A DNA stretch of 41,742 nt. Origin: Candidatus Hydrogenedentota bacterium. Its GTDB lineage: Bacteria > Hydrogenedentota > Hydrogenedentia > Hydrogenedentales > SLHB01. This document shows positions 1 through 41,742 of the stretch, piece after piece (within the stretch, counting starts at the first letter, position 1; every line of letters starts with the position of its first letter). Position numbers and translations under genes: made by a program. The notes below the pieces were generated by a model that searched no databases, was not told the origin of the DNA, and saw only the letters and a list, made by a program, of their open reading frames with translations. The stretch covers positions 1-41,742 of the forward strand of contig JAWXCN010000019.1 in NCBI GenBank assembly GCA_034408725.1, in the 5' to 3' direction.

Positions 1-3
1 CAG

Positions 4-90
4 TCCAAGGCGCTGCGCGCGGCCAATCGACGTCTAAAATCCGCGCGGAGCGCCTTGGAGTGCGGCAGCGGGTAGCTGCCGCTTTCCATT
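4..90. repeat. REP-like palindromic cluster
   Basis: 19-bp inverted repeat 4-22/41-59 (1 mismatch), then hairpin GCGGCAGC-gggta-GCTGCCGC followed by TTTCCATT; same motif family recurs at 35489-35775. Confidence 0.75.
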
Positions 91-142
91 TCCTGGGCAG
101 GCCGCTTCAGAATAAAGCGCGATGACCTGGCGTCCGGCCCGA

Positions 143-171
143 TTGCCGCACGGCGCGGGGTGTTGTATAGT
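143..171 (+). promoter_or_regulatory. Putative sigma70 promoter of the TIR gene
   Basis: TTGCCG (143-148), 17-bp spacer, TATAGT (166-171); GGAGG at 199-203 downstream. Confidence 0.55.
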
Positions 172-208
172 AGTGGGCACCAGTTATTTTGGCGCGTTGG
201 AGGCAGTG

Positions 209-1408
209 ATGTCACAAATCCACATCTTCGTGAGTTACAGTCACGACGACGCGCGTTGGTTTGACGAAGACAAGCTCATGCCCCGGCTGATCAAGTCCCT
301 GGAAATACTTGGTGCGGAAGTCTGGTTCGATCGCCGGCGCCTGGGTGGCGGCGACCCCTGGAAACAGGAAATCGTCGACGCGATCAAGCGCGCGCATATC
401 GCGGTGCTGTTGGTGAGCAGGAATTTTCTGAATTCCGACTTCATTCGCGAGATTGAATTGCCACGCGTCGAACGGCGGTTCGAGCAGGGCGAACTCACGG
501 TGGTCCCGATCCTCGTAGGGCACTGCAACTGGCAGAACGTGCGCGTGCTCAGCCGGCCGCAGATGGTGCCTGGCAAACCTACGCCGCTGATTAGCTATCT
601 TGACTCGCCCGCGGAGTGGGACCGCGTTCAGGAAGAAATTTTCAGCGCAATCGAACGCCAGGTAGACCGCGTGCGTGCGAAACTTGGCGTAGCCGCGCCT
701 TCCTTACCCGGCGTGGGTCGCGACGCCTCGACGACCGTCACCCGTTTGTCGGGCATTTCGAAACACGCGCCGCGCGTGATTGACCCGAATGAAAAGACGG
801 CTGACAAGGTACGGTCCACTTCAAGACGAAGGCCACCCGCCTGGTTTATTCCGGTAGCGGCCGGAGGTTTGGCCGCGCTATTCACGACGGGCGTATTTAT
901 GTTGGGCGCTCCTTTCGGCGGGGACGACCCAAAGCCGGCAGATGCCGCGGTAATCACCGGCTCGGAAAAACAGGCAGAGAACGCCCCAACACCCTTGGTT
1001 ACGCCTCCCGGCGGGGTGGGCAAAGAAACGGCGATCATAACACCGGTAGTGCCGGAGTCCGTTCCGCTCAAACCCGCTGTTCAGGCAAATCCAGTGAGCA
1101 TTGACCCAAGCGCGCCGATGCCGGTCAGCACGCCTGGGCCCGCGCCTGTCGTCACTCAACAGGACCCGCCGCCAGCCAGTCTCGTTGCCGAACCGGCCGC
1201 GCCGGCACCCGATCCCCCTGCGCCAAAAACTACCGTGACGGCCAAGCCGAAACCATCGACGCCGAAACCCGTGCAAACAAGGCAGGTCCAGCCGCAGCCG
1301 CAGCAACCCAAACCGCAACCGGCGACACGGCAAAAGCCCAAAGAAGTGGCTGAGGACGCGGCAGTCGATTTCCTGAAAGGGAAGCTGAATAAGGCCTTGG
1401 GGAATTGA
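209..1408 (+). CDS. TIR (TIR_2-like) domain protein with one transmembrane helix and Pro-rich C-terminal region
   Basis: IFVSYSHDD, VWFD, W..EI..AI, LLVSRNFLNSDFIREIEL and VVPIL TIR motifs; hydrophobic segment WFIPVAAGGLAALFTTGVFMLG; ATG 209 chosen for SD GGAGG rather than ORF-track start 122. Confidence 0.85.
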   Translation: MSQIHIFVSYSHDDARWFDEDKLMPRLIKSLEILGAEVWFDRRRLGGGDPWKQEIVDAIKRAHIAVLLVSRNFLNSDFIREIELPRVERRFEQGELTVVPILVGHCNWQNVRVLSRPQMVPGKPTPLISYLDSPAEWDRVQEEIFSAIERQVDRVRAKLGVAAPSLPGVGRDASTTVTRLSGISKHAPRVIDPNEKTADKVRSTSRRRPPAWFIPVAAGGLAALFTTGVFMLGAPFGGDDPKPADAAVITGSEKQAENAPTPLVTPPGGVGKETAIITPVVPESVPLKPAVQANPVSIDPSAPMPVSTPGPAPVVTQQDPPPASLVAEPAAPAPDPPAPKTTVTAKPKPSTPKPVQTRQVQPQPQQPKPQPATRQKPKEVAEDAAVDFLKGKLNKALGN

Positions 1409-1477
1409 GCGGGTTGCGCGCTCGTTCACAAAACTCTTAATTCGCCGGCATCGATTTCTCAGTATTCCTCAACCCGA

Positions 1478-3115
1478 ATGGAAAAATGTTACCTCATGAG
1501 AATCGCCCTGCCCTTCGCGATATTTTTTTGCATCGCCTGCTATTCGCAGGCCCAACAATCCACGGGCGAGCGCACCATAGTTACCATCACCGACGCGGAA
1601 TCCTTTGATCAAATTTCGTCTGGACACTGGAAGCTCGGCGGAGTATTGGAAGTGCGATTCGCCGGGAGTATTGAACCGCACGAAGCATCAATGTTCGCTA
1701 TCTTTGGCAAAGGCGTCGAAGGAATCGAAGGTAAATTCGAGACCTTGCAGTTGCCCGAGGGATGGCTGTGTGAAATCGCGTACGACAATGCCGCGCATAC
1801 GGTTACTCTTTCCAGTTTTCGGCCAGACCGCGCACCCGCTTTTCCCAGCGCAGAAGGATTCGGGAAATACACTATCGGTGGCCGCGGCGGGCGCGTGATC
1901 GAAGTTACAAATCTTAATGACAGCGGCGTCGGCAGCTTGCGTACCGCCTGCGACGCGGTTGGGCCGCGCACCGTCGTATTTCTTGTATCCGGAACGATTC
2001 CGCTTGAATCGAAAATCGAGATTAAAAACCCGTTCATCACTATCGCCGGCCAAACTGCGCCGGGTGATGGGATATGCATCAAGAATTACCAGTTTGAATT
2101 CGAGACGCAACACTTCATCTGCCGATTCATACGGTTCCGTCCGGGAGACGAAACAAAGAAGGAGCAGGACGCCTTTGGCGGGGAAGGTGACCACATCATC
2201 GTGGACCATTGTTCGGCAAGCTGGGCGGTGGATGAGACCTTATCCATCAATAGAGCATCAAACCTGACGGTGCAATGGTGCATGGTCACGGAGAGCCTCA
2301 CGAAGTCCGTACACAAAAAAGGGTCGCACGGCTACGGCGGGCTGTGGGGTGGACCCGGCGGTTCGTGGCATCACAACCTGCTCGCGCACCATTCTTCGCG
2401 CAATCCCCGAGCTTCTGGAAACGAAGAGTCCGGACTGATGGATTTCCGCAACAATGTCATCTACAACTGGGGGTTTAATAGCGCGTATGGCGGCGAGATG
2501 TGGCCGCGCAACTGGATAAACAACTACTACAAATATGGTCCGGCAACCACCGAAAGATTTCGCGACCGAATATTCCTTCAAAAAGACCCTCGCGGAAAAA
2601 TGTATGCGGAAGGCAATTTCGTTTGGGGGTTTCCCGTAATCTCGGCGGACAATTGGAATGGCGGAATCGATTTCGCTGAAGACGGCGAAGCGACAGAACA
2701 AACCCTGCGCGCTAAAACGCCCTATTCCGTAGCGCCTGTCGAGACGCAGACCGCGGAAGCTGCGTTCGAGTCCGTGCTCGCGCACGCTGGATGTTCACTG
2801 CGTCGCGACGTGGTGGATTCTCGCATTGTCGAAGAGGTCCGCAACGGCACGGCCCAATTTGGTGAAACCTATGCCGGCGGCGGCAAAGGCATCATCGACT
2901 CACAGGCCGCCGTTGGAGGATGGCCGGTGCTGGCGAGCACCGCACCCCCGGCAGATAGTGATCATGATGGAATGCCTGACGCCTGGGAGGAGAAAGCCGG
3001 CTTGAACAAGAGCAGTCCTGCTGATGGTCCAGTCGACGCCGATGGCGACGGTTACACAAACCTTGAGCACTACCTAAATGAAATGGCCGTGCGCACCTAT
3101 CCCCCCTCGCGCTAA
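1478..3115 (+). CDS. Secreted pectate lyase-like (PL1-type) beta-helix protein
   Basis: PAFPSAEGFG..T.GGRGG.V..VTNLNDSG.GSLR, TIAGQTAPGDGI, IVDHCSASWAVDE, RNPR, C-terminal DSDHDGMPDAWE/DGDGYTNLE; signal peptide (start may be 1496). Confidence 0.85.
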   Translation: MEKCYLMRIALPFAIFFCIACYSQAQQSTGERTIVTITDAESFDQISSGHWKLGGVLEVRFAGSIEPHEASMFAIFGKGVEGIEGKFETLQLPEGWLCEIAYDNAAHTVTLSSFRPDRAPAFPSAEGFGKYTIGGRGGRVIEVTNLNDSGVGSLRTACDAVGPRTVVFLVSGTIPLESKIEIKNPFITIAGQTAPGDGICIKNYQFEFETQHFICRFIRFRPGDETKKEQDAFGGEGDHIIVDHCSASWAVDETLSINRASNLTVQWCMVTESLTKSVHKKGSHGYGGLWGGPGGSWHHNLLAHHSSRNPRASGNEESGLMDFRNNVIYNWGFNSAYGGEMWPRNWINNYYKYGPATTERFRDRIFLQKDPRGKMYAEGNFVWGFPVISADNWNGGIDFAEDGEATEQTLRAKTPYSVAPVETQTAEAAFESVLAHAGCSLRRDVVDSRIVEEVRNGTAQFGETYAGGGKGIIDSQAAVGGWPVLASTAPPADSDHDGMPDAWEEKAGLNKSSPADGPVDADGDGYTNLEHYLNEMAVRTYPPSR

Positions 3116-3121
3116 AGGAAC

Positions 3122-3165
3122 ATTTGGGGGTTGCTCGTGTTAAATTTGGGGGTTGCTCGTGTTAA
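3122..3165. repeat. Perfect 22-bp tandem duplication
   Basis: ATTTGGGGGTTGCTCGTGTTAA twice (3122-3143, 3144-3165). Confidence 0.9.
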
Positions 3166-3221
3166 ACTTGACGGTGAATCGTGTCCAAACGGGACAAAAA
3201 CCATAATAAAGGCGGCGCGAC

Positions 3222-4595
3222 ATGAAGCGGCGAAAAATAATAACGCGGACGATGCTCACTATTCTGGCCATTGTGGTCGCGGCGTATGGCGCGTGGTGGT
3301 GGACCGGGCGCGGGGATGATACGGAGGCGTACTCGTCCGTCGTTACGGTGGCGCAAATCGAACGCGGGCCACTCCGTCAGGAAGTGCAGAGCACCGGCCG
3401 CGTGGTGTCAAACCTTGACGTCGAAATAAAATGCCGCGCGAGCGGCCAAATCGTTGCGTTGCCCTTCGACATAAGTGATCACGTCAAAAAGGGTGAACTC
3501 CTGCTCGAACTCGACCCGGTTGATCAGGAACGTCTTTTGGCGCAATCCCAGGCATCCCTCACCGCGTCTCTGGCGCGTGTCGCGCAGGCGAAATCGACTT
3601 TGGTGGCCGCGGAGCAAAATCTCGTGGCCGACAGGCTGATGGCCGCGGCCGGCGTGGAATCGGCCCTGGCGCGCTCGAAAGACGCGGAAGCCAAAGCCAA
3701 TCGTGAGGAGCAATTGCTTGCCAAGAAATACTCGAGCCTGGAAGGTGTGGAGACTGCGCAGACGACTGCCATGCAGGCGCAGCAGGACTACCGCACGGCG
3801 CTCGCCCACGTAGAAGCATTGAAAGCCCAGGAAGCTGAACTGGAGACGCGCCGCCAGGAAATCAATTTGGCCGATGCCCAGGTTGAATCTGATCAAATTT
3901 CGGTGTCGATGTCCAAACTCCAGTTGGGGTACACGAAAGTGTACGCCCCGATTGATGGTGTCGTATCTCTTCGCGATGTACAGATCGGCCAGATCATCGC
4001 GTCCGGTATTAACAATATCGGCGGTGGTACCGCAGTGTTGATGCTCTCGGACCTCTCCCGCGTATTCATTCTCGCGTCTGTAGACGAAAGCGATATCGGC
4101 ACCATCGAGATTGGACAACCGGCGGATATCACCGTGGATGCGTTTCCGGGCAAGCGCTTCCAGGGCAGTGTCGAACGCATTGCGGCAAAAGGCGTGAACC
4201 TGCAAAACGTGGTGACCTTCGAGGTGCGCATCGAAGTAGAGAGCGACAATAAGGGCTTGCTGAAACCTGAAATGACCACCAATGTTACGATCATCGTGGC
4301 AGACAAGACGGACGTGTTGAAAGTACCGTACAACGCAATTGCCCGGCAAAAAGGCGAAACATTCGTCACGTTGGCCAAGGCTGACGGGACAGCCGGCGAT
4401 TCGAAACCAGTGGCGCTTGGTATCACGGACGGCGAAACCTACGAAGTCATCAGCGGCGTGAACGAGGGTGAATCAGTGACAGTCCAAAGCGCGGACGCCG
4501 AAAGCCGCTGGAGCGCGGAAAACGAGCGCGGGGGCTCGTCGAGCCAAAGTCAGCAACGCATGATGATGAGGACGATGGGAGGCAGCCGCCGGTGA
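3222..4595 (+). CDS. Periplasmic adaptor / membrane fusion protein (MacA-like)
   Basis: N-terminal TM anchor, lipoyl half-motifs SGQI...VKKGELLLELD and VYAPIDGVV, long coiled hairpin, VDESDIG...GQ, LKPEMT. Confidence 0.9.
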   Translation: MKRRKIITRTMLTILAIVVAAYGAWWWTGRGDDTEAYSSVVTVAQIERGPLRQEVQSTGRVVSNLDVEIKCRASGQIVALPFDISDHVKKGELLLELDPVDQERLLAQSQASLTASLARVAQAKSTLVAAEQNLVADRLMAAAGVESALARSKDAEAKANREEQLLAKKYSSLEGVETAQTTAMQAQQDYRTALAHVEALKAQEAELETRRQEINLADAQVESDQISVSMSKLQLGYTKVYAPIDGVVSLRDVQIGQIIASGINNIGGGTAVLMLSDLSRVFILASVDESDIGTIEIGQPADITVDAFPGKRFQGSVERIAAKGVNLQNVVTFEVRIEVESDNKGLLKPEMTTNVTIIVADKTDVLKVPYNAIARQKGETFVTLAKADGTAGDSKPVALGITDGETYEVISGVNEGESVTVQSADAESRWSAENERGGSSSQSQQRMMMRTMGGSRR

Positions 4596-5251
4596 TCGAA
4601 ATCGAGTCTGTCTCGAAAACCTACGATCTCGGTGGACAAATAGTTGCTGCCCTTAATAACGTGAGCTTGTTTATTCGCGAAGGCGAGATGGCGGCGATAA
4701 CCGGCCCTTCGGGTAGTGGAAAATCGACGCTGATGCACATCCTTGGTTGCCTCGACACACCTGATACGGGAATCTACCGGCTGGCCGGGGAGAACGTCGC
4801 GGGCATGACAAGCGATGAACTGGCGGACATCCGCAACCGGCGCATCGGATTCGTGTTTCAAACGTTCAATCTGTTGCCGAGGTTGTCTGCGTTAGAGAAT
4901 GTTGAATTGCCGTTGTTATACGCCCGGAGTGAAGAGGCCAAGGAACTCGCCGCGAAAGCGTTGGGCACCGTGGGTCTCGGCGATCGGATGAAACACGGGC
5001 CGAACCAGTTGTCCGGCGGCCAACGCCAACGCGTCGCAATTGCGCGCGCCATCGTGACGAATCCCTCGATGATTCTGGCCGACGAGCCGACTGGAAATTT
5101 GGATTCGCGTACCGGCAAGGAAATTCTGGCCTTGTTCAAGACTTTGAACGAGGATGGCCGGACCGTAATCATGGTGACGCACGACGCGGGAGTGGCGGAA
5201 CACTGCCGGCGCGCGGTTCGCCTTTTCGACGGACGAATCGTGGAAGAATGA
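4592..5251 (+). CDS. ABC transporter ATP-binding protein (MacB/LolD type)
   Basis: GPSGSGKST, LSGGQRQRVAIARA, ILADEPTGNLD, VTHD; GTGA overlap with the upstream gene. Confidence 0.95.
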   Translation: MIEIESVSKTYDLGGQIVAALNNVSLFIREGEMAAITGPSGSGKSTLMHILGCLDTPDTGIYRLAGENVAGMTSDELADIRNRRIGFVFQTFNLLPRLSALENVELPLLYARSEEAKELAAKALGTVGLGDRMKHGPNQLSGGQRQRVAIARAIVTNPSMILADEPTGNLDSRTGKEILALFKTLNEDGRTVIMVTHDAGVAEHCRRAVRLFDGRIVEE

Positions 5252-5261
5252 GGTAGGAAAC

Positions 5262-6470
5262 GTGTATCTTCTCGTCCTGTTCAAAGTGGCCATCTACAGC
5301 CTCATCGCGAACAAACTGCGCTCGTTCCTCGCCGTATTGGGGGTCATCATCGGCGTAGGCGCGGTGATTGCCATGCTTGCGATCGCAGCCGGAGCGCAGT
5401 CGCAGGTCATGAACAGCATCTCTTCAATGGGCACAAACCTGCTGACCGTGCGCCCCGCGCAACGCGGTTCGGGCGGCGTTATGTCGGGGACTGAACAAAA
5501 CCTCACGGTCGAGGATGCGCAGGCAATCCTTGCCGAGGTGCCTGGTATCGAACAGGTCGCGCCCGTTGTGCAGAACCGCGCGCAAATCAAATACTTCGAC
5601 AACAATACCGGCACAAGCATCATGGGCGTGACCGTCACCTATTTCCCATTGCGGAATTTTGAAATTGAAAAGGGCCGCGTGTTCACGGACGGTGAAGAAC
5701 AGCGCATGGCGCGCGCGATCATTCTTGGTCCAGTGACCGCGGAAAACTTGTTTGGCACGGAGGACCCCGTTGGCGCAACGGTAAAGGTCAACGGGATCAA
5801 TTTCGAAGTGATTGGCGTAACGAAGGCCAAGGGTGACCAAGGCTGGTTCAATCCCGACGACAACGCTTTCGTACCCTACACAACCGCGATGAAGCAGTTG
5901 TTTGGAATAGAGTACCTGCGTGAAATCAGCATCAAATGCTCCGAAGCGGATGAACTTACTACCGTTCAGGAAGCCGTCATTGCTCTTATCCGCAAGCGCC
6001 ACCGCACGGAGCCTGGCGCTCCGGACGACATCGAAATCCGTAATCAGGCGGACTTATTGACGACCGCGACTGAAGTGACACGGACATTTACAATCTTGCT
6101 GGGCGCTGTTGCGAGCATATCGCTGCTCGTTGGCGGCATTGGAATCATGAATATCATGCTGGTGACGGTCACCGAACGAACCCGGGAAATCGGGATTCGC
6201 AAAGCCATCGGCGCGAAAGACCGCGATATACTGCGGCAGTTTCTGTTTGAAGCAATTCTTATGAGCGCGCTTGGCGGGATGATCGGTATCGGCGCGGGCG
6301 TTGGCGCGGCCAAGACCCTCTCGGCGCTCACCAGTTTCACGACGGTGCTGGAAACACAGAGCATCGTCATGGCGATGGTGTTTTCGGCGAGCGTGGGCAT
6401 CTTCTTCGGATACTATCCCGCGCGTCGCGCGGCAAAATTGAATCCAATCGACGCGTTGCGCTACGAGTAG
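5262..6470 (+). CDS. ABC transporter permease (MacB/FtsX family)
   Basis: RSFLAVLGVIIGV, SLLVGGIGIMNIMLVTVTERTREIGIRKAIGA, C-terminal PARRAAKLNPIDALRYE. Confidence 0.95.
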   Translation: MYLLVLFKVAIYSLIANKLRSFLAVLGVIIGVGAVIAMLAIAAGAQSQVMNSISSMGTNLLTVRPAQRGSGGVMSGTEQNLTVEDAQAILAEVPGIEQVAPVVQNRAQIKYFDNNTGTSIMGVTVTYFPLRNFEIEKGRVFTDGEEQRMARAIILGPVTAENLFGTEDPVGATVKVNGINFEVIGVTKAKGDQGWFNPDDNAFVPYTTAMKQLFGIEYLREISIKCSEADELTTVQEAVIALIRKRHRTEPGAPDDIEIRNQADLLTTATEVTRTFTILLGAVASISLLVGGIGIMNIMLVTVTERTREIGIRKAIGAKDRDILRQFLFEAILMSALGGMIGIGAGVGAAKTLSALTSFTTVLETQSIVMAMVFSASVGIFFGYYPARRAAKLNPIDALRYE

Positions 6471-6480
6471 TGCGGACGGA

Positions 6481-8247
6481 ATGACCAAAGCGCAAGGAGA
6501 GTACGTGGGAGTCGTGCTGTTTGCCAAACGCGTCTGTTTGGCAGGGACCACATGTTTTCTGGTGGGATGCGCCGCCATCGAGTTTTCGCGCGATCCGGTG
6601 ATACCCGACATAACCGTCCTCCCGAAAACGGATACCGTAGAACATGTCTCTCCCCCGCCGCTTCCGAGCCCGCCGCAAGTAGTGCCGGTTGAGAATGTGC
6701 CGGGTGATGCGCTGAATCTCACCGTAGAAGGCGCCATCGTGATGGCATTGCAGAACAATAAAGCGTTGATGGTGCAGGAGATTAACCCCGCAATTCAGGA
6801 CACCTTCGTGAAGGAACAGCGCGCGGTGTTTGATCCGGTCTTGTCCGCAAGTTATCTTGAGACCCGCGACGAGTTTGAGCGCGATCTGCTGATTCGCACT
6901 CCGGTAACATTTCCCGACGGGCAAGGCGGCGTTGTCAGTCTGGGCGAAATTTGGCAACCGGTCACCACTGAAGTGAAAACAAAATCGGAAACTGGCGACG
7001 TCGCTATCACCGAGCGGCTGCCCACGGGCACGGATATTACACTCGGCATGACGAAGGACCGCAGCGAAGTGCGGAACAAAAGCACCAATCCGAACCAGGT
7101 ATACGGCACCGACCTGGACACGGATACGTCGAGCCTTGACCTCACGGTGCGACAGCAGCTCTTGCGTGGCGGCGGCCTCGGAGTGAATCTTGCAAACCTG
7201 CGGCAGGCCCGGCTCGCCGCACTCTCTTCGGACTACGAGTTGCGCGGTTTTACGGAGGACCTCGTTTCGCAGGTCGAGCAGACCTACTGGAACTGTGTTA
7301 CCGCCCAACGCCAGATCAAAATTTTCGAGGACTCGCTGGTCGTTGCGCAAAACCAGGCCGCGGAAATCGAAGAGCGCATCAGCATAGGCCAATTGGCCGA
7401 AAGTGAGCGCGCCGCCGCGGACGCCGAAGTAGCGCAACGCAGAAGTTCGTTGATCGACGCGCGAAGCAACTACGAAACACTGCGCATCGCGCTATTACGC
7501 CTGTTGAATCCCCACGGCGACACCCTCCGGCCCGTCGAATTGAATCTCCTGAGCGATCCGATCCTGTCGCCGGTGGAGCTCAGCGACGTCGAAGCCGCCA
7601 TCCTCGTGGCGCAACGGCTGCGGCCTGATTTGAACCAGGCGAGACTGCAGATTCAACAAGATGAACTGGAGGTGGTGCAAACACGGAATGGTTTGTTGCC
7701 CCAGCTTGATGTCTTCTTGACGTTGTCAAAAAGCGTGAACAAAACCCATTACAGCGAATTGTTTCTTGTATCTACCCAAAACGATCGCGACGAACAGACC
7801 ACGACGCAGATCGGCGCCGACTTCAGTTATCCAATCGGCAACAGGGCCGCTCGCGCCGCGCATACGCGGTCAAAACTGAGCCGGACCGGCAACATGCGGG
7901 CGCTCGCGAATCTGGCGCAACTCGTCGAGCAGGACATTCGGACGGCGTACATCGAAGTGGAACGGTCCCGCCAGCAAATTGACGCGACCACCGCGACGCG
8001 TACGCTCCAGGAGACAACACTCGAGGTCGAGATCGAAAAGTTCCGTTTGGGCCGTTCAACGGTATTGTTGGTGTCGCAGGCGCAGCGGGACCTGCTGTCG
8101 GCGCAGATTGCGGAGGTAGAAGCTCGGGCGGCGTATCTGAACGCCCTCGTGAATCTGTACCGCCTCGAAGGTTCGCTGCTCGAACGGCGAGGTGTAATCG
8201 CTCCGGGGAAAGAGCCGGTTGTGCTTGAAAACGAACACGCTGCTTAA
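6481..8247 (+). CDS. TolC-family outer membrane efflux protein (probable lipoprotein)
   Basis: LTVEGAIVMALQNN, RPDL..ARL, LLPQLD, EKFRLGRST..V..AQ OEP repeats; lipobox-like LVGC; exact start uncertain. Confidence 0.85.
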   Translation: MTKAQGEYVGVVLFAKRVCLAGTTCFLVGCAAIEFSRDPVIPDITVLPKTDTVEHVSPPPLPSPPQVVPVENVPGDALNLTVEGAIVMALQNNKALMVQEINPAIQDTFVKEQRAVFDPVLSASYLETRDEFERDLLIRTPVTFPDGQGGVVSLGEIWQPVTTEVKTKSETGDVAITERLPTGTDITLGMTKDRSEVRNKSTNPNQVYGTDLDTDTSSLDLTVRQQLLRGGGLGVNLANLRQARLAALSSDYELRGFTEDLVSQVEQTYWNCVTAQRQIKIFEDSLVVAQNQAAEIEERISIGQLAESERAAADAEVAQRRSSLIDARSNYETLRIALLRLLNPHGDTLRPVELNLLSDPILSPVELSDVEAAILVAQRLRPDLNQARLQIQQDELEVVQTRNGLLPQLDVFLTLSKSVNKTHYSELFLVSTQNDRDEQTTTQIGADFSYPIGNRAARAAHTRSKLSRTGNMRALANLAQLVEQDIRTAYIEVERSRQQIDATTATRTLQETTLEVEIEKFRLGRSTVLLVSQAQRDLLSAQIAEVEARAAYLNALVNLYRLEGSLLERRGVIAPGKEPVVLENEHAA

Positions 8248-8286
8248 ACGTCCGCGAGCGCGGCAACGACAGGGAGGCAGGATCAC

Positions 8287-8499
8287 ATGAACATTTCCAC
8301 GATGCATCTGCGAGTCATTTCGCGGCAGAACCCAACCAAAGCCGAACTTCAGCCGGTATGGGAATTCATCTTCGTCGGGCAGGCGCTACTCGGGCTGTTC
8401 GGAACCGTATCCGGATTTGGATTGCAGTATCTCGCGGCCTTCGAGTCGCTGGCGGGCGTACTTCTGGCGTTCAAGGGAAGTGATAATTCCGAATCGTAA
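8287..8499 (+). CDS. Small hydrophobic peptide (70 aa), unknown function
   Basis: GGAGG (8273-8277) 9 nt before ATG; 39 bp after tolC stop; polar N-terminus followed by a ~39-aa hydrophobic stretch. Confidence 0.6.
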   Translation: MNISTMHLRVISRQNPTKAELQPVWEFIFVGQALLGLFGTVSGFGLQYLAAFESLAGVLLAFKGSDNSES

Positions 8500-8508
8500 C
8501 GGGAGAGC

Positions 8509-8593
8509 GCGCGTTCCCGCGCGCTGAATTTCCGTTTCTAGCTATTACGCGCCGTGTCTTTGTCCAGCGCGTTCCGCGCGCTGAATTTCCGTT
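8509..8593. repeat. Two ~28-bp direct repeats, each with a small hairpin, between convergent genes
   Basis: GCGCGTTCC(C)GCGCGCTGAATTTCCGTT at 8509-8536 and 8567-8593. Confidence 0.75.
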
Positions 8594-8599
8594 CTTCGC

Positions 8600-8956
8600 T
8601 CAGACGCTAAACGACTCTCCGCAGCCGCAGGTGCTCGAGGCGTTGGGGTTCTGAAATACAAACCCCTTGCTGTTCAACCCTTCTTTATATTCCAGAATGA
8701 TGCCCTTGAGGTAGATAGATGATTTCCGGTCCATCAGAAAGCGTACATCTTCCTGTTCGACAACGTGATCGCCTTCGCGCTGCTTGCCGAATGCCAGCAC
8801 GTAAGATAAACCGGAGCATCCCCCGCCCTTTACGGCAAGTCGCACACCATCGATATCCGGCGATTCGAGCGACTGAAGCCGTTTCAATTCGCGGATCGCG
8901 CCGTCAGTAGCGGTAATAAGCGCCTTCGGGGCCGGGGTGATGGTGTCTGTCGACAT
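8600..8956 (-). CDS. iscA: A-type Fe-S carrier protein (IscA/SufA/ErpA, HesB family)
   Basis: VRLAVKGGGCSGLSY and NPNASSTCGCGESF motifs; subfamily not resolved. Confidence 0.9.
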   Translation of the reverse strand: MSTDTITPAPKALITATDGAIRELKRLQSLESPDIDGVRLAVKGGGCSGLSYVLAFGKQREGDHVVEQEDVRFLMDRKSSIYLKGIILEYKEGLNSKGFVFQNPNASSTCGCGESFSV

Positions 8957-8977
8957 GGGTGTTGCTAATTCCTGCGT

Positions 8978-9472
8978 TTATGCTTCGGCGGGTTGCGCCG
9001 CGTCCTTTGGCTTCATGAGGCCTTCCAATACTTCGAGCAGCAGATCGGCGTCGACGCCGTATCCGCCGCAGACCTGACCAATCGTTTCGTACTGGTTGAT
9101 GCCGCAATGCGAACAGCCGCCCAGATGGAATGCCGCGAATACCTCGGCCACGCGCGGGTGCAGCGCCATCGCTTCGCCAATGGTCATGTCCGGGCTGAAA
9201 TAGCTGATGCCGGCCGCGCCGCTGTGTTCGAAGTCGCCGTGGTCGTGGACATGCTCCTCGGACCAGTGCTCGTCGAATTCTTCCTGCGACGATTTCGTCA
9301 TGTACGCCATATTCGTCATTTTTTTGACGAGCGGATTCGGAATGCAATCGACCTCGCCCGTTTCAGGAATGACGGTCATCTGGCGAACGATGGCAAATGT
9401 GTCATCACATTCGTAATAGACCCAGGCATCCCCTTTACCGGGGACCGGCTGGCTTATCTTGTAGTAGAGCAT
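8978..9472 (-). CDS. Two-domain protein: unknown N-terminal domain, His-rich linker, DUF1858/ScdA_N-like CxxC domain
   Basis: C-terminal DMTIGEAMALHPRVAEVF...GGCSHC....ETIGQVC..YGVD; start 9472 has SD GGAGG (cctcc 9478-9482). Confidence 0.75.
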   Translation of the reverse strand: MLYYKISQPVPGKGDAWVYYECDDTFAIVRQMTVIPETGEVDCIPNPLVKKMTNMAYMTKSSQEEFDEHWSEEHVHDHGDFEHSGAAGISYFSPDMTIGEAMALHPRVAEVFAAFHLGGCSHCGINQYETIGQVCGGYGVDADLLLEVLEGLMKPKDAAQPAEA

Positions 9473-9516
9473 GGTAGCCTCCCAAATGTGTTCCCCGTAT
9501 GAAAGAACACGCATAC

Positions 9517-9525
9517 ATGGTAGCA
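9517..9525 (-). promoter_or_regulatory. Putative extended -10 promoter for the DUF1858-iscA unit
   Basis: TGCTACCAT on the minus strand, ~45 nt upstream of ATG 9472. Confidence 0.4.
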
Positions 9526-9551
9526 TATTTCACGCCGAATCTGCACGGCGG

Positions 9552-12326
9552 TTAGCCATTCTTCTCCGCGGTTGGCGACGCCGCTATCACGGTAACCGGC
9601 GCAATTTTCCCGAGCGATTCCTTGAGCTTTTCCGCTTCGCCCGCCACAACAATGGTGAGTGCCGCGGGGTCGATGACGTTCTCGGCGATATTGCGCACGT
9701 CCGCCTGCGAGGCCTGCCGGTAGGATTGCATGGCCTGGCGAAGATAATCCTTCGGCAATTCAGACGATTCGATCATCCATTGGTAATTGACGGCATCCTG
9801 CGGCGTTTCGAGGTCGGCCGGAAAACTTCCGGTCAGGTACGCCCGTGCAGTGCTCAGTTCATCCTCCGTTGGCGGCGTGCTGCGCATTCCATTGATAACA
9901 TCGAGCAGGGCTTGGACAGTTTCGGCGGTGCTTTCTGTTTTGGTAAAGGTGCTGCTCAAAAACCTTCCGGCAAACCGCGAAGGATAAAACCCGCCGCCCG
10001 CGCCATAGGTCAGGCCGCGCTCAATGCGTATCGTTTTGTTCAGGCGGCTGTCGAAAGCGCCGCCAAAAATCTGCGAGAAGACGCGCGCAAAATGATATGC
10101 CGGATCACTGCGCGTGATGCTGACTTGCGCGACGCGGATTTGACTCTGCACAGCGCCAGGCTTGTCCACGAGGTAGATGTGCGTCGGCGTTGTTTTGGGA
10201 ATTCCGGGGGCGGTCACGTCTGGCGCCGGACCTTCAACCTTCCACTCCCCAAAATACTTTTCCGCGAGTTCTACGGCGGCGTCAGTTTCTATGTCTCCCG
10301 CGAAATACAACGTAATCGTGTCAGGCCGCGCATAGGTCCGCCAGAACGTGGCCACCGCGTCCTGGGAGAGACGCGGCACGTCGGCCAACTCGCCGTCAAC
10401 GTTACGCGAATAGGGGTGTGCTCCGAAAAGTTTCCGGCGCACTTCCCGGTCGACTACGTAGTTCACGTCTTCTTCGTTCACGGATAACGACACCGTTCGC
10501 TGCTGTTTCAGCAGGTCGAGTTCTTTGGCGGGGAACGTGGGGCGGCGGACTACTTCTGCGAGCAACTCGAACGCGAGCGGCAGTTTATCGCTCAACGCGG
10601 TCACCGAGACCTGGCTTACATCCAACGAGGCCCTGCCGTCAATGGTCAGGGCGTTGAACTCGATGAGTTCCGCGAGTTCATCGGCGGTATATTTCTCCGT
10701 GCCCTTCGTCAACAACGAAAGCGCGGCGGACGCAACGCCGGGGACCGAGGAATCTTCAGCCCATGACCCGAATTTCGTCCCGCACAGGACGGTGACATAC
10801 GGCAACTCATTGTTAGGAACGACCACCACGCGCAGCCCGTTAGGCAGCGTTTTTTCCGAGGTCGAGGGTAAGGGCAGATCGTCAAGGGGCGCGTTCGTGG
10901 GCGGCTGGACCGGAAGGTCCTTGGGCCGGTCCACGCCGGCTTTCGCACCCGTTCGCTTGGCCGGTTCGGTCTCAGGCGCGGTAACCGGGGCGGCATCTTC
11001 ATTCGGCAAAACCGCGGCCGCATCCGGAATGATGCGGAACACTGTGCGGCGTTCGGGTACGACGTAGGTTTTGGCAACGCGGGCAATATCATCCAGCGTC
11101 ACGGCGTTGATCTCGGCCAATTGCGTGTTCAGCCGGTCCGGCGTGCCATAGGCAAGTGTAGCATCGCCGATTTGGCGGGCTTTGCTGGCAACCGTAAGCA
11201 TGTTCGTGACGATGTCGCGGCGAAGCCGGTTCTTGGCCTTCTCGAGTTCGCGCGCCTCAATGCCTTTTTCAACGAGCGCGGCAAGATGTCCGTCGAGCGC
11301 TGTCTCCATCACGGCGGGTTCGATGCCTTGATTGAGAATTGCGCCGACGCCGAACAGACCGTCATCCTTCATCCAGTAGTATTCGGATTGCGCTTGTGCC
11401 GCTTGTTGTTTGGCGCGCACCAAATCGACGTTGAGCCTGCTGCTCTCACCCACGCCAAGCACAATTGTCATTAACTGGAGAGGTATTGCGTCAGGATGAT
11501 TTACCGGAACGCCGCGGTACACATAGGCCACCAGCGGGACGGGTCCCACCGCTTCCTTTATGGTTACTTTGCGTCCTTCCGTTTGCGCCGGTTCGTTCTG
11601 CGTAGGCCGATCCTCGATTTTTCCTGACGGCATCCATGCAAAATACTTTCGCGCGAGTGTCTGCGCATCCGCATGCTTTACCCCACCGACGATGACCAGC
11701 GTCGCATTCGACGGAACGTACCATCGGTCCCAGAATTGTTGAAGTTCGCTGACCTTCGCCTGCCGCAGCATGGGAATGTTGCCAATGGGCGACCATCGGT
11801 ACGGGTGTTGCCGGAAAACGATGGGCAAGCCCTGTTCGAGCACCGTGCCATAAGGTTCGTTGATGCCCATCCGGCGTTCTTCTTCGACAACTTTGCGTTC
11901 CGTGTCAAAGCCCGGCTGATCCACTTTGAGATACATCAGGCGCTCGGCCTCGAGCCACAGTGCCAACTCCAATTGGTTCGACGGAAGCTGGTTAATGTAC
12001 GCCGTGTGATCAAATGAGGTGAATGCGTTGCAATCGCCACCGGTCTTGCGAATCAGGCTGAAATGTTCTTCCGGGCCAAGCCGCTCGGTTCCGCGGAACA
12101 TCATGTGCTCGAACATGTGCGCGAAACCCTGGCGTTCACTATCTTCGTCCTTCGAGCCAACGCCATACCAAACCTGGACCGCGACAATCGGCGAGGAGAA
12201 ATCCTCAAGTGTGATCACGCGCAAGCCGTTTTCCAGCGTGATGTCCTGAAAATCGAAAAGCCGGGGCGCGTCGGCGTGGGCGAACGAAGATGTCGAGAGC
12301 AAAATAGCCATGATTTGTTTCCACAT
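9552..12326 (-). CDS. Exported M16 (insulinase/pitrilysin, PqqL-like) zinc peptidase, fused two-half type
   Basis: GFAHMFEHMMFRGT (HxxEH), NAFTSFD.T.Y, ERKVVEEER; second LPNGLRV half lacks HxxEH; RIERGLTY; signal peptide ending AHA. Confidence 0.9.
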   Translation of the reverse strand: MWKQIMAILLSTSSFAHADAPRLFDFQDITLENGLRVITLEDFSSPIVAVQVWYGVGSKDEDSERQGFAHMFEHMMFRGTERLGPEEHFSLIRKTGGDCNAFTSFDHTAYINQLPSNQLELALWLEAERLMYLKVDQPGFDTERKVVEEERRMGINEPYGTVLEQGLPIVFRQHPYRWSPIGNIPMLRQAKVSELQQFWDRWYVPSNATLVIVGGVKHADAQTLARKYFAWMPSGKIEDRPTQNEPAQTEGRKVTIKEAVGPVPLVAYVYRGVPVNHPDAIPLQLMTIVLGVGESSRLNVDLVRAKQQAAQAQSEYYWMKDDGLFGVGAILNQGIEPAVMETALDGHLAALVEKGIEARELEKAKNRLRRDIVTNMLTVASKARQIGDATLAYGTPDRLNTQLAEINAVTLDDIARVAKTYVVPERRTVFRIIPDAAAVLPNEDAAPVTAPETEPAKRTGAKAGVDRPKDLPVQPPTNAPLDDLPLPSTSEKTLPNGLRVVVVPNNELPYVTVLCGTKFGSWAEDSSVPGVASAALSLLTKGTEKYTADELAELIEFNALTIDGRASLDVSQVSVTALSDKLPLAFELLAEVVRRPTFPAKELDLLKQQRTVSLSVNEEDVNYVVDREVRRKLFGAHPYSRNVDGELADVPRLSQDAVATFWRTYARPDTITLYFAGDIETDAAVELAEKYFGEWKVEGPAPDVTAPGIPKTTPTHIYLVDKPGAVQSQIRVAQVSITRSDPAYHFARVFSQIFGGAFDSRLNKTIRIERGLTYGAGGGFYPSRFAGRFLSSTFTKTESTAETVQALLDVINGMRSTPPTEDELSTARAYLTGSFPADLETPQDAVNYQWMIESSELPKDYLRQAMQSYRQASQADVRNIAENVIDPAALTIVVAGEAEKLKESLGKIAPVTVIAASPTAEKNG

Positions 12327-12424
12327 GTTGCACCTTTTTTGAACGAACACGGTCCGATCTAAAACCGTTTTTGGTCCCCGTCACGTCCCGGGGGTATGTA
12401 GGTTCCGAATCCCGATAAAGGAAA

Positions 12425-13489
12425 CTATCGGATTTCCAACATCCGGTCTATGGGAATGCGCGCATCACGAATAATATGATCGGGCAATTCGACCTTGTAC
12501 TGTGTGTGCTGCAACGAAGCCAGGGTGTCCTCGAGCGTTATCTGCGCCATGTGCGGGCACCGGTGGCTGCACAGGCGAAGCATTTCTTTTTCGGGGTTCT
12601 CTGCCGCGATATTGTCGCCCATGCTGCATTCGGTGAGTAGAAGATACCGATCGGCATCCGTCTTGCGCACAAACTCGATCATCTGTTTTGTGCTGCCGGA
12701 AGCGTCGCTTGCCGCGAGCACTTCGGGACTCACTTCGGGGTGGGACACAATCACAACGTCAGGGAACTGTTTGCGGACGGCCTGCACGTCGTTCACTGTA
12801 AATAGCTCATGGACTTCACACCGCGCGTTCCATCCGATAACTGCTTTCTCCGGCAACGGGAGCGCGCCATCGCGCGTCGCGCGAACAAACGGAATACCCA
12901 CTTCATTCGCGGTATTGTGCGCAAGGTACTCGTCCGGTAGAAAAATAATGTAATGGTGCCCAAGCGCGAGCAAATGCTTCACAACGGCGGTCGCGTTTCC
13001 AGAGGTGCAACAATAGTCCGATTCGGCTTTCACGTCCGCGTAGGTGTTCACATAGCTGACCACGGGCGCGCCCGGATATTGCTTGCGCAACATGCGCACG
13101 TCTTCCACCGAAATGCCTGCCGCGAGCGAACAGCCAGCTTTCTTCGACGGAATCAGGACAGTCTTTTCGGGATTCAGAATCTTCGCGGTCTCCGCCATGA
13201 ACTGCACGCCGCAAAACACAATGATGTCCGCGTCTGTTTCCGAGGACACGCGCGAGAGTTCGAGGGAATCGCCGGCGTAATCCGGCACGGAATGAAACAG
13301 CGCGGGTTCCATATAGTTGTGGCCGAGGATGACGGCATTCAGTTCGCGCTTGAGCAGATTGATCTCATACGCGAGTCCCGCCTTGATCTGCAGCTCGACA
13401 TCCGGCACGATTCCAGAGAGCTTTGCGCGCATGCGCGCAAGCGTCTCGTCGCGGCTCGGAGCCTCTTGTACAGTCATCATGCCCGCCAT
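12425..13489 (-). CDS. nadA: Quinolinate synthase A ([4Fe-4S])
   Basis: ILGHNY, GDSLEL, FCGVQFMAETAKIL, GCSLA, YVNT, CCTSGNA, CEVH, HPE, CPHM. Confidence 0.95.
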   Translation of the reverse strand: MAGMMTVQEAPSRDETLARMRAKLSGIVPDVELQIKAGLAYEINLLKRELNAVILGHNYMEPALFHSVPDYAGDSLELSRVSSETDADIIVFCGVQFMAETAKILNPEKTVLIPSKKAGCSLAAGISVEDVRMLRKQYPGAPVVSYVNTYADVKAESDYCCTSGNATAVVKHLLALGHHYIIFLPDEYLAHNTANEVGIPFVRATRDGALPLPEKAVIGWNARCEVHELFTVNDVQAVRKQFPDVVIVSHPEVSPEVLAASDASGSTKQMIEFVRKTDADRYLLLTECSMGDNIAAENPEKEMLRLCSHRCPHMAQITLEDTLASLQHTQYKVELPDHIIRDARIPIDRMLEIR

Positions 13490-13577
13490 CGCATATCACT
13501 TTCTGCGCCGATTCGGCGCGTGGCCAAAACCGCACGCTTTCTCAACAACCGTTGGAAAGCTACACTTCATATCTATT

Positions 13578-14030
13578 TTACTCGATAAACCACTTGGTCA
13601 GCAAATAGCGGTCGTGATCCATGAATCCCAGTTCACGGTAAAGCGACTGCGCATTTGTGTTGGCGCGGTCTACTTCGAGGTGCATGGCGCGCACGCCGCG
13701 CTCTTTACATACCAGTTCTGCGAACGCGATTGCGCGACGGCCAATTCCTTGCCTGCGATAGGGCTTGGAAATGAATAATTCATCAAGGAAGGCGTCTACT
13801 CCCTGGAATTCCAAGCTGTAGCCGAACGTGACAACGATGTAACCGGCGACACTACCGTCGGCGTTAATAAACCACGCTGAACCGTGCGCGGGGTTGTTCA
13901 GCAAACCAGCCAGGGCCGCGCGCGCGTGCGCCTCATCGAATGAAATGGTGTCGTGCGCATACAGTTCACGCATGAGCTTGATAAAGCTGTCGAGGTCCGC
14001 GGCGTCCGGCGCAATGAAATCAATCTTCAC
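13578..14030 (-). CDS. GNAT-family N-acetyltransferase
   Basis: FLDELFISKPYRRQGIG (motif A), LEVDRANTNAQSLYRELGF; GTG start 2 nt after sufU stop. Confidence 0.88.
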   Translation of the reverse strand: MKIDFIAPDAADLDSFIKLMRELYAHDTISFDEAHARAALAGLLNNPAHGSAWFINADGSVAGYIVVTFGYSLEFQGVDAFLDELFISKPYRRQGIGRRAIAFAELVCKERGVRAMHLEVDRANTNAQSLYRELGFMDHDRYLLTKWFIE

Positions 14031-14032
14031 GG

Positions 14033-14485
14033 CTATTCCGTACTGACGGTTGAATTCTTTCCATCGAGCGCCGACAGCAGCGTATGCCAGGCGAGGGTGG
14101 CGCACTTGATCCGAACGGGAAACTCGCGCACTCCAGCAAACACCGCGAGCCGTCCGGCTTTTTCCTCATCAATGACAGTATCCGGCGAAGAAGTCACCAT
14201 CTGGTGAAATGACGCAAACAGCGCCTCGGCTTCGCTCCTGGTTTTACCTTTGAGCAGCGTCGTCATGACGGACGCGGACGACTTCGAGATCGCGCATCCC
14301 GATCCGGCGAAACTAATATCGTCAATGACTTCGCCATTCATTTTGAGATAGATCATGAAGTGATCGCCACAAAGCGGATTGAACCCTTCGATTTTACTGG
14401 TCGCATCCGGCATCTCGCGAAAGTTTCGAGGTTTCTTGTTGTGCTCCAGAATCACCTGTTCGTATAAGGCGCGGTTCGCCCCCAT
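14033..14485 (-). CDS. sufU: SUF system SufU (NifU-like) protein
   Basis: LYEQVILEH, NPLCGD, GCAISKSSAS, RIKCATLAWH; TGATG overlap with sufS. Confidence 0.92.
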   Translation of the reverse strand: MGANRALYEQVILEHNKKPRNFREMPDATSKIEGFNPLCGDHFMIYLKMNGEVIDDISFAGSGCAISKSSASVMTTLLKGKTRSEAEALFASFHQMVTSSPDTVIDEEKAGRLAVFAGVREFPVRIKCATLAWHTLLSALDGKNSTVSTE

Positions 14486-15759
14486 CAATCAAACACCTCT
14501 TTGACCTTCCCAATCGCCGCGGAAAGTGCGTCGAGGTCTTCGCGGGAGTTGTAGAACGCGAGCGACGCGCGCGCCGTCGCCGCAATCCCGAAGCGTTGCA
14601 TGAGCGGCTGGGCGCAATGGTGTCCAGCGCGAATGGCCACGCCCTGTTCGCTGAGAATTTGTCCGATATCGTGCGCGTGCGCGGTGTCCATCGTGAACGA
14701 AAGGACTCCTGCCTTTTCGCGCGCAGTGCCGACGATGTGCAGGCCGCTGATCGATTGCAAAAGTTGCGTCCCATACTGTGTCAATTCGTGTTCGTACGCG
14801 GCAATGCGGTCCATTCCGATGGAATCGAGATAATCGACTGCCGCGCCCAACCCGATTACGCCTGCGATATTCGGGGTGCCCGCCTCGAACTTGTAGGGAA
14901 GTCCGTTGTAGATAGTCTTGTCAAAGGTGACCGAAAGTATCATGTCGCCGCCGCCCATGAACGGAGGCATCCGGTTCAACATTTCGGCGCGGCCATAGAG
15001 GACGCCAATACCGGTCGGGCCGAACATTTTGTGTCCGGAGCAGGCGTAAAAGTCGCACCCGATGTCCTGAACGTTTAAGACCATGTGCGGGGCGGCCTGG
15101 GCGCCATCGATTAGCACGGGAATGCCGTGCTGATGCGCCATGGCCGTGATTTCCTTGACGGGATTGATCGTACCGAGGGCATTCGAGACGTGCGCCATAC
15201 TCACCAGTTTCACGCGGGGCGACAGGAGCTTTTCGTACTCCTCCATGATGAGTTCGCCGCTATCCGTGATGGGGACCACCCGGAGCTTCGCGCCCGTCTC
15301 TTCGCAAAGCATTTGCCAGGGCACGATGTTCGAGTGATGCTCCATCGCGGAAATCAGAATCTCATCGCCCTCGCGGATGTTCGGGCGGCCATAGGAGTGC
15401 GCGATAAGATTGATCGCCTCGGTCGTGCCACGGGTAAAAATGATTTCGCAACTCAATGGAGCCCGGAGAAACCGCTGCATTTTCATGCGGGCGTCTTCGT
15501 AGGCGCTCGTGGCGATTTCGCTGAGATAGTGCATTCCGCGATGCACGTTCGAGTTCTGCGCTTCGTAGTAGTGACGCTCCGTCTCGATCACCGATCGCGG
15601 CTTTTGACTGGTCGCGGCATTATCGAGATAAATAAGGTCCTTACCATGACGGCGGACGTGCAGCACGGGGAAATCATCGCGGATGCGCGCGATCTCTACC
15701 GCGCTCAATGGTGGACGGCGGGGCGGGGTCGCCGGAGCTGATGGTGTAACAGTGGCCAT
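14485..15759 (-). CDS. sufS: Cysteine desulfurase SufS
   Basis: YLDNAATSQKP, EHHSN, DGAQ, SGHKMFGPTGIG, FEAGTP, RAGHHCAQP; start set at MATVTP (15759). Confidence 0.95.
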   Translation of the reverse strand: MATVTPSAPATPPRRPPLSAVEIARIRDDFPVLHVRRHGKDLIYLDNAATSQKPRSVIETERHYYEAQNSNVHRGMHYLSEIATSAYEDARMKMQRFLRAPLSCEIIFTRGTTEAINLIAHSYGRPNIREGDEILISAMEHHSNIVPWQMLCEETGAKLRVVPITDSGELIMEEYEKLLSPRVKLVSMAHVSNALGTINPVKEITAMAHQHGIPVLIDGAQAAPHMVLNVQDIGCDFYACSGHKMFGPTGIGVLYGRAEMLNRMPPFMGGGDMILSVTFDKTIYNGLPYKFEAGTPNIAGVIGLGAAVDYLDSIGMDRIAAYEHELTQYGTQLLQSISGLHIVGTAREKAGVLSFTMDTAHAHDIGQILSEQGVAIRAGHHCAQPLMQRFGIAATARASLAFYNSREDLDALSAAIGKVKEVFD

Positions 15760-15764
15760 GACAC

Positions 15765-17084
15765 TTATCCTGGTATGGGGCTGTATGTGTTGAACACAAA
15801 CCGTTCGAGGCGTTCGCGGACCGGAGTAACTTCGATCTGTTCCACAACTTCGTCGGCAAAGCCATAGGTGAGCATTCCCAGCGCCATCGCCTCGCTCATC
15901 CCGCGCGTGCGAAAGTAAAAAACCAGCTCGTCGGGCGGACGGCCAACCGTCGCGCCGTGCGTGCATTTCACGTCGTCCGCGAAGATTTCGAGCAGGGGTT
16001 TCGTGTCTATCGTCGCCTTGTCGGACAACAGCATATTTTGGTTCAACTGGTTCGAATCCGTTTTTTGCGCAACACGGTGTACATAGACTTTTCCGCTGAA
16101 GACTGCGTGGCTTTTGTCGTCCAACACGCCCTTATACCCAATCCAGCTCGTGCAGTTGGGCTTGGCATGTTCAATGGCGATGGGATTATCCACCAGTTGG
16201 TCGCCGTGGGTCATGTACAACCCCTTCAACGAACAATGCGCGCCTTCACCATCGAGCAGGGTCTTGACCTCATTCCGGATAATTCTTCCAGATTGACTGA
16301 TCGCAACGGAATTAAATGTCGCGCCTCGATCCAACCGGACCGTCGTGGTCGCAAGGTGATATGCTTCGCTGGACTCGTTGATGAGCTTGCACAGAGTCAA
16401 CGCGGCGTTCTCCCCCACACTGATCTCCGTGACCGCGTTGGTGAGATAGCGGGCGGAAGTCTCCAGCGCAACATGGCTCTCTACCACCGTCGCGCGCGCC
16501 CCGGAGTCCAGCACAAACAGATTGCGCGGGTGGCGCGCAGAGTCCGCGACGCGACCGGTGTTCAACATTAATAGGTGGATCGGTTGTTCAATCGAGATAT
16601 CGGCTGCAACGTGAACGAAGGCGCCATCCAACAGAAACGCCGTGTTCAGCGCGCTGAAAGCGTTCGCAGATCCATTCAGATGTTTTGACAGATGCGGTTC
16701 AACCAGCGCCCCGTGTGTTGAAATGGCTTCGCGCAAACTGATCGCCGTAACGCCGGCATGGCGTCGCGACAGTTCATTCGATAGAAATCCGTCTACAAAA
16801 ACCAGTTCGGTCCAACTGCCGTCACCGTACCGGAAGGACGCAACGGCGTCTTCGCCGATCGCGCCGGCAGCGGAGGTCTGTGTTTGAAATTGCGTGCGCA
16901 GGATCGGCGCAATATTCGTAAACCGCCACTCTTCCATGCGGCGATGGGGCAATTCGAGTTCCGCGAAACGCGCCGCATAGGCCACGCGAATCGCGCGCGC
17001 CCAGTCGGGACCGTCGCCGCTGGTCTTACCGATATCCGATAAAAAGGCGGCTTTCTCGTCGATGGTATGTTCTTTTTTCGCCAT
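15765..17084 (-). CDS. sufD: Fe-S cluster assembly protein SufD
   Basis: EEWRFT, ALNTAF, KPLLEIFADDVKCTHGATVG, FYFRTRG. Confidence 0.93.
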   Translation of the reverse strand: MAKKEHTIDEKAAFLSDIGKTSGDGPDWARAIRVAYAARFAELELPHRRMEEWRFTNIAPILRTQFQTQTSAAGAIGEDAVASFRYGDGSWTELVFVDGFLSNELSRRHAGVTAISLREAISTHGALVEPHLSKHLNGSANAFSALNTAFLLDGAFVHVAADISIEQPIHLLMLNTGRVADSARHPRNLFVLDSGARATVVESHVALETSARYLTNAVTEISVGENAALTLCKLINESSEAYHLATTTVRLDRGATFNSVAISQSGRIIRNEVKTLLDGEGAHCSLKGLYMTHGDQLVDNPIAIEHAKPNCTSWIGYKGVLDDKSHAVFSGKVYVHRVAQKTDSNQLNQNMLLSDKATIDTKPLLEIFADDVKCTHGATVGRPPDELVFYFRTRGMSEAMALGMLTYGFADEVVEQIEVTPVRERLERFVFNTYSPIPG

Positions 17085-17093
17085 GACGCACTG

Positions 17094-17867
17094 CTACCCC
17101 TCGCTGCCTTCCGCGCCCACGAGCACTTCTTCTTTCAGCCAATCGTACCCTTTGGCTTCCAGTTCTAGGGCAAGTTCCTTGCCGCCCGATTTGGCGATGC
17201 GGCCTCGCCAGAGCACATGCACGAAGTCCGGTACGATGTAGTTCAGCAATCGCTGATAGTGCGTCACGATGATCATTGAGCGCTGGGGACCGCGCAGCCG
17301 GTTCACACCGTCGGCGACAATTCGCAACGCGTCAATGTCGAGACCGGAGTCGCTTTCGTCCAGAATCGCGAGTTTCGGTTCGAGCACCGCCATCTGCAAA
17401 ATTTCGTTGCGCTTTTTCTCGCCGCCCGAGAAACCTTCGTTCACCGGCCGGTCCGCGAATTTGTGGTCGATAGCGACGAGGTCCATTTTCTCTTTCAAAA
17501 GATCGCGGAATTCGAGCGCGTCCAGTTCATCCAGCCCGTGGCTCTTGCGAATTTCATTCAGACCCGCCTGGAGAAAATAGGCATTCGATATGCCCGGAAT
17601 TTCGACCGGATACTGAAACGCCATGAACACACCGAGGCGCGCGCGCTCTTCGGCAGGCATTTCGAGCAGGTCTTGTCCGAGGAATGTCACGCCGCCTTCG
17701 GTGACTTCATACTGTTCGTTGCCGCTCAACACCTGCGCGAGCGTGCTCTTGCCGGAGCCGTTCGGGCCCATGATGGCGTGCACTTCACCAAAACCAATTT
17801 TCAAATCCACGCCGCGAAGAATTTCGTTTCCTTCAACGTTCGCGTGGAGGTTCGTAATCTCCAGCAT
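17094..17867 (-). CDS. sufC: Fe-S cluster assembly ATPase SufC
   Basis: GPNGSGKST, AFQYPVEIPG, VNEGFSGGEKKRNEILQ, LDESDSGLDIDAL, THYQRLL. Confidence 0.96.
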   Translation of the reverse strand: MLEITNLHANVEGNEILRGVDLKIGFGEVHAIMGPNGSGKSTLAQVLSGNEQYEVTEGGVTFLGQDLLEMPAEERARLGVFMAFQYPVEIPGISNAYFLQAGLNEIRKSHGLDELDALEFRDLLKEKMDLVAIDHKFADRPVNEGFSGGEKKRNEILQMAVLEPKLAILDESDSGLDIDALRIVADGVNRLRGPQRSMIIVTHYQRLLNYIVPDFVHVLWRGRIAKSGGKELALELEAKGYDWLKEEVLVGAEGSEG

Positions 17868-17870
17868 CGC

Positions 17871-19370
17871 TTACCCTACGCTCCCTTCCAGACTGACGTT
17901 CAACAGCTTGGTCGCCTCGACCGCAAATTCCATGGGCAGATGATCAAATACTTCCTTGCAAAAACCGTTCACCACCATCGAAATCGCGTCTTCGGTGCCG
18001 ATGCCCCGCTGTTTGCAGTAGAACAACTGCGTTTCGCTGATTTTCGACGTCGATGCTTCGTGTTCAACACTCGAGGTGTTGTTGCGCACTTCGATATACG
18101 GAAACGTGTGCGCGCCGCACTGGTTGCCAATGAGCAGCGAGTCGCACTGCGTATAGTTCCGCGCCTTGGCGGCTTTCGGCATTACCATCACCTGTCCGCG
18201 ATAACTGTTGTTGCCGTGCCCCGCGGAAATCGTCTTGGAAATGATCGTGCTCTTGGTGTTGCGGCCCATGTGAACCATCTTCGTGCCGGTGTCCGCCTGT
18301 TGATAGTTGTTGCTCACTGCCACAGAGTAAAACTCGCCCACCGAGTTGTCGCCAATCAACAGGCAACTCGGATACTTCCAGGTAATCGCCGAACCGGTCT
18401 CGACCTGGGTCCACGAGATGCGGGAATTTACGCCCTGGCATTTGCCTCGTTTCGTGACAAAGTTGTAGATGCCGCCTTTACCTTCCTTGTCGCCGGCGTA
18501 CCAGTTCTGCACCGTCGAATAATTGATCGTCGCGTTGTCGAGCGCAATCAATTCCACCACCGCGGCGTGCAACTGATTCTCGTCGCGCATCGGCGCCGTG
18601 CAGCCCTCGAGATAGTTCACCGAACCGCCATCTTCCGCGATGATCAGTGTCCGCTCGAACTGACCCGTCTCCGCAGCGTTTATGCGGAAATACGTCGAAA
18701 GGTCCATCGGGCACTTCACGCCCTTCGGGATATAACAAAATGAACCGTCGCTGAACACCGCGCTGTTGAGCGCGGCGAAGAAGTTGTCATTTGCCGGCAC
18801 CACGGAGCCCAGATACTTCCGCACCAAATCCGGGTGCTCCAACACGGCTTCGGAGAACGAACCGAAAATCACGCCGCGCTTCTTGAGTATGTCCTTGTGC
18901 GTCGTAGCGACGGACACGCTGTCAAAAACCGCGTCCACCGCGACGCCCGTGAGGCGCTTCTGTTCGTCCAGCGGAATGCCCAGTTTCTCGAACGTCTCCA
19001 ACAGTTCTTTGTCGACTTCATCCAGGCTGTTCAGTTTTTTCTTTTCGCGCTTGGGCGCGGAATAGTACCGCTGCTGCTGATAGTCAATCGCGGGATACGA
19101 TACGTTGGCCCACGAAGGTTCTTTCATGGTCAGCCAGTGGCGATACGCTTTGATGCGCCAATCCAGCATCCACGACGGCTCTTCTTTGCGCGCGGAAATC
19201 TTGGCGATGACTTCTTCATTCAGGCCGGGATCAAAGGTCTCCGCCTCAATATCGGTTGACCACCCGTATTTATACGACTGATTGGCCATTTCCGCGATTT
19301 CGCGCGTACTCTGTTCAACCCGCGTGCCGGTATATTCCGGACCATCGAGCGCGTTATCTAACTTGCCCAT
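17871..19370 (-). CDS. sufB: Fe-S cluster assembly protein SufB
   Basis: [60 protein letters not shown]; start set at MGKLDN (19370). Confidence 0.96.
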
Positions 19371-19547
19371 CTCTTTTACCTCTGGTCTTGGAACCCCATA
19401 GTATACGCTGATTGGGATTCCGAGGCCACTTTCGCATTCGAATACATCGCCGTTTACAAATCCGCGTCCTGAGCCGGATTGTCCTTCCTTGGGAACAACA
19501 TCAAATATACTGAAAATATTCCCCGGAAAAGTCGCCGCCAATTCGGA

Positions 19548-22004
19548 CTACCGATAGTCAAGCACCGTGGCTCGCGTCCAATACTTTCCAAAACCCTTCA
19601 AAAATTCCTGGTGAATCGGGTCTGCCAAGTACCTTTCCAAGGCCGCGTCGTCGAGAAGGATGATCGTCAAACCAATGCTGTAGCTATCGTCGATAACAGG
19701 CCGGTTGCCTGCCAACGGTCTTCCGTAGCTCAACGAAATAACGCCGTCGATCTTACGCAATGATTCCAAACCCTGTTGAAAAGCCGCCACGTTCTCATCG
19801 GTCAACTCGTGACTCAGCCAGAAATACACCGCGTGCGTTACGGGCTTGTCCGCGTATTCCGTTGCTGATGGCGGTGCATCAGAGGAAAAACTGTCAATAA
19901 CCCCAATCTCTTTTCCATCCGGCTGAAACGCGATCGCCTCGGCTTTCCACGACGTCTCGCCAACACTCACCCGCATATACTGATTGACCAAACCGGCCGT
20001 GTATCCCGTCAGATTCTGCGCGCCGCCGACAGTCATGTGCGGCCAATCCTTCACGACTTTTTCGCCGTGATCGAGCCAGCTACCGCCGCCGGTGATGCAG
20101 TAGTAGACTCCGTTCTTGTAGCCGCGCTCGTACTCGTGGGTGTGACCGCTGAAGCATGCATCCACGCCGTATCGTTCCATCAGCGGCACAAGCTGCGACC
20201 GTTGCGTCGATTCACCGTCGATCCACAGCTCGCAATACGGCGGCTCGTGGATAAACAGGAAAGTAAACTTCGCGTTCTGGTTCGCCTTCAAATCCTTTTC
20301 GAGCCAGTGGAAAATATCCGGATATTGCGTAGCATAGTCGATGCACACAAAGTGACACCCGGCGTAATCAAAGGAATAACTGCCATAACCTGCGTCGTAG
20401 CCAGGAATGTCTTCGCTTGGAAAGGACGCAAACTTCCGCAGCACCGCTCCACGGTAATCGTCGTGATTGCCCCACGCAACGAAGAACGGTTTCTTTGTGC
20501 CGAGATACCGCGCCACGCGATCTAGATAAAACTTGCGCGTGTCTTCATATGCACCTCCATCTTCCGCCATGTCTCCGCAGGCCACACCAAACGCCGCGTC
20601 GGACGCCGCCATGTGGCGCATCATGCTGTTAGTTGGCTCATAGGGATCGGCCTCATACGATCCTTTGTTGTGTCCCTGGCTATCGCTCCACACGCCGAAT
20701 GTGAAGGGCGCAGCCGAATCCGGTGAGGTTGTAAAAGAGAGTGTTTTCTCTTCGTGATAGCTCTCGTCCCCCCGCGGCCCATGCGGATCGAGCATCACGG
20801 TGGCCGAATACGTCGTGGAAGGTTCGAGACCGAATAAGACGACCTTGTAAATGTAGGTGCCAAACCCGGAAGGCTGGACGTCTGCACCCCAACCATCACG
20901 CCTGCCGTCAATCCGGACGCTACCAAGTACCGGTTCGTTGATCTCCCACATGAGCGTGACGCCGTCTTTCTTCAGATTCATCATGTACGGCGCGGTAAGC
21001 ATGACAACCCGCGGTTCACCGGCAACGTCAATTTCAGCGTACAAAGTGGACGATTCCGCTCCGTATTCATCCTGAAGCTTAAGGTATAGGCCAAATCCCA
21101 TGGGATAGTTGAAAGTATGCGTCATCGATATCTTTTCCTCTGGTCTTTGAAGTTCAGACCAGGTCATAAGTGGACGCCCGTCCCACGCGCAAAGCTGGTA
21201 TCTAATACGGTCGCCCTCTTTATCGGCTACGGAAAACTCGAAGGAAACGGGCTCTCCCGTCTTTGCGCGTTTCTTCTCGGGTTTTCCGGTAAAGACCGGC
21301 GCCGTATTTTCCGGACGCTCAGGCCGCAGGCGCCCAATACTTTTGATGTCCGCTGCCAACAGTGCGTGGTCGTATACAGCAATGCGCGATACCGTTAGTG
21401 GATGTTCACCCTCAGGATCGGAAAAAAACAGCACAACCTCAGGATCCAGCGAATAACGACGGTTGATGTCCTGCGGCGCGCCGGTAACAACACATTCACC
21501 GTTGAGGTACAGGTCATATCGCCCCGCATCGAGATCGGCCGCGACAATAAACCGGTACCATTCGCCGGGAACGAATGAAAACTGCGGCGACCAGCCAACG
21601 AACCCAGCGCCGATCACCCCCTCACGGTTCAGGGTTATAATTTCGCCCCCATCGATGTTGGCCAGATCGGTTTGAAATATGCCGTGACTGCGCGTATCAA
21701 CGCCGGTTTTGAAATCAACAACAAAGGTATACGCGTTAATGCGTGTTTGCCCCGGCGCCGTCGGAATGCCATGCTGCGCGCGATAGAAACTTCCAACGCC
21801 AATCGCATACGCCCCGTCGCCGGTAACGTGCCCTTCAACAGTCGCATGCGTGCCTTGCAATTCGAGATCCGCGCCAACACTCGCTGCAAGCGGTTTCCCT
21901 GCATCGTTAAACTCCCACAACCCTGTTGGTTGAGGCAAGGCGTCTGCCTTGACAACCCAAGAGCTCAACAGGACGCAGGCGAAAAAGAAAACGGCCCTTC
22001 TCAT
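19548..22004 (-). CDS. Secreted multidomain metallophosphoesterase (LamG-like + Ig/FN3-like + purple-acid-phosphatase-like + C-terminal Dabb barrel)
   Basis: SDSQ, GDMA, GNHD, HEPPY, SGHTHEYER motifs; N-terminal GLWEFND...YTFVVDF jelly-roll; C-terminal HAVYFWL...YLADPIHQEF. Confidence 0.8.
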   Translation of the reverse strand: MRRAVFFFACVLLSSWVVKADALPQPTGLWEFNDAGKPLAASVGADLELQGTHATVEGHVTGDGAYAIGVGSFYRAQHGIPTAPGQTRINAYTFVVDFKTGVDTRSHGIFQTDLANIDGGEIITLNREGVIGAGFVGWSPQFSFVPGEWYRFIVAADLDAGRYDLYLNGECVVTGAPQDINRRYSLDPEVVLFFSDPEGEHPLTVSRIAVYDHALLAADIKSIGRLRPERPENTAPVFTGKPEKKRAKTGEPVSFEFSVADKEGDRIRYQLCAWDGRPLMTWSELQRPEEKISMTHTFNYPMGFGLYLKLQDEYGAESSTLYAEIDVAGEPRVVMLTAPYMMNLKKDGVTLMWEINEPVLGSVRIDGRRDGWGADVQPSGFGTYIYKVVLFGLEPSTTYSATVMLDPHGPRGDESYHEEKTLSFTTSPDSAAPFTFGVWSDSQGHNKGSYEADPYEPTNSMMRHMAASDAAFGVACGDMAEDGGAYEDTRKFYLDRVARYLGTKKPFFVAWGNHDDYRGAVLRKFASFPSEDIPGYDAGYGSYSFDYAGCHFVCIDYATQYPDIFHWLEKDLKANQNAKFTFLFIHEPPYCELWIDGESTQRSQLVPLMERYGVDACFSGHTHEYERGYKNGVYYCITGGGSWLDHGEKVVKDWPHMTVGGAQNLTGYTAGLVNQYMRVSVGETSWKAEAIAFQPDGKEIGVIDSFSSDAPPSATEYADKPVTHAVYFWLSHELTDENVAAFQQGLESLRKIDGVISLSYGRPLAGNRPVIDDSYSIGLTIILLDDAALERYLADPIHQEFLKGFGKYWTRATVLDYR

Positions 22005-22050
22005 AAGTCCCCCTAGATTCGTTCGATATGAAGTTTGGATATCAGACCGT

Positions 22051-22375
22051 ACATCCCCCTAAATCCCCCTTCAAAGGGGGACTTTGAAGATCGATTATGC
22101 GTGTGACTTTTGCCCAGCAATTGCGATTCATGACACTAGCGTGAGTCCCACTAGCCTAACAGCCCGTGGCAGAAGTCCAAAATGACCATTTCGATATCGA
22201 AAAACGCCTTACTTTCCGGGGGTCAGAACGCATCAAAATTACTTCGAAAATGTCTATTTCGATATCGAAAAACGCCCTATTTTCCAGGGGTCGGAACGCA
22301 TCAAAATTACTTCTGCCACGGGCTGCTAAGCCCTCCTTGCTTAAGTCCCCCTTTGAAGGGGGGGTGGGGGGATGT
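22051..22375. repeat. Inverted pair of REP-like palindromes flanking an inserted element
   Basis: ACATCCCCCTAAATCCCCCTTCAAAGGGGGACTT (22051-22084) and near-reverse-complement AAGTCCCCCTTTGAAGGGGGGGTGGGGGGATGT (22343-22375). Confidence 0.8.
22160..22325. mobile_element. 166-bp MITE-like non-autonomous element
   Basis: Perfect 17-bp TIRs CAGCCCGTGGCAGAAGT (22160-22176) / ACTTCTGCCACGGGCTG (22309-22325); CTAA on both flanks (22156-22159, 22326-22329); interior is two 68-bp tandem units. Confidence 0.8.
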
Positions 22376-22429
22376 TCTTCTTACGTTCCCAATCCATCGC
22401 CACATATTCACTTGAACCTCCCAACGGCC

Positions 22430-22473
22430 AAAATAAAATCAGGCGCCCCCGCCATTATGCGAAGGCGCCTGAT
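22430..22473 (-). terminator. Intrinsic terminator after ahcY
   Basis: 10-bp stem ATCAGGCGCC/GGCGCCTGAT followed by a T-rich run on the minus strand. Confidence 0.7.
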
Positions 22474-22491
22474 AACATTCGAGATTCCCGA

Positions 22492-23943
22492 TTAATACCG
22501 GTAATGCTCAGGCTTGTACGGACCTTCCGCGGAAATGCCGAGATATTTCGACTGCTTCTCCGTTAATGTCTCCAGCTTCGCGCCGAGCTTTCCGAGGTGC
22601 AACCGCGCGACTTCTTCATCCAGCTTCTTCGGCAGCGTGTACACCTTGCCGATTTCGTATTTCTCCGTCTCAGTCGCGAGCGAGATTTGCGCCAGCGTCT
22701 GGTTCGAGAACGAGTTGGACATCACAAACGACGGATGACCCGTTGCGCAACCAAGGTTCACCAAACGCCCGCGCGCAAGCAGCACGATCGCCTTGCCGTT
22801 CGAGAAAATAAATTTATCCACCTGCGGCTTAATTTCAAGTTCTTTCACGCGCCCGGCCTTCACTTCATTCTCCAGCCACGCGACTTCGATTTCGGAATCG
22901 AAGTGGCCGATGTTGCACAGAATTGCCTCGTCTTTCATGGCGACAAAATGCTCGCCGCGAATCACGTCGCAGCAGCCTGTCGTGCTCACAAAAATATCGC
23001 CCTGCGGCACGGCCTCGGCCATCGTAACGACCTGATACCCTTCCATGCAGGCCTGCAACGCGCAAATGGGATCGATTTCGGTGATCAACACGCGCGCGCC
23101 AAGACCTTTCATCGCCGCCGCGCAACCCTTGCCCACATCGCCGTAACCGGCAATCACGACGACCTTGCCCGCGACCATGACGTCCGTCGCCCGCTTGATG
23201 CCGTCCGCCAATGATTCGCGGCAACCGTACAGGTTGTCGAACTTCGACTTCGTAACCGAATCGTTCACGTTAATCGCGCGGGTGCGGAGTTTTCCAACGT
23301 TCATCATTTGGTACAGCCGATGAACGCCCGTCGTCGTTTCCTCGGAAACGCCGATCCAGTTCTGCACGTACTCGCGCCACTTGTTTGGATTTTCCGCGTG
23401 TACGCGATGCAGCAATTCGTCGATGATCTGAATCTCCGGATTCGACGTATCGATCTTCGGCAGCGCGCCCGTCCGTTCGAATTCTTCTTCAAAATCGCAG
23501 CCGCGATGAATCAGCAACGTCGCGTCGCCGCCGTCGTCCACAATCAAGTGCGGACCCGACCCGTCCGGCCACGTGAGCGCCTCCAGCGTATAGTCCCAAT
23601 ACTCCTGCAAGGTCTCGCCCTTGATCGCGAACACCGGAACGCCGGTCTTCGCAATGGCCGCCGCCGCGTGGTCCTGCGTCGAGAAAATGTTGCAGCTCGC
23701 CCAGCGCACGTCCGCGCCCAGCGCGACCAGCGTCTCGATCAGCACCGCCGTCTGGATCGTCATGTGCAACGAACCCGTCACCCGCTGCCCTTTCAACGGC
23801 TGCGCGGACGCGTAGCGATCGCGAATCGAAATCAACCCCGGCATCTCCTTCTCGGCGATGTCGATTTCCTTGCGGCCCCAGTCCGCCAACTTCATATCCG
23901 CAATCTTGTACTGCGGCGTTTTTGTAGCCGTTACCACTGCCAT
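22492..23943 (-). CDS. ahcY: Adenosylhomocysteinase (SAH hydrolase)
   Basis: [75 protein letters not shown]. Confidence 0.98.
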
Positions 23944-23959
23944 TACATCGTCTCCTCGT

Positions 23960-24721
23960 TCAACGCTTCTTTACCGTTTTGCTTCGGACACCCTGGACCA
24001 CTATTTCGCACACTTCCACGGGCCGCTCAATGCCCATGAAATTTACCTTCACAAACTTTCCCGCGGGCACCGGCGACTCGATCCCACGCACCACGCTTGC
24101 CGGCGCCGCAATCCCGCTCGCCGTTTTCGACTCGGCCCATTCCATCGTGAGGAACGCAATGTTCACCGTCTCGCCCATGATGTCGGGCCGCGCATATTCC
24201 GGATGGCCAACAGACCCGAGATAAATCTCGCCACTGCTCAGGCCGACCCGCAGGTCCTCGCCTACCATCGCCTTTCCCTCGATCGCCGCGCGCAACGCCC
24301 GATCACGGTGCGCGGCGCCGGAGAAAAACGCGAGATAACGGTCGCCCATGTATTTCACCGGCACGCCGTCGTGCCGCAATGTCAATTCCGTCATCTGGTA
24401 AAACATGCCGTTCGCCCAGATCGCGAAATCGCGCGCGCGCATGTTCAGCGAACGCTCGTACGCGCCCGCCACGCTCGATACCAGCACCGTCGCCTCGAAC
24501 ACGTCACGCCCGGATTCCCCGACACCCAATAACCAGTCCACCGACACGCCCAGCAACTTAACAAGTCCGCCCAGCACCGCAATGTCCGGCGCGTTCTCGC
24601 CGCGCTCCCATTTCGATACCGCCTGCGGACTAATGTTCAGCGCATTCGCAACGTCCTGTTGCTTCAGCCCGCGCTTCTCCCGCTGACCACGTATCCGTTT
24701 CGCCAAGTCGGGAAGAAACAT
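23960..24721 (-). CDS. XRE-family HTH regulator fused to a degenerate class III nucleotidyl-cyclase domain
   Basis: N-terminal [36 protein letters not shown]-terminal [33 protein letters not shown]. Confidence 0.85.
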
Positions 24722-24755
24722 AATTGCGCGCGCAAGCCTCCAAAGCGTTGAGAAA

Positions 24756-24797
24756 AGTTTAGCCTACACCCACAAACTGCGCAATAACGATATGGTT
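24756..24797 (-). promoter_or_regulatory. Putative sigma70 promoter of the XRE-ahcY operon with an adjacent imperfect palindrome
   Basis: Minus strand TTGCGC (24784-24779), 17-bp spacer, TAAACT (24761-24756); AACGATATGGTT at 24786-24797. Confidence 0.45.
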
Positions 24798-24831
24798 GTG
24801 CCGATTGCCGTTCCAGTTGAGCCAGATTGCT

Positions 24832-24874
24832 AAAAGGGCCATCCCGCGACGCTGCATACGCCTGGGATGGCCCT
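24832..24874 (-). terminator. Intrinsic terminator after glutamine synthetase
   Basis: 11-bp stem AGGGCCATCCC/GGGATGGCCCT followed by a short T run on the minus strand. Confidence 0.7.
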
Positions 24875-24907
24875 GGATTCTAACCGATTCCGCCAATTGC
24901 GGTACTG

Positions 24908-27082
24908 TTACTTGATAAACAGCATCTCCTGGTACGTCGGGAGCGGCCATAGGTCGTCGGCGATGATGCCTTCGAGTTCATCAACTACCGCGCGAAGCCC
25001 CTGCATCGCGGGGATGACGGAGTCGCGACAATAGTCGCAGGCATGGTGCGCTTCCGCGGGCACGGCCTTGCGCTTTTCGTCGAGCGCTCGGATCGTCGCG
25101 TGAAGATTGGCCACGAGCGTGGTGACGTAGGTCAACGTTTCCGCGTCGGCCTTGATGCCGACTGCGTTGAGGTTGGCGAGGCTGATGGCAAGTTCGCTTT
25201 GATACCGGATCGCCGCCGGGAAGATCATGGTCTTGGCGATTTCGAGCATGAGGTTTGCTTCGACCTTGATCGTCTTCACGTATTGTTCGGCGTAAACTTC
25301 GTAGCGGCTTTCGGTCTCGCGGCGCGAGAGAACTTTGTACTTTTCGAACAAGGCGATGACTTCTTCCGATTTGATCACCGGCAAGGCGTCGGGCGAGGCC
25401 TGCAAGTTCGGAAGGCCTCGTTTGGCCGCTTCCTTGTGCCAGGCTTCTGAATAGCCGTCTCCGTTGAATACGACGGCTTCACTCTCGGCATAGACGGTCT
25501 TGATCAGGGATTCAACGGCCTTGCCGAGTTTTTCCGGCGTGCTCGTGTCTGCCTTCTCCAGAAGGTCCGCGCAGTATTGCAGCGATTCCGCCATGATCGT
25601 GTTGAGCGCGACGAGCGGTCCGGCGATGGATTGGCTCGAACCGACGGCGCGGAACTCGAAGCGGTTGCCGGTAAACGCCATCGGGCTCGTGCGATTGCGG
25701 TCGCCGGAGTGGCGTGGAATGGACGGCAGCACATCGACGCCGACGTGCAACACATCTCGTTTCGATTGCACTGGCTTGCCTTTCGCAATGGACTCGATGA
25801 TCTCGGTGAGTTCGGCGCCAAGAAACACCGAAATGATCGCCGGGGGCGCTTCGTTCGCGCCGAGCCGGTGATCGTTCGATGCCGTCGCGACGACGGAACG
25901 AAGCAGCGGCGACCAATGATAGACCGCGCGGATCATCGCCATGCAAAACACGAGGAACTGCGCGTTTTCCGCGGGGGTATCACCCGGATCGAAGAGGTTG
26001 CCCGCGAGGGATGATCCCATCGAGTAGTTCAGGTGTTTGCCGGAGCCGTTCACGCCGACGAACGGTTTTTCGTGGAACAAACAGACCATGCCGTATTTCT
26101 CGGCGAGGCGCTTGAGCGTGACCATGATGAGCTGCTGATGATCAGTTGCGAGGTTCGCATACTCGAACACCGGCGCAAGTTCGTATTGGCTCGGCGCGAC
26201 TTCGTTGTGGCGCGTCTTGATGGGAATGCCAAGCTTGAAGCATTCACGTTCGACCTCGAACATATAGGCAAGCACCCGCTCGGGGATCGCGCCGAAATAA
26301 TGGTCCTCGAATTCCTGTCCCTTGGGCGGCGCCGCGCCGAACAGGGTGCGTCCCGCGTTGATCAGATCAGGCCGGGCAAAGTAGAAGTTTTTGTCGATCA
26401 GGAAGTATTCCTGTTCGGCGCCGGCTGTGCTCGATACAAATGCGCCGTGCGTTCCAAACTGTTTGAGAACTCGTTGCGCCTGCGCGTTGAGCGCCTGCAT
26501 CGAACGGAGTACAGGGGTCTTTTTGTCGAGCGCCTCGCCGGTCCATGATACGAAGGCCGTGGGAATGCAGAGGGTTGTGCCATTCGGGTTCTCGAGGATA
26601 TACGCCGGGCTGGTGACGTCCCAGATGGTGTATCCGCGCGCCTCGAAAGTCTGCCGGATGCCGCCGGAGGGAAACGACGAGCCGTCGGGTTCGCCCTGGA
26701 TCAACGTCTTTCCGTCGAACTCGGCGACGGTCCCGCCGTTGCCGTCGGGACTAAAGAACGAGTCGTGTTTTTCCGCGGTCAACCCTGTGAGCGGGTAGAA
26801 AACGTGGGCGTAATGCGTCGCGCCTTTCTCCAAGGCCCAGGATTTCATTTCGGTTGCGACGGCGTCGGCGGTGCTCGCGTCGAGTATCGACTTGGTTTCG
26901 ATAGTATCCTTCAAAGACTTGTACACGGCTTTCGGGAGGCGCTTTTGCATGACCGGCAAACTGAATACGTTTTCGCCGAAAAGCGTTCCGGTCGGCACTT
27001 CGGAAAACGGGACGCTGCAACCCGCCGACGACTGATTCACCGCGCGTGCGATTGCTGATGTTCTTGCTGAATTTCCGCTCAT
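24908..27082 (-). CDS. Glutamine synthetase type III (GlnN-like)
   Basis: [90 protein letters not shown]; start 27082 or 27100. Confidence 0.95.
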
Positions 27083-27409
27083 GACATTTCCATTATTCAT
27101 TGGTTAAAAGCCCGGCAACCAATTGCGTCGGTATTTGCACCGCGCGCGCAACGGCTACGTGTTAAAGGTTTCAGTTGATCAGAATAGTACGTTTACGTAG
27201 CTTTCCCGGCGAAATGTTACGAATATGATAGCCTCCTCTATTGTCTGCGCCTGTCCCTGCGCGCACCGTCCACGCTGCACCATTTAAACAAACCGGGTGA
27301 TAATACACGGGTTCCGTCGTGATCGGTAATGCGGGATTGTGCCGCAATCGGCCGATAAACGTCAGGTGGTTTTAAGGGAGCAAACACCATGCCGACGCGC
27401 GGCGCAGCA

Positions 27410-27418
27410 TGGTACGAT
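27410..27418 (+). promoter_or_regulatory. Putative extended -10 promoter
   Basis: TGGTACGAT upstream of SD GAGGAG (27433-27438) and ATG 27449. Confidence 0.4.
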
Positions 27419-27448
27419 ATGGAACCGCAACTGAGGAGTTTGGCCGCA

Positions 27449-28441
27449 ATGATTTTCCAATTACCTTGGCGCACACGCGCGGGCGCGCTCGTGTTCGCAC
27501 TGCTGAGCGCGGCGCACGCAGACGTTGGGTTTACAAGAACCAGCGGCGCGGTCGAAATCCGTATCGACGACAAGCAGTTTGCGACCTACCGATGGGCTGA
27601 TCCGGAGATCGCGCGCCCGTACTTCTGCAATGTGTATGCGCCAAATGGAACCGTGGTGACCCGGACCCATCCGCCCGATCCGGTCATCAATAAGGATAAC
27701 GCGGACCATGAAACGATGCATCCGGGTATCTGGCTCGCATTCGGAGACGTTAACGGACTCGACGTGTGGCGCAACAAGGCGCGGGTACGGCATGTCCGCT
27801 TCGCGCAGGAACCGGATACCGACGATACGCACGGCTACTTCACCGTGGTCAATGCCTATGAACCGTTGGAAGGATCATCCGCCGCGGGCATTCAGGAAGT
27901 GTGCAAATACGATATTTATCCGCTCGACATGGGCTGGTTCCTGATTGCGCAATCCGTGTTTCGGCCAGCCGCGGCAGGGTTCCGTTTTGGCGATCAGGAG
28001 GAAATGGGTTTGGGCGTGCGCGTGAACACGCCGATCACCGTCAAGTTCGGGTCGGGCGCGCTTCTCAACAGCGAAGGCGGCCGCAATGAATACGGGACTT
28101 GGGGCCAGCGCGCGAAGTGGTGCAGCGCATTTGGCAGCGTTAATGGAAGTATCGCCGGTTTAACGGTGATGCCTGGCCCCGGGAACTTCCGGCAGTCCTG
28201 GTTTCACTCTCGCGATTACGGCTTGATTGTCGCCAATCCGTTCGGCAAAAAAGCAATGACTGCGGCAGAGAAACCGGAGGTCGCACCCGATGTTACACCG
28301 GTCGCGCCCGGCGAAGAGTTCAGGCTTGCGTTTGGCGTGTTTGTTTTTTCAGGCGAGACCCCGCCTGACAACGCGACTGCGTATGAATGGTTTCAGGAGT
28401 TGTTGGGACAGAGCGAACCGCCGGCTGCGATAGCACCGTAA
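27449..28441 (+). CDS. Secreted PmoA-like (DUF6807-type) beta-rich hypothetical protein; not a methane monooxygenase
   Basis: FATY....RPYF..V.APNG..VTR, DH..MHPGIWLAFGDVNG.D.W, FGDQEEMGLGVR, WFHSRDYGLIVANPFG; signal peptide ending AHA. Confidence 0.7.
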   Translation: MIFQLPWRTRAGALVFALLSAAHADVGFTRTSGAVEIRIDDKQFATYRWADPEIARPYFCNVYAPNGTVVTRTHPPDPVINKDNADHETMHPGIWLAFGDVNGLDVWRNKARVRHVRFAQEPDTDDTHGYFTVVNAYEPLEGSSAAGIQEVCKYDIYPLDMGWFLIAQSVFRPAAAGFRFGDQEEMGLGVRVNTPITVKFGSGALLNSEGGRNEYGTWGQRAKWCSAFGSVNGSIAGLTVMPGPGNFRQSWFHSRDYGLIVANPFGKKAMTAAEKPEVAPDVTPVAPGEEFRLAFGVFVFSGETPPDNATAYEWFQELLGQSEPPAAIAP

Positions 28442-28465
28442 GATTGCTTGCTTCGCAAACAGCCG

Positions 28466-28747
28466 TCATCGCACAGACCGGACCGGTGCCGGTGCGGACT
28501 GCACTGCGGGCGAACTATATGGCGTGACCGGCGCTAGGCCATCGCTCTCCCGCGGAATGAGCGCATCCATGACATACCCCGCTAAGATTAATATGGCTGC
28601 CAGGGCAAACCCCACGCCGATAAACACTTGGAACATGCGTTTCAACCGCCGTTCGCGCTCGAAATCGATATTGTAGGGGTTGGCGGGATCGCTCCCCGGC
28701 GGGGATTTCGGCGTATTCGTATTAGACACTTGCGCATTGCCTTCCAT
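28466..28747 (-). CDS. Small single-pass membrane protein, unknown function
   Basis: Basic RERRLKR then hydrophobic FQVFIGVGFALAAILILAGYVM; fills the intergenic gap. Confidence 0.6.
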   Translation of the reverse strand: MEGNAQVSNTNTPKSPPGSDPANPYNIDFERERRLKRMFQVFIGVGFALAAILILAGYVMDALIPRESDGLAPVTPYSSPAVQSAPAPVRSVR

Positions 28748-28804
28748 TAACTTGTTTGGCTTACCGGCAATGGTAACCGCGCTGACGGGCTAAGGCAAGG
28801 GATC

Positions 28805-28862
28805 GGGGACAGCCACGGGCATCCAAACGCGATGCCCGTGACAGTCCCCTACGCGCAGTTGC
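28805..28862. repeat. REP-like hairpin element, copy A
   Basis: GGGGACAGCCACGGGCATC-loop-GATGCCCGTGACAGTCCCCTACGCGCAGTTGC; related copy at 40555-40611. Confidence 0.7.
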
Positions 28863-28893
28863 GTCATAACGCGCGCCCGGTTACTCTATCCTC

Positions 28894-31308
28894 ATGCAGT
28901 ATCCCGGCATCAGAACGTGTTCCTGGCAAGGATTATCGATCCTCCTGCTGAGTATTTTTCTGGCGCCCATTCCCCTCCGCGCGGGCGACGATTCGATTCA
29001 GGCGCTCAAGACGTCCCTCGATGCCTTGCAAACTGACCGTGAGGCGTTGTTGCGCCGTTTGGAGTCGATAGAAAACGCCATCACCCAGCCCGCGGCGCCC
29101 AAGCAGGCCGAGCGGGTAATTACGAGCGAGGACCGCGCATTCTGGTCGTTTCAACCACTGACCCGCGCTCCGGCTCCAGTGGTGAGGAACACCGAATGGC
29201 CGCGCAACGCGATTGACGGTTTCATTCTCTCGGAACTCGAGGCTAAGGGAATTACCCCGGCGAACGAGAGCAGTCCCGCAAAACGAATCCGGCGGCTTTA
29301 CTACGATGTTATCGGGTTACCCCCGACTCCCGAAGCTGTGGCGGCGTTCGAGACGAATCCTACGCAGACCGCCTACGCCAAGGTCGTTGACGAATTGCTC
29401 GCAAGTCCCCGCTATGGAGAACGATGGGCCAGACATTGGCTCGATGTCGCCCGCTATGCGGACAGCGATGGCTACGAATTCGATCTCGAACGCCCAAACG
29501 CTTACCACTACCGCGACTTCGTGATTCGCGCGTTTAATGAAGACTTGCCGTTCAACACTTTCGTGAAATGGCAACTCGCCGGCGACGAGCTCGCGCCGGA
29601 TACGCCGATGGCCTTGGCGGCGACGGGATTCTGCACGAGCGGACCCACCATCGACAATCAACAAAGCGAACTGAACCGTTACGACGAACTCGACGACATG
29701 TTGTCGACGACCAGTGTTGCGTTTCTCGGCATGACCGTGTCTTGCGCGCGATGCCATGATCACAAGTACGACGCCATACCCACGCGCGACTATTACCGCA
29801 TGCTTTCCGCGTTCGCGACCACCAAGCGGCACAGCGCATTGCTTGCGCCGCGCGCGGAAGCTGATGCCTATACGAAACAGCTTGCGGAATGGGAAGCGAA
29901 AATGCACACCGCGCGCGCGGTTATTGATGGCTTGTTCGCGCCGGTGCGTGAATCTTTGAAGGCGTCAAAGATTCTCGCGTTGCAGGCATCCGACGCAGAC
30001 AAAGCCCTGTTGCAGGCGCCTGCCGACGATAAAAATGATGCACAAAAAGCGGCGATAAAAACCTTCGGCGAGGCCATCAAAGTCAACGATGACGAAGTGC
30101 GCAAGGTTCTCGATAGTGATATGCGCGAGACGGTTGCTGAAGCGGATCGTGCCCTCGCCGCGATCGAATTGGAGAAACCACAATCACCGCCGGTGGCATT
30201 GACACTGACCGATTCCAAACCTGTTCCCGAGGAAAGCTTTCTGTTGGCGCGAGGCAACCCCGACGCAAAGTCCGAAAAAGTCGCGCTGGGTTTCTTGAGT
30301 GTACTGCCCGGTGAAGGCGATGCGCGTTTCTCTCCTGAAACGCGCCGCGGAACTGACGCGCCCACGACATTTCAGCGCGCCGCGCTTGCAGACTGGATGA
30401 CGGACGTGGAGCACGGGGCTGGCCGTCTGACCGCCCGCGTGATCGTCAACAGGCTTTGGAACCATCATTTCGGGCGCGGAATCGTTAGTACGCCGAATGA
30501 TTTCGGCAAACAGGGAGACCGCCCCACGCACCCCGAATTATTGGATTGGCTCGCAATCGAGTTTGTCGAGAATGCATGGAGCCTGAAACATATTCAACGG
30601 CTTATCCTTTTGAGTGCAACATACCAGCAGTCGTCCGAGTTCAACGAATCGAATGCAGCGCAAGACCCGGACAACCACTTCCTCTGGCGGTTTACGCCGC
30701 AGCGGCTCGAAGCTGAAATCATTCGCGACGCGACCCTCTCGATCACGAATTGCCTAAATCAAAGGATGTACGGGCCGGGAGTTTACCCACACATGCCCGC
30801 GGACGCGGTCGCCACAGGCTCAACGCCCAAGTGGCCGTTGAATGCCACGGACGGCCCGGATACGTGGCGCCGGAGCGTCTACGTATTCGTGCGCCGCTCC
30901 GCGCGGATGCCCATGATTGAGACCTTTGATGCGCCTGACACTGTAGTCAGTTGCGGACGCCGGCTTTCGACCGTGACCCCCACGCAGTCCCTGGTGCTGA
31001 TGAACAGCGCGTTTTCCAACGGGCAGGCGACATTTTTCGCGGAGCGTATTCGCGAGGAAGTAGGAGAGGCTCCCACCGACTGGGTGTACCGCGCGTATCT
31101 CCTGGCCCTCAATCGCGCGCCAAGCGACGCCGAACTCGCATTGTCCTTGGGATTCATTGAGAAGCAAATTCAACGGCACCACCGGCAGGAAACCGCGAAA
31201 GTCCGGGCCAACGCATACGCGCTGCGGGACAAGGATATTCAGCAGGCCGCCCTGACTGACTTCGCGCAGGTTGTCCTCTGCCTCAACGAATTCGTATATG
31301 TCGATTAG
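28894..31308 (+). CDS. DUF1549 (PSCyt2) / DUF1553 (PSD1) domain protein
   Basis: FWSFQP, YGERWARHWLDVARYADSDG, QLAGD, CARCHDHKYD, RVIVNRLW..HFGRGIV.TP.DFG..G..PTHPELLDWLA, RRSVY, LNEFVYVD. Confidence 0.92.
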   Translation: MQYPGIRTCSWQGLSILLLSIFLAPIPLRAGDDSIQALKTSLDALQTDREALLRRLESIENAITQPAAPKQAERVITSEDRAFWSFQPLTRAPAPVVRNTEWPRNAIDGFILSELEAKGITPANESSPAKRIRRLYYDVIGLPPTPEAVAAFETNPTQTAYAKVVDELLASPRYGERWARHWLDVARYADSDGYEFDLERPNAYHYRDFVIRAFNEDLPFNTFVKWQLAGDELAPDTPMALAATGFCTSGPTIDNQQSELNRYDELDDMLSTTSVAFLGMTVSCARCHDHKYDAIPTRDYYRMLSAFATTKRHSALLAPRAEADAYTKQLAEWEAKMHTARAVIDGLFAPVRESLKASKILALQASDADKALLQAPADDKNDAQKAAIKTFGEAIKVNDDEVRKVLDSDMRETVAEADRALAAIELEKPQSPPVALTLTDSKPVPEESFLLARGNPDAKSEKVALGFLSVLPGEGDARFSPETRRGTDAPTTFQRAALADWMTDVEHGAGRLTARVIVNRLWNHHFGRGIVSTPNDFGKQGDRPTHPELLDWLAIEFVENAWSLKHIQRLILLSATYQQSSEFNESNAAQDPDNHFLWRFTPQRLEAEIIRDATLSITNCLNQRMYGPGVYPHMPADAVATGSTPKWPLNATDGPDTWRRSVYVFVRRSARMPMIETFDAPDTVVSCGRRLSTVTPTQSLVLMNSAFSNGQATFFAERIREEVGEAPTDWVYRAYLLALNRAPSDAELALSLGFIEKQIQRHHRQETAKVRANAYALRDKDIQQAALTDFAQVVLCLNEFVYVD

Positions 31309-31344
31309 GCGTCTCCCAGCGAAAATTGCATGGGATAGGATGGT

Positions 31345-32790
31345 ATGAGAATGAATGAAGATACGCACAACGAATGCGATTTTGGACGTAGCCAGATAGC
31401 GACCACGCGGCGGGAGTTTTTGGCCCGGACCGGCGCGGGATTCGGCATGCTCGGTCTTGCGGGTATGTTGCAATCGAACGCGCAAGCCGCCAGTCCATTC
31501 ACCGTTCGCAATGCCCAGTTTGCGCCGAAGGCGAAGTCCGTCATCTTCCTGTTCATGTATGGCGGACCGAGCGGCTTCGATCTCTTTGATTACAAACCTG
31601 ACCTCGACAAGTTTGATGGCCGCAAACTAGATTGGAAAGGCGAACTCAAACCGTTTAGTCCAAATCCCGGTCCGTTGATGAAGAGTCCATACGCATTCAA
31701 ACAATACGGGCAAAGCGGCGCGTGGGTCTCGGACAAGTATCCCGCGGTCGCGCGGTGCGTCGACGATATCGCGTTCATCAAGTCCTGCTACGCTGGCAGT
31801 AACAATCACGCGCCCGCGCTGTTTCAGATGAACACGGGCTATATTCGCGTGGGATATCCAAGCATTGGTTCGTGGCTGACGTATGGCCTGGGTACGGAAA
31901 ACCAGAACCTGCCCGGTTATGTCGTGATGTATGACCCGCGCGGGGGTCCCATCGGTGGTCCGCAGAACTGGGGCTCGGGCTTCTTGCCGAGCTCGTATCA
32001 GGCAACGCCGCTGCGGTCGAACGGTACGCCAATCATCAACCTTGAACGCCAACGTGGATTGAACGATGAACAGCAGCGGGCGCAACTCGATTTGCTCGCG
32101 CAACTCAACCAGGCGCACTTCGAGCAGCACCCGGGCGAAGCGGACCTCTCCGCGCGCATCGAAAGTTTTGAGCTGGCGTATCGCATGCAAATGGCCGCGC
32201 CCGAAGCCGTCGAGATTGCAAAAGAAAATGATGAGACGAAACAACTCTACGGTCTCGATCAGGAAAAGACGAAGTATTTCGGAAGCCAATTGCTAATTGC
32301 GCGCCGCCTGGTCGAACGTGGCGTCCGGTTTGTTCAGGTGTATAGCGGCGGCGGGCATCAACAGGACAGTTGGGATGCGCACAACGGGTTGATCGAGAAT
32401 CACGACATGCATTGCGCGGAAACGGACGTGCCCATGGCGGGGCTGCTTACCGATCTCAAACGCCGCGGCCTGCTGGATTCGACGCTCGTGATCTGGGGCG
32501 GAGAATTCGGCCGCTTGCCGGTTTCGCAGAACGGCATCGGCCGCGACCACAATCCCGACGGGTTCCTGATGTGGATGGCGGGCGGCGGAATTAAAGGCGG
32601 CACGAGCTTCGGCGAAACCGATGAAGTCGGATACAAAGCCGCGGTCGATCCCGTCTCCGTGAACGATCTTCACGCCACCGTTCTAGCGTTGTCAGGTATC
32701 GATCATGAAAAGCTCACGTATACGCACAACGGACGCAACTTCCGTCTTACGGACGTGGCGGGTAACGTCTTGCACAAAATTATTGCGTAA
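31345..32790 (+). CDS. DUF1501 family protein (Tat-like N-terminus)
   Basis: TRREFL, KAKSVIFLFMYGGPS, ELAYRMQ, ARRLVERGVRFVQ, WDAH, WGGEFGRLP, GRDH, RLTDVAG. Confidence 0.93.
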   Translation: MRMNEDTHNECDFGRSQIATTRREFLARTGAGFGMLGLAGMLQSNAQAASPFTVRNAQFAPKAKSVIFLFMYGGPSGFDLFDYKPDLDKFDGRKLDWKGELKPFSPNPGPLMKSPYAFKQYGQSGAWVSDKYPAVARCVDDIAFIKSCYAGSNNHAPALFQMNTGYIRVGYPSIGSWLTYGLGTENQNLPGYVVMYDPRGGPIGGPQNWGSGFLPSSYQATPLRSNGTPIINLERQRGLNDEQQRAQLDLLAQLNQAHFEQHPGEADLSARIESFELAYRMQMAAPEAVEIAKENDETKQLYGLDQEKTKYFGSQLLIARRLVERGVRFVQVYSGGGHQQDSWDAHNGLIENHDMHCAETDVPMAGLLTDLKRRGLLDSTLVIWGGEFGRLPVSQNGIGRDHNPDGFLMWMAGGGIKGGTSFGETDEVGYKAAVDPVSVNDLHATVLALSGIDHEKLTYTHNGRNFRLTDVAGNVLHKIIA

Positions 32791-32795
32791 TTCTC

Positions 32796-33734
32796 TTACG
32801 TGCGCTTGTGCTGGGCGAAGAACTCCCAAATCACGTCCGATGCTTTGATATCGTAGGTCGTGTTGCCCATCAAAATATCCGGCAGATTGATTCGGCCTCC
32901 CGGCCATGTATGACCACCGCCGCGTACGCCGTAGAGCACGACGTCGCCGGCGCTGCCGCCTGCATACGTTTCACGGAATACTTGCGCGCCGTCGTCGGGG
33001 TCAGTGTCAGGCAGTTCCTCCCGCAAAGGAGATTCGCTGTCGCAGGAATTGGACTTTGCCCAAAACCGGGCTGAATCAGGCGCGCTGAGATAATCTATCA
33101 TACGCGACGGACCTTCAAATACCTCTCCACCGGACCACGGCAGGAACGGGTCCTCCTTTCCATGAATGATCAAGAACGGCAACGAACTCTTGGGTTGAAC
33201 GTGGCTCGGCCATTTTTTGGGAAGTGTTGTCATAACCGTGGCAGCTGCCGCGAACCGCTCGGGAAATTCACCCGCTATGCGTTGTGCCATAAGACCACCC
33301 TGCGAAGCGCCGGTTACATATACGCGGCTCTTATCAATCGCAAAGGTTTCACACAATCTGTCGAGCAACGCGGTGATGAACGCAACATCGTCCAGCGGTT
33401 CCGCGATCAACTCTAACGGATCCGCCGGATTTGAATTCCACATCCGATCACGCCCATCCGGATAAACAACGATGAAGCCTTCTCGATCAGCAATCGCGTT
33501 GAATCCCGTGAGCATTTCCATCGTTCGTCCGGTGCAACCGAATGGATGCAAGGCGATGAGCAGCGGGATGGGTGTTTTGTCGTACGTATCGGGAACGTGA
33601 ACGATATAACTACGCGCTACACCGTCAACCGCGATGAACCCATTCAAAGTCTTTCCACTCGGACAAGACGTCAGAAACATCGTTGCGAGTAACAATGCAA
33701 TAGCAGCTCGCACTACTTTTAATCTGTTTTGCAT
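32796..33734 (-). CDS. PHB-depolymerase/LpqP-like alpha/beta-hydrolase esterase, probable lipoprotein
   Basis: GFIVVYPDG, DDVAFI, GASQGG nucleophile elbow, HGKEDP, GGGHTWPG; lipobox-like LTSC. Confidence 0.85.
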   Translation of the reverse strand: MQNRLKVVRAAIALLLATMFLTSCPSGKTLNGFIAVDGVARSYIVHVPDTYDKTPIPLLIALHPFGCTGRTMEMLTGFNAIADREGFIVVYPDGRDRMWNSNPADPLELIAEPLDDVAFITALLDRLCETFAIDKSRVYVTGASQGGLMAQRIAGEFPERFAAAATVMTTLPKKWPSHVQPKSSLPFLIIHGKEDPFLPWSGGEVFEGPSRMIDYLSAPDSARFWAKSNSCDSESPLREELPDTDPDDGAQVFRETYAGGSAGDVVLYGVRGGGHTWPGGRINLPDILMGNTTYDIKASDVIWEFFAQHKRT

Positions 33735-33965
33735 AACCGCTCCTTTCTTTGCCGGTGGTTATGCCTGCCTTCTCGTCATCCCTCCTAACGGTTGGAGCGT
33801 GTGTCCGCATTTCGCAAGTTTCAGCCTAATCGCGGTTTCAGTGCCCGCCCGACAGAAGGATTTCGCGATTGTCCTACAGCATTTTGAGAAGAATCGAAGG
33901 TGGGATTCGAGAATTGATACTAAATCAGTTTATCGCAATTGAGTCACGGAAAAAGAAAATAATGC

Positions 33966-34000
33966 AAAAAACCGCCCGATCATTGAAGACCAGGCGGTTT
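33966..34000 (-). terminator. Probable terminator after msrBA
   Basis: AAACCGCC/GGCGGTTT stem with a T run on the minus strand. Confidence 0.55.
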
Positions 34001-34024
34001 CTAAAAGGCTGCGTTGTGAGTCGC

Positions 34025-35275
34025 TTATTTTTTGGTGTCGCTGATTAGTTCATCGCGCTTTTTCAGTTTCTCCGGCAACCAATACTTCACGTAAGGATAC
34101 GCGGGATTCGTTTTCGCAAAGTTCTGATGATATTCCTCCGCCGGATGGAACGTCTTAAACGGTTCGAGTGTTGTCTCGATGGGTTTTGCTCCGAACAGTT
34201 TGGCGGCGTCGAGTTGCGCAATGTATTTTTCCGCGACTTCTTTCTGCTTGTCGCCGATATAGAAAATCGCCGATCTGTATTGCGTGCCGGTGTCCGGTCC
34301 CTGGGCATTGAGTTGTGTCGGGTTGTGCGTGCCCATGAAAATGCGCATCAACTCGCCATACGTGAGTTTCGATGCGTCATAGGTAATTTCAATGGCTTCG
34401 GCGTGCCCGGTGTCGCCTGCGCTGACGTCGTCGTAATTCGCCTTGGCGGGATCGCCACCGGCGTAACCGGAAACAACATCTTTCACACCTGGCAAATCCT
34501 CGAAGACTGCTTCCGTACACCAGAAGCATCCGCCGGCAAACACGGCCTTGGCGTCTTGCGCGCTCTCGGCCTTTGGCGTGTCGATCGTGGGCAGCGGCAA
34601 CCGCGTCACGGCCTTGGGGATTTCTGCCGGCGCAGCATTGGCGGCCAAGCTGGCAACGGGTATTTCTTCTCCGACGGTTTTGGCGTCGGCGTCATCGATG
34701 AATTTCAGAGATTCTGAATTAAGGCAGAAGCGAAGGCCTGTCGGTTTCGGGCCATCTTCAAATACGTGTCCGAGATGCCCTTCGCAACGCGCGCACATTA
34801 CCTCAGTCCGCAACATGCCGTGGCTAATGTCACGCTCCTCAAGAATATTCTCTTTCGCGACCGGCTGGAAAAAACTGGGCCAACCGGTCCCGGATTCGAA
34901 TTTAGACCCGGAATGAAACAGGGGCAGGTTGCAACCGATGCAAAGGTAGTACCCCTTTTTTTTGTTATCCAGTAGCGTTCCGCAAAACGGGCGCTCGGTG
35001 CCTTTTGATCTAGAGACGACGTACTGTTCTGGAGTCAGCAGTTTCTGCCATTCCCCGTCTGTCCGCTCGACTTTCGCCACGCTGACCGGGTCCGTGAGCT
35101 GGCCGTCTTTCCCAATAATTCGCACGGTGATCATGTCCGAGTTCTCCGAGTTTGCCGTGTTCGCGGCGAGAGGGGCGCCGTATACGCGCGCGACCGCGCG
35201 AAGTCCCAAACCAGCGGCTAGTGCACAAATGCCGGCTAGCGCCACAGCCGTCATTCGTAGGGATAAAGATTTCAT
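34025..35275 (-). CDS. msrAB: Exported bifunctional peptide-methionine sulfoxide reductase MsrB-MsrA
   Basis: MsrB: GTERPF, CIGC, SGTGWPSF, CARCEGHLGHVF, RFCLNS; MsrA: FAGGCFWC, GHAEAI, QGPDTGTQYRSAIF, AEEYHQ; N-terminal signal/anchor from MKSLSLR (35275). Confidence 0.93.
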   Translation of the reverse strand: MKSLSLRMTAVALAGICALAAGLGLRAVARVYGAPLAANTANSENSDMITVRIIGKDGQLTDPVSVAKVERTDGEWQKLLTPEQYVVSRSKGTERPFCGTLLDNKKKGYYLCIGCNLPLFHSGSKFESGTGWPSFFQPVAKENILEERDISHGMLRTEVMCARCEGHLGHVFEDGPKPTGLRFCLNSESLKFIDDADAKTVGEEIPVASLAANAAPAEIPKAVTRLPLPTIDTPKAESAQDAKAVFAGGCFWCTEAVFEDLPGVKDVVSGYAGGDPAKANYDDVSAGDTGHAEAIEITYDASKLTYGELMRIFMGTHNPTQLNAQGPDTGTQYRSAIFYIGDKQKEVAEKYIAQLDAAKLFGAKPIETTLEPFKTFHPAEEYHQNFAKTNPAYPYVKYWLPEKLKKRDELISDTKK

Positions 35276-35488
35276 GGTTAAACTACCTGTTACTCTGCAA
35301 AGTGCCAATTCCATATTTTACCGGGTTGGCACTCCGTGAGCCAACTTCTTGCATCTTCCTTAAGGAACCCCATATTTGATGGGTGAATTCCTATCCAATA
35401 GGGAACGGTGCGCTGAACTGGGGGCGATTGAAGGTATTTGGAAGAAACTTTGATCATGTAATGGCAAGCGGTAGCTACACGCTGTCGG

Positions 35489-35775
35489 CCTTGGGCTGCG
35501 GTAGCGCAGTCCGCTTCGGACGCAGCTACCGCTTTCCATTCGGATTGCAAGTGGTCTGGTGCGGCACGTGACGCTGTTGGCCCTCGAAGGAAAAGCGGCA
35601 GCCACCCGCTTTCTATTCGGATTGCAAGTGTTCTGGAGCGGCACGTGGAGCTGTTGGTCCCTCGAAGGAAAAGCGGCAGCTACCGCTTTCTATTCGGATT
35701 GCAAGTGGTCTGGTGCGGCACGTGGCGCTGTTGGTCCCTCGAAGGAAAAGCGGCAGCTACCGCTCCCGCACTCCA
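35489..35775. repeat. Tandem array of three 76-78-bp units bounded by REP-like ends
   Basis: Units start at 35522, 35598, 35676 (partial fourth at 35753): GCAGCTACCGCTTT(C)..TTCGGATTGCAAGTG.TCTGG.GCGGCACGTG..GCTGTTGG.CCCTCGAAGGAAAAGCG; ends CCTTGGGCTGCGG and CCGCACTCCA. Confidence 0.9.
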
Positions 35776-35908
35776 CGGCGCGAATTTTGGACGTCATTTA
35801 TACCCTGCGATTTCGGTGTAGGATGGTATGGGTTGCCCGGCATGCAACCGGCGGGTCCAAGAAAGTATGTATTTTCGTTGCCCCATCAAAACCACTGAGG
35901 ACGACTAA

Positions 35909-37336
35909 ATGAAACTGATCGGTCTCGCAATGCTTGCATCGTGTGCCGTTTTTATCGCTCTCAGCGAAGAACGTACTGAGCCGTTCGACTCGAATCCCGA
36001 ATGGGACGGAATGAACAATCGTTCCACGGGAGAGATGCGGCCCGTCGTCCAGGACTTCGGCTATGTGGCTCCCGTGGGAAGCGAAGGTGGGCAGATTGGC
36101 GGCATGCTTACTCCCGACGGGCATCCGGCTTATTACGCCAAGAAAATTCCGGAGGCGAACTTTGACACACCACTGAACGCTTCCGGCAACATGACGATCA
36201 AAAAGGGGGCCGGAAATTTCCTGCTCGGGTTCTTCAATGCGAATACTGTCAACGACTGGCGCATGCCGAACTCGACGGTGTTTCGCATCAATGGACGCGG
36301 CGAAACATTTCACGCGCACACCGAGTACGCCACCAGCAAATGGCGCGCGGGCGCGGGCATCGTGGGTAGGTACGACGCGGAAACGGATCGGAATCATCCC
36401 ATCGAGAATCCGAGCGACATGACGTACCGGTGGACGCTGGTGTACGACCCCGCGGGCAATAACGGAAGCGGGCTCATAACGGCGACGTTGAATGACATGA
36501 AGGTGGTGATGGATGTCAGTCCCGAATTTCGACAGGACGGCGCCGCTTTCAACCGGTTCGGATTGATGCCGGTCGTCAAACATGCGGATACCGGCGGCGA
36601 GTGTTATATCGCAGACCTCGAAATTAACGGTGAGAAGATTGACCTCACCAGCGACCCGAAATGGGACGAACGGGGAAACCACGCGTCATTTTTCAGCGAT
36701 GAAACCCGGCCCCGCTTTAACTTTGGATATAGCGACACACATTATGCGGGAGGCAAGGCCGCGGGCGAAATAGGCGGACTCTTTTTCCGCGGCGATTGCC
36801 GGTACCCGGAACGGCTCGCCTACTACGGCGCGAAGACGGAACCACTGACGCTCGAGAAACCACTTCGCGCTTCCGGAAAGGTGACGTTCCGCCGCGGTGT
36901 TTCAGACAGCACGACCCTGTTCGGGTTCTTCAATGCCGAGCACAGCGTAAAAGTCTCCGATTCACAAGCCGATGGAATGCCAACAGATGTGCTTGGCTTC
37001 GCGATTGAAGGCCCTTCGGCCCAGGGTTTCTTCGCATATCCCAGCTACCGGACCCACGGCGAGGGTCGTAGCCAGGGCCGGTACGATAACCTCCCTGTTA
37101 TTTACCCCGACGGCGCATCGCATGACTGGGAATTGCGTTATGAACCTGGCGCGGCCGGCGCGCAGGGCACGCTAATTTTCATACTCGACAAGAACCCGCC
37201 GGTGGTCCATGAAATTCCGGCGGAACATATCGCCGAAGGCGCAACGTTTAACCGCTTTGGGTTCGTTACACCGTGGATCGACGGCAACGGCCAGATTGTG
37301 TATCTCGATGATTTGACGTATACGGTAAGGCAATGA
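35909..37336 (+). CDS. Secreted hypothetical protein made of two tandem ~220-aa homologous beta-rich domains
   Basis: SD GAGGA, signal-like N-terminus, paired motifs in both halves (see findings). Confidence 0.85.
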   Translation: MKLIGLAMLASCAVFIALSEERTEPFDSNPEWDGMNNRSTGEMRPVVQDFGYVAPVGSEGGQIGGMLTPDGHPAYYAKKIPEANFDTPLNASGNMTIKKGAGNFLLGFFNANTVNDWRMPNSTVFRINGRGETFHAHTEYATSKWRAGAGIVGRYDAETDRNHPIENPSDMTYRWTLVYDPAGNNGSGLITATLNDMKVVMDVSPEFRQDGAAFNRFGLMPVVKHADTGGECYIADLEINGEKIDLTSDPKWDERGNHASFFSDETRPRFNFGYSDTHYAGGKAAGEIGGLFFRGDCRYPERLAYYGAKTEPLTLEKPLRASGKVTFRRGVSDSTTLFGFFNAEHSVKVSDSQADGMPTDVLGFAIEGPSAQGFFAYPSYRTHGEGRSQGRYDNLPVIYPDGASHDWELRYEPGAAGAQGTLIFILDKNPPVVHEIPAEHIAEGATFNRFGFVTPWIDGNGQIVYLDDLTYTVRQ

Positions 37337-37366
37337 GACAACCCTTTTTGATGAAAGGATTCGAGG

Positions 37367-37975
37367 ATGAATGACCATAAAGCCGCTAAACCCGACCATC
37401 CCATTCACCAACTAATCTCCGAGCGATGGAGCCCTTACGTATTTTCAGATCGATCGGTATCTGAAAGCGATCTGCGATCCGTGTTCGAGGCGGCGCGGTG
37501 GGCGGCTTCTTCCTACAATGAGCAGCCTTGGCGTTACATCATCGCAACGCGGTCGAACGCCGCTGAGTTTGAGCGGATGCTTTCTTGCCTCGTAGAGGGT
37601 AACCAGGCATGGGCGAAGAACGTGCCGGTGCTTGCAATCGGTTGCACGAGTTTGCGGTTCGCATTGAACGGCAAGCCGAACGCCGCCGCGGTCCATGATC
37701 TCGGACTTGCGAGCGCGACGCTCAGCTTGGAAGCAACGGCGCGAGGACTGTCCGTGCATCAGATGATTGGCATCCTTCCCGACAAGGTGCGGGAGATTTA
37801 TCACGTTCCGGAGGATGCGCAGCCATTGACAGCGTTGGCTATCGGTTATGCCGCCGATCCGGACACGGCATCGGAAGAAATGCGTAAACGCGATCTCGCG
37901 CCGCGCGCGCGGAAGAAAATCGCGGAGTTCGTATTCGAAGGATCATGGGGCACGGCATCGGGCTTGGTGGGCTGA
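37367..37975 (+). CDS. Nitroreductase family protein
   Basis: ERWSPYVF, FEAARWAASSYNEQPWRY, HDLGLA, RGLSVHQM.G, AIGY, R.RK. Confidence 0.92.
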   Translation: MNDHKAAKPDHPIHQLISERWSPYVFSDRSVSESDLRSVFEAARWAASSYNEQPWRYIIATRSNAAEFERMLSCLVEGNQAWAKNVPVLAIGCTSLRFALNGKPNAAAVHDLGLASATLSLEATARGLSVHQMIGILPDKVREIYHVPEDAQPLTALAIGYAADPDTASEEMRKRDLAPRARKKIAEFVFEGSWGTASGLVG

Positions 37976-38028
37976 CGGGCTACTCGAATTATTTCGGCTT
38001 GGATTACGAAAGGCCCGGAATGAAATGC

Positions 38029-38061
38029 AGCGGGGACGCCCTTATCCGGGGCGTCCCCGCT
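38029..38061. terminator. Strong hairpin between convergent nitroreductase and PilZ genes
   Basis: 13-bp perfect stem AGCGGGGACGCCC/GGGCGTCCCCGCT with a 7-nt loop; weak U-tract. Confidence 0.6.
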
Positions 38062-38120
38062 ACGGAACTCGAAGCACTCGCCTGAGGTAGTTCGTGCCTC
38101 TGAGAGGGGTGTGGCGATTC

Positions 38121-38579
38121 TTACACGGCGGCGTAAGCCGGTGTGTTGGTCCGGGTATTCAAATGACCCACGAGATCGAAGCGTTCATCTTCCGTCAGGT
38201 CGATGAACCGTACACCGAAATCGTGCAGCCGGTTCGGCATTTGTTTTGTCCAAACGACGCGGCCTTTGCACTCGATGGATTGCGCGCCGCGGCCAAGCTG
38301 CATGCGCACGATCACGGGCTCGCCCGCGGCCGCGGGACGCACGCTGCTGAATCGCGCGCCTTCGGCGCTGACATCGCGCGATACCGTGCCTCGCGTAACG
38401 GCGTCGCCATAGAATTCAATCCATGCCGCAACCGGTACCGCGAATCGTTCGTGCCGTCGTTCGTTTGTTTTCTGGTCCATCGTCCTAACCCCGGCGTTGC
38501 CGTCGGAGTCCCCGAAAAGATCGACGATTCGTCCATCGAACCGTGCCAACTGATTTTGTAATGTAGTCGAGAGTCTCAT
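38121..38579 (-). CDS. Stand-alone PilZ-domain protein
   Basis: ERRHERF (RxxxR) and DVSAEG (DxSxxG) c-di-GMP motifs, GRVVW, GVRF; start may be the internal MDQK. Confidence 0.85.
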   Translation of the reverse strand: MRLSTTLQNQLARFDGRIVDLFGDSDGNAGVRTMDQKTNERRHERFAVPVAAWIEFYGDAVTRGTVSRDVSAEGARFSSVRPAAAGEPVIVRMQLGRGAQSIECKGRVVWTKQMPNRLHDFGVRFIDLTEDERFDLVGHLNTRTNTPAYAAV

Positions 38580-38840
38580 GGTTGCCTTCTTACCGAGTCC
38601 CCGGAACCATTCCGGTGTTGCTATCTAAGACACCCCGCCACGTCATTTCGTTTACGGGGTAGCCCCTTGTTCCCGGTCACAAACACCGATTCGGGTATCG
38701 ATGTTCCCCTCAGCGGTTTATGACCTGCTATCGTTATACAATCCCATGCGCATCCAAAAAGTTCCCCCGTTTTGATGTAAGTAGTTCAATTAAAACGAGT
38801 AAGAAGAACACGGAATACTCGAAGTCGCGAAAGCGGGTAG

Positions 38841-39863
38841 CTAGAAAAGCCGGCCTTGCGGCTCCTGGGGTTGGACAAAACCGAAGTGTTTGTAGCCGAG
38901 CGGGGTTGCCACGCGGCCTTGGGGAGTGCGTTTCATGAAGCCGATTTGAATCAGGAATGGTTCGTGAACTTCTTCAAGCGTTTGCGCTTCTTCACCAACG
39001 GCGACAGCCAGTGACGACAATCCGACAGGACCACCGCTGAATTTTTCGATGACGGTGCGCACGATCAGTTTGTCCATGTCATCAAGACCGAGTTCATCGA
39101 TCCGCATAAGCCTGAGCGCGGCGTCCGCGATGGGTTTCGTGATCGCGCCATCGCCTTTCACCTGGGCGTAGTCGCGGACGCGGCGCAAGAGCCTGTTTGC
39201 GATGCGCGCGGTGCCGCGTGATCGCGAGGCGACCTCGAGTGCGCCGTCGCTGTCGATGGGCACGTTCAGAATGCGGGCGGACCGTTGAACGATGGCTTCG
39301 AGTTCTTCGGGGTTGTAGAACTCGAAGCGGCAGGTGTCGCCGAAGCGCGCGCGCAACGGCGGTGTCAGCAAACCCGACCGGGTCGTTGCGCCGATGAGCG
39401 TGAAAGGTTTGAGTCCGATTTTCAGCGAACGCGCCGTCGGTCCTTTACCGAGCATGATATCGACGTCGAAATCTTCCATGGCGGAATAGAGCGTCTCTTC
39501 GACTGCATGGTTCAGACGATGGCATTCATCAATGAACAGGACGTCGAACTCTTCGAGTCCGGTGAGGATTGCGCTGAGGTCCGCTTGACGTTCGATAACC
39601 GGGCCCGAGGTGGATTTGAAATCGACGCCCATCTCGTTCGCGATAATCTTCGCAAGCGTAGTTTTGCCCAAGCCCGGCGGACCGGATAGCAACAAATGGT
39701 CAAGCGGTTCCTTGCGGGCGCGCGCCGCAAGGATGGCGATGCGGAGTTTTTCCTTGATGGGTTCCTGGCCGGGGAAATCATCGAGACGCTGCGGCCGGAT
39801 TTGATCATCGTATTGGATATCGTCGCCGGTAGGTTCTACGCTCAGAATTTCTTCGTTGTCCAT
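38841..39863 (-). CDS. ruvB: Holliday junction branch migration helicase RuvB
   Basis: [69 protein letters not shown]. Confidence 0.98.
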
Positions 39864-39866
39864 GCG

Positions 39867-40466
39867 CTAGACCTTCGCCATCGAGCGCAGCGCGGCTTTG
39901 ACCAACGCTTCGTCGGTGGCGTCGTTGCCCAATTGTTTGCGCGCGGCAGTAGCGGCCCGCTTGGCTTCGTTGATGGTGCAGCCAAGCGAGCACAGCGCGG
40001 CAATGACGTCGTCGGATTCAGTTACGGTATCTTGTGTTTCGCCGAGGATCGCGCTGAGTTCGGCGTCCTGACCGAGTTTGGCCTTCATTTCAAGGATGAT
40101 GCGTTGCGCGCCTTTTTTGCCAATGCCGCTGATGCGCGTGAAGGCGGTGACGTCGCTGTCGAGGACGGCACGGCCAAACTGTTGCACGCTCATGCCGGAG
40201 AGGACGGTCAGGGCGACCTTGGGCCCAATGCCGCTGATGGACAGCAGCGTGACAAACAGGGCTTTTTCTTCTTCGCGAAGGAAGCCAAAGATTTGGAATG
40301 TATCTTCGCGGATATGGCAGTAAGTGAGCAAGGTCGTTTCGGAGTCAATGATCAAACGCCGATGCACGCCGTCGGGCACGTTTACGGCATATCCGACGCC
40401 GTTAACATCCAATTCGATTGCGCCGGCGGGCTTGCGCGCGACGATTCCCCGTAGAAAGGCAAACAT
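39867..40466 (-). CDS. ruvA: Holliday junction branch migration protein RuvA
   Basis: LRG, DVNGVGY, HIRED...FGF, SGIGPKVAL, GIGKKGAQRIILE, ALCSLG. Confidence 0.96.
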   Translation of the reverse strand: MFAFLRGIVARKPAGAIELDVNGVGYAVNVPDGVHRRLIIDSETTLLTYCHIREDTFQIFGFLREEEKALFVTLLSISGIGPKVALTVLSGMSVQQFGRAVLDSDVTAFTRISGIGKKGAQRIILEMKAKLGQDAELSAILGETQDTVTESDDVIAALCSLGCTINEAKRAATAARKQLGNDATDEALVKAALRSMAKV

Positions 40467-40554
40467 GATGCGTATGGTAATGCGTGCGGCGTGCGTTTTC
40501 CAGAATACGCAGAGCGACAGCGAGTCCGCGCATTGAGATGAGCATGGGTACGAA

Positions 40555-40611
40555 GACCGCCACCGATTTGGCTATCGCCCAAATCGGTGACAGTCCCCTT
40601 CGCGTAGTTGC
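40555..40611. repeat. REP-like hairpin element, copy B
   Basis: GACCGCCACCGATTTGG-loop-CCAAATCGGTGACAGTCCCCTTCGCGTAGTTGC. Confidence 0.7.
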
Positions 40612-40613
40612 TT

Positions 40614-41276
40614 TTATTCGTCGAGGTTGTTTTCGTATTCTTCGCGATCAGAAATGATGTCGATGGAACCGCCGGAAACCTGCAAATACGCGAGGCTAAG
40701 CATGACGGCGGCGATAGGCGCTGTGATGAGCAGGCCTATACCGCATGCAAGCGCTCCGGCGATGATCAGGAGTAGGAATACGAGAAAGAGCGGGAGCCAA
40801 GCTCCGAGGTCGGCCATGATGGTCTGGCGGCTCGATTCCAAAGACTTCCAGAAATCATACTTTCGATCGGACATGAAAAGATAAGTGAGCAGGTAGATCA
40901 TTAATGCGAATAGGCCCGGAAGTACGCAGAGGACCGTTCCAATACCTACCAGCACCGAGATAAAAAGGTTCGCGAGGAATGCGTGGAGAAAGTTTTGAAA
41001 CCCGTCGAACAGGTTGGTGATTTGGACAGATTGGCCGCGGGCGGCACGGAGCGCCATTCCGTAATACCCCAAAAGCAATGGCCCACTGAGAATGAGTTGC
41101 CCCAAGCTACGCGCCCAATTTCCGAGGACCATATAACAAAGCCAATTGAATAGACCCTGGATCAGCGCAAAAAGCAAAACGCCGCCGATGAGGGGCAACG
41201 CGTTGTTCTGAACGATCTGCCAGCTTTTTTGAACGAGCGCGGCGATATCGAAATTGGGTCGGGCTGGGATTCCCAT
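40614..41276 (-). CDS. Integral membrane protein (DUF975-like)
   Basis: GPLLLGY, NLFDGF, G..LCVLPG, FWKSLESS, G.LACGIGLLIT.P; 4-5 TM segments; SD AAGGAG before MGIP. Confidence 0.75.
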   Translation of the reverse strand: MGIPARPNFDIAALVQKSWQIVQNNALPLIGGVLLFALIQGLFNWLCYMVLGNWARSLGQLILSGPLLLGYYGMALRAARGQSVQITNLFDGFQNFLHAFLANLFISVLVGIGTVLCVLPGLFALMIYLLTYLFMSDRKYDFWKSLESSRQTIMADLGAWLPLFLVFLLLIIAGALACGIGLLITAPIAAVMLSLAYLQVSGGSIDIISDREEYENNLDE

Positions 41277-41399
41277 GGTCGAACTCCTTCGCTTTGTTTT
41301 GGCCACCGAGACCTCACACACGGAGAGTATCCCAAAGTCCGCATAGTCCTTCAATGTGCAGGTGGCTATAATGGGCAGACAGATTACAGGAGCAGGTGC

Positions 41400-41742
41400 A
41401 TGTTACTGCAAGGGAAAACGGCCCTCATTACCGGCGCGGGCCGCGGAATTGGGCACGGAATTGCGATAGCGTTCGCGGAACAGGGTTGCGACATTGCGGC
41501 GGCAGCGCGGACCGCGGATGAAGTCAATGCGACGGTAGACGCGGTGAAACGCGCGGGCCGGAAGGCGTTGGCGCTGGTTTCCGACGTGTCGAATCCGCAC
41601 GATGTGCGTTCGATGACGGACGACACACTTCGCGCGTTCGGCCACATTGACATTCTCGTGAACAACGCGGGCTATGCGAGTTTCAAACCATTTATCGAAC
41701 TGTCGCTTAAAGAATGGCAACAAACCATCGATGTTAATTTGA
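41400..41742 (+). CDS. SDR-family oxidoreductase, truncated by the window end (absent from the ORF track)
   Basis: Manual translation from ATG 41400: MLLQGKTALITGAGRGIG...DVS...FGHIDILVNNAG; SD AGGAG; TATAAT at 41367-41372. Confidence 0.92.
   Translation, partial: MLLQGKTALITGAGRGIGHGIAIAFAEQGCDIAAAARTADEVNATVDAVKRAGRKALALVSDVSNPHDVRSMTDDTLRAFGHIDILVNNAGYASFKPFIELSLKEWQQTIDVNL

Follow-up and report, generated by a model that had tools for sequence, protein, structure and literature searches.

A Cro/C1-type regulator with a degenerate class III cyclase-homology domain precedes ahcY in Hydrogenedentota and is a candidate adenosyl-metabolite sensor

S-adenosyl-L-homocysteine (SAH) strongly inhibits methyltransferases, and cells must therefore sense and clear it. 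Two SAH sensors are known, one an RNA and the other an ArsR-type protein, mostly from Proteobacteria. The protein, SahR, is an ArsR-family, SAH-responsive repressor of SAM-cycle genes found in Alpha-, Delta-, and some Gammaproteobacteria. SahR is autoregulated, has a palindromic operator, and co-evolves with ahcY, its most conserved target (PMC4239095). The SAH riboswitch responds to SAH in cis, is confined to ahcY operons, and like SahR co-evolves with ahcY (PMC4239095).

Here we describe a different arrangement ahead of ahcY, found in a window of 41,742 nucleotides (the whole stretch of DNA that was analyzed) from a Candidatus Hydrogenedentota bacterium. A helix-turn-helix (HTH) protein whose C-terminal half resembles a class III nucleotidyl cyclase is encoded directly upstream of ahcY, and an operator-like sequence conserved among its relatives lies ahead of its own gene. 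The initial annotation knew of no description of such a protein, our literature search found none of an ahcY regulator combining an HTH with a dead cyclase, and the regulator appears to be undescribed.

The regulator-ahcY operon and its predicted operator

On the minus strand, a 253-aa ORF (23960-24721), preceded by GGAGG at 24741-24737, ends 16 nt ahead of a 483-aa ORF (22492-23943). The latter encodes adenosylhomocysteinase, as judged by TIGR00936 (E 1.5e-187; 623.5 bits, cut-off 497.6) and the Pfam families AdoHcyase and AdoHcyase_NAD. The initial annotation had pointed to both the 16-bp spacing and a GAGGAG within it, and the ORF coordinates and sequence bear this out: the gap (23944-23959, minus strand), ACGAGGAGACGATGTA, contains the ahcY ribosome-binding site GAGGAG and is too short for a promoter or operator. 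The corresponding gaps of 60 related loci (median 78 nt) hold no operator above 5 bits. We infer that the two genes are co-transcribed.

The pair had also been described as bounded by terminators on both sides, which was correct for the downstream side and less clear-cut for the upstream one. A strong intrinsic terminator follows ahcY on the minus strand, with a 15-pair stem running from 22473 to 22438, 10 G-C pairs, and the T-run TTTATTTT. Upstream, a hairpin (24835-24874, minus strand) lies 3' of a gene for glutamine synthetase type III (Pfam GSIII_N, Gln-synt_C, and Gln-synt_C-ter). Its predicted RNA fold is stable (-30.3 kcal/mol, z -4.65, with 0 of 200 shuffles equally good), but just four U follow the stem (24834-24831) and a consensus terminator scan did not call it; it is likely a terminator that isolates the regulator-ahcY operon. 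Known control elements of ahcY had been reported as not visible, and for RNA elements our Rfam search of positions 21500-25500 agreed, with no SAH or SAM riboswitch or other family at E ≤ 1, the sole hits at that level being two chance matches within coding sequence. Nor did any Rfam family reach its gathering score before ahcY in 14 relatives lacking the regulator, before ahcY at two loci of genome G016, or upstream of metK, metF, and metH in the genome of the window.

The predicted main operator, CAACCATATCGTTATTG (24782-24798, minus strand; 20.5 bits), has the form CAAC-N9-ATTG with half-sites CAAYGA and TCRTTG. Of 83 unique upstream regions, 68 carry this pattern at 44-108 nt ahead of the regulator start, against a chance expectation that we calculate at about 0.013 per region, and the dyad CAAYGA-N5-TCRTTG is conserved in 68/83. 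The conserved predicted operator overlaps the -35 element of the regulator's putative promoter, its final three bases being the first three of the hexamer. That sigma-70-type promoter (24756-24784, minus strand) would consist of a weak -35, TTGCGC (24784-24779), a 17-nt spacer, and TAAACT (24761-24756). A stricter promoter scan did not call it. Across the family, a TAnnnT element matching in at least four of six positions follows the operator's TTGnnn at exactly 17 nt in 40 of 68 loci, while no other spacer between 10 and 25 is found in more than 13.

A second, distal box (24803-24820, minus strand) begins with TCAAC (24820-24816) and places its CAAC exactly 21 bp upstream of that of the main operator. 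In an anchored alignment of 67 upstream regions it appears as cTCAACCg...CG.gA, 21 bp upstream of the main site, with conservation limited to the left arm and the inner CG; the Latescibacterota have a complete CAAC-N9-ATTG site here. We consider it highly probable that the 253-aa protein is a one-component DNA-binding regulator of its own operon, in which ahcY comes second.

Linkage to ahcY and extent of the regulon

The initial annotation proposed testing homologs for linkage to methyl-cycle genes, and for ahcY such linkage was frequent. Family loci were taken as the best 80 of 275 in one search and the best 80 of 549 in a metagenome search, and linkage was scored at evaluable unique loci as a same-strand ahcY no more than 750 nt downstream. 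By this measure, ahcY lies directly downstream of the regulator in 62 of 80 evaluable unique loci among the matches listed, including, within the same set, 21/21 in Hydrogenedentota and 17/19 in Latescibacterota. Further ahcY-linked loci are labeled Sumerlaeota, Omnitrophota, Gemmatimonadota, Entotheonella, Planctomycetota, and Nitrospirota, and the labels span about ten phyla. The family very probably controls ahcY in many bacterial phyla. Within the phylum of the window, 33 of 121 sampled genomes carry the regulator and 112 of 121 carry ahcY; the regulator is dispensable for ahcY control.

A quick family tree with SH-aLRT support, midpoint-rooted and containing many long branches, grouped 64 rows with a support of 90; 58 of these are ahcY-linked (including WIN and the unevaluable L004), four are thrC-linked, and two are rows with the regulator in trans. 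The direction of residue loss is not readable from this tree, and ahcY-linked rows also occur outside the 64-row set. More diverged relatives precede genes for adenosine deaminase, purA (with purM divergent), metH, or thrC. One of them, L082, stands before adenosine deaminase with a 19.3-bit operator directly ahead, while L079 and L080 stand before purA with purM divergent.

In two Sumerlaeota genomes, where the regulator gene and ahcY are not neighbors, the same operator-promoter unit is found ahead of ahcY. The operators there score 26.0 and 18.9 bits, and each is accompanied by TTGnnn-17-TAnAAT and by a CAAC 21 bp upstream; for scale, only 6 of 10.3 million positions in the genome of the window reach 18.9 bits and none reaches 24. 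Exact TCAAC-N9-ATTG sequences occur 16 and 51 times in these two genomes, and we rejected a wider regulon there, the four other sites of 19-21 bits all being inside ORFs. Counting all 14 genomes with ahcY apart from the regulator, a strong operator precedes ahcY in these two, a weak one in one (L206 of genome G130, 8.4 bits), and none in 11. The latter belong to diverged clades (G016, G123-G128, and G131-G135), for which the ahcY link therefore fails; genome G129 gave no ahcY match.

Control of the methyl cycle as a whole, which the initial annotation had envisaged, was not borne out. A weight-matrix scan of the 5.17-Mb genome of the window returned 74 matches above 14 bits, and the only convincing intergenic site was the regulator's own promoter. 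The best match in the genome (C14:99-125) was rejected as a target, since it is inside the 3' end of an ORF, and two intergenic matches were taken as chance, one on contig C110 (ATTT for ATTG) and one on contig C32 before folC (CGAC for CAAC). The best scores for metK, metH, and metF were -2.2, 4.0, and 6.6 bits, respectively, that is, none has an operator. Given that these genes lack a site and that the regulator's own promoter is the sole convincing one, the regulon comprises the regulator-ahcY operon rather than the whole methyl cycle.

A degenerate cyclase fold and its candidate ligands

Pfam assigned residues 10-64 of the regulator (24530-24694, minus strand) to HTH_3 (E 5.3e-16, 58.8 bits against a cut-off of 23), that is, to the Cro/C1-type (XRE) HTH class. 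The best sequence match of the N-terminal 70 residues was P22 C2 (E 4e-16), and the AlphaFold model (mean pLDDT 92.7) shows five HTH helices at residues 3-16, 21-28, 32-39, 47-57, and 61-64. About residues 73-241 (23999-24505, minus strand) form a class III cyclase-homology domain: Guanylate_cyc matched residues 77-191 with 26.3 bits (cut-off 21.9), and the top PDB matches from Foldseek were all class III cyclases (E 1e-11 to 5e-13, target-normalised TM 0.71-0.78), the best being 2w01 (E 4.6e-13). No solved chain spans both halves. Pfam and NCBIfam gave only XRE-type HTH families and Guanylate_cyc, with no ArsR-type winged HTH or SahR effector domain. We also considered an XRE protein of phage or toxin-antitoxin type and rejected it, there being no partner gene and the context being a conserved metabolic gene.

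Dimer modeling, as the initial annotation had suggested, predicted a homodimer with a median score of 0.74 against 0.00 for the best control, at least 75% of contacts shared between runs, and a partner pLDDT of no less than 84. When the method was calibrated, 20 of 30 proteins with a structure solved as a pair attained the mark, as did 1 of 23 with a structure solved as a single chain. The model included two SAH molecules, and its score covers the protein pair, not the ligand; the prediction may mirror the resemblance to solved cyclase dimers. The predicted interface extends over residues 73-233 and includes 104, 111-112, 123-126, 171-178, 180, 182-187, and 191. The family-invariant residues N104, T111, E112, G172, H173, and Y176 fall within it, and their conservation could for this reason serve dimerization alone.

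Alignment to the solved cyclases Cya2 (2w01) and Pseudomonas aeruginosa CyaB (3r5g) upheld the reading of the active site in the initial annotation, on the lost as well as the retained residues. The position of the first metal-binding Asp is S83 and that of the transition-state Arg is L191. Retained are the Lys that specifies the purine, as K123 (the guanylyl cyclase Cya2 has Glu there), the Asp that binds the second metal (D127), and the cyclase Asn (N187), while the second specificity position is D180 (Thr in CyaB, Gly in Cya2). A Lys paired with Asp or Thr is the combination for adenine. Among 134 full-length family members, position 83 is Ser in 110, Gly in eight, and Thr in six, and position 191 is Leu in 122 and Arg in nine; K123 is retained in 132, D127 in 130, D180 in 133, and N187 in 129. 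Conservation of the losses across homologs, for which the initial annotation had proposed a test, was evident in 81 unique genome-derived regulators, where Asp83 occurs in three, Arg191 in two, and both together in none. All 62 ahcY-linked regulators retain both D127 and N187, and replacements at these positions are found in 5 of the 18 regulators not linked to ahcY (L079, L080, L085, L090, and L093), which are kin and thus non-independent. Two distant members, P0130 and P0139, keep all six canonical cyclase residues, and some family members are therefore not dead. A genome scan with P0130 for the context of such members found one unrelated cyclase only, and the metagenome search, with a generic HTH pattern as its query, gave three full-length relatives (L099-L101) among the best 80 of 549, none of them canonical. 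For the regulator in the window, we rejected an active adenylyl cyclase on the residue pattern (Ser for the first metal Asp, Leu for the Arg), and on these grounds the protein is in all likelihood catalytically dead.

With Ser in place of the first metal Asp and Leu in place of the transition-state Arg, the domain should be unable to hold metal and phosphates, and the retained Lys, Asp, and Asn would still contact adenine and ribose in the pocket. The residues kept and lost, the target genes of relatives, and the analogy with SahR and the SAH riboswitch make it fairly probable that the ligand is an adenosyl compound without phosphates. We propose that the C-terminal domain dimerizes in the cyclase manner and that the two HTH heads of the homodimer bind the 17-bp CAAC-N9-ATTG operator, centered near -41 and overlapping the -35; the box 21 bp upstream would probably take another dimer, aligned with the first on one face of the helix. 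Two pockets at the interface would bind a non-phosphorylated adenosyl metabolite, and binding could shift the dimer halves and with them the HTH heads, altering DNA affinity or contact with RNA polymerase. As to the sign of control, the protein may be a repressor released by its ligand or a ligand-dependent activator of class II type. SAH, the substrate of AhcY, would be the likeliest ligand, its build-up then calling for more hydrolase. By analogy with known ahcY regulators, it is our best guess, an assignment we make only tentatively, with adenosine as the main rival.

Adenosine, or adenine or another nucleoside, is an unlikely but serious alternative for the same pocket, regulator, and operator. 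Adenosine is a product of AhcY and drives the reversible reaction backwards, and a purine-nucleoside sensor could tune ahcY, adenosine deaminase, and purA against adenosine pile-up. A bare nucleoside fits a pocket that has lost its phosphate- and metal-handling residues but kept its adenine and ribose contacts at least as well as SAH does, and the relatives directly before adenosine deaminase, with an operator, and before purA, with purM divergent, point the same way, since such targets are as much to be expected for adenosine or adenine nucleotides as for SAH. On the other hand, relatives also precede metH and thrC, which belong with homocysteine, methionine, and SAM. The pocket is altered, moreover, in the purA-linked members (D127P, N187S), which may for that reason bind a ligand other than that of the ahcY-linked clade. 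Known ahcY regulators respond to SAH (PMC4239095).

Less probable again is that the cyclase-like domain is a dimerization scaffold for the HTH that binds no small molecule, the protein being a simple autoregulator that keeps AhcY at a level either fixed or tied to growth, or else responding to a protein partner. XRE-type heads do require a dimerizing partner domain, most family-invariant residues are within the predicted dimer interface, and cyclase-like folds have been reused without a nucleotide role, as in AdvA (10.64898/2026.04.03.716176). A pure scaffold would, however, have no use for the split observed here, in which the purine Lys and Asp and the ribose Asn are kept but the two residues for phosphate and metal are not, and the pocket residues change in clades whose target gene has changed. 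A dedicated regulator tied to one metabolic gene across many phyla would also usually be a metabolite sensor. That the domain handles phosphorylated adenine nucleotides, as a receptor for an ATP, ADP, AMP, or cAMP signal or as a weak cyclase controlled by DNA binding, is improbable: D127, Lys, Asp, and Asn do remain, degenerate sites of other cyclases are known to bind nucleotides, and P0130 and P0139 may be true HTH-linked cyclases, but none of the 81 regulators combines the first metal Asp with the Arg, the protein in the window has Ser and Leu, and it is not obvious why a cAMP signal should be tied to ahcY.

We hold, with moderate confidence, that the best explanation as a whole is a dead-cyclase regulator that senses an adenosyl ligand and controls the ahcY operon. 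It is conceivable, though short of probable, that the cyclase-homology domain has been turned into an SAH receptor and that the whole family derives its sensors of adenosyl metabolites from a dead enzyme, changes in a few pocket residues having re-aimed them at further genes of such metabolites (adenosine deaminase, purA, metH, and thrC).

Significance and comparison with known systems

If it is an SAH receptor, the protein would show that SAH sensing has arisen independently three times, the SAH riboswitch and SahR being the other two instances, and would be the first transcription factor to sense its ligand through a class III cyclase fold. It would explain ahcY control in part of the Hydrogenedentota, Latescibacterota, Sumerlaeota, Gemmatimonadota, Entotheonella, and some Planctomycetota, in a family spread over many, mostly uncultured phyla, and would make the cyclase-homology domain one more sensor of small molecules among one-component regulators. 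Cyclase biochemistry would gain a naturally occurring active site from which the phosphate-handling half is missing. With its defined 17-bp predicted operator, it would also be a compact and probably SAH- or adenosine-responsive switch, and thus a candidate biosensor.

The likeness to SahR is one of function rather than membership. The present family is likewise linked to ahcY, and its operator, located before the regulator and, in two genomes, before unlinked ahcY, predicts autoregulation as well. By contrast, its DNA-binding domain is a Cro/C1-type HTH_3 rather than an ArsR domain, its sensor would be a degenerate class III cyclase, and its predicted operator is a 17-bp CAAC-N9-ATTG as opposed to a 20-bp palindrome. 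The SahR regulon is also far larger, whereas no site was found here at metK, metH, or metF. The SAH riboswitch differs in being an RNA, the present regulator being a protein.

The C-terminal domain shares its fold with class III cyclases such as Cya2 (2w01), CyaC (1wc1), CyaB (3r5g), and Rv1625c (4p2f). Their head-to-tail dimer interface is also predicted here, and the domain has in common with them the Lys/Asp purine pair, the second Asp, and the Asn; the differences are Ser at the first metal Asp, Leu at the Arg, and the fused XRE HTH. Degenerate GGDEF receptors provide a precedent, having a nucleotidyl-cyclase fold that has lost its catalytic residues and serves another role. AdvA of Acinetobacter has a cyclase-like fold without the catalytic residues and binds ZipA (10.64898/2026.04.03.716176). 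The partner of AdvA is a division protein, and its fold is without the canonical dimer site, whereas the present regulator keeps the dimer interface and purine pocket and carries a DNA-binding head.

The N-terminal half, finally, resembles the repressors of P22 C2, 434, and lambda type, and so does the arrangement of its DNA sites: tandem, phased predicted operators, one of which overlaps the -35, are reminiscent of the cooperative binding of these repressors. Activation of the PRM type by lambda-type repressors offers a parallel to an operator in this position. The C-terminal domain of those proteins, however, is a cI-type oligomerization and cleavage domain, whereas the present regulator has a cyclase fold in its place and is encoded by a chromosomal gene linked to a metabolic gene.

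Fold and catalytic residues of the regulator

The regulator, a 253-aa protein encoded at 23960-24721 (minus strand), comprises a Cro/C1-type HTH at residues 10-64 (Pfam HTH_3, E 5.3e-16) and a class III cyclase domain (Guanylate_cyc) at residues 77-191, the latter a weak match of 26.3 bits against a cut-off of 21.9. An AlphaFold model built from 26 relatives was confident (mean pLDDT 92.7), and its top matches among solved structures were class III cyclases only, led by Cya2 (2w01, E 4.6e-13) and followed by CyaC, CyaB, photoactivated cyclases and Rv1625c. No single chain among the solved structures searched spanned both halves.

Alignments to Cya2 and to the adenylyl cyclase CyaB agreed in placing Ser83 at the first metal Asp, Lys123 at the purine-specifying Lys, Asp127 at the second metal Asp, Asp180 at the second specificity position, Asn187 at the Asn of cyclases and Leu191 at the transition-state Arg. 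Given this concordance, the initial annotation was right in reading the first metal Asp and the transition-state Arg as lost and the other residues as kept. The loss is family-wide. From 271 sampled proteins, 195 had a C-terminal match at E <= 1e-10, and 134 were retained as full-length; position 83 was Ser in 110 of these, Gly in eight and Thr in six, and position 191 was Leu in 122 and Arg in nine, while K123 (132), D127 (130), D180 (133) and N187 (129) were conserved. W102, N104, R141, H173 and Y176 were also near-invariant. Among 81 unique genome-derived regulators, three had Asp83, two had Arg191 and none had both. D127 and N187 were present in all 62 ahcY-linked regulators and replaced in 5 of 18 others, the sequences counted being kin.

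Two distant members (P0130 and P0139, 39-47% identical) carry the full canonical set of six cyclase residues behind an XRE head and, judged by these residues, could be genuine adenylyl cyclases that bind DNA. Apparent HTH-linked cyclases are therefore among the family's members or its ancestors. Scans for the loci of these two proteins did not find their genomic neighbourhood.

A homodimer model of the regulator passed, with a median score of 0.74 versus 0.00 for the best control, at least 75% of contacts common to the runs and a partner pLDDT of at least 84. Of the calibration proteins, 20 of the 30 with structures solved as pairs cleared the pass mark, as did 1 of the 23 with single-chain structures; these counts apply only roughly here, since the run used a custom alignment and carried a ligand along. 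The predicted interface is formed by the cyclase domain, including K123, D180, N187, L191, H173 and Y176, and lies where the active sites of cyclases lie. The pass may reflect resemblance to solved cyclase dimers.

Linkage to ahcY

The regulator stop codon lies 16 nt before the start of ahcY (adenosylhomocysteinase; 22492-23943, minus strand, 483 aa; TIGR00936 E 1.5e-187, above cut-off), with GAGGAG inside the gap, and both the ORF coordinates and the gap sequence bear out the arrangement first annotated. A strong terminator follows ahcY, a stable hairpin with UUUU follows the upstream glutamine synthetase III gene, and no Rfam family accounts for the leader of the operon. The flanking genes, which encode SufB/D (17871-19541), a Metallophos and Dabb protein (19548-22004), type III glutamine synthetase (24908-27100), DUF6807 (27389-28441) and a PSCyt2/PSD1 (DUF1549/DUF1553) protein (28894-31308), have no relation to the SAM cycle. 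Just past the ahcY terminator, a C-run, a short spacer and a G-run (CCCCCCACCCCCCC..TTCAAAGGGGGA) occur at about 22345-22375 (minus strand).

A word-indexed protein search returned 1028 relatives, of which the best 120 showed 59-86% identity and measured 240-281 aa; where a source was named for these, it was mostly Hydrogenedentota and once Sumerlaeota. At E <= 1e-30, an exhaustive search gave 51 cluster representatives. Species-representative genomes, scanned in two rounds, yielded, among the matches listed, 82 unique full-length loci after 10 duplicate fetches and two HTH-only matches were left out; two loci broke off too early to be judged, leaving 80 evaluable. Linkage to ahcY, which the initial annotation had put forward for checking, was common: among the matches listed, ahcY followed the regulator within 750 nt, in the same orientation, in 62 of the 80. 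By taxon, linked loci numbered 21/21 in Hydrogenedentota, 17/19 in Latescibacterota, 2/4 in Sumerlaeota, 2/2 in Entotheonella, 2/6 in Planctomycetota, 1/3 in Gemmatimonadota, 1/1 in Omnitrophota, 0/2 in Armatimonadota, 0/3 in Verrucomicrobiota, 0/1 in Spirochaetales and 6/8 among unclassified genomes, and 7/7, 2/2 and 1/1 under the labels 'Nitrospiraceae', 'Nitrospirae' and 'Bathyarchaeia'. Some taxon labels are probably binning errors, and those of Bathyarchaeia and Nitrospiraceae are probably binning or labelling errors. Clearly bacterial regulator-ahcY pairs occur in bins so labelled (L047, L005, L011, L012, L023, L032, L034 and L062), and some proteins of these bins are 70-72% identical to the Hydrogenedentota regulator. 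One bin holds two pairs (L005 and L023), as does genome G079.

Across 121 sampled Hydrogenedentota genomes, the regulator was found in 33, mostly of one family (28/47), and ahcY in 112; ahcY control therefore takes several routes, the regulator being one.

Operator, putative promoter and targets

The pattern CAA[CT]-N9-[AG]TTG was present 44-108 nt before the regulator start codon in 68 of 83 unique upstream regions, against a chance expectation of about 0.013 per region. Its weight matrix, T-CAAC-(G/C)-A-nnn-C-G-T-c-ATTG-y, comprises 6-bp half-sites CAAYGA and TCRTTG spaced one helical turn. The right-arm TTG starts a TTGnnn hexamer, and a TAnnnT hexamer lies exactly 17 nt further, matching at 4/6 or better in 40 of 68 loci versus no more than 13 for each alternative spacer. 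This -35 register would place the operator at about -49 to -33, centred near -41. In the window, the main operator (24798-24782), the putative -35 TTGCGC (24784-24779) and the putative -10 TAAACT (24761-24756) are on the minus strand, as is the distal box (24820-24803). This second conserved box, TCAACC..CG..A, is 21 bp upstream of the main operator and is a full second site in Latescibacterota. Three loci (L059, L060 and L068, upstream of position 5001) carry three tandem operators in 20-21-bp steps; the third fills the putative -35/-10 spacer and, from its position, would block RNA polymerase. The window also holds a perfect 12-bp palindrome, TTGCGCGCGCAA (24724-24735, minus strand), between GGAGG (24741-24737) and the regulator ATG, which was not seen at the corresponding place in the listed upstream regions of relatives.

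None of 60 loci had an operator in the regulator-ahcY gap (median 78 nt), so ahcY is presumably reached by read-through from the regulator promoter.

Control of ahcY by the regulator predicts an operator in front of ahcY also in genomes where the two genes lie apart. The two Sumerlaeota genomes of this kind have one: at L200 (26.0 bits; TTGTGA-17-TACAAT) and L198 (18.9 bits; TTGCCC-17-TAAAAT), each with CAAC 21 bp upstream. In the background of the Hydrogenedentota genome itself, 18.9 bits was reached at 6 of 10.3 million positions and 24 at none, and the remaining strong pattern matches in the two Sumerlaeota genomes were all inside ORFs. Eleven further genomes with unlinked ahcY had no operator before it and one more had a weak site; these 12 hold diverged regulators preceding other genes. 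Diverged regulators directly precede the threonine synthase gene thrC at four loci (L074, L075, L077 and L078, about 5753-7174; TIGR00260, 217.7 bits), purA at two (L079, with divergent purM, and L080) and metH at one (L094:5755-8088), all retaining the operator before the regulator, and the rest precede genes without a clear theme. In a UASB14 bacterium, a 19.3-bit operator (L082:5748-5774) follows the regulator gene, and an adenosine deaminase gene (L082:5964-7004) begins 190 nt further on. Within a Verrucomicrobia-type clade (L090, L093 and L099), L090 and L093 have R83, A127 and S187; a PLD-like gene lies upstream in L090 and L099, a class II fructose-bisphosphate aldolase gene is convergent downstream in L093 and L099, and an APH/EcKL-type kinase gene directly follows the regulator in L090.

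In the regulator's own genome, the sole convincing intergenic operator was that of its own promoter. The best genome-wide match (23.3 bits; contig C14:99-125) falls within the 3' part of an ORF that enters from the contig edge and was taken as chance. The initial annotation had the regulator controlling the methyl cycle, but no operator precedes metK, metH or metF in this genome; judged by its sites, the regulator is local to ahcY rather than acting on the whole cycle.

Candidate ligand and known systems

To the computationally observed fold, two-residue loss, conserved linkage, conserved operator-promoter unit and operator in trans, we add a model in which a dimer would bind the operator pair, its interface pockets would bind an adenosyl compound without phosphates, and dimer closure would shift the HTH heads. 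Of the two possible signs of control, class II-type activation would fit an operator centred at -41 where the promoter's -35 is weak, and repression would fit the third site that spans the spacer in some Latescibacterota. S-adenosylhomocysteine (SAH) is our tentative first choice of ligand, because AhcY, the enzyme under control, uses it as substrate, because SahR and the SAH riboswitch both sense it, and because metH and thrC among relatives' targets point to the homocysteine/SAM side. Adenosine is the main, less likely rival, since adenosine deaminase and purA genes are also found among those targets.

According to PMC4239095, a study covering Proteobacteria only, SahR and the SAH riboswitch are the SAH-responsive regulators most consistently controlling ahcY. 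The initial annotation knew of no description of the present family, and a full-text literature search likewise found none. The protein is very probably a one-component ahcY regulator, with a putative sensor domain that appears new in that role. AdvA (10.64898/2026.04.03.716176) is reported to reuse a dead cyclase-like fold in another setting.
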